Shown in pieces: positions 1 to 64,000 of a stretch of 64,000 nucleotides of DNA (its first letter is position 1; every line of letters begins with the position of its first letter). The notes beneath the pieces were generated by a model. The model was given only the letters and a program-made list of their open reading frames with translations, ran no database searches and was not told the origin of the DNA. The DNA is taken from NCBI RefSeq assembly GCF_964204645.1, contig NC_134027.1, forward strand, positions 23,274,560-23,338,559, in the 5' to 3' direction. The position numbers and the translations under genes are program-made. The stretch comes from Tubulanus polymorphus. Its lineage: Eukaryota; Animalia; Nemertea.

Positions 1-923
1 AAACATATTCTAATATTCATTTGACGACCTATCGAGCCGCCTCCCTATACATGAAATCGATATCAACTTGTTTGATGATACTTTAATGAAAATACATGTA
101 TCTCTAAAAATGTCCGAATTCTACGTTCAGAGCTTAGAATGGGCTAAGTCATCTTTCGAACCAAAGTGGATTATTGATCTAAGATATGTAGCTGACCGCT
201 GATCTCAAGGGACACCGGCACCACCAGATGGCGAAATAAAACACCGAGTTATTCGTAGTGAAAATCAGTTCAATTTCAACTTGATTTCTAACTTGATCCA
301 AAAAATATCAAACGAGTCATCGAATAGATATAAGATCCGCATTCTCACTCAGTGTATGGAAAATAATGCACTGAACTTTTGCTAATCGGAAAAAAGTTGA
401 TTTTAATTTAATTGAAATATAGAAGAAATCGAAGCGCGATAACCCAGTGCCACTACCGATTATGGGGGATTATCGCCGAACGCTCGCTTACCTCAGTAGC
501 CTCGCCGATATCCCATTGAGATTAAGATCAGGATTATGAGAGAAGCCGTTTACACAATCCTCGCTGATTATTATTCACAAACGCTTTACGCACGTTTGTC
601 GAGCGAGAACGAATCGTTAACGATTGTGTCGAGAATTTAAAAATCAAACGGTTCAAAAATGACATCGATCATCGTCACGCTGCTGCTCCCGCGTGGATTT
701 ATTAAAATGTAATTAGATTGTGTATATGTTGTCGTCGTATTCTCCCCTGCGGATATCTTTATAATGTATTTATACCGTGCAGAGCGCGCGTAATACGGTT
801 ATATTCGTGCCATCCGGATATCTTTCGTTCAGTCATCCTTTCATTGATATGCCAAAAGAAATTCTCAAAAAGCGACAGAGACGCGGATAGAAACTCAGAG
901 AGACAGGCCGTAGAAAGAAAGAA

Positions 924-928
<5 letters not shown>

Positions 929-988
<60 letters not shown>
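929..988. repeat. (GA)n microsatellite
   Basis: Pure gagaga run; source of the spurious ERERER/SLSLSL ORFs. Confidence 0.95.
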
Positions 989-993
<5 letters not shown>

Positions 994-1303
994 GAAAAGA
1001 TCTAAGAGACGACAAATATAACAGCGTGAATAATTAGGAGACATTTCTGACACTAGCGATGCCGATGAGCCTTCGCCTCAAAAGATTGATGCAATATTGA
1101 TATGACGTATGTACGTAATGACAAGTATACGCGCGAATCGATTATTGAGTGAGTCCTCGTTTTACTCTAAGGGTAAAAAAGAAGATGCTCGTTTTACTCT
1201 AAGGGTAAAGATGTGCGGAAAGCATCGACCGAGTCGATCGATACTTTCCGGACATCGACGCTTTTTCAAACACTGGCACAAAAACTTTCAAAAACTCAAG
1301 AAG

Positions 1304-1375
1304 TGGAGATGCCGGGATTTGAGCCCGGGGCTTCTCGCATGCGAAGCGAGCACTCTACCAGTGAGCTACATCCCC
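1304..1375 (-). tRNA. tRNA-Ala(CGC), variant or possible pseudogene
   Basis: Reverse complement GGGGATGTAGCTCACTGGTAGAGTGCTCGCTTCGCATGCGAGAAGCCCCGGGCTCAAATCCCGGCATCTCCA, 72 nt, G3:U70 pair, anticodon CGC. B box altered (GGCTCAAAT instead of GGTTCGAAY). Confidence 0.75.
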
Positions 1376-3032
1376 TAATGCCAGGCTACTCGAATATTCA
1401 AATTTGGAAGTCTACCACTGAGCTATATCAACTGGTGGCACGCTACAGAAATGTTCAATTTCCAGACTTTTTGGGGCGAGTAATACTAACGTGCAGGCCG
1501 TGGCAATTTAACTGCAGAGTCGGTGCATGCCCAAAAGTTTATTAAGTTCATGCTCAAAAGTTTTTCTCTCATTTATGGCATTTTTAGGTATCCTTAACTT
1601 TAACAACCAGAGATTGCTCTGAAAAGGTAGAATTCATAATTCTAGCCTCATAAACTTTCGAGCAAATGGCCCCAGCTACGAATGATCTCAAACCGTTCAA
1701 AGTTAAACAAACGGTTAATCGTTTTTAGCGGTTAACTGTAACTGATTTCACGATGACGAAAATATGCGGTGCGATGAATGTATTCGCGAACATCGTATAT
1801 AATCATAATCGTATATTAAGACTTATTCATGTAATTGTCTCGTCGTCCTGTCTTCGATACGCTGAAGTTGAAACGACAAATAAACACGCGAATATGTCGC
1901 CGGTTCGGCCGTAAACGATATACTTAAGCCGGCTATAAATAATGACGAAATTCAGGAGAATGTCTTGCGCGTTATATGCGCTGTAAAAATAGCCAATGCT
2001 ATCGTCGGAATTGCGCTGAATGTTCGTGCGCGTTGACAAATTATGAACGGCCATAAACTAGCTAGTCGGGAGACCTAATCGAGTTATTTTCCGGGAAGCT
2101 GCCGAAATGGATCGCTACTTAGTAACGACAACATCGGACATATCGGCTATCGGCGGGCTGGCGACCGATCAGAGGGGAAAATGTTTTTATCGTTAAACAG
2201 TTTAGGGACGGATCTAAAACCTTAACGAGATAATCTTTTCACAATCCGGCTTATGATAGCTAAACACACACAGTGGCAAATGATTGCTACTGATCATTCC
2301 GATCTAGATTCATTATGCTCAGAACAAAATGATGATCAATTCATTCGAAGTTTTCTTGGAGGACTCCCAACCCCCTAATGGGATTCGCACACCATGGCTC
2401 TCACTATCATGAAATGTATACAACTAATCCTAGTATGTTTGCCGGTATATGGAACCCTCCGCGAAAGTCTGTCTCTTATTCGCCTATCACGCTAACCAAT
2501 AAGATGCAGTTCATGCAATAAGATGCAGTTAAATAAACAGTTCAAAATCGGAATGATGACTCGCTATCTAAAACTTCAAGTTCAAGTTCAAGATCACCCG
2601 GTTAATAGTGCGGCTACTGGGCAAGAAAGTCGGTCAAAGTCGGAAGCAAGCGGGCGGTCAAAGTTGACAGGTTTAGAGTTTGAGGGGTGAAGGTCAGAAT
2701 GACAAGAAGTCGAGTTACATCAAAGTTGCATTCTAGGAGGCCCGTTCCTTGATAAACGTTCTTTAGGCGAAATCGATGAGTCTGTTCCGTAAATATTTAT
2801 ACGTATGTTCTCAAGATAGCAGAATTGCTTGAAGACAATTACAAATGAAAGCAAGACATGAATTATAATCAAATACCAAAAAAAAACAATTCGCTGAATT
2901 GGTAATTCCTATCTGGCATTAGACCATGTCTGTCTGTACCCGCGGGTCTCGTTTCCGAGCGATAAAGCAATTGGATAATCTTGTAATATATAAAACGAAA
3001 AAGTTAGAATTACTTTTAATGTTTTGTCGTAG

Positions 3033-6000
3033 AAGCGACGCTGAATTATTTCGCAATATTTTACGTCCGATACAGGATCGAGCGAAGAAGATGTCAGAAT
3101 ATGGATGTCACGTGCCATTTTTGGAGACGATCACGTTCGAGCCCGATATCAGACTGAATCCGGTATTCGATCCTCAGAAAACTGATTACAGCTCTAATGT
3201 ACCGTACAGTATCCATCTCATCAAAATCGACGTCACCGCAACCGGCTGTTTTATGGCTGCTCGTATAGACGATAAATATGGAGTATCCAGGTGGGTAAGT
3301 TACCCTTGATCCCTGCTGTATACCTTATCCTTCCCTTCCCTGTACACTATACCCATCCGAACCGCCCCCTTCCTCTGTTTTCCCAATCTTCCGTATTATT
3401 ATGCGGTATCCATCCTCTATTCACCCCGCTCCTCTTTTTCAAAATACCTATACCCCTTCTTCATTATTACACTATCCTTCCTCTGTACACCTTTCCCTTC
3501 TTCCGTATATGCGGTATCCATTCTCTGTTCGCCCTTCTTCAAAATACCCACCCCTTTCTTCATGTCAAACTGTCCTATCTCTATACGCCCTCCACGTTCA
3601 CCTTCCCGTTCTTCTACATGCCCTTCCCTTCTTGTTAAACCCCTCTTTTTTCTATACGCCTTCTTCTTCCTCTGTTCACTCTTCCATTTATCAGTATACG
3701 CTGTTTTTCATTTCTATTCCCATGCCTTAACCCTATCCTCTGTTCACCCCGCTCCCCTTCTCTATGAAAGAAGTTTCCAATTAGTTTCTAAGGCGCAATT
3801 TTGTGGCGGTCCCTCGAGGTCCCCATTGTTGCGATAATTTGTGCTCATTTCTAAAACATATGTTTTGATTGAATATCATATAGCTATGCAGTCCCTTACT
3901 TGATTAATTCAATTTATAGACCATTTTCAAGGAAATGAAATGCCGGTAATCTGCCGGGGATTATTAAATTCTTCTAACGCAGTTACGGTCTTATACCAAG
4001 GATCGCATACTTAACCGCGCGTCAAAAAACTTGCGATTTGTATTAATTCCTTCCCTTTTTCATACGCTGTCTCTTACCGTCTCCCGACTTCCTCTGTTCA
4101 CTCTCCCCTTACCCTGTTCGTTTTGGTTATGCCTACAGTTCTTTCTCTGTCCTTCTCTGTTCACCAATTCGTATTCATCTACATGCCCTTCCCTTCTTGT
4201 TAAAACCCCGTCCTTCTTCTTCCTCTGTTCGCCCTCCCCTTCTTCTTTATAATATCGACACCCTCATCATCTCTGCCCCCATATCTTAACTCTAGTCTCA
4301 CCCTCTTCCTTTCTATTGTGACAGTGGTATTATTGAGTTTCAACAGCAGTCTCAATTCATAGGCAGTGCTGCCATCTTCTAACGATATCATAAACTATTC
4401 CGCATTCATTATCCAACTCATTCAACAGTGCCATCTTTCGTGATAAAACTTTCGAACGTTGTTCCAGCGTCAGCTTTCATATAACTTTTTGTACTGAGAT
4501 TGAACCTTAGGAAAATTACGACTAATGCGCGTCAGTTGTTCGTAAGTATTTGCTTCTGCGAGCAACGACTGCCGCTGAAGAACATAATTCAAAGTTAATG
4601 TTACATTTTTATGGGAAACTGTCACGTATAATGTCCTTTTGTAATTATTTCGGTTGAATAATGATATTTTTATGGGCAACGCTGTTGCGCTAACGACAAA
4701 TTAACGGGCTTTGGCAATGTCGTTCGCTAATGAGATGGGTTGGAGAATTGACTATATATACTGGGGTTTTTGGACCGTGGGGGAGACCGCTAGAAATTTT
4801 TAGATCGTTGAGATCGGTTCGTGAAATAAAAGTAATTTTGAAGACAGGAACTCTGTGTGTTGCGACTCGTTTATTCGTGGACGTTTGTTAACATTCTATC
4901 ACTCAAGTGGAATTCAAAGATCCCGTTAGTGACAAATGGTGGAGAACCTGGCGGGCATTTTACTTGAGTGAGGTATCGAGCCATTTAACAAAACCAACGG
5001 AAACAAAGATAATTCACTGGAACAATACAGGAAGTAGGAACTCGAGAAACGCACGGAAAATGGATTTTGGTAAATATTGAACAATACTTGTTATTTAATT
5101 TTGATTTCGTCGTGTGCGTAGAACAATTTTCTGTGGATAGACCGAATATTTTGCTGTCTCCTCCGGTCTATCGTACATTTAATTGACTTAATATTGAAGA
5201 ACCTAGAAATTATTTGATTGAATTTGTGTATGCCGGTCGAAACGAGGTCTGGAATGGACCGCGCTTTGGCAGATAGACTAGCTGAAATGACAGCCAAAAT
5301 TGACGATAAGCCAATGGGCATGACTCGTCTACAACCGCCACAGTTTACCGGTACGGTAAGCGAAGACGCTAATATTTGGTGGCGGCGGTTCACCCAATAT
5401 TCTACTTTCATGGGCTGGACCAACGAAAAGAAACTTAAAGCAGTGGGGCTGTTTTTAGATGGACTTGCTTCGGCTTGGTATTGGACCGTGGTCGAGGCAA
5501 GCAAGTCAAAAGACGCAACCGTTAAGACAACGGCGAATAGTATCTTATCAGATATTGACAACTTTGAAAGGGAATTCAAAAAGAAATTCGATTCTGGATC
5601 AATGAAATGGGTGCGTGAGCAAAGTTTAATGAACAGAAAACAATTACCGGGGGAATCGTTGGACGTCTATCTTCAAGACATCCAAATACGTTCGGCGGCT
5701 CTTGAAAAGAACGATCATGATTTAATGGTCCTATTTATCAATGGCTTGGCTGACAATTTGAGAGCGTTTGTCGTATCTAGATCACCAAAAACTATGGACG
5801 AAGCCGAACAATACGCGCGCTTGTATGAATCCGTGTTGGCGCTGCAGGCGAAACCGCCTCCAATTGCCGGCATCATACCATCCACTGAGAACCGAAATGA
5901 AATTTCGGATCTCAGGGATGAAATCAGGAATTTAAGCCGGGAAGTCTCGAGACTTCAGGTACAGGTCCGGAGGCAGGATAATAACCTGCCGCCACGAAAT

Positions 6001-9000
6001 TTCAGATCTGCTTCCGGATCTGTAGTTTGTGGTAGATGCAATCGAGTTGGGCATCACGAACGTAATTGTTTTAGGCAGAACGGTAGTTATCGGCCGGATA
6101 GACGGTTTAATAATTCTAACAATAATTTCGGTAATCGTTCCAACGATAATCCTAATAGATTCAGGCCGGGAAACAACCCCAGGCCCGGATTTTAGGGGAT
6201 GATTCCGAGCCATTAGAAATTAAATCCCCATCTCATTGTGGTAAGAGTAAACTGATAAAGAACGAAATATTTCCAGGCTTTAATTCCAGTACAAACGATC
6301 AGACTATTAATTCTATTCCAATTTTAGCAACTGTTGCATTAGCAGTTCCTGGAAAGATTCATGGTAATTCCACCAGTTTCCTTGTTGATACTGGCGCGTG
6401 TGTTAGTTGTATTAGCCAATCACTGTATGATTCATTGAATGAAAAGCCTCCGCTAATTCCAGGAAAATATGCAAATGCGCACACTGTCAAGGGTGATTCA
6501 TTTCGCTTGGCTGGTATTGTAGAATTAACGATCGAGGTCTCCGGGAAACCATTTTCTCACGAATTCTATGTGGTTCCAGGATTGGTTCAAGATATTATCT
6601 TAGGTGTAGATTTTCTGGAAAAATATAAAGTTTTGATTAGTTTTGAAGACAAACGAATTTTCATAAAGGGTGAGACTTCGGTTGCTATAAACGGAATCCA
6701 TAATATGTGTGGTGCTGTAAAATTGAAAGTAATGACTGATTTATCTATTCCAAAATTATCACAAGTTATTCTACCGGTTAAATTATGTGAATCACTTCCA
6801 GACGGAACCACTGGAATGATAGAGGGATATCCTGGTTTATTGCACAAATACCATGATCAATTATTGGTTGGTAAATCATTATGCACCGTAACGGCTAATA
6901 CAGTACCGATGCTCGTGTTGAATTGCACTGATGATGATATAATTATTCATTCGGATCAAAAATTAGCATTTTTCTTGCCACAATTTGGTGATAAAGGAAA
7001 ACCTGCTTTTGATATATGTAGCGGAAATAATGGGGAATCGAAAGTAGATTCGTCAAATCAAATTGTAACAGTGAATGGTTTGGAAATCAAACAGACCGCT
7101 AAACCGTTTTTATCCGCTGATGAATTACAGGGTAGTCCTGATATCGATTTAGAAGATTCAGATTTAACTGATGTACAGAAAAGTGAGTTAATGAATTTAT
7201 GCATGGAATTCAGGGACGTTTTTGCTAATAATATTCGAGAAATTGGCCGTACAAATTTAATTACACCAAAAATTGAAATTGAAGGGCCACCAATTAAATC
7301 ACGACCCTATCGATTGGCTCCTGTTTTAGAAACGGAATTAGAAAAACAATTAGACGACATGATGGAAATGAAATTGATTGAAGAATCATCGTCCGAATGG
7401 AGTAGTCCTTGTATTCTGGTTAAGAAGAAGGACTCTACATATCGGTTCGTTGTAGATTTTAGAGCCTTGAATTCTCGAATGCGTAAGGATCATTATCCAC
7501 TTCCATTAATTGATTCATTATTGAGTAAGTTAGGTCAGAAAAAGCCGGTTATTTATAGCAGTTTAGATCTTTTCTCGGGTTTTCATCAGATCGAAATTGA
7601 TCCTCAGAGTCGGGATTATACTAGTTTCATAACACCGCGTGGTTTATATCGGTATACTGTTCTACCTATGGGATGTAGTATTAGCCCTGCAGTATTTTCT
7701 AGATTAATGTCAAGGGTTTTACACAGACTAACGTACGATATATGTCTTGTATATTTAGATGACATAATATGTTTTGGCTCCAGTTGGCAAAATCATTTGG
7801 ATAACTTAAGGCGAATTTTCGAAAGACTTAGACAGGCTGGCTTAAGGCTGAAGTCTAGAAAATGCGAATTTGGGAAGAAAGAATTGAAATTCTTAGGTCA
7901 TATTGTTACACCGGAAGGTGTTAAGGTTGACCCCGAAAAAATTTCGGCTGTTGTCAACTACAAAGCCCCTAAAACAGTTAAACAGATACGTAGTTTTGTT
8001 GGGCTTGTGTCCTATTATCGGGCTTTTGTGAAGGGTTTCTCCGAAATAATCAGACCTCTCACGGCTTTAACTCAGAAGGGTAAACCTTTTAATTGGACCG
8101 AGGAATGTCAACAGGCATTCGAAAAATGCAAACAAATTTTGACTACAGCTCCAGTCTTAGCATATCCAAATTTCAATGAAAAATTCATATTATACACTGA
8201 CGCTAGCAATTATAGCGTTGGATTCGTTCTTTCTCAAGGAAAAGACCCAGAGCGAGTTATATGCTATGGGACTCGATTATTCAATAAAGCCGAACAAAAC
8301 TATACTGTCAGTGAGAAAGAATGTTTAGCGGTAGTTTATGGTGTAAAGAAATACGAGCCCTATTTGTATGGCCAGAAATTTGAAGTAGTTACGGATCATA
8401 GTGCCTTGAAATGGCTAATGACTATGAAAGATCCGAACGGTCGTTTAGCTCGCTGGGCAATGAAATTGTCTCAGTATGATTTTGATATTGTTCATAGAGC
8501 GGGGAAGAAACATTTAAATGCAGACGCTTTGTCGAGACCGGTATATTCAATCCCAACAATTATTGGTAGTAACGAGGATGGATATCCGTTTCAAATTGAA
8601 ATTGGTGGTAAAATGAATGAAAAAACAAATGATTGTAAAACTTGTACTTGTGATTTTCAGTGTGGATGTGTAGATGATATTATTGATATTAACAATAAGG
8701 GTTTTTCCTTATCTTTTGAATCGCCTCCTGATGCCTATAACGCGCGCGATGACGCACGCGTAATGATAACTTATAATAATAATGAATTAAGCGCTGAGGA
8801 TATATTAATGAGTAATAGCTCCAATGAAAATGATTGCAAGGCTGTGGTCAACGCTGGACGTGACACAGACACCTTGTACCCCATGGGGATAAATAAAAAT
8901 GAAGAAGAGATAAATGAAACTGAAATAGGGATCAATGAAAATGTACAGGGGGGATGATTTCGATATAGGCGATAATGTCTATATGTATGGTTTCGATAAT

Positions 9001-9562
9001 TAGACGATGATATGAAATGGATTATAAAGGATGATAAATAAATATATTTGTCATAGTAAGAGGCATATTATAATGAAGAGGCGCAATGAGTACTCGATTT
9101 CGATTGTATGTTTGTAATAGTGTAGGTCAGGCCTGCGTATTTTACTTGAGTGAATAAATTGTAGTGGAATATGAAATGATATTATATGTTGAATATTGTA
9201 TTTATCTAGGCGAGCGTTTAGGCAGCATCAGAGCTCTTGCGGTGCAGAAGTGTTTTGAGAGGCTGGGTGCGGATGACCCGTTCGGCCTTCACGTAATGTG
9301 CTAGTAACCTCTTACGTGACTCTGATGTAGGCTGCTTTTAGATTAAAAGTTACGTATGTACGTAAATTGTAGTGTGATTATTGTAATGGAATTAAATTGA
9401 TGTTTGAGGATGTGCGTGTGATATGGTAGTGATTATGAAGTTATATCTGTAATGTTTACATTTAATGGCTTGTATTAGATATCTAATTGATAGTGTCTCT
9501 TATAATCATGTATGGTTATTGGTATTTACGATATATAATGATGTAGGTGTATAACGTATATG

Positions 9563-9595
<33 letters not shown>

Positions 9596-12500
9596 AAACA
9601 TTCTTTGTGATGTGTTTAATGTCTTGGTATAGTGTGCTGTGTTCACCTATTTTCGTATAATGATACCTACTATTATATATTATGCACATGGATTGTGGAT
9701 TTCATCTTATATTCTTATAGATATTGTTCATTTTAAACATATAAGTATAATGTATAAGAAAATAATTACTTACCGTTTGTACGGTTGTGTTGGTCGCTTG
9801 TAATCCATGGCGTATGCTGTATCTGCCGTTGCGCGCCGGTATGATGCTTTGCTACTCTTAATGGCCATTAGTCAAGATTTATGACTCTGTATCCAAGCAA
9901 CCATTATTATCGGATGTTAATGTTTTACATAATGGTGTTGTAGTTGTATCAATGAATGGAAATTTTTTTTTTCCTGTCTCATGTCATGATGACCTAATGT
10001 CACTTTTTACTTAACATTTAACATGTATTTGTATTATCCAATTCTAGTCCCTGAGGACAGGGCCTTTGCGGAAGGGGGGTATATGTGACAGTGGTATTAT
10101 TGAGTTTCAACAGCAGTCTCAATTCATAGGCAGTGCTGCCATCTTCTAACGATATCATAAACTATTCCGCATTCATTATCCAACTCATTCAACAGTGCCA
10201 TCTTTCGTGATAAAACTTTCGAACTTTGTTCCAGCGTCAGCTTTCATATAACTTTTTGTACTGAGATTGAACCTTAGGAAAATTACGACTAATGCGCGTC
10301 AGTTGTTCGTAAGTATTTGCTTCTGCGAGCAACGACTGCCGCTGAAGAACATAATTCAAAGTTAATGTTACATTTTTATGGGAAACTGTCACGTATAATG
10401 TCCTTTTGTAATTATTTCGGTTGAATAATGATATTTTTATGGGCAACGCTGTTGCGCTAACGACAAATTAACGGGCTTTGGCAATGTCGTTCGCTAATGA
10501 GATGGGTTGGAGAATTGACTATATATACTGGGGTTTTTGGACCGTGGGGGAGACCGCTAGAAATTTTTAGATCGTTGAGATCGGTTCGTGAAATAAAAGT
10601 AATTTTGAAGACAGGAACTCTGTGTGTTGCGACTCGTTTATTCGTGGACGTTTGTTAACATTCTATCACTCAAGTGGAATTCAAAGATCCCGTTAGTGAC
10701 ACTATCATTTGCTAATTTCCACTCTCAGCTTCTCGTGTTTGTATATTCATCATCACAGTCACCCTCATTCCCTTCTTCCCTCGTAACCCCGCTTTTTATA
10801 TTTGCTATATCCCTACTGTGCAAGTTGAACTCTCTAAGGGCGGCTTTATAGTGTCCGAATCAGAGCGGGATGCATCCCCGCATATCATAAACAAAAGGGG
10901 GCTACCCTGAAGTATTATAGCTAATCTGAAAATGTAGCTCATTTTCCGAAATACGGAGCACTGCTTAAATAAATTTAAACATTTGTGGCCAGAAGTTTGA
11001 TATATTTAATTTTTCGGTGAAACTTCGGATCCCACCGATGTCCTCCCTCTCACAAAGCCAACCCAAACAGAAATGCCTTTACATCAAATGAAATATTCAT
11101 TCAACCGGCTAAGTATTTCAGAGTTGTGCGGCAATCTTCAATCCTAATTGATAATTTTTTGATAATCCTCCGAACGACTATATACACGAATGAAATGAGC
11201 TTTCCCTGGGCAAGAGTCAGGACGTTCAATCACTCTGACCGCGCTCTAGATGACTTCATCATAAAACAGGTTTAACGGAGACGCAAAATCAGCGGGCCCT
11301 ATTCGTCATCACAGTTAATCCTATGATCGATGAGAATTGGTCAACGAATCGGTTTTTAATGCATCTTGAACAAGCATGATTTACAACCTGATAATACAAA
11401 CCACCAGCTCTCATTACAAATAATAAACGAATACGAAAGCCTAATGGTGCATTACAGAAGAGCGAAAAGAATTACCACCAAAAATCGATGACAACTTCCC
11501 TTCTTCCTACTTAATATCTTAGAAATACATCACAGAAATGTCCTTTCAAAATAAACATCGCCCAAAATAAAATGTGGAGGAGCCGGGGTTCGAACCCGGG
11601 GCTTCTCGCATGCGAAGCGAGCGCTCTACCACTGAGCTACACCCCCATTCTAACCTCACGCCTGGTAGAGAGTAACCACAAACTTCCGTTATCACACACC
11701 TGCCTAAAGTGACATCGAAAAAAAATATACGCATGTGGAGGTGCCGGGGTTCGAACCCGGGGCCTCTCGCATGCGAAGCGAGCGCTCTACCACTGAGCTA
11801 CACCCCCATCCTTCTAATCGTCACAACGCAGACACTATTGAATATCAACAGACTTTACGCATGCCGATATAAATCAATGCATGAAAGTTTTCAAGTTTTC
11901 GATGAAATCTTTTCGGATTTACGCTCATAGAGTAATAAGTACCTTCCTTGCCCGATGAGCTAGATTGAATTACTATTCTGTAGTTTGAAAATCATCGTGT
12001 TAATTATAATTTCATTCGGATTGTTTTTCAGGACGAATTACACGCTGGGTTTAGGAGCCAATCGAATCGCAGTTTACATCATAGATACGCAAAATGACGC
12101 CATCATCAATACGTACATATTCCATTTGCATCGACAAAAACTGGGCGAAACGTCACCCGAATTTGCGCCCTACGCCAAGCATCAAGTCTGTCAACAAGTT
12201 CAGGTATCAAAGTTTTCAAGCTTTTTCGCGTGGGATCCGAAACCCAGATTAACCTTATTATTCTTTATGAAGAAACGAATTTAGATCAATTCATTTTATA
12301 TCAAAAAAAAAAGATTTTCGGTTTTTATCCTAGGACATTGTCAAACAAGACTAGATGTACTTCAAGTTATTTTATCGTTATATACATCGGTCCAAGCATA
12401 GTTCTTTTACAGTTCAATTCATTTTCCACACGAAAGGCAATACGAAAATGGCTCTGACTTTTATCTCATCGTAGACAATGTGATCTAAAATCTACACCGA

Positions 12501-15500
12501 ACACTCTACACAGGTAGCCTACTACAAAGGCATACGTGAACTAGTCGCCATTAGGCCTATCACACGACGCTGGTCCGGCCGCGTGTTTGTTTCCCCATGC
12601 GTCGTGCTCGTTGAGCATCAGTAAAAATTGGTTATTCAATCGCATTTATCTTTATTTTTCTACGTAATGTTGGTGTTTTACGCAACTATGAACGCAGTCA
12701 ATTCGACCGCATTGTAGTACTATTCCATCAAAGAGTCTTTGATCATCGTGTAACTCCTATCGATGCATAGTAATGAATTTTTGAGCCTTCTAAGATGTTT
12801 CGTATTGCGACCAAAAACGGCCGTTCATCCGGAAAAGCGGAGTTTTTTAAAGCAAATGCGCAAGTCACGGGCTGCTCCGGGGGTTGGTGTGACTACTTAT
12901 TATAGGTCTGTCAAGCGCAACACAGATATCTCCTCGACAAACAGCCTCTAGGCTTGGTATTATAGCTTTCACTCACTGTGAACGACAACTACCAAACTTT
13001 CTCCCGATCTGATCAGAGGATGTGTGTATCAGTGCGTATGAAACATACCCAACTCTAACCGGTGAGCTATTAAGTAGTTTTATGTGCACTACTGGCGCAT
13101 AAACCGTTTTCATTTTTGCTGACGTGGTTTCATCGCTCTGTCTGAAAAATGAACTCGATCGTATGATATTGTCGCTGCGGGTAGGTTGTTTTTTAAAAGG
13201 ATATTGCGGTCGATCGTCCAAGATTTTTTATTCTCGTCATCTCGGTGGCGATGGCAGTAATCACGCCAATCTCACGTGGCGTTCAGCTAAACATATTACC
13301 ATCACATTTATTTGAGGTTTTTTGAGGGAGAGGGAGAAGCGGGAGAGGGAGAGGCCGGTAGAAGATCGGCTGGGAAAGGGAGGGAGAGGAAGAGAGAGAG
13401 GAGAGGCCAGGAGAGGGAGAGAGGAGGGAGAGAGGGCAGAGACCGGGAGAGGGAGAGAGGAGGGAGAGAGGGGAGAAACCGGGTGAGGGAGATATAGGGG
13501 AGAGACCGGGAAATGGAGAGGCTGGGAGAGGGAGAGGCAGAGGGGAATTCGATCCATTCTAATTAATCGTCTGGTTATTTTTAGGAATGTGATCTGCTGT
13601 ATTTACCGGGTCAGCCGTGTGGTTTATTCGATTCTGATTATCAATCGTGGTTGCAGCTTTTAGACGTTACAGAACGCCTGCCGACTTGTCGCGGTTTAGA
13701 AAAATCAGGTATTGGCAGCAGCAATATGCTCTCCCATAGAGTAACCATCACCGGCAGCATATACGCAGGGAATAAGATGGAGTCAGGGGCCCTTTCTTTT
13801 TTGCCTAAATACAATCTTCACACCCTGAAATTTTGCATATCATCATGTAGATGCTCAGAAAATTATCAATTTTTCAAATTTTCTTCTGACTTCTAAAAGA
13901 CATTCTTGATTCTTGGGCCCATCCCTGACCTCTGAAGCGCGCCTGATTGCCAGAGAGGCAAACACGCAACGCTTAGAATTCCTGCACGTTTACACTTTCT
14001 TCACTGTCGTTTCTCAAACTAAGTTGCTGGCTGTTTTGATTTTTGTCAACGGTTCTGCTGTATGATATATATTTCCAGGCGCCTGGTTTGTACCGTGCGA
14101 CAACTGTTCGCGGAGCAGTTCCTGTTATTGGCGTCAGTCCAGGTGGATCTCAAACGGTTGTAAAGACAGACAGATTCCTCGATCGAAATTGAAAGAATGC
14201 TTTGCCTCGAAAAAGGTACATTGTAAGAAAATTGAACTGTACATAATTTTAGGATTCGAGCCTAATCGAGCGCTGTTGTCGTCGGCAATTAGACTGATTA
14301 GTTCCGTAAAATTCAGTTCCGTTGAGGCCTGTCACGTGCGCATATATTCATGAACTTCGAGAATATTAACATTCACCGATATTTGCAGCATTCTCCTCTC
14401 ACAAAACTATGCTTTACCGACGTGTCAAAGCCACTGTCATTTTCCCTTGAAGAAAATGAAACGTATAAAAGAATTTTTTCTTTCAAAGTTTTTACGACTG
14501 ATATATCATTTCATATCGACATAATATCGGGATAGATCACCTAATTCCCAATTTCCAACGCGTTTTTCTAAGAAATGAATTCAATCAAACATTACAATGG
14601 AGGCCTATAGATGCGGGAAGAGAGACTAGAATTAAAAGGTTTTATGTCGGAGAATGTTTTTGTTAAAATCCGTTTTTCTACGAAATTGTCTTTAAGCTTT
14701 TGTTCATCGGAGATTCGACCAATCGAGGTATTATGCACTACATCATGGAACAAATAAACGGCACGCTGACCGAATGGGATAAAACCCACAATATCAAAGT
14801 ATACGACTATCTTAACGACGGTCGAACGTCGACCAGTTTTGCATATTACCCGCAGTTCTGGCTGCCTCAAGACAAGCGACCGGGCCTCGAGAAGGCTCTG
14901 CAACAGCTGGTAAAAAGGTAAAACTATAGCAAGTCTAAAGAGAAATGTCTCGAAGTCTATATGAAAGGGAACAACTATATTTCGATTTACTTTACTTCAC
15001 GCCCGTATCAACAATTTAATGAAATCGCATATTCAAAAAGTGTCCAAATCTCCTAGAACCCTCGGCAGGGATTCGAACCTGATGGTATCGCTGGACTCGG
15101 ATAAGATAAGATAAGATAATTTATTACTCTCCAACCATTTCCATGGTACGTGGAGGAAAAAAAAGATTTTGTTTACAAAAATTTACATATCGAGAGAAAA
15201 ATAAAAAATATTTTTAAAACATAACAAGGGTATTTACAAAATATACAAATACAGTGTACTATTTACAATTGACAGACTACAGGAGGGATCTATATACATC
15301 TAAACCATCTTTTATAAATCGGCCACGGCACGAAACCCTGCCACACTAGACCGTGTGTGCAGCAGGTAAATCCGCACGTAAACTAGCTGCACCAATCAGA
15401 TTGTATAATCGCTGAGACAGGATTCACATCACCTAAGCTGCTACGCATTCAGGTATCGCAGGCTTTCGTTCGAGTCTCGATGTCATCAGGTTCGAATCCC

Positions 15501-17371
15501 TGCCGCGGGAGGTATGGAATAAATAGATCACTATTTCAAGATCAAATTGTCATAACAAAAATGGGAGGTCGGCTCTAATATCGTCGAAATATCATTATAT
15601 TCCTAGGCAATCCAATGATAGAATATGATTAAACCTAAATTCTTGGTTTTTGTTTTGTTCATAGAAGTGTCCCTCTTCATAACGACTCGCGTACAGTGTT
15701 CGTGATCGGCGGAGTCCAGTGGTTAGCTATGCATCATCTAAATCTACTACGTTCAACTCTAAACAGGTATTAAATCGATATCGTATCTCTCTATCTCATT
15801 GATCGTTTGTACTTTACTTCACCTGATGTCGAGATTATGAAAACGTAGCGATTTCGATCTCCTTTGCGATTCAGCTTTTCGTATCGCCTGGAAAGCGAAT
15901 ACTTCTATTCTATATATTATGGCATCGGTGCCGAGCAAAAGCGATTGCAATTTATTTTTTTTGTAAAATAAAACTAATCGGGCCGGTCTGAGCGATGATA
16001 GCGCACGTTCCGACGCGAAAAGATTAATTTCCATCGTGTAACGTAGCTATTCCAATCAGCCACAAAGTATTCGCGTTACAGTTTTTCGTTTCATATTTCC
16101 GTTATTAAAGAGCTTAAAGAATTTGATTGACAATATTTTAAGACGTTCGCGCGACGCGACGTATATCGGCTTTCTTAATTAATCGTTATATCCAACACGG
16201 CTCTTGACCAAATCACTATACGCGTTCATATTGAGATTTTCTCTAACTTCTGGTCGAGTTACTGAAAGTTTTGACACTCAGCGATGAATAGGTTGTCATG
16301 ATTATTTGAGGTCAATAATAACGTAGTAATTTTTCGAATGTCTGGTATCGGTGAGAAGGCCCCGCGAACGATAAAACGTTCAACGGACACGGAGCGAAAA
16401 CACGCAGAACGTTCTCGACTACACAAAACGTTTTTCGCAAATCAAGCAGTGTTTGAATCGTGAAAAACGTTTTTTGCTCGCGAAAAACGATTTTCTGTTC
16501 GGCGTTTTGTGTTTTGACTCCCCCGCACACGGCATAACAAACAACATGACATAACATTTTTTCACGAGGAAAAAAACGTATTTTCGGTGCCGTGTGCGGC
16601 GGGCTTATGTAGCTATTTATAATTTTACTGAATCGTTGAAGTCAATGAGAATGAAAGGTTTTGATTACAAATTGGTCGAGCCGTTACTGATCTTTTTAGA
16701 ACATTAGGAAGGAGAAGATCGCCGTATTGTAACTAATCATAATTTTACTGGATTGTTAAAATCATGGAGGAATTTAAAAAGTGCTAATCATAATCTTAAT
16801 GAATCTCCAAATCATTGAGAATGATAAGGTTGCCTTTAACGACAAGTCGTAAGTTTACTGAATCTTTGAAGTCACTTGGAGTCGTTATTAGTAATGATCA
16901 AAATTTTGCTTAATCGATAAGTCATCGAGAGTGAGAAGATTGTCATGAGTAACTTATCACAATTTCGCTGAACTCATTTGGAATGAGAAGGTTTTCATAT
17001 TTTACTGAATTTATGTTTGAGAAATATGAATATTTAATATCATCATTGCCTACGCGTATAGGGTTGGTCTTTCTGGTGCTAAATTAGTGATCAAGTCACA
17101 CGGAGCCGGGTTCCATCAACCTGTGAACGGTATGCGAACGATCAGCGTAGTAAGTATATGAATGAATGAATGAATGAATGAATGAATGAATGAATGAATG
17201 AATGAATGCTTTATTCTCTCTAAATACAAATAATTAATATACACACATAAATACAATTTGAGAAAAGGACATCTCCAAGCCGGGGGCTGTACCATAAGGG
17301 GAGATGCCCTGTAACTATTATATAATAATAATGAATACTATAGTAATGAAGTTATGATAACAATCATAACA

Positions 17372-17456
<85 letters not shown>

Positions 17457-20400
17457 TAATAATCCATTGCTTAATCCATCTTTACCGATTATACTATCAC
17501 TATCGACGACATTTTACAGGGCGACTTTCAAACTTTACATTCCTTAAATCAAGATCTGTTGAACCACGGTCGTAGACTAGGATATAACATCGTAGACACT
17601 TACGGTATCACTATGGCCAGATACAAAGATTTCATGCAAGGAAAATGCGCGTGTCACTTTCATAAGGTACGTGTACAAGGTCGTTATTGATTTCGGTGAT
17701 AGATTACTTTAGTGTTTATATACACTGCTACATTCAAGGGGTTCTGTGTGAGGCGCTGTGCACTGCGTCATCAATATCAGCGTTTCGAAATAATAATCAC
17801 AATAAACCATTTTACAGTTGCTAGCCGCCATTTTGTTAGGGTACTTATGTCCCGTATTGTTGGGTCATTTTTTTCTCTTTTTTAAAAACTATCCGTGATG
17901 CGTGTTGTATCATATTTCATCTGTCCATGGATGGATTTTGACAACTTCAGCAACATTCAAACCGCGTGAATCTCTAGTATCAGTAATGTAAAAATCATTT
18001 CTCAAATTTACAACAATGCGACATGAGAGCAATATAAAAATCGGTGGTCAGTTTTTGCCGTGCGCATAGAAATCAAGGGTACTGAACTTTGAAGTTCGTT
18101 ATTTTCAGAAATAATTTTCTAAAAAATCCAAGCATTTCAAGAACTGTGCGCATAAATGCCCCCTTTCAGGTGAACTTTGAAATTTTAAGATATCTTGCCT
18201 AGTTTTTTTCCTATGGCACTTTAACTGCAGCGCGTGTATTGTCATTCCGAGATTCGGCGCTGTTTTCTTTGCGTGTATTTCAGTATATGGGCGTTATTTT
18301 TTCATTTTTACTACACTTGTCTCTACGGAAAATGGTTTTAATTGTTGGTACGAGTATCAGGTTTTAATATTACGGCATTAATACTGTATTCCGTTCTCCG
18401 GCGCTAGTTCGTAATGGCTGTATTGGTAGCCGCTTTTACAGCAGGCAGAGGCTTACGTACATGCACCCAAGAAAACCCAAAATATCACTCTTTTGTTGTA
18501 AATGCAATCCACACACTTCTTGCGTTTTTGTGATGGTAGATGTCACTTTTTACTTTTTATCACCGGTGTCTGACATTAGGACTTGATACTTGATATGTCA
18601 CCACCAAAACAAGAAAACGTTTTCCTATATTTTCTTCCCAATCTAATCAATCTTGTGTGTACTTAATAGAAAGTATTCATAGAAAGTAGCTGAATATTTG
18701 CCCCAATCCATTTGTCCAGCTTTTTGACCACTTCTCCATCCATCTAATTTCAGTAGATTTTTATGTAAATTTATTGATAGACTACTGATTTAAATGGTCA
18801 TCATACTCGATTTTGTGTGTTATATTTCTTTTCTTCTTCCATCTCAATATAGGCCCATATATTCTCTTCCCGCGCGCAACTTCGAATACGTGATCAAAAT
18901 GCCGTTCAGTCTCGCTGCTAAAACTGGTAAAAAAATCCCTTTAACTCCAACATCTCTAATGTCTTCGATCTATTATATTGCATAAATGACGTAATATTAA
19001 AACCTGATACTCGTACCAACAATTAAAACCATTTTCCGTAGAGACAAGTGTAGTAAAAGTGAAAAAATAACACCCATATACTGAAATACACGCAAAGAAA
19101 ACAGCGCCGAATCTCGGAATGACAATACACGCGCTGCAGTTAAAGTGCCATAGAAAAAAAACTAGGCAAGATATCTTAAAATTTCAAAGTTCACCTGAAA
19201 GGGGGCATTTATGCGCACAGTTCTTGAAATGCTAGGATTTTTTAGAAAATTATTTCTGAAAATAACGAACTTCAAAGTTCAGTACCCTGGATTTCTATGC
19301 GCACGGCAAAAACTGACCACCGATTTTTATATCGCTCTCATGTCGCATTGTTGTAAATTTGAGAAATTATTTTTACATAACTGAAAACTAGAGATTCACG
19401 CAGTTTGAATGTTGCTGAAGTTGTCAAAATCCATCCATGGACAGATGAAATATGATACAACACGCATCACGGACAGTTTTTAAAAGATAGAAAAAAATGA
19501 CCCAACAATACGGGACAAAAGTACCCTAACAAAATGGCGGCTAGCAACTGTAAAATGGTTTATTGTGAATTTTGCATTTATTTTGTAATCAAATACATTT
19601 CACGACTTTTGTTATCTATTCAATAAATTTCCATGTATTTTCAATAATAAATTTTGAGTGTATGCGCCCTTCGTAATAGATATTGCGGGTAGCCTTGTTG
19701 GACTGGTAGCCGGTCAATTCAATTCAAAATAACTTTTTGATATTATATAATATCATCCATTGTCGATGACCATGTATTGACTTGATAATATTGCGCGGTG
19801 TTATATTTCTTATATTTTTCTTTAGTTTTCTTGTTGAATTTCCATCCATATAAGGCATTCGTGTGTTGGGCTAGGTCCGATTCGGGGTGTGGGGCATTTG
19901 TCAAAGCATTTGTCTGACAGTCGTTGCGAAATGGTTGCCTCTTATGACAACAATGAATGGATTGGATAATTTCGCGGTCGTATTTTCTTGAGAGAAAAAG
20001 CCTATAATACAGTTCATTGATAGCCCAGGCCCGTTCCGTGCTTTTTAGGTGCAGTTCTTTTAAGAAGAAAGGGACACTTTTTACGACGAAAAGGGGCAAT
20101 TTTTGAAAAAGGGCAGATCTTGAACACGGGTGCCGTAATAAACCTTTTGAGAATGGATCATTTTCAATTACCATTAAAATGAAAATTGTATCTAAGCTTT
20201 GAAAAATCAAATTTCCTGAATTTTTGAAGGGTACCTTGAAAACTTAAGGGGGTTCGTTCGCTACCCCGAATCCCGAATCCCCCTTCCCCTCTGCACGGGC
20301 CTGATAGCCGATTGATGTTATAGGGGAATTAAGAAGACCGGTATATCTAATCTTTATGTAAAGTTGCTTAGATCGTTTTTCTTATTGCAGATCGTTGAGA

Positions 20401-20498
20401 ACAGTAACTCGAGTACGCGTCTCTTCCACGTGGACGGTGACATTAACGCTATCTACAGCGAAATGATCGTAAATCGTATTTGCGATTGGCCGAGCTAA
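3033..20498 (+). CDS. CPED1: Cadherin-like and PC-esterase domain-containing protein 1 orthologue, 3' part (5' exons unresolved)
   Basis: GT-AG exons with consistent phases: 3033-3290, 12032-12203, 13585-13708, 14079-14215, 14697-14917, 15665-15766, 17062-17149, 17520-17666, 20391-20498 (TAA). Translation has motifs I recall from CPED1: LNPVFDPQKTDY, NYTLGLGANRI, AWFVPC, LLFIGDSTNRGIM, YYPQFWL, VIGGVQWL, VDTYGITMARYKDFMQGKCACHFH, HVDGDINAIYSEMIVNRIC. A possible extra upstream exon at 2737-2788 is phase-compatible but low confidence. Confidence 0.92.
3305..3770. repeat. CT-rich low-complexity tract with internal degenerate repeats
   Basis: Pyrimidine-rich; cttccgtat..atgcggtatccat and caaaatacc occur twice. 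Similar sequence at about 4050-4312 and 10702-10810 flanks the LTR insertion. Confidence 0.7.
4317..4934 (+). repeat. 5' LTR
   Basis: TGTGACAGT...TAGTGACA; contains tatatata (about 4752-4760) and AATAAA (about 4825). Confidence 0.97.
4937..4958 (+). promoter_or_regulatory. Primer-binding site complementary to a tRNA-Ala 3' end
   Basis: TGGTGGAGAA(cctg)GCGGGCAT 2 nt after the 5' LTR; TGGTGGAG is the complement of ...CTCCA-CCA of tRNA-Ala. Confidence 0.8.
5230..6195 (+). CDS. gag: Gag polyprotein of the LTR element
   Basis: Starts MPVETRSG; capsid-like PPQFTG...W and RKQLPGESLDVY segments; CCHC zinc knuckle CGRCNRVGHHERNC. Confidence 0.93.
   Translation: MPVETRSGMDRALADRLAEMTAKIDDKPMGMTRLQPPQFTGTVSEDANIWWRRFTQYSTFMGWTNEKKLKAVGLFLDGLASAWYWTVVEASKSKDATVKTTANSILSDIDNFEREFKKKFDSGSMKWVREQSLMNRKQLPGESLDVYLQDIQIRSAALEKNDHDLMVLFINGLADNLRAFVVSRSPKTMDEAEQYARLYESVLALQAKPPPIAGIIPSTENRNEISDLRDEIRNLSREVSRLQVQVRRQDNNLPPRNFRSASGSVVCGRCNRVGHHERNCFRQNGSYRPDRRFNNSNNNFGNRSNDNPNRFRPGNNPRPGF
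6168..8957 (+). CDS. pol: Pol (aspartic protease, reverse transcriptase, RNase H; no integrase), probably expressed by -1 frameshift
   Basis: Frame is open from the G GGA AAC site at 6168; LVDTGA (6381), ILGVDFL, SPCILVKKKD..YRFVVDFRALN, YLDD, TDAS, EKECLAV, TDHSAL, ADALSR. No HHCC or DDE follows. Confidence 0.93.
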   Translation, partial: GKQPQARILGDDSEPLEIKSPSHCGKSKLIKNEIFPGFNSSTNDQTINSIPILATVALAVPGKIHGNSTSFLVDTGACVSCISQSLYDSLNEKPPLIPGKYANAHTVKGDSFRLAGIVELTIEVSGKPFSHEFYVVPGLVQDIILGVDFLEKYKVLISFEDKRIFIKGETSVAINGIHNMCGAVKLKVMTDLSIPKLSQVILPVKLCESLPDGTTGMIEGYPGLLHKYHDQLLVGKSLCTVTANTVPMLVLNCTDDDIIIHSDQKLAFFLPQFGDKGKPAFDICSGNNGESKVDSSNQIVTVNGLEIKQTAKPFLSADELQGSPDIDLEDSDLTDVQKSELMNLCMEFRDVFANNIREIGRTNLITPKIEIEGPPIKSRPYRLAPVLETELEKQLDDMMEMKLIEESSSEWSSPCILVKKKDSTYRFVVDFRALNSRMRKDHYPLPLIDSLLSKLGQKKPVIYSSLDLFSGFHQIEIDPQSRDYTSFITPRGLYRYTVLPMGCSISPAVFSRLMSRVLHRLTYDICLVYLDDIICFGSSWQNHLDNLRRIFERLRQAGLRLKSRKCEFGKKELKFLGHIVTPEGVKVDPEKISAVVNYKAPKTVKQIRSFVGLVSYYRAFVKGFSEIIRPLTALTQKGKPFNWTEECQQAFEKCKQILTTAPVLAYPNFNEKFILYTDASNYSVGFVLSQGKDPERVICYGTRLFNKAEQNYTVSEKECLAVVYGVKKYEPYLYGQKFEVVTDHSALKWLMTMKDPNGRLARWAMKLSQYDFDIVHRAGKKHLNADALSRPVYSIPTIIGSNEDGYPFQIEIGGKMNEKTNDCKTCTCDFQCGCVDDIIDINNKGFSLSFESPPDAYNARDDARVMITYNNNELSAEDILMSNSSNENDCKAVVNAGRDTDTLYPMGINKNEEEINETEIGINENVQGG
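10084..10701 (+). repeat. 3' LTR
   Basis: Matches the 5' LTR except gaacGtt vs gaacTtt; preceded by the purine tract gcggaaggggggtata. Confidence 0.97.
11575..11646 (-). tRNA. tRNA-Ala(CGC)
   Basis: GGGGGTGTAGCTCAGTGGTAGAGCGCTCGCTTCGCATGCGAGAAGCCCCGGGTTCGAACCCCGGCTCCTCCA; intact A/B boxes, G3:U70, one U6-U67 acceptor-stem mismatch; T-run downstream. Confidence 0.88.
11736..11807 (-). tRNA. tRNA-Ala(CGC)
   Basis: GGGGGTGTAGCTCAGTGGTAGAGCGCTCGCTTCGCATGCGAGAGGCCCCGGGTTCGAACCCCGGCACCTCCA; fully paired acceptor stem, G3:U70, T-run terminator downstream. Confidence 0.95.
13325..13545. repeat. GA-rich low-complexity tract
   Basis: Repeated gagggagaga / gagaccggg units in a CPED1 intron. Confidence 0.85.
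16620..17012. repeat. Degenerate minisatellite, roughly 50-60 bp period
   Basis: Recurrent (aa)ttttactgaatc...gtcat(t)gagaatgagaagg units. Confidence 0.6.
17157..17207. repeat. (ATGA)n microsatellite
   Basis: Direct reading. Confidence 0.93.
17378..17463. repeat. (AAT)n microsatellite
   Basis: Direct reading; gives the poly-Ile ORF. Confidence 0.93.
17797..19568. mobile_element. Non-autonomous foldback-like element with about 580-bp inverted repeats
   Basis: 17797-about 18374 (tcacaataaaccattttacagttgctagccgcc...caggttttaatattacg) is the near-perfect reverse complement of about 18990-19568; non-coding spacer of about 600 bp; no clear TSD. Confidence 0.82.
20026..20303. mobile_element. Short MITE with CAGGCCCGT terminal inverted repeats
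   Basis: caggcccgt ... acgggcctg flanked on both sides by ATAGCC. Confidence 0.7.
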
Positions 20499-22229
20499 CA
20501 TATAACAGCTCCAGTAGCCCGCTCCGTAAACTAGGAACCGATTGAGTCTGTATAGTGTATCTATCGGTGCTTACGTTTTGTTGACAGAAGACTCCTCCGA
20601 ACTCGGCGCCGATCCAGCCAGCCGGAAAAATCTTAGCAGAAAATCGAGATTTTGTCCCAGTAGCGGGAAGAGGTGTCGGCATTCCGTTATAAAGCTGTTC
20701 TGTGCATAAAAGTCTTCTTAATCACTCAACCTTGATGCAACTTGTTAATGATAAAGGAACTTATGATGAATGCAACATTGATTTGAAGATGCGAAATGTA
20801 ACATATAATTTATGTACATTATTTGTATTTAAATCAGCTCATTTTACATACAACGCCCTTTCTCAGTATTTACACTGATATCATAAATAATGTATTAGGG
20901 GTGCTGGGTATTCCGCATAAACCCTACTATGCTTTAACAGTGTGTCCATCATACATATTATAAGGAGTATATATCACCTTGGCAAATATAGCTGATACAA
21001 CCCGGTGCGTTTGTCAGACGCCCTATTCGAATAGAACAAAGTGATTTGGTCGTCGAATACAGTAAATTAGGACAGGATTGCGGGTCGAAGCAGTCTTACA
21101 GCCGTTACACTAGCGATAGGAACTAAAAGCACGATCTACAAAAATGTGTACGGTCGTCTCCGTTTTCTCTTTTCGACAAATTAAAACTATTTCGAACAAA
21201 TATCACCACTATCACACACGACCACGATGGTTAGGTTTTCTTTTCTATGGTTTCGGTCGGTTTTTCTACGGTTTCGGTTGGAGACGGCGATTGCGACTTG
21301 TAGCCCTGGTGGTGAAACGTGGAACTAAAAGTCAACGGAAGAAGCAACTGGTAATTTTCAAAATGTCAAAATTGCTATATCATAGAGTTACAATTTCCTC
21401 CACCAGGGTTACAATATGCCAGTTCCCACCTTCGATTATATCGCTTAGAATATACCCGCAGTCAAATAGAAAATGATTGCGCAATTCCGGCGATACCCGG
21501 CGAGGTTAATATATTCAACTGGTTAATTTCAGACAACGAAGAAACCCGGACAAAAGAAAACAGTTACGACCGTTTGTAGTTTGTGGTAAGGGGCACATTT
21601 ACAAAAAGCTTAACTCGATCTTATCCGCGAAGATAGAAAGTTTTAAACTCTACACTTTTTAAAACTGCAGTGCCATTGGGTGAAATAAATAAGACCCCGA
21701 TCACTAAAACCAGACACTTATAGTTATAGCTGCGTAATTGCGATATAATAATTGCCATATTAAGCAATGTTTTGCCATCAATTATCATCGTGTGTTTGTT
21801 CATGAAAAGTATATTCAATTAAAAGTAATTTTGTTTGTTATTCTGTTTTCTTTTTGCCGTTATCTAAAAGCTTGTTTCTCTCCAAAGTGTTCCAAAGTGG
21901 CGCGTTGGACTAAAATTAATTTCCCTTTGGAGTTGAATGTTGAATGTTGAATGGAGTTGAATGAGTTATAGTACATGTACCATGAAACAGAACATATTCA
22001 GAATCAATTCGTGGCTGTGCTGTCCTGAGGGCAATTGAACAGTCATAGATGTGCCACCAGTTTACAAGACATCACTTACTTCTATCCAATCTATACTAAC
22101 GGATTGAGCATAGTCTTAGAATTTAAGACAGCTTTTGGACTTTACGCCACGACTGTGCAACTGTATCTATATACACATTACTCATCAACCATGATTAATA
22201 CAATGCTATACCACATCCGTCGGTGTAGA

Positions 22230-25200
22230 CTAAAAACTAGCGATTCCCAAACGACTGGCGGCGTTCAAACAAATAACAGACACATTCATGAATCCTATTT
22301 CTTCGGTTTCGTCATTTTTGTCCAGCACTGGATGAGAAAGAGAGAGAGATAAACCTCGCAATTGTAAGCTATAGAATCGAAAATTTTAAAACAACTGGTT
22401 CATGCAAACAGCGGGCTAAGATAGAACTGTATATGGCCGAACTCAGTTCCGCGATCAAATAGGAGAGTTATCGTTCTATTTCCAAGTCCAGTGAAACTGG
22501 GCGACAACAAATTGAACTAAATGGATAAATTGTCCTACACCCCTTGTATTTGAATGTCGGAGGGCAGAGAAACCCTTAAAAAGGCAGTTGCCTAGAATCA
22601 GACACCGATATAACGATATGTAGGCCTTAACATCAACTCCGTAGGGCCTGCAACAAAATGCTTGTAAGTTCCAAGCGAAGGAATTTCAATACAGAAAGAA
22701 TTTTTTCTAAAGGCACGAGCAAACACAAATTAAGAGCATTTTTACCAAAGTACGGTAAGTTAAGAGCTAGGTAACACTTCGTAAAAATGAGAGATTAAGG
22801 TTCTTAAAGTAATGACCGCCTACATAATTGGTTTTTTCCAAACACTTACCGCGAAGATTAGTCTTAACCAAGTCCTCTCTCGATGCGACGATATCTGGGA
22901 AATTGACGTAAGCGACACCTATATCTTCGCATTCTTTATCGTTATCCAACGGATCGCTGACAACTGTGAACCGAATTCTGCATTGTGAGTTTCAAAAGAA
23001 AGAATGGATTGGTAAATATCTCTAATTGATTTTTGGAAATGATGAACGTGGCCCTTTTTCAATCTAGCAGTTTGGCTGCCTGCGGATTCCATATTCTAAA
23101 TCATAAATCAATCGAGGGACTCTGGGTTGGATAAATCGCAACGGCTTCCGTAGAATTCTACAGATCACGCGGATTGTCGTCGAGGGATTCTGCATCTGAG
23201 GAGGGTTACCTACCTGCCTTCTTCTGGACGCTTCGGTCGCGCTAATGCAGACAATAGCATTACCCTCGTGGCGTATTGTTCGGCATCAATACAAAATTCT
23301 GAAATATAGAATGTAGAAATAATTATATTAACAGATGCAACAAATAACAAGGCGGTTAGGAAAATTTGCGTTTCGAAATGTGCTTTCTTCCTATCTAGTC
23401 AACACGCGGGATCATCAACTTAGAGGACTTCTACATCAACATCTACCCGAGAAAAAAAAAACCACAATAAACTATCGGACTATTTACACGTAGAAAACGA
23501 CCAAAAAAATATAAAAATGGACAAAATGATCTTGTAATTAGCTATTTCCAGAATCTCATTGTATTAAATTAGGCAGCCAGAAAAATTCATCCCAATCAGT
23601 CGCTTGCCGGTTCAGACTGAATGGGAGATTGTTTGGATGAACCGGAACCGAATTTCCAATTATGTACTTCGATTTTAAAATATTCTGTTAACTCGACCGC
23701 CGATCACACATCTATATCTGTACTTCGATTTCCGATTTCAAAATCAAACTGTTTTGCTCCCGGCAGGTGTGGTGGGTCTGTAAGGGACACTCAATCGAAA
23801 AATCAAACAAAATTTACCAGCCAAATAAATAAATAATGGGGACAATCCCTATTTTAAGATCAAAGAACTATTTCGGTTTGGATATTACAGGGTGTTTGTC
23901 TCATACTATACATAAAGAACTGCCTGTCATTTTCAAACCGCTTGAGACAAATCAGCAAAATCTTCAGGAGAGATGTAATAAAGATAAATAGTATTGGAAT
24001 ATTGATCAGTTTCTTTTTATCATAGACCGTTTTTTAATCTAGCTGTTCAATGAATTTCACATTCATGTTTTAGATGTTTTTATACTATAATCGAAACGAA
24101 ATGAATTGAATACCCGCGTAAAACTGCGCGCGGATATCGGGAAACATATACAGAGTTTCCTCGAGTACAAACCTCGATGGTAGTCGAGTCTAATGATTTT
24201 ATTCGGCTTAATCGCACACGCGGAAGCCGCCGTTTCTAGCTGGTCTAACGGTAGGTCTAAAAACGGAAAGAACTCGACGAATATTCGCTCGGTCGCGGCG
24301 GCAGACGACTCGCGACGATGCCGGCGAAATATCGACGCTTTTTTATTCAGGATGACGCAATGAACGCTTATTAGAATGGAAGGAGCATTCTGAAATGAAA
24401 ACAAGAAAACTAACTTAAACGTTTTTTGACGTATTGAATTTTAGTAACCTACATTTGCGTGGTAACTGGCTGGGGGTTACCACGCTACTATACTGTATAC
24501 TTGTCTCATGCACGGTTAGCAAAATAAACACTTACCTTTTTTTGATCTCGGGAAGTGGATTCGCTTCGAACCATCACGTTCCCCGGACCGGTACAGCGAT
24601 CTATAATTTGAATTAATAAGTTTTCGGTCGGAATGAGATTGAAGTAAAGAAGAAATTGTTAATAAAATTGTCACCTTCAGTTTTCTTGTGCGCGATGACT
24701 ATTTTTTCAACCGTATCTGGAAATATAGAACGAAATATCAATCCAATCTATATTGCAATTGCCGTCTTTCAATGAGAAAATCTAGTGCTTGCGACCAATT
24801 ATTGATATATTTTGAAAATTCGAGGTTTTCTGGTCGATTAAACCGACTTTGAAAGAAAAGAAAGTAAAGCGAAAAGAAAAGTAAAAAAGAAAAAATGACA
24901 TCGTATGAAAAGCGGTTAGAAATGCAACCCTTCATGAAGTTTCAAACTGCTGTCTTTACCCGGCCCCATCAAAATAACCTATCAATATCTTAACAAAAAC
25001 TGATCACCAATACTTCACCAGGTCTCCTATCCGGAGCATCTTAATTTCTCTGAAGCTTAATTTTTCTCGGGCATCTTTTTTCACCTGACCCCACGAACAA
25101 AGATATTGTTCACCGTGCGTGGTGGAATGATATCATACAGACTTCGCCTGTCAAACGGTATTGCTCCGAGGGTATCAGATATGGGCGGCAGATGAGAGAT

Positions 25201-26070
25201 CGGTCACAATGTACCCTTCAGTTATTCATAGATACCGGATAATAGCTTCAGTTGAACTTTATTCAGCCCTCTTCGCAGTGGTTCGTACCAACCATCGACG
25301 CCTATACCGTATTTTTGTCTCCACGTGTCCAAACCCGTTTCGGCTTTCACCCTCAAACTGTCGCGATAGTAAGCGTACTCTAACTCGGTGATGTCCACCG
25401 GTGTCAGGCCGATTTTCTTCAGCATCGATCTCCAGTCTTTCAGGAAGAACTGATTCGCCAACAAGGCCTCTTTCACCTCTTCCCAGATCGATTCGTCTAA
25501 AACAGCATGTAATATTTACACGTCGGAAAAAACAAACAAAAAATATAGAAATGGCCAATACATCATTTTCAACCCTTAGTTTCTTCCAAATCTTGATGCA
25601 TTGAATTAGACAGCCAATATAGTTAACCCTAAACTGTCATTTTCGGTACAGGCTAAAACCAAAATGGAAATTTCCAATAAAGTAATAAAATGAAAAATAG
25701 AATATGTAAATTCGACCAATCATCCCACTGACGATGACACCGGGTCGTCATTAAAAAAAATCTAATTGTTGTCTAATTAATGGCGTACGTGCTTTTAATT
25801 AATAAAACGAAATTATTGACCGGCATTTCGGTCAAACTGTACTTTGGTCGAGCTCAAAAAATGCTGAAAGACCTCCGACATTTCCATAATAATCGATACT
25901 ACATACTTCACTACAAGTAAAAAGGCTTACTGTAATGGAGCGGCTTTTAGTCAAACTCTCTGAAAGTTCTTATTAGATTTCGAATACCGTGTACGTTAGC
26001 CTTTAGCTCGTTTGAAAGTAAAACAATCGAGGATTATATTATCATACGTACCCGCAGCTATATCGTCCAT
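22230..26070 (-). CDS. 304-aa protein: N-terminal Death-like domain plus RPGRIP1/RPGRIP1L-type C-terminal C2 domain
   Basis: Eight GT-AG exons with matching phases, 915 nt total: 26070-26052 (ATG), 25496-25236, 24716-24675, 24600-24536, 24389-24173, 23298-23214, 22977-22850, 22327-22230 (TAG). Death-like: KDWRSMLKKIGLTPVDITELEYAY..LDTWRQKYG..LRRGLNKVQ. C2: RIFVEFFPFL..LET, RIRFTVVSDP..ECEDIGVAYVNF, IGFMNVSV. Confidence 0.82.
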
Positions 26071-28694
26071 TTCGGTAATACTGTTAATAGAGGAATACGT
26101 ACTCATAAAATCGGTTGGAAATACCAGTTTCCGTAACAAAAGAGTTCCCACACGCGGCCGGAATGAAAATAAATCGACTTTTCAATCCGATTCAATAGCG
26201 ATATAAACTTTTGAATACTTATTGTATATGTGTCAACACATATATCTGGTCTCGGTAAAAGTCATTAAAGGAACGTAACAGTTTTTTACTTTGAAAATTG
26301 TGAAAGTGTGTGACAGTGTGTGTGACTTGAAGTCAGCTTGGAGTAGATCAACACAACCCGAACGCTTGAATTGCAAACTAATACTAAAGTTTATTTCATC
26401 CCATGAAGTCAGATTATCATTACGTGCGCACGCGTAGTACTATAGCTCGTGGTCAACCCACGTACGTAACACAAACTCTTAAAAGGTGTTTCTGTTCCAG
26501 TAATAAATGGTTTCCGGACATTTAGAATTGCGTGGTAGGGTGAGATGAGTCAAAGTTAAGATAATACTGATGTTAATTCTCGACAAAAATGTATAAGGTG
26601 AATTCAAAAGGGAAGAAAGTATCGGTATTTTACTTCAACCTAATTTTGTTTTCGTTGTTGTTGTTGCTGTAGCTGTTGTTTTTGTTTCCCGAAACGTTGG
26701 TGTTGGTTCGCGATTACTGATGCTAATAAACTAAGAGGTAATTATGATACGACTGTAAGTTCAGTCCCGACGAATCGGCTGAAAAATGGCAGTTGTCATT
26801 CAGCCAAACTTAAGTAATTTTCCATAATTCCCGTCATTTCGAATTCGAGGGAGCTTTGCAGTAAACCGGCTATCGCTGCCTTGCAGCTATATTTATTATC
26901 ATTATTATTACTGTATATCGATTTGAGGTAACAATGCGGTTATATTACGGAAAACCAGAGAATCCAAAAGAACGTTACACCGGTCCCGCATATACCGCAA
27001 TACGTGCGAAATAAATTATGTGCGCTGCTTTGTAAGATATGTAAAACTTCGTCCTGTGGCTCATCTTATTGCGAAGGCAGTTATATTGTAACTGAAAATA
27101 AGTTTTGTGAACGGAACCATTCAAAATGCCCTGCTCTCTACTGGTAGGGCAGTACAAACTTAATTGGGAAATGTTTCTTGGATATTGTACGTTCGATGTC
27201 TTGTGCCTTGTGAAATGATATGACGATGGAAGATAATTCATTAGAGGTTTAACATATGTACAATAGAATAATCTAATCGATGCCTTCCAGAGGTTGCTGT
27301 TGCAGCTTATGAGTTGTTTGATGACAACATGACTAGTGCAGTTCAGAGCTCGGTGTAACATGAATCGTTTGCGAAGGTTTTGGATTTATCGACCGCTTAG
27401 TGAGTTTCGGGCCCCCAATTCCCCAATATATGCGGGTATGAGACGAATGGCGTTGGGATTTTCAATCGTCGATTAATCAGTAAACTTAATTGTGTAAATT
27501 GCGCGAGGAATGGAAAATTCAGAATAGTCGCGATACAATTATCTCACATTAAATAATTGACTGTATTGGATAAGGTGAAATTATGAGCTACTTTGAAAAT
27601 TCGAGAATTTGGACAAAAACAATTTGTTTATAAAAATCCAACCAGAAACTTTGCCACTGTTGGGTCGATCCTGTAATTCAGAGATGCTTTGGCTGCGAGC
27701 ATCAACACGTTTCAGCGTAAAACATTCGATAGGGAAATCCTCCTAACAGATTAAGCACCCTTTGTAATCATTTCTGATAAAGATTGACACTAACGCCAAA
27801 ATCCGTTTGCTCCTGGATGGTGGGAGGCAATGAAGATAAGCGTCGCCAAATGTTAACAGAGATCACGATAACGACCTTCCAGCCCAGAGTTTAACGCTCT
27901 AACCAATTCAGAAATGTTTCCCATTGTTTTGGCTTCGAGGCTCTGGGCCGCAATTTGGTGTAATGAGAAAATCCTCTTTTACAGAACGACAGCCCCAAGT
28001 GAGATCAGTTCTATAATTACCCAAAGCTTTATCGTCATATACTTAAACTCATTATTTTATGAAAAAGCTGCCAGCTCCACTATTTGAATAGCCAGGAAAA
28101 TCCTCCCTACGAAAGGACGAATGTTTTTTTTCTGCATACGTGTCATTTTCAGGTTATATGTTAAACACGTCTACTATACACGTGGTTAGAAATACTTCAA
28201 GGTATTTAACTATGAATTATTCTGGGAATGGCTTGTTTTCATATTGTACATCTTTCACGCCTTTTGGGTGCAGTAATTTCTTTGTCGTTTTCTATTTTGG
28301 AGATACATTGTTCCAGGCGCACTGTAAGCTCGATGTTTCAGTTTGGTGCCTGCAAATGGTTGATGAGACAATGGGCCAATCAGATTTTAAATATCTGCAT
28401 AATACAATGCGTGAAGAAATGTTGGGCCAATCATATTCTTCTTGATCCTCATAGCCTTCGTCAAGTGTAAGAGATACATTTAGGTATTAGCATCTTGATA
28501 TAGAAAATCTTTTCAGGAAAAGCTTCTAATAAACTGAGATCCAATGAGCAGTTAAATCTATTCAATGACGAAATCGAAAAACAACAAATCAAATTAAGAC
28601 TAGGGTTAGTCTAGATTTTTCGATTATATATTACCACTAGTTGCGAGCATCCATCGCATTCAACTGGCAATTTTGTCGTCAAACCTTCGACACG

Positions 28695-30600
28695 ATGAAC
28701 GCGAACAAAATTTTGCTGGTTATTTTCTGTTTAGGCGTCGCTAAGGTTTTATCTGAGGTTCAGTTTCAGAAATTCGTTCGACTGCCGGAATGTTCGAGAG
28801 AACGAAACGAGACGAATTCGCCAAACCGGGCGAATAAAACTGACGTGATCGGAAGCAGAAAGGTTCGTAGCGCTATCGAGTGCGGTGCTGATTGTATGAA
28901 CGATGAGAAATGTTCAATGATGTCGTTCGCTAAGGACACGGGAAATTGTTACCTCTTCGATGTTGGCATTAACGATGAGTGCAGCACCACTGACGGCAAA
29001 ACCAAGTACTACAAGGTAAGAGTAAATGTGCACATTCATTACGTAATAAACAAAATCGTTGAAAATATTAGTAACTGGGTGGATAGAATTATTTTGATGA
29101 TGAAAATATTTGATAGTGCGATCATTTTTAGTCCACCTTGAGTCGAACCTGTATTTGCTGGTCATAGGACCCTTTGCTATTGCCATTTATATTACAATTT
29201 CTTTGAAATAAGTTACAGCACCATTGTGTACTTTAGCCATCCTAGGATGCTAACGTATAAATCTGAAATTAAGACTAGCCATCCCTTTACTAAAGCTCAT
29301 TGTTAAATACTCTTTCATGTTAATTGTTCATTTACTTCATTTTTTAATTCATGCATCATAATTTGTAAGCCAAATACGTATTTTACATGCAATTAAATGG
29401 CAATAACATTACATCTTTATATCATTATTGTTGTTCGTAGTGCAGAGGTTTAAGGGCAGTAACATGTCCAGTTCGATAGCGTTACACTGTGTGGTTCGAA
29501 ATCATGAATAACTACTATATCTGTGCTCTACGTTCTTTCAGAAGACCAATCGTGAATCATCATCCACCAGTGCCAGCACCAGCACCGACACCAGCAGTAG
29601 TAGCACTGGTACCGAAATTACCCCTCAAGCAACGACAAGTAAGATATTTATACTTCAAATGATTTGAATTTTAACTCGGACCCATTATAGCGAAATAAAA
29701 GTTAGAATTTAGGACCAGTCTAATACCATCTTTATGATTACATAGCTCATCTAACAAGTCTTAAGATTTTGCGTCCAACTTCTGACTCTTGGAAAACGAC
29801 CGTGTGCAATATGCCCAGGTTCAACTGTCCTCGTAAAAGTATCACGTGACCTCACAGTAAACTAATCAAACATTTCGATACAACGTTGTATACATATAAC
29901 GATATGACCAAGTCAGTCCTGAGTGCATCACTAACTCAAGGCATAAAACGTTTAATTTCTATCTTTAGGTGCCGCCATCGAGAAGTTAAATCCCCCAAAA
30001 TTCCGTTACTTTTACGATTTCGAAAATGTCGATACCGAAAAAGGAATCGTACACGGCGAGGGGGCGAATATGAAAGCCGAAAACGAGCTTCGTCAAAATG
30101 GAAAACTTCAACTGGTCAAAGGTGTTGATAACAGTCAAACTGTATCGTTATCGAATACTATGAAACTAGTTTTCGGCGATTCAAAGGACGTGAACGCGAT
30201 GGGAAATTACTCGGTTTCGTTTGTCTCGCGAGGACCTCGCGGAGTCGTCACTATTTCATGCAAACTTTTCGACATCGCTTGGTTCGATCGCAATAAGAAG
30301 TTGTTCGCGTGTCAACGCGTTCAGTCGAAGAAAACTTCGAAATATCGGATTAACCTTTTGCCCGATTCGGATAAATGGATTTCAACGACATGTACAAACG
30401 GGATTCTTTATTTCGGAAATGAACAAATAAAGCCATTCGAAGAATCTGATATGTTGATAAAGAGAGTGAGGCCGCCACAGATAGGTGGGAAGGTGGATGG
30501 CTTGAGGCGGGGAAACCCCTCGAAAGAAGAGCATTTATACGCAGTCCAGATGACGGGTGAAACCTTAATCGATAATTTTACATTGGAAATTTGGGATTAA
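28695..30600 (+). CDS. Secreted 349-aa protein: signal peptide, PAN/apple domain, Ser/Thr linker, probable LamG/ConA-like beta domain
   Basis: Exons 28695-29015, 29542-29638, 29969-30600 with consistent phases. Signal MNANKILLVIFCLGVAKVLS; PAN pattern SAIECGADCMNDEKCSMMSF..GNCYLF; C-terminal domain starts YFYDFE and ends IDNFTLEIWD. Confidence 0.8.
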
Positions 30601-33234
30601 CGAAAAATGAATAACATTTTCGGGTTTTACAGTCGGAACCTAACGAACCCCCAAAAAATGGTTAAGTTTGAATTGTCCTCATTGAAAACGTCAAGTAACC
30701 AATAGCGATTACCCCAAAAATTTGAGTTAAAGTTTTTTTGTGTAACTGGACCGGGTCACCAACCCAGCTCGCGTAGAACGGTGGATCCGAACTGTTTGGA
30801 CTGTCAACTTCGCTGTAGATATTGCCTTTGTGGTTTTAGACTATTTCTCTTTTCTATTTACTTCATGCATTCCAATACATCTGCACTGACATTTTTGACG
30901 GTATTTTTTCACCATCAGTAGATGTAAATCTTAACTGGTTTCTTGCCACAAGTAATGTATTAACCCCTCAAAAAGAACACATAGCCCTATACACTGTATT
31001 GCTTAATATTGTCGACAATAAATGATATACAATATAGATGATATACGCATGTAGTAAATGTTAACGGTCGATAAATTTATTTCGAATTTGAATATATCGA
31101 GAATTCAAATGAATTGACACGTAACTGGTGTAGCCCCGATGATGACGTATTGCACTTCCACTTCCTTCAATTCATTATCAAAAAGAAAATAAAAATCATG
31201 AAATCAATCTAACCACAAAATAAATTCATTATAATTGTCTTTTGAAAAGCCAACGGCTCCTTGAATAATGGATACAGTTACAGTTTGTAATGTAAACAGT
31301 ATTGTAAAGGGTGTTATTGTATGTTTTTATCTCGTTGTAACCCTGAATGCACGCACGTCTGTCCGCTGAATAAAATCGAATGTCAAGAAATTCTTCGAGT
31401 TTTTAATTCTTTCACAACGGGACGACAAGGCAAGGATCACTTGGTAATTGTGTTCTCATGTTATTTTGGTGTGAAATTGCCTAAATTACCAAGTTTGGTA
31501 ATTTATTGACGGTAATTTTTGGACAGATTTTCCATTCTTTTTCTCGGACTTTCATTCCCTGGGACATTTTCTTCCGGGGACATTGCTTCCGGGACGTATT
31601 TCTTCCCGGGACATTTCCTCCCGGGACATTTTACCGTATACCATGCACGGATCACGCCTCGCTCTGTTGACTCTTATACTAACTATCCAGGAACGCTTCA
31701 TCCCGTCAAATCCATTTTCAACTAATTCAAACCTTTAACGCGACAAATAATTGCAAATTCACAAAATCAACCACTATCAATGTAAAAAATTCAGATACTG
31801 TAACGATTCAGAAGTGACAATGAAATATAGGCGATATTGAAATACTGAAGGAAAACTTTTAAACAATTCCAATCTTTCTTGAATTGTCGTTTTTTAACGT
31901 CGAGTTTAACAATATTGAAAAAGAAGAGAAAAAATCCTATTCTCATTTGTTTTGTCTGATCGTAATGGCACGTTTTTCAGGTGCTCAGGACGGAACCCGT
32001 TGACAAGCAACGCGGCGAGGGAAATTCTATTGCATAATCCAGCACCGCCGGGGATCTACTTACTGCAATACTGTTTTGGTATCGCGGAATTATTAGGACA
32101 GTGTTAGTGATATTCGCCTTATATAACAAAGCCCCTGGGGCTACCCAGTCAGTACTTATGACCAGTTCAAGCTCCGTCGATGAATAAACAAGGTCAAACT
32201 TTATTTACTTGCTCCATATTCTACAAAAAAAATAATAATTTGAGCACAGATAATTTTGTCTTACAAAACATGTTACATATTACAAGGTGGCCGGAAGAGA
32301 GCAAAGAAAATAATGATTTCGCAGGATTTTTTGTGACATTCATTGATATACGCAAATTTGATATCGTCACGCTTTTAAAGAAACACTTGCGCATGGCTAT
32401 CAAAAGGATAAAAGAGGAATATAGCGCAATGCAATAAGCCCATCCTAACCAATCTAACAACTTAAGACCAGTTTTGAGATTAAGGATCACTTTTGGATTA
32501 AAGTCTGAAACCATGGAACTGGCCCTAAGTGATCGATACCGTATAGATATCTTTATATTCTTGCACGAAAATGGTGAATATTCATGTGCATCATACGTAC
32601 CAGTCGAAATTCGAATAACTAGCAACTTACTCCAATCAGGTCTGATTCACGTATTTCAAAACAGTCTTAGGACGATAACACTTTATCCAAAATATCTCGT
32701 ATCATAAACCATTTGATTTTTTAATGTTTCAAGTACATATCACCTTTACGTTAATGATAAAGTTTTTGAATCTGCGCCTAACGCGGATATTTGAGACCGG
32801 CGAAATAAGTCCGAATTAAGGTTCGAAACATTGATAGCTATTCTACTGGTAATGTTCTCATAATCATAGAGTGTATTGGTTGTGAGGAAAGTAACTGTAT
32901 CAATATCAGCTACGAGAGGAAAAAAAGAAAAATCATCTTTATTTTTTACCAATATTAGCTGGTTACGGAAGCCCGTTGGTGACATAACAAGATTTAATCT
33001 TTTTCACGATTTCGACTATAGAAATTTGAAAAATCGGGCAAAATATTTCAATGAAAAAGACAAGGGCAACCCCAAAGGGAAGGCAGGGGTCCGGACCGCA
33101 GAGACCCCCCCCCCCCGAGATCCGCCCTTGGAGTCACGCATATTTTCCATGTTTGAAACCAGAATGCATATTTTGTAGTGATAATCTTTCAATTTCAGCT
33201 CAGAATATATTCAGAGATTCTGTAAGTATCAATG

Positions 33235-33550
<316 letters not shown>

Positions 33551-34783
33551 GAGCATTGCAGTACTACTTCCTAAATGGGCATGGCATCCGTGGACCCTCG
33601 GTTTTTTCTTTTGTTGAAATGCCTGCATTCCATGATGTCCCACTAGGGAGTAGGTTGTTTTGATGTTTAATGATTAAGTTATAATGTCTGATGTTTTTGT
33701 GTAGTTAGTGAGTTCATTGTTAGATTTCCCTATAATACCAGTATCAACTGACAGACACGTATTTGTACGATACTTAGCACTGATCTATTTCGCTGCGTCC
33801 CCGACTTGTCTAAGCATCTATCTTACCAGCGGCTTGTTGAATATTTCTAAGACAATGTTCGATATAACATTGGATTACTCATTTCAACTATAAAAGTCGG
33901 AGCGAGAGTGAGCATAACCGACAGTCCAATGTTCCGCATAGAGCAGTAACTATATTGTTCATTGTTTATGTTCAATAAACACCGCCTTCTGCGCATTGAT
34001 GTTTTTGAATTTGTGATTAAAAAAAAAACTCTGCAATTTATCTATATCCAAAAAAAACATTTACTTTACGCCTATAAGTCGTTATTCATTTAGTTTCAGC
34101 GCCTGTGGTCCTTGTCCTCCGAGGAGAGTCAACTTCATAATACAACGTACTGTTTCAGACACTTCGATGCTTTTATTTCCATTCAAACGAAGTTAACTAA
34201 AACATCACTCCCCCTCGAATAACCGCCAAAAAGCAGGAGGAACTAGAGAATTCATACCATTAGTACTTATTTTTGATAATTCGTAATCTAATCATTTTGA
34301 GTTAATAATCCAACGTGTATAAAGATGCCCCGGTGAACGCTGACTTGAACCAGTCGAATTGTCTGTATTTTTACTGAAAAAGAAATACCACATGTTTCTT
34401 TTGTTCACGGTTTCTGATTAGCTGCCGGACTCATGATTTTTCTGAAAGATCGCTTTCTGTACGAATACTGCATCGTTGGTTCCACACTATATTTGATCGG
34501 TCCCCTGACTGTTTATTACAAGCTGTTTTAGCAACTTATATCGCCTGCAATCTCATCCATACCTCTCGGATACGGTTCTAAAAACTCGCGTTGACGATGT
34601 CTGCCGATAGATAAGATACGTTAAGTTGGAATCTACGCTTTCTTCTCGAGTAAAGTGAACCACGAACAAAACAAAGGAGAAACCGATGAATCTAAATATT
34701 TAGATTTTATTTCGTAGCTTTTTGGCGTCTCCGAAAGTTACGTACATTCGGAACGGTAGTCCATGCGTTTTAGTTGAACCCTT

Positions 34784-35493
34784 TTAACGACCAACGTTGG
34801 GACCGGTAACACAAGTACCGCCCGAGCATCTTAGCCCGTCACAACAACCTCCAGCGCTTACCCCGGTGCATCCTGTCTGACCCTTTTGAAGGCAAGCTGT
34901 AAAATTATTTGAACCGATCATTAAGAAATTATTGTTAATACAGGGGCGAATTATTTGCTGGAAGCAGGGAATAGTAAAAGAAGGGTAAATTGCCTATCAA
35001 AATGTAAGTGATGTAGATCTGATGAAGTTTGTGGAAATACAAATGATATTTCGATGGTGCAAAATTGCAATTCTAAATCTAATCAAATCAACATGTACGT
35101 ATGCAAAATCCTTTTAAAGACTAGCGAGTCAATGGAATCTATTTAAAATGCGACTGGTACTTCTAAACACGAAATTAATTTTGACATAATATCTCAACAA
35201 AAAGAAACGATTTCGATTGAATTAAAGTTAGTCGATTTTATTCCGCGTCAGAATGTTATGTCAGAATTAATTCCGAAAATATGTTTTTCTCATATCCCCA
35301 GGACGCTTACGTATACGGAGCTTTGTAAAACAGTGAATAAATTTGCATCTACACTCCTCGTGTAAGTTTGATTTACGATGAATTATGAATTAAACTAATC
35401 GAGCATGATTATTTACTCACCATAGCTGCTCATCGCACACATTGCCAAAACTCCCAATAACAGGATCAATCTGGCTACAGTAATCATGTTCAT
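34784..35493 (-). CDS. Secreted ICK/knottin-type peptide precursor, copy 1 (A type)
   Basis: Exons 35493-35421 and 34896-34784, phase-1 GT-AG intron: MNMITVARLILLLGVLAMCAMSSYA-CLQKGQTGCTGVSAGGCCDGLRCSGGTCVTGPNVGR*. AATAAA at 34711-34706. Confidence 0.88.
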
Positions 35494-35659
35494 CTTATCG
35501 GTTTGCGTCTAATGTTTCTAGAAAATAACAACAGTCAGTTTAGAATGCGTAGGATTAACAACTTCAAATACAAAAAGGTGGAAATATTCTGCTGTTGTTA
35601 TAATAGATATCATAAAAATTGATATTAAGCGTTCAGTCATTTATACGGAAGCGATAAGG

Positions 35660-36074
35660 TACGGATGCGATAAAGGGCCTCCAGTTGTCGCGTTCCAACT
35701 CGAAAAGTCGCCATATTATTGTCGACATATCGCGATATATCGAGTCAAGTCGACATGAATATGTCGACATATCGTGACGTTTTCACGACAAATTTCGCCT
35801 TTTGCCCATTTTCCACGGGACAAGCCGTCATTTTTAGACACGTCGAAATGTAAGATGAGGACGCCAGTGATATGACGACTGAGTTTCAAGTCGTCATGAA
35901 TATGTCGACTTGTCGCGAGGAAAATGGTCGTGAAAACGAAATATGTCGTCAAAACCTCACGATATGTCGAAATATTCATGTCGACTTGACGCGATATATC
36001 TCGATATGTCGACATAAATATGAAGACTTGTCGAGTTTGAACGCGACAACTCGAGGCCCTTTATCGCTTCCGTA
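35660..36074. mobile_element. Palindromic MITE flanked by TA (Tc1/mariner-type target)
   Basis: ta-cgga(a/t)gcgataaagggcc ... ggccctttatcgcttccg-ta, with long arms rich in gtcgac; relatives at 48567 and 49525. Confidence 0.85.
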
Positions 36075-39000
36075 CTTTATCGCTTCCGTACTTCATCGTT
36101 TCCGTAGTATAGTGTCGGACAACTTACCTTCAACAGAGTTTGCAATTCGAATACTTGTTGAAATTATTACTAACATTTTATGGAATATGATGGTTTCCAC
36201 TTAGATATTGGATTTCGAAAATTTCAGCGCTTCTAACATAAAATCGATTATTTTGTTTCACAAGTTGCAGCAAAATTGTCGTTAGCGGACGGAAAATTGA
36301 GATAAATTACCACTCCGCCACCGACTGTGAAAACAGATGCAGCGTCACCAAATGAGTAACACGAGCCGACAATAGATGTGCATTCTAGAAATATCAAATA
36401 AACTCAAGTACATTTTCTCTTTAAGCTGAGTAAACTATGCCTTGCTGGTGAAATTAAATGTGAACTGTTATTCTAAACATCACACGAAAATCCATATATT
36501 TAATATTCACCATATCGGTGATTAAAGATAATGTCCGATCAAGATACAAGCACCGAATTATATATCATCATTTCGACTCTTTTTAGATGAAACTGGTCAA
36601 AACGTTGGCTATACTGTCTCTCAGCCACACCGTTGACCATTTGGGCCAGTTTAAGATTGCTATTTAAAACAGCCGATATGTGTTGGTAATTGAGGGACTT
36701 AGGTAAACACCGTGCATGCGAGATGATTAGTTTCACAAACAAGATGAAAAATACTATTTCACTCGATCTCTGCCGTCTTTCCATATTTCATGTAAGACGT
36801 TACTTGTGCACCGTGCGGCCCAGTCTAGGGGGCGGTTAATCGTCGTATTGTTTCGGTTATAACTAGCAAGTAGTGTCAATAGTTGTATGTGTATGCTACG
36901 AGCAATCATCTCAAGATGAGATGATGACATGATTGCTCGTAGGTGAATGGGAGTAGATAGTGTGCGCAGTGTGCGCACGATAGCGCACACTAGATGTATG
37001 CATGTGCGTACTCTGTAGGGAAATGGCTCAAATGACGAGGTGAGAGCTTGAGAAGAAGTAAGAAAAGCAGTTAGTAACTATCATTAAAATACATGGGAAT
37101 GTTAGGTCGAGTGAACGGGGAGTAGAAAGGGTAGCAGGGACTGAACATACAAAATATGGTAAGGCTAGAAGCGGGTGAGGTCATGGTTTATGAATGTGAG
37201 AAATGTACAAATTAGTATATAAGTCTAAGGTTTTTGGCTCAGGGAAGATCAAGAGAACGAAGAGAGAATGCAACTCGTAGGAAAATAATTAAGAAAGCAA
37301 AGCGTGATCATAATCTGAGAAAGAATTGTTAGTACTTAATACCTACTTGAAGAAGAAGAAGGCCGAGGTGGAACAACCAGAATAAACAGGCAGATCACCG
37401 AGAAGAACAAGCTTCATAGAGGATCCAGTGGTGCAGCATTGGTCAACAACGTGAGATATGATACACGACACACAGGTTATTCAGGGGTTTCAGTCCCACA
37501 ACAGTAGATATGATACTAAAATTGATATTTTGGTTCGAAGATAAAAATAAAACCACAGCACTTATTCATGGATGGTGATGTCGTATTCTACGTGTTACAA
37601 ACCACCTCGAATTCAAAAATATATGTCTCTGTTCATGTGACGCATAGGCCTATGTACGTAGTGAAATTGTGTGAGTTCAAAATGTTCGGAAAACGTTGAG
37701 ACGTAAGGTACAATATATGATATAAACCTGCAGATCTGCAGAACACAGCGGAATCGGTTGATTTCAAACATCTAGCGATTGGTGACTTGTTCTGGCTAAA
37801 TCGACTGTTATTGATCAAATAATCGGATTCTAAGAGCGCGGCGGGCTTTTACATGATTTTCACTTTTCTTTCGAATTGAGCATTCACTATAGTTTATATT
37901 GATGTTCGTCGATAAGGATCTAACAGATAGATGAAGCTTTAGATTTTCTATTGCGTTCACTTGTCATCGTCAGTCGTTTGTCCGTTGACGGATGAAAGTG
38001 CTTTTCATTACCGCAGTTAGATTCCGAAATGAATGAGTTTCGCATATAGAACTTCAATCATTGAATAATTTGACGTTGTTCTGTCGATAATTCTGTGTAC
38101 AAAAATTGTTTAACAAATACATAATTATACAACGATATTGTTCTTAAGTAAGTATTTTGGAATTCCATTGTGATTAAGCATTCTGAATATCACATTGAAT
38201 TTGAAAGTTTTGTTCTTACCGCGGTACGTTAAATGTCATTGGCGTCCGTACGTTTATTTTTCACCAGGGGGCGCTGGAGGGTGCAATTGTCGAGAGTTGG
38301 ATTGTCGAGCATTTCGTTACCTTTTCCAAATTTGTCTCTAGACCGAAGAATCTTTTTGATTCCATGCACTTGTTCCGGTCGAAAGTAAGTTTGTTTCTAT
38401 GTTTAAGCGTTTGTTAGCGCCCTAGTGTAGTGAGTGAGGTCCTCTTTAGATTTGAATGCATCCAGTATTTTTGTTTAAATCGAAGCAAATAATTGGGAAA
38501 TTCAGTTCATCCAAACAATCTCTCAACCTGTCTGAAACGGCAAGCGACTTATTGGAGTTAATGGGGTTCCGGCAACATTACCTGTGGCAAGCGGAATTCC
38601 ACCATAATCGCTATAAGTGTACTGTACGACGTCGACGCTGGATTTCTTCTCAAACTCAATTAAAATCTATCAATAATTTCTCGAATTCTATGCATGATAT
38701 ATGAAAATCGTGGCACATATGAACTCTAAAGACTAATCAGAGTTTATTTCGATGCGTGATTTGCCCAAAATTTGGATTGGAAGACCGAAAATTGAGATCA
38801 AAGTTACTTGAAAATAAACTAATTTTGATCGTGTGCGTCTGATATCTCAGTGGCGCAATCTGACGTGATAGTTGAAGTATCTCGTATCATAAACCATTTG
38901 ATTTTAGAATGTTTCAAGTACATACCACCATTACGTTAAATGATAAAGGTTTTGAACCTGCGCCTAACGCGGATAAACTGAGACCGGCGAAATAAGTCCG

Positions 39001-40699
39001 AATTAAGGTTCGAAACATAGATTACAGCTATTCTACTGATAATGTTCTCATAATCATAGAGTGTATTGGTTGTGAGGAAAGTAACTGTATCAATATCAGC
39101 TACGAGCGAAAAAAAGAAAAATCATCTTTATTTCTTACCAATATTAGCTGGTTATACGGAAGCCCATTGGTAACATAACGAGATCTAATCTTTTTCATGA
39201 TTTCGACTATGATCGAGCAAAACATTTCAATGAAAATGACAGGGGCAACCCCAAAGGGAAGGGGTCCGGACCGCAGAGACCCCCCTCCCTAGATCCGCCC
39301 TTGAAGTCACGCATATTTTTCATGTTTGAAACCAGAATGCATATTTTGTAGTGATAATCTTTCAATTTCAGCTCAGAATATGTTCAGAGATTCTGTAAGT
39401 ATCAATGTCATGTATTTCACCAATGGGGCACTGAATGGTCAAATTGTCGAGATTGGGATTGTCGAGCATTGCAGTGCCACTTCCTTAATGGGCACGGCAT
39501 CCGTGGACCCTCGTTTGTTTTTTTTTTCTTTTGTTGAAATGCCTGCATTCCATGATGTCCCACTAGGGAGTAGGTTGTTTTGATGTTTAATGATTAAGTT
39601 ATAATGTCTGTTGTTTTTGTGTAGTTAGTGAGTTCATTGTTAGATTTCCCATAATACCAGTATCAACTGACAGACACGTGTTTGTACGATACTTAGCACT
39701 GATCTATTTCGCTGTGTCCCCGAATTGTCTAAGCATCTATCTTACCAGCGGCTTGTTGAATATTTCTAAGACAATGTTCAATATAACATTGGATTACTCA
39801 TTTCAACTATAAAAGTCGGAGCGAGAGTGAGCATAACCGACAATCCAATATTCCGCATAGAGCAGTAACTATATTGTTCATTGTTTATGTTCAATAAACA
39901 CCGCCTTCTGCGCATTGGTGTTTTTGAATTTGTGATTTTAAAAAAAACTCTGCAATTCATCTATATTAAAAAAGCATTTACTCTACGCCTATAAGTCGTT
40001 ATTCATTTAGTTTCAGCGCCTGTGGTCCTTGTCCTCCGAGGAGAGTCAACTTCATAATACAACGTACTGTTTCAGACACTTCGATGCTTTTATTTCCATT
40101 CAAACGAAGTTAACTAAAACATCACTCCCCCTCGAATAACCGCCAAAAAGCAGGAGGAACTAGAGAATTCATACCATTAGTACTTATTTTTGATAATTCG
40201 TAATCTAATCATTTTGAGTTAATAATCCAACGTGTATAAAGATGCCCCGGTGAACGCTGACTTGAACCAGTCGAATTGTCTGTATTTTTACTGAAATAGA
40301 AATACCACGTGTTTCTTTTGTTCACGGTGTCTGATTAGCTGCCGGACTCATGGTTTGACCGAAAAATCGCTTTCTGTACGAATACCGCATCGTTGGTTCC
40401 ACACTATATTTGATCGGTCCCCTGACTGTTTATTACAAGCTGTTTTAGCAACTTATATCGCCTGCAACCTCATCCATACCTCTCGGATACGGTTCTAAAA
40501 ACTCGCGTTAACGATGTCTGCCGATGGATAAGATACGTTAAGTTGGAATCTACGTTTACCTCTCGAATAAAGTGAACCACGAACAAAACTAAGGAGAAAC
40601 CGATGAATTTGAATATTTAGACTTTATTCATAGCTTTTTGACGTCTCCGAAAGTTACGTACATTCGGAACAGTAGTCCATGCGTTTTAGTTGAACCCTT

Positions 40700-41952
40700 T
40701 TAACGACCAACGCTGGGACCGGTACTACAAGTACCGCCCAAGCATCTTAGCCCGTTACAACAACCTCCAGCGCTTATCCCGGTGCATCCTGTCTCACCCT
40801 TTTGAAGGCAAGCTGAAAAATCATTTCAACCGATCATTTGTTGAACCACTGATTTAATTAAAATCTATGGTTTATACTGAGGTGGATTATTTGCTGGAAG
40901 CAGGGAATAGTAAAAGAATTAGATAGTTGAGACTGTTTTCAGTCTGGAATATAGTCCTTTTACCCACAATATAAATTCAACAAACAGTTAGTTATTACTT
41001 TTGTCCTGACGTTTCCGGAGGATTACTTTCACCAAACTTCGGAGATTTAACATTTGAGATTGCTATCATTCATCATTAATTATTTGATTTATTTGATTCA
41101 TGCAAATCAATCTCTGAAGATGGATGTAAGTAATCCTCCCGAAACGTCAGAACAGTAAAAGAAGTCACAATGTTAGCGATGTAGATCTGATGAAATGTGT
41201 CGAAATAGCAAATAATATTATGACGCCTTCAATTCGTAATATTCTAAACCCGAATCCATACCTATACAATATATCCTTTTTATGTCTATCACAGGCTCAA
41301 CATTGCAATAGTCGGGAAAAGTATCTTACAGAAAGGCGAAAAGATGCTTTTTGCCTCGCAAAGTTTTTATTACCAAAATTATTCAGTTCAAAAAAAAAAA
41401 CTAAAATAATTGCCCGCAGCATGTTCGATATTACTCTCATGTCGCATTGTTGCACATTTTGAACGATCAATTTTACATTTAAAACAACTAGATATATTCC
41501 ATGTAATCTGAATGTTGCCAAAGTCGTCAAAATACCGGTGAAATATGTTTATGATGTATAATAAACCAAACTAACGAACTGTATTACGAAAGCGTCTTGG
41601 GGATTGATATTCGCAAAATAGAACAATTTTAGCGTTTAATCTGTGTAAGCAACTTGAATTAATTTTCTTTCGATGATTATTAGATTAAAACGATCGGAAT
41701 ATACTTTTTGACTACTGTAGCTCATCCCGAGTTGCTAAATCGGAACGCATCTCCAAAATCGCGCTCTTCAGTGAGAAACAAAACTGTCAAATCTATTCAA
41801 ATTTACTAAGTCGGAATAAATCTCGAAATGCTTCTCTTGCAAATATTTCCCCAAACGAACGGGATTGTTTACTCACCATAGCCGCTCATCGCGCACATTG
41901 CCAAAACTCCCAATAACAGGATCAATCTCGCTACAGTAATCATGTTCATCAT
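40700..41952 (-). CDS. Secreted ICK/knottin-type peptide precursor, copy 2 (B type)
   Basis: Exons 41952-41877 and 40812-40700: MMNMITVARLILLLGVLAMCAMSGYA-CLQKGETGCTGISAGGCCNGLRCLGGTCSTGPSVGR*. Confidence 0.88.
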
Positions 41953-42861
41953 ATCGGTTTGCGTCTAACGTTTCTAAAAATGATGATTGTATCCTTTTCA
42001 GAATAGTTAAGTCTCAACTAAAAGAGTAACCATTTCGAATACGAGAAGCTTGAAGTCTTGTTATCGATGTAATGGTTGTTGATATGAATACGTTTTTGTT
42101 CTTTGAATATGTGGCCGATTCGCACCTCATTAAAAGATTTCAATCATTTTATACATTTTTACATTTTGTTTTAATCCACGTTAAAACCAATTTTGTTTAA
42201 AAGTAGTGATTTTCGTTTTAACGCCCAAGTTAAAACTAACTTTTTTATTTTTAAGCGACTTCGGGCTAGGCCTAAACCAAAAGAACAATATCATGACACT
42301 TAATATCAACTAAGTTCTTTAGATGACAAATAGTATAAGTTTTGGCGCGGCCTAAAATCGACATAAACCACGTTAAAACGAATATTTCGTTCAAACGCCC
42401 TTCAAAGCACAGAGCGTTTGATTTTGTGAAAATGTGTCGTTCAAACGAAAAGTGAAAAAGATTGATGGGGAAATTCAGCGACATTTTTTCTCTTTTCGAT
42501 GAGACACGAACCAGCCACCAACGTACCTAAGCCGAAATAGATATTTCAATAGACTATTGTAATGGTACCAGTTTGATAGAAAACCATTCTGAGAACCGTA
42601 CCTACCTTTTCGTTGAAAAAGAATGATGTCGACAACTTACCTCCAGCAGCAGGGTTTCCAGTTAGGGTGTTTTGCGACGCTGAATCCTGTACGTTTTATG
42701 GAATGCGAAGAGTTCCACTTACATATCGGGTTTCGAATGTTTCAGCACTTCTGGCACAAAATCAATTTGTATGATATTTGATCAGTGACTGCGGAACAAT
42801 CGCTGGTGACCAGATCGATATCGCTCACCAATTCGAATAATAACAAAATAGTGATCTCGGA

Positions 42862-42989
<128 letters not shown>

Positions 42990-44689
42990 AACCAATCCAT
43001 ATGGTACAGTTTTTCTTATCAGTTACGATGCCGCTAGTACCAATCGTCGTGGATACGAGTTCTAAACGTTGGCCTCAAGTTTGACACCCGATGTAGGACA
43101 GGTTTTAGTTTAGGTTGCTTTTAACTACGGCTTAGTAAAAATGAATTCCAAACGATGGTATTTTTGCGATGGTTAAAAAGAATAGAAAGTGAGTTAGTTT
43201 TTTGTTTCGGTAGCAGTTGTGTAAAAGGAAAAAAGCTGTGTAAAAATACCTTCATATACTCCGAACACGGTTAACCTCGATATGAAATCTACAAATATAC
43301 TTTAACTCGTTGGCGATATGAAAATTCTTCTATTTTTGGCAAAAGTATACATAGTCTTTCTAACCTTGCCGCTAAATTTTCGATGAAATCAATAGCATAT
43401 CGTTAAGATCTACAAATACCCCACCATTGTGTTAATGAATCAACGTTAAAAAAGCACTTATCAAATCGGGTGGTACAAATCCAATTGAAATTGAATTCAG
43501 ATTCGGTCCCCGGATTTAGGAATCCAAAACACATCAATTCAAAGTAAATTTTATTGAGCTAAGCGCCAGTAGATAATTCCGGGGACCACGTCGTGATATG
43601 TCATGTTAACGTCGCTATGCAGTCACCATATCAGGTTAGAAACGCCGAAAATAAGTCTGATTTATTTCATTTCAATTATATTCCCTCTAATGTTTGCATA
43701 TCAAGCCTTAAGACGCAATATTCGTTTAAAATCGGTTTGCAATCATTGTTTGGGTTTGAAGGAAAACCGTCCTTGTTCATATCGGTTTACAAGCCGATTT
43801 TGACGAGCCAGTGTCTTCACACAGTCTTCACACAAACAAGGTGAGCGGTTTGCAACATCACAATCCGACTTTTCAAAAATGACGAGCCTTATAGAAGTGA
43901 TGCTTCTTGCTGGTAACACTATCATCAGCCATTTTGGAATTACCCACAGTAAACTATCGCAATTTGTTTTTGCTACGCCAAACCGGCTTGGGAAGCAATA
44001 AACCGATGTTAAAACCGGTTCTACAAACCGATCTTTAAAAATGCATCCTCGATTTTAGGCAGAAAACCCCTTATCGTTGCTCTGCATTATATTTTGGTTT
44101 TGTGTTCACGACACGACGGAGTATCCGGTTCGTGGGGTATCACGAATCAAAAGAAAGAAATACCAGATAAACTGCAAATTAATTAACTACATTAAAAACG
44201 CCATTTACAGCTTCGAATGTTTCAGCACTTCTGACATTAAATCAATTTATGCTATATTTGATCAGCAACTTACTGTGGAACAATGGTTGGCGATAAGATC
44301 GATACCACTCAACCAACAGCCGTTTAACGGACAAATGTCACCAATTCGAATAACAAAAAAGTGACCTTGGATGGTAGATTTATCAAACCAATCGATATTG
44401 TGGAACATTTGTCCACATATCAGTTTCTTGTCCGCTATGGATCCATCATCATTGGTATGAGTTCTTTCTAAACGATTGCCTATTGTTTGACACCCGATGT
44501 CGGACTAGTTTTAGATTGCTTTTAACTACTGCATGCAGGAGTTGAAAACTAAAACCGTGCATTGGCTGTAAAAAAACATGCGCTGTTATAGATTCATGAC
44601 AAAACGGCTCGCATAGTGAAGGTGAATTCAAAGCGTGTTTTTGCGATGGTTTAAAAAGAAAAAGAAGCGATTAGACGAGAAGATACACA

Positions 44690-44932
44690 ATATCCGTGTA
44701 TGGTGATGGCGAGAGAAATCCCAACGAAGTACGCCTGATGATGGCTAACAGTTGTTAGCCGAAACGTCGCTCCTCAAATACAATCACTCTGGTATAGAAT
44801 TTTCAATCTTTGCTTCGTTATTGTCATCTTCACCCGTCAAGGGATTCGAACCCACTACGCTAAAGCTGTTCCCCGAACCCCTTGACCTCACGAGTCGTTG
44901 GAGTCGTTACTAGCCGACCAGAATCCGGGCGT
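44690..44932 (-). mobile_element. Putative tRNA-derived SINE-like fragment with a hammerhead-like motif at its tail
   Basis: Minus strand starts GCCCGGAT and carries a B box GGGTTCGAATCCC; the plus strand has CTGATGA-hairpin-GAAACGTC at 44735-44768. Second copy at about 58810-59058. Confidence 0.4.
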
Positions 44933-47900
44933 ACCAATCACAGCGCTTGTAACAAACCGTCAGTAGACTTCCGTTGGTTTTCCCGTTAAATTGACCAATC
45001 AGCGAACGTTTTACCGAACAAGGAAGTATTTCGCAAATCGATATATGACGTCACGCGCAACAGCGCCAGTAATGAAATCACGCTTCGTGAGGCTAGGGGG
45101 CTGGTGGAAGCGAGTTCGGGAGTGATACCGGACCCCTGGCTAGCGAGGATCCGTTATTGTGGGATTTCTCTCGTCAAGAAGAAGCGAGTTCGTTTTTTTC
45201 TTTGTCGCAGCTGTGTAAAAGGATTATCTAAAAAATATAAGTTCATATAAACCGGTTACTTCGATATGAAATCCACACATATTTATCGAACTCTTAGCCA
45301 AACCGACATGGAAATCCTTCGATTCCAAACACTTATAGAAAATGAATGAATCTTCTATAGAAACACTGTACATGTACTTTGAAATGCACTTGATCTCAGG
45401 ATTCTCACTAAACATTTATACATTCAGGAGAATTAAACATCATCTAATAATGGATAAACCTTTCTTTTTCTAATATTCCGAATTATCAATATACGTAATG
45501 TTGATCTGAATTTTTGTGTCGCTTTTCGCTATACCTATGATTTTCAAATGAACGCGGTCGGGTGTGTGTTCAGCCTGTGTACTCGTTCCAGTGTCGTGGG
45601 GTTCTCTGAAAATAAACCTGCTGATCTGCGGATAACAGCGGAATCGGTTGATTTCAAACATCTAGTTATTGGTGACTTGTTCTGGCTAAATCGACTGTTA
45701 TTGATCAAATAATCGGATTCTAAGAGCGCGGCGGGCTTTTACATGATTTTACATGATTTTCACTTTTCTTTCGAATTAAGCATTCACTATAGTTTTTATT
45801 GATATTCGTCGATAAGGATCTAACAGATAGATGGAGCTTTAGATTTTCTATTGCGTTCACTTGTCATCGTCAGTTGTTTGTCCGTTGACGGATGGAAGTG
45901 CATTTTATTACCGCAGTTAGATTCCGAAATGAATGAGTTTCGCTCTTGTTCCGGTCGAAAGTAAGTTTGTTTCTATGTTTAAGCGTTTGTTAGCGCCCTA
46001 GTGTAGTAAGTGAGGTCCTCTTTAGATTTGAATGCATCCAGTATTTTTGTTTAAATCGAAGCAAATAATTGGGAAATTCGGTTCCGGTTCATCCAAACTA
46101 TCTCTGAACCTGTCTGAAACGGCAGGCGACTGATAGGAGTTTAAGGGGTTCCGGCAACACTACTTGTGGCAAGCGGAATTCCACCATAATCGCTATAAGT
46201 GTACTGTACGACGTCGACGCTGCTTTTCTTCTCAAACTCAATTAAAATCTAACAATAATTTCTCGAATTCTATGCATGATATATGAAAATCGTGGCACAT
46301 ATGAACTCTAAAGACTAATCAGAGTTTATTTCGATGCGTGATTTGCCCAAAATTTGTATTGGAAGACCGAAAATTGAGATCAAAGTTACTTGAAAATAAA
46401 CTAATTTTGATCGTGTGCGTCTGATATCTCAGTGGCGATATCTGACGTGATAGTTGAAGTATCTCGTATCATAAACCATTTGATTTTTGAATGTTTCAAG
46501 TACATACCACCATTACGTTAAATGATAAAGGTTTTGAACCTGCGCCTAACGCGGATAAACTGAGACCGGCGAAATAAGTCCGAATTAAGGTTCGAAACAT
46601 AGATTACAGCTATTCTACTGGTAATGTTCTCATTATCATAGAGTGTATTGGTTGTGAGGAAAGTAACTGTATCAATATCAGCTACGAGCGAAAAAAAAAG
46701 AAAAATCATCTTTATTTCTTACCAATATTAGCTGGTTATACGGAAGCCCATTGGTGACATAACGAGATCTAATCTTTTTCATGATTTCGACTATGATCGA
46801 GCAAAACACTTCAATGAAAATGACAGGGGCAACCCCAAAGGGAAGGGGTCCGGAGCGCAGAGACCCCCCCTCCCTAGATCCGCCCTTGAAGTCACGCATA
46901 TTTTTCATGTTTGAAACCAGAATGCATATTTTGTAGTGATAATCTTTCAATTTCAGCTCAGAATACATTCAGAGATTCTGTAAGTATCAATGTCATGTAT
47001 TTCACCAATGGGGCACTGAATGGTCAAATTGTCGAGATTGGGATTGTCGAGCATTGCAGTGCCACTTCCTTAATGGGCACGGCATCCGTGGACCCTCGTT
47101 TGTTTTTCTTTCTTTTTTTGAAATGCCTGCACTCCATGCTGTCCCACTAGGGAGTAGGTTGTTTTGATGTTTAATGATTAAGTTATAATGTCTGTTGTTT
47201 TTGTGTAGTTAGTGAGTTCATTGTTAGATTTCCCTATAATACCAGTATCAACTGACAGACACGTATTTGTACGATACTTAGCACTGATCTATTTCGCTGC
47301 GTCCCCGAATTGTCTAAGCATCTATCTTACCAGCGGCTTGTTGAATATTTCTAAGACAATGTTCAATATAACATTGGATTACTCATTTCAACTATAAAAG
47401 TCGGAGCGAGAGTGAGCATAACCGACAATCCAATATTCCGCATAGAGCAGTAACTATATTGTTCATTGTTTATGTTCAATAAACACCGCCTTCTGCGCAT
47501 TGGTGTTTTTGAATTTGTGATTTAAAAAAAAACTCTGCAATTTATCTATATTAAAAAAGCATTTACTCTACGCCTATAAGTCGTTATTCATTTAGTTTCA
47601 GCGCCTGTGGTCCTTGTCCTCCGAGGAGAGTCAACTTCATAATACAACGTACTGTTTCAGACACTTCGATGCTTTTATTTCCATTCAAACGAAGTTAACT
47701 AAAACATCACTCCCCCTCGAATAACCGCCAAAAAGCAGGAGGAACTAGAGAATTCATACCATTAGTACTTATTTTTGATAATTTGTATTCTAGTCATTTT
47801 GAGTATATAATCCAACGTATATAAAGATGCCCCGGTGAACGCTGACTTTAACCAGTCGAACCAGTCGGTGTCTGATTAGCTGCCGGACTCATGATTTCGT

Positions 47901-48092
47901 TACCGATGACTGCCGATGGATAAGATGCGTTAAGTTGGAATCTACGCTTTCTTCTTGGATAAAGTGAACCACGAACAAAACAAAGGAGAAACCGATGAAT
48001 CTAAATATTTAGATTTTATTTCATAGCTTTTTGGCGTCTCCGAAGGTTACGTACATTCGGAACGGTAGTCCATGCGTTTTAGTTGAACCCTT

Positions 48093-49363
48093 TTAACGGC
48101 CAACGTTGGCGATACCACAAGTACCGCCCGAGCATCTTAGCCCTCTACAACAACCTCCATATATCCCGGTGCATCCTGTCTGACCCTTTTGAAGGCAAGC
48201 TGTAAAATTATTTCAACCGATCATTTAGAAATTATTGTTTATACAGAGGCGAATTATTTGCTGGAAGCAGTGAATAGTAAAAGAAGGGTAAATTGCCTAT
48301 CAAAATGTAAGTGATGTAGATCTGATGGAGTTTGTGGAAATACAAATGATATTGCGATGGTGCAAAATTTATAATTCTAAATCAAATCAAATCAACATGT
48401 ACGTAAGCAAAATATTCTTTTAAAGTTTATTCACAAATCCGCAGAGTAGGAGAGAAAAAGTGACTAGGCTGAAAAAAATTCTGATGGCAGGCCGATTCTT
48501 TAAAAACAAGTCGAAATCATTCGGCAAAAAATAAGAAATCCGGCCTGCCGATACCTATCAGTTACGTACGGAAGCGATAAGGGGCCTCGAGATGTCGCGT
48601 TCCAACTCGACAAGTCGCCATATTTATGTCGACATATTGCGATATATCGCGTCAAGTCGACATGAATATGTCGACAAATCGTGACGTTTTCACGATAAAT
48701 TTCGCTTTTTCGCCAATTTTCCACGGGACAGACCGTCATTTGAAGACATGTCTAAATGTAAGATGTGGACGCCAGTGATTTGACGACTGAGTTTCAAGGG
48801 TCATGAATATGTGGACTTGTCGCGAGGAAAGTGGTCGAGAAAGCGAAATTTGTCGTGAAAACGTCACGATATGACGACATATTCATGTCGACTTGATGCG
48901 ATATATCGCGACTTGACGAGTTGGAACGCGACAACTCGAGGCCCCTTATCGCTTCCGTATTATCTAAATACTCTTCATTTGCATAACTATACGACGCTAC
49001 AGAAGCTTGCTGGGGACATGAGATGAAAAATATTTCGAAATTGATTTAGACATAATACCTCAACAAAAAGAAACGATTTCGATTGAGTTAAAGTTAGTCG
49101 ATTTTATTCCGCGTCAGAATGTAATGTCAGAATTAATTTCGAAAATATGTTTTTCTCATATCCCCAGGACGCTTACGTATACGAAGCTTTGTAAAACAGT
49201 AAATATATTTTGCATCTACACTCCTCGTGTAAGTTTGATTTACGATGAATAATGAATTAAACTAATCGAGCATGATTATTTACTCACCATAGCTGCTCAT
49301 CGCACACATTGCCAAAACTCCCAATAACAGGATCAATCTGGCTACAGTAATCATGTTCATCAT
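48093..49363 (-). CDS. Secreted ICK/knottin-type peptide precursor, copy 3 (A type, two in-frame one-codon deletions)
   Basis: Exons 49363-49288 and 48199-48093: MMNMITVARLILLLGVLAMCAMSSYA-CLQKGQTGCTGIYGGCCRGLRCSGGTCGIANVGR*. Confidence 0.88.
48567..48959. mobile_element. Palindromic MITE, same family as 35660
   Basis: tacggaagcgataaggggcctcgag ... ctcgaggccccttatcgcttccgta; present only in the coding intron of copy 3. Confidence 0.85.
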
Positions 49364-49524
49364 ATCGGTTTGCGTCTAATGTTTCTAGAAATTAACAACA
49401 GTCAGTTTAGAATGCGTAGGATTAACAACTTCAAATACAAAAAGGTGGAAATATTCTGCTGTTGTTATAATAGATATCATAAACATTTATATTAAGCGTT
49501 CAGTCATTTATACGAAGCGATAAG

Positions 49525-50185
49525 TACGGAAGCGATAAAGGGCCTCGAGTTGTCGCGTTCCAACTCGACAAGTCGCCATATTTATGTCGACATACCGCGA
49601 TATATCGCGTCAAGTCGACATGAATATGTCGCTATATCGTGACGTTTTAACGACATATTTCGCTTTCTCGACCATTTTCCTCGCGACAAGTCGACATATT
49701 CATGACGACTTGTAACTCAGTCGTCATATCACTGGCGTCCTCATCTTACATTTAGACGTGTCTTCAAATGACGGCTTGTCCCGTGGAAAATGGGCGAAAA
49801 AGCGAAATTTGTCGTGAAAACGTCACGATATGTCGACATATTCATGTCGACTTGACGCGATATATCGCGATATATCGACATAAATATGGCGACTTGTCGA
49901 GTTGGAACGCGACAACTCGAGGCCCTTTATCGCTTCCGTAATTTGGAGACACGTCTAAATGTAAGATGAGGACGCCAGTGACATGACGACTGAGTTTCAA
50001 GTCGTCATGAATATGTCGACTTGTCGCGAGGAAAGTGGTCGAGAGAACGAAATATGTCGTCAAAACGTCACGATATATCGACATATTCATGTCGACTTGA
50101 CGCGATATATCGCGGTATGTCGACATAAAAATGGCGACTTGTCGAGTTGGAACGTGACATCTCGAGGCCCTTTATCGCTTCCGTA
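49525..50185. mobile_element. One complete plus one half copy of the same MITE
   Basis: Complete copy 49525-49940 in the opposite orientation to 35660, followed by a right-arm remnant at about 49946-50185. Confidence 0.8.
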
Positions 50186-53100
50186 TTATTGCTTCCGTAC
50201 TTCATCGTTTCCGTAGTATAGTGTCGGACAACTTACCTTCAACAGAGTTTGCAATTCGAATACTTGTTGAAATTATTACTAACATTTATGGAATATGATG
50301 GTTTCCACTTAGATATTGCATTTCGAAAATTTCATCTGACTTCTAACATAAAATCAATTATTTTGTTTCACAAGTGAGAGCAAAATTGTCGTTAGCGGAC
50401 GGAAAATTGAGATAAATTACCACTCCGCCACCGTCTGTTAAAACAGATGCAGCGTCACCAAATGAGTAACAAAAGCCGACAATAGATGTGCATTCTAGAC
50501 ATATCATATAAACTCAAGTACATTTTCTCTATAAGCTGAGTAAACTATGCCTTGCTGGTGAAATTAAATGTGAACTGTTATTCTAAACTTCACACAAAAA
50601 TCCATATATTTATTATTCATCATATCGGTGATTAAAGATAATGTACGATCAAGAAACAAGCACCGAATTATATATCATCATTTCGACTCTTTTTAGATGA
50701 AACTGGTCAAAACGTTGGTTATACTGTCTCTCAGCCACACCGTTGACCATTTGGGCCAGTTTAAGATTGCTATTTAAAACAGCCGATATGTGTTAGTAAT
50801 TGAGGGACTTAGGTAAACACTGTGCATGCGATATGATTAGTTTCACAAACAAGATGAAAAATACTATTTCACTCGATCTCTGCCGTCTTTCCATATTTCA
50901 TGTAAGACGTTACTTGTGCACCGTGCGGCCCAGTCTAGGGGGCGGTTAATCGTCGTATTGTTTCGGTTATAACTAGCAAGTAGTGTAGAGTCAATAGTTG
51001 TATGTGTATGCTACGAGCAATCATCTCAAGATGAGATGATGACATGATTGCTCGGACTGTGAATGGGAGTAGATAGTGTGCGCAGTGTGCGCAGTGTGCG
51101 CACGATAGCGCACACTAGATGTATGCGTGTGCGGACTCTGTAGGGAAATGGCTCAAATGACGGGGTGAGAGTTTGAGAAGAAGTAAGAAAAAGCAGGTAG
51201 TTACTATCATTATGATACATGAGAATGTTAGGTCGAGTGAACGGGGAGTAGAAAGGGTAGCAGGGACTAAACATACCAAATATGGTAAGGTTAGAAGCGG
51301 GTGAGGTCATGGTTTGGGAATGTGAGAAATGTACAAATTAGTATGTAATTCAAAGGTTTTTGGCTCAGGGAAGATCAAAAGAACGAAGAGAGAATGCAAC
51401 TCGTAGGAAAATAATTAAGAAAGCAAAGCGTGATCATACTCTGAAAAAGAATTGTTAGTACTTAATACCTACTTGAAGAAGAAGAAGGCCGAGGTGGAAC
51501 AACCAGAATAAACAGGCAGATCACCGAGAAGAACAAGCTTCATAGAGGATCCAGTGGTGCAGTATTGGTCAACAACGTTAGATATGATACACGACACACA
51601 GGTTATTCAGGGGTTTCAGTCCCACAACAGTAGATATGATACTAAAATTGATATTTTGGTTCGAAGATAAAAATAAAACCACAGCACTTATTCATGGATG
51701 GTGATGTCGTATTCTACGTGTTACAAACCACCTCGAATTCAAAAATGTATGTCTCTGTTCATGTGAAGCATATGTACGTAGTTAAATTGAGTGAGTTCAA
51801 AATGTTCGGAAAACGTTGAGACGCAAGGTACAATATATGATATAAACCTGCAGATCTGCAGAACACAGCGGAATCGGTTGATTTCAAACATCTAGCGATT
51901 GGTGACTTGTTCTGGCTAAATCGACTGTTATTGATCAAATAATCGGATTCTAAGAGCGCGGCGGGCTTTTACATGATTTTCACTTTTCTTTCGAATTGAG
52001 CATTCACTATAGTTTATATTGATGTTCGTCGATAAGGATCTAACAGATAGATGAAGCTTTAGATTTTCTATTGCGTTTACTTGTCATCGTCAGTCGTTTG
52101 TCCGTTGACGGATGAAAGTGCTTTTCATTACCGCAGTTAGATTCCGAAATGAATTAGTTTCGCATATAGAACTTCAATCATTGAATAATTTGACGTTGTT
52201 CTGTCGATAATTCTGTGTACAAAAATTGTTTAACAAATACATAATTATACAACGATATTGTTCTTAAGTAAGTCTTTTGGAATTCCATTGTGATTAAGCA
52301 TTCTGAATATCACATTGAATTCGAAAGTTTTGTTCTTACCGCGGTACATTAAATGTCATTGGCGTCCGTACGTTTATTTTTCACCAGGGGGCGCTGGAGG
52401 GTGCAATTGTCGAGAGTTGGATTGTCGAGCATTTCGTTACCTTTTCCAAATTTGTCTCTAGACCGAAGAATCTTTTTGATTCCATGCACTTGTTCCGGTC
52501 GAAAGTAAGTTTGTTTCTATGTTTAAGCGTTTGTTAGCGCCCTAGTGTAGTAAGTGAGGTCCTCTTTAGATTTGAATGCATTCAGTATTTTTGTTTAAAT
52601 CGAAGCAAATAATTGGGAAATTCAGTTCATCCAAACTATCTCTGAACCTGTCTGAAACGGCAAGCGACTGATAGGAGTTAATGGGGTTCCGGCAACACTA
52701 CTTGTGGCAAGCGGAATTCCACCATAATCGCTATAAGTGTACTGTACGACGTCGACGCTGCTTTTCTTCTCAAACTCAATTAAAATCTAACAATAATTTC
52801 TCGAATTCTATGCATGATATATGAATATGGCACATATGAACTCTAAAGATGAATCGGAGTTTATTTCGATGCGTGATTTGCCCAAAATTTGGATTGGAAG
52901 ACCGAAAATTGAGATCAAAGTTACTTGAAAATAAACTAATTTTGATCGTGTGCGTCTGATATCTCAGTGGCGATATCTGACGTGATAGTTGAAGTATCTC
53001 GTATCATAAACCATTTGATTTTTGAATGTTTCAAGTACATACCACCATTACGTTAAATGATAAAGGTTTTGAACCTGCGCCTAACGCGGATAAACTGAGA

Positions 53101-54812
53101 CCGGCGAAATAAGTCCGAATTAAGGTTCGAAACGTAGATTACAGCTATTCTACTGATAATGTTCTCATAATCATAGAGTGTATTGGTTGCGAGGAAAGTA
53201 ACTGTATCAATATCAGCTACGAGCGAAAAAAAGAAAAATCATCTTTATTTCTTACCAATATTAGCTGGTTATACGGAAGCCCATTGGTGACATAACGAGA
53301 TCTAATCTTTTTCATGATTTCGACTATGATCGGGCAAAACATTTCAATGAAAATGACAGGGGCAACCCCAAAGGGAAGGGGTCCGGACCGCAGAGACCCC
53401 CCTCCCTAGATCCGCCCTTGAAGTCACGCATATTTTTCATGTTTGAAACCAGAATGCATATTTTGTAGTGATAATCTTTCAATTTCAGCTCAGAATACAT
53501 TCAGAGATTCTGTAAGTATCAATGTCATGTATTTCACCAATGGGGCACTGAATGGTCAAATTGTCGAGATTGGGATTGTCGAGCATTGCAGTGCCACTTC
53601 CTTAATGGGCACGGCATCCGTGGACCCTCGTTTGTTTTTTTTTCTTTTGTTGAAATGCCTGCATTCCATGATGTCCCACCAGGGAGTAGGTTGTTTTGAT
53701 GTTTAATGATTAAGTTATAATGTCTGTTGTTTTTGTGTAGTTAGTGAGTTCATTGTTAGATTTCCCTATAATACCAGTATCAACTGACAGACACGTATTT
53801 GTACGATTCTTAGCACTGATCTATTTCGCTGCGTCCCCGAATTGTCTAAGCATCTATCTTACCAGCGGCTTGTTGAATATTTCTAAGACGATGTTCAATA
53901 TAACATTGGATTACTCATTTCAACTATAAAAGCCGGAGCGAGAGTGAGCATAACCGACAATCCAATGTTCCGCATAGAGCAGTAACTATATTGTTCATTG
54001 TTTATGTTCAATAAACACCGCCTTCTGCGCATTGGTGTTTTTGAATTTGTGATTTTAAAAAAAAACTCTGCAATTCATCTATATTAAAAAAGCATTTACT
54101 CTACGCCTATAAGTCGTTATTCATTTAGTTTCAGCGCCTGTGGTCCTTGTCCTCCGAGGAGAGTCAACTTCATAATACAACGTACTGTTTCAGACACTTC
54201 GATGCTTTTATTTCCATTCAAACGAAGTTAACTAAAACATCACTCCCCCTCGAATAACCGCCAAAAAGCAGGAGGAACTAGAGAATTCATACCATTAGTA
54301 CTTATTTTTGATAATTCGTAATCTAATCATTTTGAGTTAATAATCCAACGTGTATAAAGATGCCCCGGTGAACGCTGACTTGAACCAATTGAATTGTCTG
54401 TATTTTTACTGAAATAGAAATACCACGTGTTTCTTTTGTTCGCGGTGTCTGATTAGCTGCCGGACTCATGGTTTGACCGAAAAATCGCTTTCTGTACGAA
54501 TACCGCATCGTTGGTTCCACACTATATTTGATCGGTCCCCTGACTGTTTATTACAAGCTGTTTTAGCAACTTATATCGCCTGCAACCTCATCCATACCTC
54601 TCGGATACGGTTCTAAAAACTCGCGTTAACGATGTCTGCCGATGGATAAGATACGTTGGAATCTACGTTTACCTCTCGAATAAAGTGAACCACGAACAAA
54701 ACTAAGGAGAAACCGATGAATTTGAATATTTAGACTTTATTCATAGCTTTTTGACGTCTCCGAAAGTTACGTACATTCGGAACAGTAGTCCATGCGTTTT
54801 AGTTGAACCCTT

Positions 54813-56049
54813 TTAACGACCAACGCTGGGACCGGTACTACAAGTACCGCTCAAGCATCTTAGCCCGTTACAACAACGTCCAGCGCTTATCCCGGTGCAT
54901 CCTGTCTCACCCTTTTGAAGGCAAGCTGAAAAATCATTTCAACCGATCATTTGTTGAACCACTGATTTAATTAAAATCTATGGTTTATACTGAGGTGGAT
55001 TATTTGCTGGAGGCAGGGAATAGTAAAAGAATTAGATAGTTTTCAGTCTGGAATATAGTCCTTTTGCCCACAATATAAATTCAACAAACAGTTAGTTATT
55101 ACTTTTGTCCTGACGTTTCCGGAGGATTACTTTCACCAAACTTCGGAGATTTAACATTTGAGATCATTCATCATTAATTATTTGATTTATTTGATTCATG
55201 CAAATCAATCTCTGAAGATGGATGTAAGTAATCCTCCCGAAACGTCAGAACAGTAAAAGAAGTCAAAATGTTAGCGATGTAGATCTGATGAAATGTGTCG
55301 AAATAGCAAATAATATTATGACGCCTTCAATTCGTAATATTCTAAACCCGAATCCATACCTATACAATATATCCTTTTTATGTCTATCACAGGCTCAACA
55401 TTGCAATAGTCGGGAAAAGTATCTTACAGAAAGGCGAAAAGATGCTTTTTGCCTCGCAAAATTTTTATTACCAAAATTATTCAGTTAAAAAAAAAAACTA
55501 AAATAATTGCCCGCAGCATGTTCGATATTACTCTCATGTCGCATTGTTGCACATTTTGAACGATCAATTTTACATTTAAAACAACTAGATATATTCCATG
55601 TAATCTGAATGTTGCCAAAGTCATCAAAATACCGGTGAAATATGATTATGATGTATAATAAACCAAACTAACGAACTGTATTACGAAAGCGTCTTGGGGA
55701 TTGATATTCGCAAAATAGAACAATTTCAGCGTTTAATCTGTGTAAGCAACTTGAATTAATTTTCTTTCGATGATTATTAGATTAAAACGATCGGAATATA
55801 CTTTTTGACTAATGTAGCTCATCCCGAGTTGCTAAATCGGAACGCATCTCCAAAATCGCGCTCTTCAGTGAGAAAAAAAACTGTCAAATCTATTCAAATT
55901 TACTAAGTCGGAATAAATCTCGAAATGCTTCTCTTGCAAATATTTCCCCAAACGAACGGGATTGTTTACTCACCATAGCCGCTCATCGCGCACATTGCCA
56001 AAACTCCCAATAACAGGATCAATCTCGCTACAGTAATCATGTTCATCAT
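54813..56049 (-). CDS. Secreted ICK/knottin-type peptide precursor, copy 4 (B type)
   Basis: Exons 56049-55974 and 54925-54813: MMNMITVARLILLLGVLAMCAMSGYA-CLQKGETGCTGISAGRCCNGLRCLSGTCSTGPSVGR*. Confidence 0.88.
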
Positions 56050-56938
56050 ATCGGTTTGCGTCTAACGTTTCTAAAAATGATGATTGTATCCTTTTCAGAA
56101 TAGTTAAGTCTCAACTAAAAGAGTAACCATTTCGAATACGAGAAGCTTGAAGTCTTGTTATCGATGTAATGGTTGTTGATACGAATACGTTTTTGTTCTT
56201 TGAATATGTGGCCGATTCGCGCCTCATTAAAAGATTTCAATCATTTTATACATTTTTACATTTTGTTTTAATCCACGTTAAAACCTATTTTGTTTTAAAG
56301 TAGTGATTTTCGTTTTAACGCCCAAGTTAAAACTAACTTTTTTATTTTTAAGCGACTTCGGGCTAGGCCTAAACCAAAAGAACAATATCATGACACTTAA
56401 TATCAACTAAGTTCTTTAGATGACAAATAGTATAAGTTTTGGCGCGGCCTAAAATCGACATAAACCACGTTAAAACGAATATTTCGTTCAAACGCCCTTC
56501 AAAGCACAGAGCGTTTGATTTTGTGAAAATGTGTCGTTCAAACGAAAAGTGAAAAAGATTGATGGGGAAATTCAGCGACATTTTTTCTCTTTTCGATGAG
56601 ACCCGAACCAGCCACCAACGTACCTAAGCCGAAATAGATATTTCAATAGACTATTGTAATGGTACCAGTTTGATAGAAAACCATTCTGAGAACCGTACCT
56701 ACCTTTTCGTTGAAAAAGAATGATGTCGACAACTTACCTCCAGCAGCAGGGTTTCCAGTTAGGGTGTTTTGCGACGCTGAATCCTGTACGTTTTATGGAA
56801 TGCGAAGAGTTCCACTTACATATCGGGTTTCGAATGTTCCAGCATTTCTGGCACAAAATCAATTTGTATGATATTTGATCAGTGACTGCGGAACAATCGC
56901 TGGTGACCAGATCGATATCGCTCACCAATTCGAATAAT

Positions 56939-57111
<173 letters not shown>

Positions 57112-60100
57112 AACCAATCCATATGGTACAGTTTTTCTTATCAGTTACGATGCCGCTAGTACCCATCGTCGTGGATACGAGTACTAAACGTTGGCCTCAA
57201 GTTTGACACCCGATGTAGGACAGGTTTTAGTTTAGGTTGCTTTTAACTACGGCTTAGTAAAAATGAATTCCAAACGATGGTATTTTTGCGATGGTTAAAA
57301 AGAATAGAAAGTGAGTTAGTTTTTTTTCGGTAGCAGTTGTGTAAAAGGAAAAAAGCTGTGTAAAAATATCTTCATATACTCCGAACACGGTTAACCTCGA
57401 TATGAAATCTACAAATATACTTTAACTCGTTGGCGATATGAAAATTCTTCTATTTTTGGCAAAAGTATACATAGTCTTTCTAACCTTGCCGCTAAATTTT
57501 CGATGAAATCAATAGCATATCCTTAAGATCTACAAATACCCCACCATTGTGTTAATGAATCAACGTTAAAAAAGCACTTATCAAATCGGGTGGTACAAAT
57601 CCAATTGAAATTGAATTCAGATTCGGTCCCCGGATTTAGGAATCCAAAACACATCAATTCAAAGTAAATTTTATTGAGCTAAGCGCCAGTAGATAATTCC
57701 GGGGACCACGTCGTGATATGTCATGTTAACGTCGCTATGCAGTCACCATATCAGGTTAGAAACGCCGAAAATAAGTCTGATTTATTTCATTTCAATTATA
57801 TTCCCTCTAATGTTTGCATATCAAGCCTAAAGACGCAATATTCGTTTAAAATCGGTTTGCAATCATTGTTTGGGTTTGAAGGAAAACCGTCCTTGTTCAT
57901 ATCGGTTTACAAACCGATTTTGACGAGCCAGTGTCTTCACACAGTCTTCACACAATCGTTAGGTGAGCGGTTTGCAACATCACAATCCGACTTTTCAAAA
58001 ATGACGAGCCTTATAGAAGTGATGCTTCTTGCTGGTAACACTGTCATCAGCCATTTTGGAATTACCCACAGTAAACTATCGCAATTTGTTTTTGCTACGC
58101 CAAACCGGCTTGGGAAGCAATAAACCGATGTTAAAACCGGTTCTACAAACCGATCTTTAAAAATGCATCCTCGATTTAAGCAGAAAACCCCTTATCGTTG
58201 CTCTGCATTATATTTTGGTTTTGTGTTCACGACACGACGGAGTATCCGGTTCGTGGGGTATCACGAATCAAAAGAAAGAAATACCAGATAAACTGCAAAT
58301 TAATTAACTACATTAAAAACGCCATTTACAGCTTCGAATGTTTCAGCACTTCTGACATTAAATCAATTTATGCTATATTTGATCAGCAACTTACTGTGGA
58401 ACAATGGTTGGCGATAAGATCGATACCACTCAACCACCAGCCGTTTAACGGACAAATGTCACCAATTCGAATAACAAAAAAGTGACCTTGGATGGTAGAT
58501 TTATCAAACCAATCGATATTGTGGAACATTTTGTCCACATATCAGTTTCTTGTCCGCTATGGATCCATCATCATTGGTATGAGTTCTTTCTAAACGATTG
58601 CCTATTGTTTGACACCCGATGTCGGACTAGTTTTAGATTGCTTTTAACTACTGCATGCAGGAGTTGAAAACTAAAACCGTGCATTGGCTGTAAAAAAACA
58701 TGCGCTGTTAAAGATTCATGACAAAACGGCTCGCATAGTGAAGGTGAATTCAAAGCGTGTTTTTGCGATGGTTTAAAAAGAAGAAGAAGCGATTAGACGA
58801 GAAGATACACAATATCCGTGTATGGTGATGGCGAGAGAAATCCCAACGAAGTACGCCTGATGATGGCTAACACTTGTTAGCCGAAACGTCACTCCTCAAA
58901 TATAATCACTCTGGTATAGAATCAATTTTCAATCTTTGCTTCGTTATTGTCATCTTCACCCGTCAAGGGATTCGAACCCACTACGCTAAAGCTGTTCCCC
59001 GAACCCCTTGACCTCACGAGTCGTTGGAGTCGTTACTAGCCGACCAGAATCCGGGCGTACCAATCACAGCGCTTGTAACAAACCGTCAGTAGACTTCCGT
59101 TGGTTTTCCCGTTAAATTGACCAATCAGCGAACGTTTTACCGAACAAGGAAGTATTTCGCAAATCGAAATATGACGTCACGCGCAACAGCGCCAGTAATG
59201 AAATCACGCTTCGTGAGGCTAGGGGGCTGGTGGAAGCGAGTTCCGGAGTGATACCGGACCCCTGGCAAGCGAGGATGCGTTATTGTGGGATTTCTCTCGT
59301 CAAGAAGAAGCGAGTTCGTTTTTTTCTTTGTCGCAGCTGTGTAAAAGGAATATCTAAAAAATATAAGTTCATATAAACCGGTTACTTCGATATGAAATCC
59401 ACACATATTTATCGAACTCTTAGCCAAACCGACATGGAAATCCTTCGATTCCAAACACTCATAGAAAATGAATGAATCTTCTATAGAAACACTGTACATG
59501 TACTTTGAAATGCACTTGATCTCAGGATTCTCACCAAACATTTATACATTCAGGAGAATTAAACATCATCTAATAATGGATAAACCTTTCTTTTTCTAAT
59601 ATCACGAATTATCAATATAACGTTGATCTGAATTTTTGTGTCGCTTTTCGCTATACCTTATTATGATTTTCAAATGAACGCGGTCGGGTGTGTGTTCAGC
59701 GTGTGTACTCGTTCCAGTGTCGTGGGGTTCTCTGAAAATAAACCTGCGGATCTGCGGAAAACAGCGGAATCGGTTGATTTCAAACATCTAGTTATTGGTG
59801 ACTTGTTCTGGCTAAATCGACTGTTATTGATCAAATAATCGGATTCTAAGAGCGCGGCGGGCTTTTACATGATTTTACATGATTTTCACTTTGCTTTCGA
59901 ATTGAGCATTCACTATAGTTTATATTGATATTCGTCGATACGGATCTAACAGATAGATGAAGCTTTAGATTTTCTATTGCGTTCACTTGTCATCGTCAGT
60001 CGTTTGTCCGTTGACGGATGAAAGTGCTTTTCATTACCGCAGTTAGATTCCGAAATGAATGAGTTTCGCATATAGAACTTCAATCATTGAATAATTTGAC

Positions 60101-62585
60101 GTTGTTCTGTCGATAATTCTGTGTACAAAAATTGATTAACAAATACATAATTATACAACGATATTGTTCTTAAGTAAGTCTTTTGGAATTCCATTGTGAT
60201 TAAGCATTCTGAATATCACATTGAATTCGAAAGTTTAGTTCTTACCGCGGTACATTAAATGTCATTGGCGTCCGTACGTTAATTTTTCACCAGGGGGCGC
60301 TGGAGGGTGCAATTGTCGAGAGTTGGATTGTCGAGCATTTCGTTACCTTTTCCAAATTTGTCTCTAGACCGAAGAATCTTTTTGATTCCATGCACTTGTT
60401 CCGGTCGAAAGTAAGTTTGTTTCTATGTTTAGGCGTTTGTTAGCGCCCTAGTGTAGTAAGTGAGGTCATCTTTAGATTTGAATGCATCCAGTGTTTTTGT
60501 TTAAATCGAAGCAAATAATTGGGAAATTCAGTTCATCCAAACAATCTCTCAACCAGTCTGAAACGGCAGGCGACTGATAGGAGTTAATGGGGTTCCGGCA
60601 ACACTACTTGTGGCAAGCGGAATTCCACCATAATCGCTAGTGTACAGTACGACGTCGACGCTGGATTTCTTCTCAAACTCAATTAAAATCTAACAATAAT
60701 TTCTCGAATTCTATGCATGATATATGAAAATCGTGGCACATATGAACTCTAAAGATTAATTAGAGTTTATTTCGATGCGTGATTTGCCCAAAATTTGGAT
60801 TGGAAGACCGAAAATTGAGATCAAAATTACTTGAAATTAAACTAATTTTGATCGTGTGCGTCTGATATCTCAGTGGCGATATCTGACGTGATAGTTGAAG
60901 TATCTCGTATCATAAACCATTTGATTTTTGAATGTTTCAAGTACATACCACCATTACGTTAAATGATAAAGGTTTTGAACCTGCGCCTAACGCGGATAAA
61001 CTGAGACCGGCGAAATACGTCCGAATTAAGGTTCGAAACATAGATTACAGCTATTCTACTGGTAATGTTCTCATAATCATAGAGTGTATTGGTTGCGAGG
61101 AAAGTAACTGTATCAATATCAGCTACGAGCGAAAAAAATAAAAATCATCTTACCAATATTAGCTGGTTATACGGAAGCCCATTGGTGACATAACGAGATC
61201 TAATCTTTTTCATGATTTCGACTATGATCGAGCAAAATATTTCGATGAAAATGACAGGGGCAACCCCAAAGGGAAGGGGTCCGGACCCCCCCCCCCCCTC
61301 GCTAGATCCGCCCTTGAAGTCAGGCATATTTTTCATGTTTGAAACCAGAATGCATATTTTGTAGTGATAATCTTTCAATTTCAGCTCAGAATATCTTCAG
61401 AGATTCTGTTAGTATCAATGTCGTGTAAGTATCAATTCCATGATGTCCCACCAGGGAGTAGGTTGTTTTGATGTTTAATGATTAAGTTATAATGTCTGTT
61501 GTTTTTGTGTAGTTAGTGAGTTCATTGTTAGATTTCCCTATAATACCAGTATCAACTGACAGACACGTATTTGTACGATACTTAGCACTGATCTATTTCG
61601 CTGCGTCCCCGAATTGTCTAAGCATCTATCTTACCAGCGGCTTGTTGAATATTTCTAAGACAATGTTCAATATAACATTGGATTACTCATTTCAACTATA
61701 AAAGTCGGAGCGAGAGTGAGCATAACCGACAATCCAATGTTCCGCATAGAGCAGTAACTATATTGTTCATTGTTTATGTTCAATAAACACCGCCTTCTGC
61801 GCATTGGTGTTTTTGAATTTGTGATTTAAAAAAAACTCTGCAATTTATCTATATCAAAAAGCATTTACTCTACGCCTATAAGTCGTTATTCATTTAGTTT
61901 CAGCGCCTGTGGTCCTTGTCCTCCGAGGAGAGTCAACTTCATAATACAACGTACTGTTTCAGACACTTCGATGCTTTTATTTCCATTCAAACGAAGTTAA
62001 CTAAAACATCACTCCCCCTCGAATAACAGCCAAAAAGCAGGAGGAACTAGAGAATTCATACCATTAGTACTTATTTCTATTATTCGTAATCTAATCATAT
62101 TGAGTTAATAATCCAACGTGTATAAAGATGCCCCGTTGAACGCTGACTTGAACCAGTCGAATTGTCTGTATTTTTACTGAAATAGAAATACCACGTGTTT
62201 CTTTTGTTCACGGTGTCTGATTAGCTGCCGGACTCATGGTTTGTCCGAAAAATCGCTTTCTGTACGAATACCGCATCGTTGGTTCCACACTATATTTGAT
62301 CGGTCCCCTGACTGTTTATTACAAGCTGTTTTAGCAACTTATATCGCCTGCAATCTCATCCATACCTCTCGGATACGGTTCTAAAAACTCGCGTTAACGA
62401 TGTCTACCGATGGATAAGATACGTTAAGTTGGAATCTACGTTTACTTCTCGAATAAAGTGAACCACGAACAAAACTAAGGAAAAACCGATGAATTTGAAT
62501 ATATAGACTTTATTCATAGCTTTTTGACGTCTCCGAAAGTTACGTACATTCGGAACAGTAGTCCATGCGTTTTAGTTGAACCCGT

Positions 62586-62617
62586 TTAACGACCAACACA
62601 AGTACCGCTCAAGCATC
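62586..62617 (-). pseudogene. Knottin copy 5, mature exon interrupted
   Basis: Only ...CLSGTCVGR* remains (15-nt in-frame tail deletion relative to copy 4); similarity to the exon stops at 62617, where a palindrome begins. Confidence 0.78.
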
Positions 62618-63020
62618 AGTAATAGGGATAATGGGCTTTCAGGCCAAAGGTCGAACGGTCGAGCTCATTAAAAAACAAATATTAAAAGTAATTAAAAACT
62701 ATAATATATTTTCATAACCGCGTGCATTTTATATCAAAACTAAATATTTATTCTAAGATATCAATAATTTTAAATGCATATTGTATTAAATCAATTGGTC
62801 GCTCCGCTTCGCTACCGCTCCGCTCCGCGACCAATTGATTTATTTACAATACACAAATTCATATAATCAAATATATTCAAATGATAATAATTATTCTATT
62901 GTTCAACTGAAATACACGCGGTTATGAAAATATATTATAGTTTTTAATTACTTTTAATATTTATTTTTAATAAACTCGACCATTAAACCTTTAACCAGAA
63001 AGCCCATTATCCCTATTACT
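62618..63020. mobile_element. 403-bp imperfect palindrome (insertion, or terminus of a larger element)
   Basis: agtaatagggataatgggctttc ... gaaagcccattatccctattact; central hairpin aatcaattggtcgc...gcgaccaattgatt. Confidence 0.75.
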
Positions 63021-64000
63021 CTTAAAATATTCATATATATGAATAACATTTAAATCATTGAACTTCTAAAATCAATTTTAATAAAAAATTTAGTACTAAA
63101 ATGGAAGCAAATAAATACTACTGCCCAACATATAATATCGATATAGATAAATCCCAAAAAGCAAGACACAATAAAACAATAACACATTTGTTTTTAGTCC
63201 AGTTGGTTAAAGCAAAGACATTTATCGAATTATAGAACTCAACACATAATGAAAAATATGTTGAATCGTTATAAACACCTGATAATACTCAGCTATATAG
63301 TTGGTTGTATTAGCTCTAGTAAACATATGTTACCAGCTTATATTTCAATTGTAAAGAGTTAATTAATTTCATTGATCTAAATGCTTTTATTATTGATTTT
63401 TTTTTCAACTATATTTACAAGTCTCAACGCGTTGTGTATACAGCGGAGGTTAGCGAATCACAAATCTCATAATTTACAAATCTCAACGCGTTGTGTATTA
63501 TACATCATACGGCGGATGTTAGCGAATCACAAATCTCATAATTTACAAGTCTCAACGTGTTTTTTAGATGTTTCTGGACAATTAAGCTCTAACCAATCAA
63601 AAGTCTCATAATTCGCAAGTCTCAACACACTTGTTCTAGATGTTTCTGAGCATAGAATAGTATAAATAGGCGCGCACATCAGACGCTTGACAGTCTACGG
63701 GTGAAAAGCAATTAGTTGCGTATACACACACAGAACGAAATACCAGCATATATCGATCGCTTTTCAACGGATATAGTCTCATAAACATTGTGTCATAACC
63801 AGGATATAGTATCATAAACGTTGCGTCATAACCAGGATATTCTCATAAACGCTGTATCATAACAGTCTCATAAACACCGCATTGATCTAATTAATGAACA
63901 ATACGTTGAGGAATTTGATATCAAGGATCTGATGTTTATACTAGAAAATGATTCTATTTGAGCCTATATACATTCAATGTACAGAGCTATAGAATAAATC

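What the first reader, a model, noticed from the sequence alone, without database searches (positions are those of the whole stretch)
22230..26070. Death-like domain fused to the RPGRIP1/RPGRIP1L C-terminal C2 domain
Seen: an 8-exon, phase-consistent 304-aa ORF. One symmetric phase 1-1 exon (25496-25236) encodes a Death-like pattern (DWRSMLKKIGL..ITELEY..LDTWRQK..LRRGL). The last four exons match my recollection of the RPGR-interacting C2 domain (RFTVVSDP..ECEDIGVA..). Established: that domain normally ends large coiled-coil/C2 ciliary transition-zone proteins, and Death domains are homotypic adaptors in immune and apoptotic signalling. I know of no protein with only these two domains. Inference: exon shuffling produced an adaptor that might link death-fold signalling to cilia or membranes.
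Basis: partly seen in the sequence, partly recalled or inferred. Interest (0 to 1): 0.72.

Follow-up and report, generated by a model that had tools for sequence, protein, structure and literature searches.

The report
Death domain joined to RPGRIP1-type C2
A ribbon-worm gene encodes, in eight clean exons, a small protein with a death-domain-like module at the front and the RPGR-binding C2 module of the ciliary protein RPGRIP1/fantom at the back; no other protein found here has this pairing, it would likely act as an adaptor, and neither its splicing nor its function has been checked with RNA or experiments.

Summary
On the minus strand, 22230-26106, eight GT-AG exons give one open frame whose translation equals, letter for letter, the public 316-aa protein 'protein fantom-like [Tubulanus polymorphus]'.

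The last four exons encode a full RPGR1_C domain (PF18111, 90.3 bits against a cut-off of 22.9; PDB 4qam_B E 7.5e-17). Exon 2, a symmetric phase 1-1 exon, encodes a diverged death domain:
- Pfam Death scores 21.1 bits, just under the 22.6 cut-off.
- phmmer over 1.84 billion proteins matches this region only to two amphioxus proteins (E 7.7e-8, 1.8e-4), each with two strong death domains.
- The best PDB matches are RIPK1 death domains (E 7e-4).

None of 104 other RPGR1_C proteins scanned carries a death domain, and no second protein matched both halves.

The protein lacks the coiled coils and central C2 domains of fantom, so it is not a fantom orthologue. An adaptor role is inferred only.

Still open: no RNA evidence for the key exon 2-3 junction (the weakest donor), no orthologue, and no check for full-length fantom or RPGR in this genome. 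I read it as a lineage-specific domain-shuffling product, of moderate interest.

The parts
26052..26106 (-).
25236..25496 (-). Exon 2, 261 nt, symmetric phase 1-1: the whole death-domain-like module (residues 19-106)
   Evidence: Pfam Death 21.1 bits, E 3.4e-4, cut-off 22.6. phmmer to amphioxus double-death-domain proteins E 7.7e-8 and 1.8e-4. RIPK1 death domain in PDB E 7e-4. Atlas structural neighbours are death-domain clusters.
24675..24716 (-). Exon 3, 42 nt, phase 1-1: linker (residues 106-120). Its junction with exon 2 is what fuses the two domains.
   Evidence: no RNA support obtained
24536..24600 (-). Exon 4, 65 nt, phase 1-0: linker (residues 120-141). Contains Met128, a possible start of a RID-only product.
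24173..24389 (-). Exon 5, 217 nt: first part of the RPGR1_C (RID) C2 domain (residues 142-214)
23214..23298 (-). Exon 6, 85 nt: RID C2 domain, continued (residues 214-242)
22850..22977 (-). Exon 7, 128 nt: RID core, including the conserved F245, P251 and C258 (residues 242-285)
   Evidence: This exon alone gives PF18111 42.6 bits; invariant columns
22230..22327 (-). Exon 8, coding part with stop TAG at 22230-22232: end of the RID domain (residues 285-316)
23333..24017 (.). High-copy interspersed repeat inside intron 5. It is not part of the protein.
   Evidence: Summed contig depth up to about 86,000 against about 43-46 for the flanks in DNA run X1

Best explanation
This is an intact eight-exon nemertean gene whose annotated product joins an N-terminal death domain to the C-terminal RPGR-interacting C2 domain (RID) of the RPGRIP1/fantom family, and it would likely work as a small two-headed adaptor.

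Shown:
- The exon structure and its identity to the public 316-aa model.
- A complete RID-type C2 domain in exons 5-8.
- A diverged homologue of RIPK1/FADD-type death domains, all within one symmetric phase 1-1 exon.
- The absence of fantom's coiled coils, C2-C2_1 and central C2 domains.

Inferred:
- The gene arose by exon shuffling. A mobile death-domain exon was placed in front of a DNA-level partial copy of the 3' exons of a fantom-like gene. The introns kept inside the RID part argue against a retrocopy.
- The death domain would make homotypic contacts with other death-domain proteins.
- The RID would hold an RPGR-like RCC1-repeat protein, as the RID of RPGRIP1 does. The protein would thus couple a death-domain signalling assembly to an RPGR-type partner.
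For: Gene model:
- Seven GT-AG introns and consistent phases give a 951-nt ORF identical to P0001, 'protein fantom-like [Tubulanus polymorphus]'.

RID domain:
- PF18111 scores 90.3 bits (cut-off 22.9) over profile positions 5-158 of 165.
- phmmer to 4qam_B, the RPGRIP1 chain of that entry, gives E 7.5e-17.
- F245, P251, C258 and G296 are invariant in a 26-sequence alignment.
- Atlas structural neighbours are RPGR1_C clusters, TM 0.52-0.53.

Death domain:
- Pfam Death gives E 3.4e-4 for the exon alone.
- Of 130 proteins at E <= 0.001 in 1.84 billion representatives, the only two matching residues 30-107 are amphioxus proteins (E 7.7e-8, 1.8e-4).
- Each of those two has two Pfam death domains, scoring 126.6 and 127.9 bits in total.
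- The four best PDB sequences are RIPK1 death domains, E 7e-4 to 2.9e-3.
- 19 columns are invariant in the three-sequence alignment.
- For residues 13-125, all 10 structural rows of the Atlas are clusters carrying PF00531, TM by query 0.64-0.78. In 8 of the 10 the aligned part is PF00531.

What the RID does:
- The RID of RPGRIP1 is a type II C2 domain that binds RPGR and does not bind Ca2+ or lipid. RPGRIP1L binds RPGR in a similar way (abstract PMC4519163).

Precedent:
- Lineage-specific shuffling of death-fold and TIR connector domains into new combinations is documented in amphioxus (passages of PMC2575513).
- The RID also occurs in small mussel proteins behind a B-box (P0009 and four cluster mates).
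Against: - There is no transcript evidence for any junction. The exon 2 donor (CG|GTATCT, 5 of 8 consensus positions) is the weakest of the seven.
- The Death match is below Pfam's gathering score (21.1 and 18.6 against 22.6).
- My own AlphaFold model of exon 2 with a three-row alignment was poor (pLDDT 64.8, pTM 0.39) and found no death-domain structure.
- The protein is a singleton: no orthologue and no second protein with both domains.
- Its RID sits on a very long terminal branch, 1.21 against a median of 0.25 among 97 RID domains. That also fits relaxed constraint.
- Whether this RID keeps the RPGR-binding surface was not examined. Whether the worm has RPGR or a full-length fantom could not be tested.
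Confidence: 0.6

Rival explanations
1. The fusion is an artefact of gene prediction. The locus would hold two units: a small death-domain-only product (exons 1-2, reading through the exon 2 donor to a stop five codons later) and a RID-only product starting at Met128 in exon 4.
For: - Reading past the exon 2 donor gives ...SGIYE then a stop.
- The exon 2 donor is the weakest of the seven.
- Exon 3 is only 42 nt, so its open frame carries little weight.
- An in-frame Met lies in exon 4.
- No RNA contig could be laid on the region, so nothing confirms the junction.
Against: - The public model joins them.
- Exons 2, 3 and 4 are phase-compatible with canonical sites, and exon 3 has a good acceptor (13 of 17 pyrimidines).
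- Only 519 nt separate exon 2 from exon 3, leaving little room for a terminator plus a promoter.
- No AATAAA or ATTAAA lies in intron 2. This test is weak, because none lies in the 730 nt after the real stop either.
Confidence: 0.2
2. It is a real but functionless or decaying chimera: a young or drifting by-product of segmental duplication that is annotated because its frame is still open.
For: - It is a singleton with no orthologue in the protein libraries searched.
- Its RID has the lowest PF18111 score (90.3 bits) of the full-length RID domains scanned. Lower scores belonged only to four matches covering less than the whole profile.
- Its RID has a long terminal branch.
- Its death domain is sub-threshold.
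- The surrounding window is rich in repeats and recent duplications.
Against: - Eight exons remain open with all splice sites canonical.
- All four columns that are invariant across the 26 aligned RID sequences are kept in this protein.
- The conserved Trp and Leu-Gly positions of the death domain are shared with the amphioxus domains.
- So much divergence with no disabling change suggests continued selection.
Confidence: 0.15
3. The N-terminal module is not a death domain but an unrelated helical segment that resembles one by chance.
For: It is below Pfam's gathering score. My AlphaFold model matched only generic helical hairpins (best Z 6.7; Foldseek best E 1.3).
Against: - E 7.7e-8 in a library of 1.84 billion proteins, to proteins that carry strong Pfam death domains.
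- RIPK1 death domains are the four best PDB matches.
- All 10 structural rows of the Atlas's own model are death-domain-bearing clusters.
Confidence: 0.04

Closest known systems
RPGRIP1L (fantom, NPHP8/MKS5) and RPGRIP1, C-terminal RPGR-interacting domain (Pfam PF18111; PDB 4QAM chain B)
   Same: The C-terminal 170 residues are a complete RID-type C2 domain: 90.3 bits, E 7.5e-17 to 4qam_B, with the family's invariant F, P, C and G kept. As in those proteins, it is the last domain.
   Different: - There is no coiled-coil region, no C2-C2_1 (PF11618) and no central C2 (PF00168). Of 41 long relatives, 35 have PF11618.
- It is 316 aa against roughly 900-1,400 aa.
- The RID is at most 40% identical to any relative and has a 7-residue insertion.
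- The database name 'fantom-like' describes only its C-terminal half.
Death-domain adaptors and kinases of the RIPK1 / FADD / CRADD type (Pfam PF00531)
   Same: The best solved matches are RIPK1 death domains. The Atlas structural neighbours are FADD, PIDD1, RIPK1 and TNFRSF10B clusters. Like FADD or CRADD it is a short two-module protein.
   Different: The second module is a RID C2 domain, not a DED, CARD, kinase or TIR. The death domain is diverged and below Pfam's cut-off.
Amphioxus tandem death-domain proteins (KAI8520658.1 of Branchiostoma belcheri; XP_078617483.1 of a Branchiostoma hybrid)
   Same: These are the closest sequence relatives of exon 2: 26-30% identity, 19 invariant columns.
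   Different: They carry two death domains and no RID, and they belong to another phylum.
Mytilus edulis B-box + RPGR1_C proteins (CAG2186541.1 and four cluster mates, 241-255 aa, auto-named 'RPGRIP1L')
   Same: They are small lophotrochozoan proteins in which the RID has been detached from fantom and put behind another small interaction module. They are among the nearest RIDs by tree distance.
   Different: The partner module is a B-box zinc finger, not a death domain, and the mussel form is a multi-copy family.
Lineage-specific death-fold domain shuffling in invertebrates (amphioxus: PMC2575513)
   Same: It is the same kind of event: a connector domain is recombined into a combination not seen in model organisms.
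   Different: This pairing is not among those I saw described. I read only passages of that paper, not its supplementary lists.

Membership tests
Death domain (Pfam PF00531, death-fold superfamily) | Score at or above Pfam's gathering threshold (22.6 bits) | tested here: not met
   21.1 bits (E 3.4e-4) for exon 2 alone and 18.6 bits (E 0.0021) for the whole protein
Death domain (Pfam PF00531, death-fold superfamily) | Significant sequence similarity to undoubted death domains | tested here: met
   phmmer E 7.7e-8 and 1.8e-4 (library of 1.84 billion) to two proteins whose Pfam Death scores are 126.6 and 127.9 bits. RIPK1 death domain in PDB E 7e-4.
Death domain (Pfam PF00531, death-fold superfamily) | Six-helix death fold | tested here: inconclusive
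   The Atlas's own model of residues 13-125 has death-domain-bearing clusters in all 10 structural rows (TM by query 0.64-0.78), all under the service's bar for naming a family. My AlphaFold model (pLDDT 64.8) gave no death-domain match.
Death domain (Pfam PF00531, death-fold superfamily) | Homotypic binding or oligomerisation with other death domains | not tested
   No partner is known and no complex prediction was run
RPGR1_C / RID-type C2 domain (Pfam PF18111) | Score above the gathering threshold over most of the profile | tested here: met
   90.3 bits against 22.9, profile positions 5-158 of 165, residues 146-307
RPGR1_C / RID-type C2 domain (Pfam PF18111) | Similarity to the solved RID of RPGRIP1 and conserved core residues | tested here: met
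   4qam_B E 7.5e-17. F245, P251, C258 and G296 are invariant in 26 sequences. Atlas structural rows 1-3 are RPGR1_C clusters.
RPGR1_C / RID-type C2 domain (Pfam PF18111) | Binds the RCC1-like domain of RPGR | not testable with these tools
   The worm's genome is not held. The full paper with the interface residues was not in the library. Only the abstract was read.
RPGRIP1L / fantom orthologue | Full architecture: N-terminal coiled coils, C2-C2_1 (PF11618), central C2 (PF00168), then the RID | tested here: not met
   Only PF18111 and a weak Death match in 316 aa. Of 41 long relatives, 35 have PF11618.

The most novel reading that the evidence does not exclude
A nemertean-specific adaptor physically wires the RPGR/transition-zone module to a death-domain signalosome. 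The RID would bring an RPGR-like protein, or the ciliary base, into a RIPK1/FADD-type assembly. That would give cilia a direct input to, or output from, immune or cell-death signalling by a route unknown in any model animal.
Probability: 0.15. Interest if true: 0.6.

Novelty: new variant of a known kind. Interest (0 to 1): 0.38.

Why it matters
Both modules are well-understood protein-protein connectors from pathways that are normally separate. Death domains nucleate immune and apoptotic signalling complexes. The RID is the handle by which transition-zone scaffolds hold RPGR. A natural protein made of just these two handles would be a compact, testable probe for cross-talk between ciliary gating and death-fold signalling.

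Together with the mussel B-box-RID proteins, it also shows that the RID can act as a portable module outside fantom.

Its weight is limited. It is one gene in one species, without expression data, in animals where lineage-specific death-domain combinations are common.

Tried and rejected
RNA support
- The run search listed no RNA holder.
- The one possible RNA run of the species (X5, 'RNA?' is a guess) laid 0 contigs on 22100-26200. DNA run X1 covered the whole stretch.
- So the junctions are untested, and this says nothing about expression.

Own genome
- No genome is held, so there was no test for full-length fantom, RPGR or paralogues.
- None of the 20 long RID hits whose names I looked up is from Tubulanus.

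Structure
- The single-sequence AlphaFold model of the whole protein was useless (pLDDT 34.8).
- Exon 2 with a three-row alignment gave pLDDT 64.8 and pTM 0.39.
- Foldseek against PDB gave no match at E <= 0.001. The best was a T6SS TssA domain at E 1.3; the RIPK1 death domain came second at E 3.5.
- VIA-align wide gave only generic helical matches, best Z 6.7, within the tool's stated noise for helical models.
- Two attempts at one alignment covering both domains failed. MAFFT placed the amphioxus death domains wrongly, so those alignments were not used for folding.

Word-indexed protein searches
- Exon 2 with 'longer' found only the protein itself. The whole protein with 'near' also found only itself.
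- The RID profile found 27 proteins, mostly fish, 0 with PF00531.
- The precomputed Pfam column also lists P0001 as PF18111 only, so it would miss weak death domains.

Other
- No second death-domain exon lies in the window. A local HMM over 2,215 six-frame ORFs gave no hit other than exon 2 with E below 3.
- The poly(A)-signal test for a death-domain-only transcript was uninformative.
- Literature: two papers hold 'death domain', 'RPGRIP1L' and 'C2 domain' together. I searched one of them (PMC9783631) for passages and found no physical link between RPGRIP1L and death domains. I did not open the other (PMC9456058).
- The full 2014 structure paper was not found in the library.
- I did not open any supplementary files. 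The domain-partner lists of PMC2575513 could bear on novelty.
- InterPro and CDART architecture queries are not available here.
Full report
**What is there**

The window has about 38% G+C and is eukaryotic. On the minus strand between 26106 and 22230 lie eight exons:
- 26106-26052
- 25496-25236
- 24716-24675
- 24600-24536
- 24389-24173
- 23298-23214
- 22977-22850
- 22327-22230

All seven introns begin GT and end AG, and the phases fit. Joined, the exons give 951 nt with one terminal stop. The translation is identical to a public protein of 316 aa named 'protein fantom-like [Tubulanus polymorphus]', a palaeonemertean ribbon worm.

**C-terminal half**

- Pfam places RPGR1_C (PF18111) on residues 146-307 with 90.3 bits (cut-off 22.9), covering profile positions 5-158 of 165.
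- Exon 7 alone already scores 42.6 bits.
- Against PDB sequences the best match is 4qam_B, the RPGRIP1 chain of that entry, at E 7.5e-17.
- In a 26-sequence alignment, F245, P251, C258 and G296 are invariant. The worm protein has a 7-residue insertion early in the domain.
- The ESM Atlas's own model of the protein has RPGR1_C clusters as its structural neighbours, TM 0.52-0.53.
- According to the abstract of Remans et al. (PMC4519163), this domain is a type II C2 sandwich that does not bind Ca2+ or phospholipid. It binds RPGR, and RPGRIP1L binds RPGR in a similar way.

The domain is spread over exons 5-8 with introns in phases 1, 2 and 1. The RID part is therefore not a retrocopy.

**N-terminal half**

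Exon 2 (261 nt, phase 1-1, residues 19-106) contains the whole Death-like match.

- Pfam Death (PF00531) gives 21.1 bits (E 3.4e-4) for the exon alone and 18.6 bits for the whole protein. Both are just under the gathering score of 22.6. By Pfam's own rule this is not a member.
- phmmer of the whole protein against 1.84 billion cluster representatives returned 130 proteins at E <= 0.001.
  - One is the protein itself.
  - 127 match only the RID region.
  - Two match residues 30-107, at E 7.7e-8 and 1.8e-4.
- Those two are amphioxus proteins, each with two Pfam death domains (126.6 and 127.9 bits in total) and no RID.
- Aligned with them, exon 2 shares 19 invariant columns.
- Against PDB the four best sequences are RIPK1 death domains (E 7e-4 to 2.9e-3). 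CRADD follows at E 0.8.
- The Atlas's own model, restricted to residues 13-125, has death-domain-bearing clusters in all 10 structural rows (FADD, PIDD1, RIPK1, TNFRSF10B and others). TM by query is 0.64-0.78, and in 8 of the 10 the aligned part is PF00531. All are under the service's bar for naming a family.
- My own AlphaFold runs did not help. The whole protein without an alignment gave pLDDT 34.8. Exon 2 with a three-row alignment gave pLDDT 64.8 and pTM 0.39. Fold searches on the exon 2 model returned only generic helical matches.

I conclude that the module is a diverged death domain by homology. Direct confirmation of the fold is still open.

**What it is not**

It is not a fantom/RPGRIP1L orthologue. 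It has no coiled coils, no C2-C2_1 (PF11618) and no central C2. Of 41 long relatives scanned, 35 have PF11618.

**Is the pairing known?**

- No protein other than the query matched both halves.
- I scanned RID-bearing proteins with Pfam: 38 (E <= 0.05), 41 (E <= 0.001) and 25 (E <= 1e-4). That is 104 proteins, and 0 have a Death match.
- At the two stricter thresholds a match as weak as this protein's own would have been missed.
- Of the 127 RID hits, 93 were scanned this way. The 34 left out are shorter than 230 aa and cannot hold both domains.
- A local death-domain HMM run over all 166 fetched proteins hit only the query and the two amphioxus proteins.
- A profile search of the 5.8-billion-protein collection found 27 proteins, 0 with PF00531. 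It was word-limited and fish-dominated, so it is a weak survey.
- Most short RID proteins are fragments from short contigs.
- One real exception is a Mytilus edulis family of 241-255 aa with a B-box zinc finger in front of the RID. So the RID has been reused as a portable module at least once more in Lophotrochozoa.
- In a tree of 97 RID domains the worm's domain has a terminal branch of 1.21, against a median of 0.25. Its nearest neighbours by distance are invertebrate, namely a gastropod fantom and the Mytilus B-box protein.
- Earlier notes of this scan describe sponge CARD + PH-C2 proteins. That is an analogous death-fold-plus-C2 combination, which I did not test.

**How it most likely arose and works**

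The death domain sits in one symmetric phase 1-1 exon, the classic form of a mobile module. The RID part keeps introns. A death-domain exon placed upstream of a partial DNA copy of a fantom-like gene's 3' end is therefore the simplest origin (inference). Such lineage-specific recombination of connector domains is documented for amphioxus (passages of PMC2575513).

Functionally, the protein consists of two protein-protein handles joined by a linker of about 40 residues (residues 106-145). It would most likely act as an adaptor. The death domain would join a homotypic death-domain assembly and the RID would hold an RPGR-like partner. None of this is tested.

**Weak points and rivals**

1. No transcript evidence could be obtained.
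   - The junction that creates the fusion (25236->24716) has the weakest donor, 5 of 8 consensus positions.
   - Reading through it stops after five codons.
   - Exon 4 holds an in-frame Met.
   - A death-domain-only product plus a RID-only product therefore remains possible (about 0.2).
2. The gene is a singleton on a long branch in a repeat-rich, recently duplicated region. It may be a drifting chimera without selected function (about 0.15). Against that, eight exons remain open and the conserved core positions are kept.
3. That the N-terminal module is not a death domain is now unlikely (about 0.04).

**Verdict**

The structural interpretation is supported. The functional inference is open.

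It is a new domain combination built from two known modules by a known evolutionary process: a new variant of a known kind. Interest is moderate (0.38). It is a neat, testable natural link between ciliary-gate and death-fold modules, but it is one unconfirmed gene model in one species.

Noticed in passing
window 4317-10383 (+): An apparently young LTR retrotransposon of the host animal. Two 300-nt direct repeats are 100% identical (4317-4616 and 10084-10383). They flank a gag ORF (5218-6195, Retrotrans_gag) and a 932-aa ORF with aspartyl protease, reverse transcriptase and RNase H (6159-8957). No integrase match was seen in the ORFs scanned.
   Followed up: partly
window 33726-62717: A tandem array of about five copies of a 6-8 kb unit, with start-to-start spacings of 5.9, 7.6, 6.5 and 7.8 kb. 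Most copies are 96-100% identical, and there is a higher-order period of about 14.1 kb (for example 44054-45097 against 58175-59223, 99-100%). This points to very recent segmental duplication. The ORFs I scanned in it had no Pfam match.
   Followed up: partly
window 23333-24017 (intron 5 of the gene): A very high-copy interspersed repeat. Summed contig depth reaches about 86,000 in DNA run X1, against about 43-46 for the neighbouring unique sequence, with many variant copies and internal joints.
   Followed up: no
window 28641-29141 (+): An open frame of 166 aa with a PAN/Apple domain match (PF00024, 25.3 bits; PF08277, 21.9 bits). It is probably an exon of a neighbouring gene on the opposite strand.
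   Followed up: no
P0027 (Aplysia californica XP_005106495.2, 2237 aa): A very long mollusc protein whose only Pfam match at E <= 0.001 is a C-terminal RPGR1_C domain. This is another unusual context for the RID.
   Followed up: no
P0009 and cluster mates (Mytilus edulis, 241-255 aa): A small multi-copy mussel family with a B-box zinc finger directly in front of an RPGR1_C domain, auto-named 'RPGRIP1L'. It shows that the RID is reused outside fantom.
   Followed up: partly
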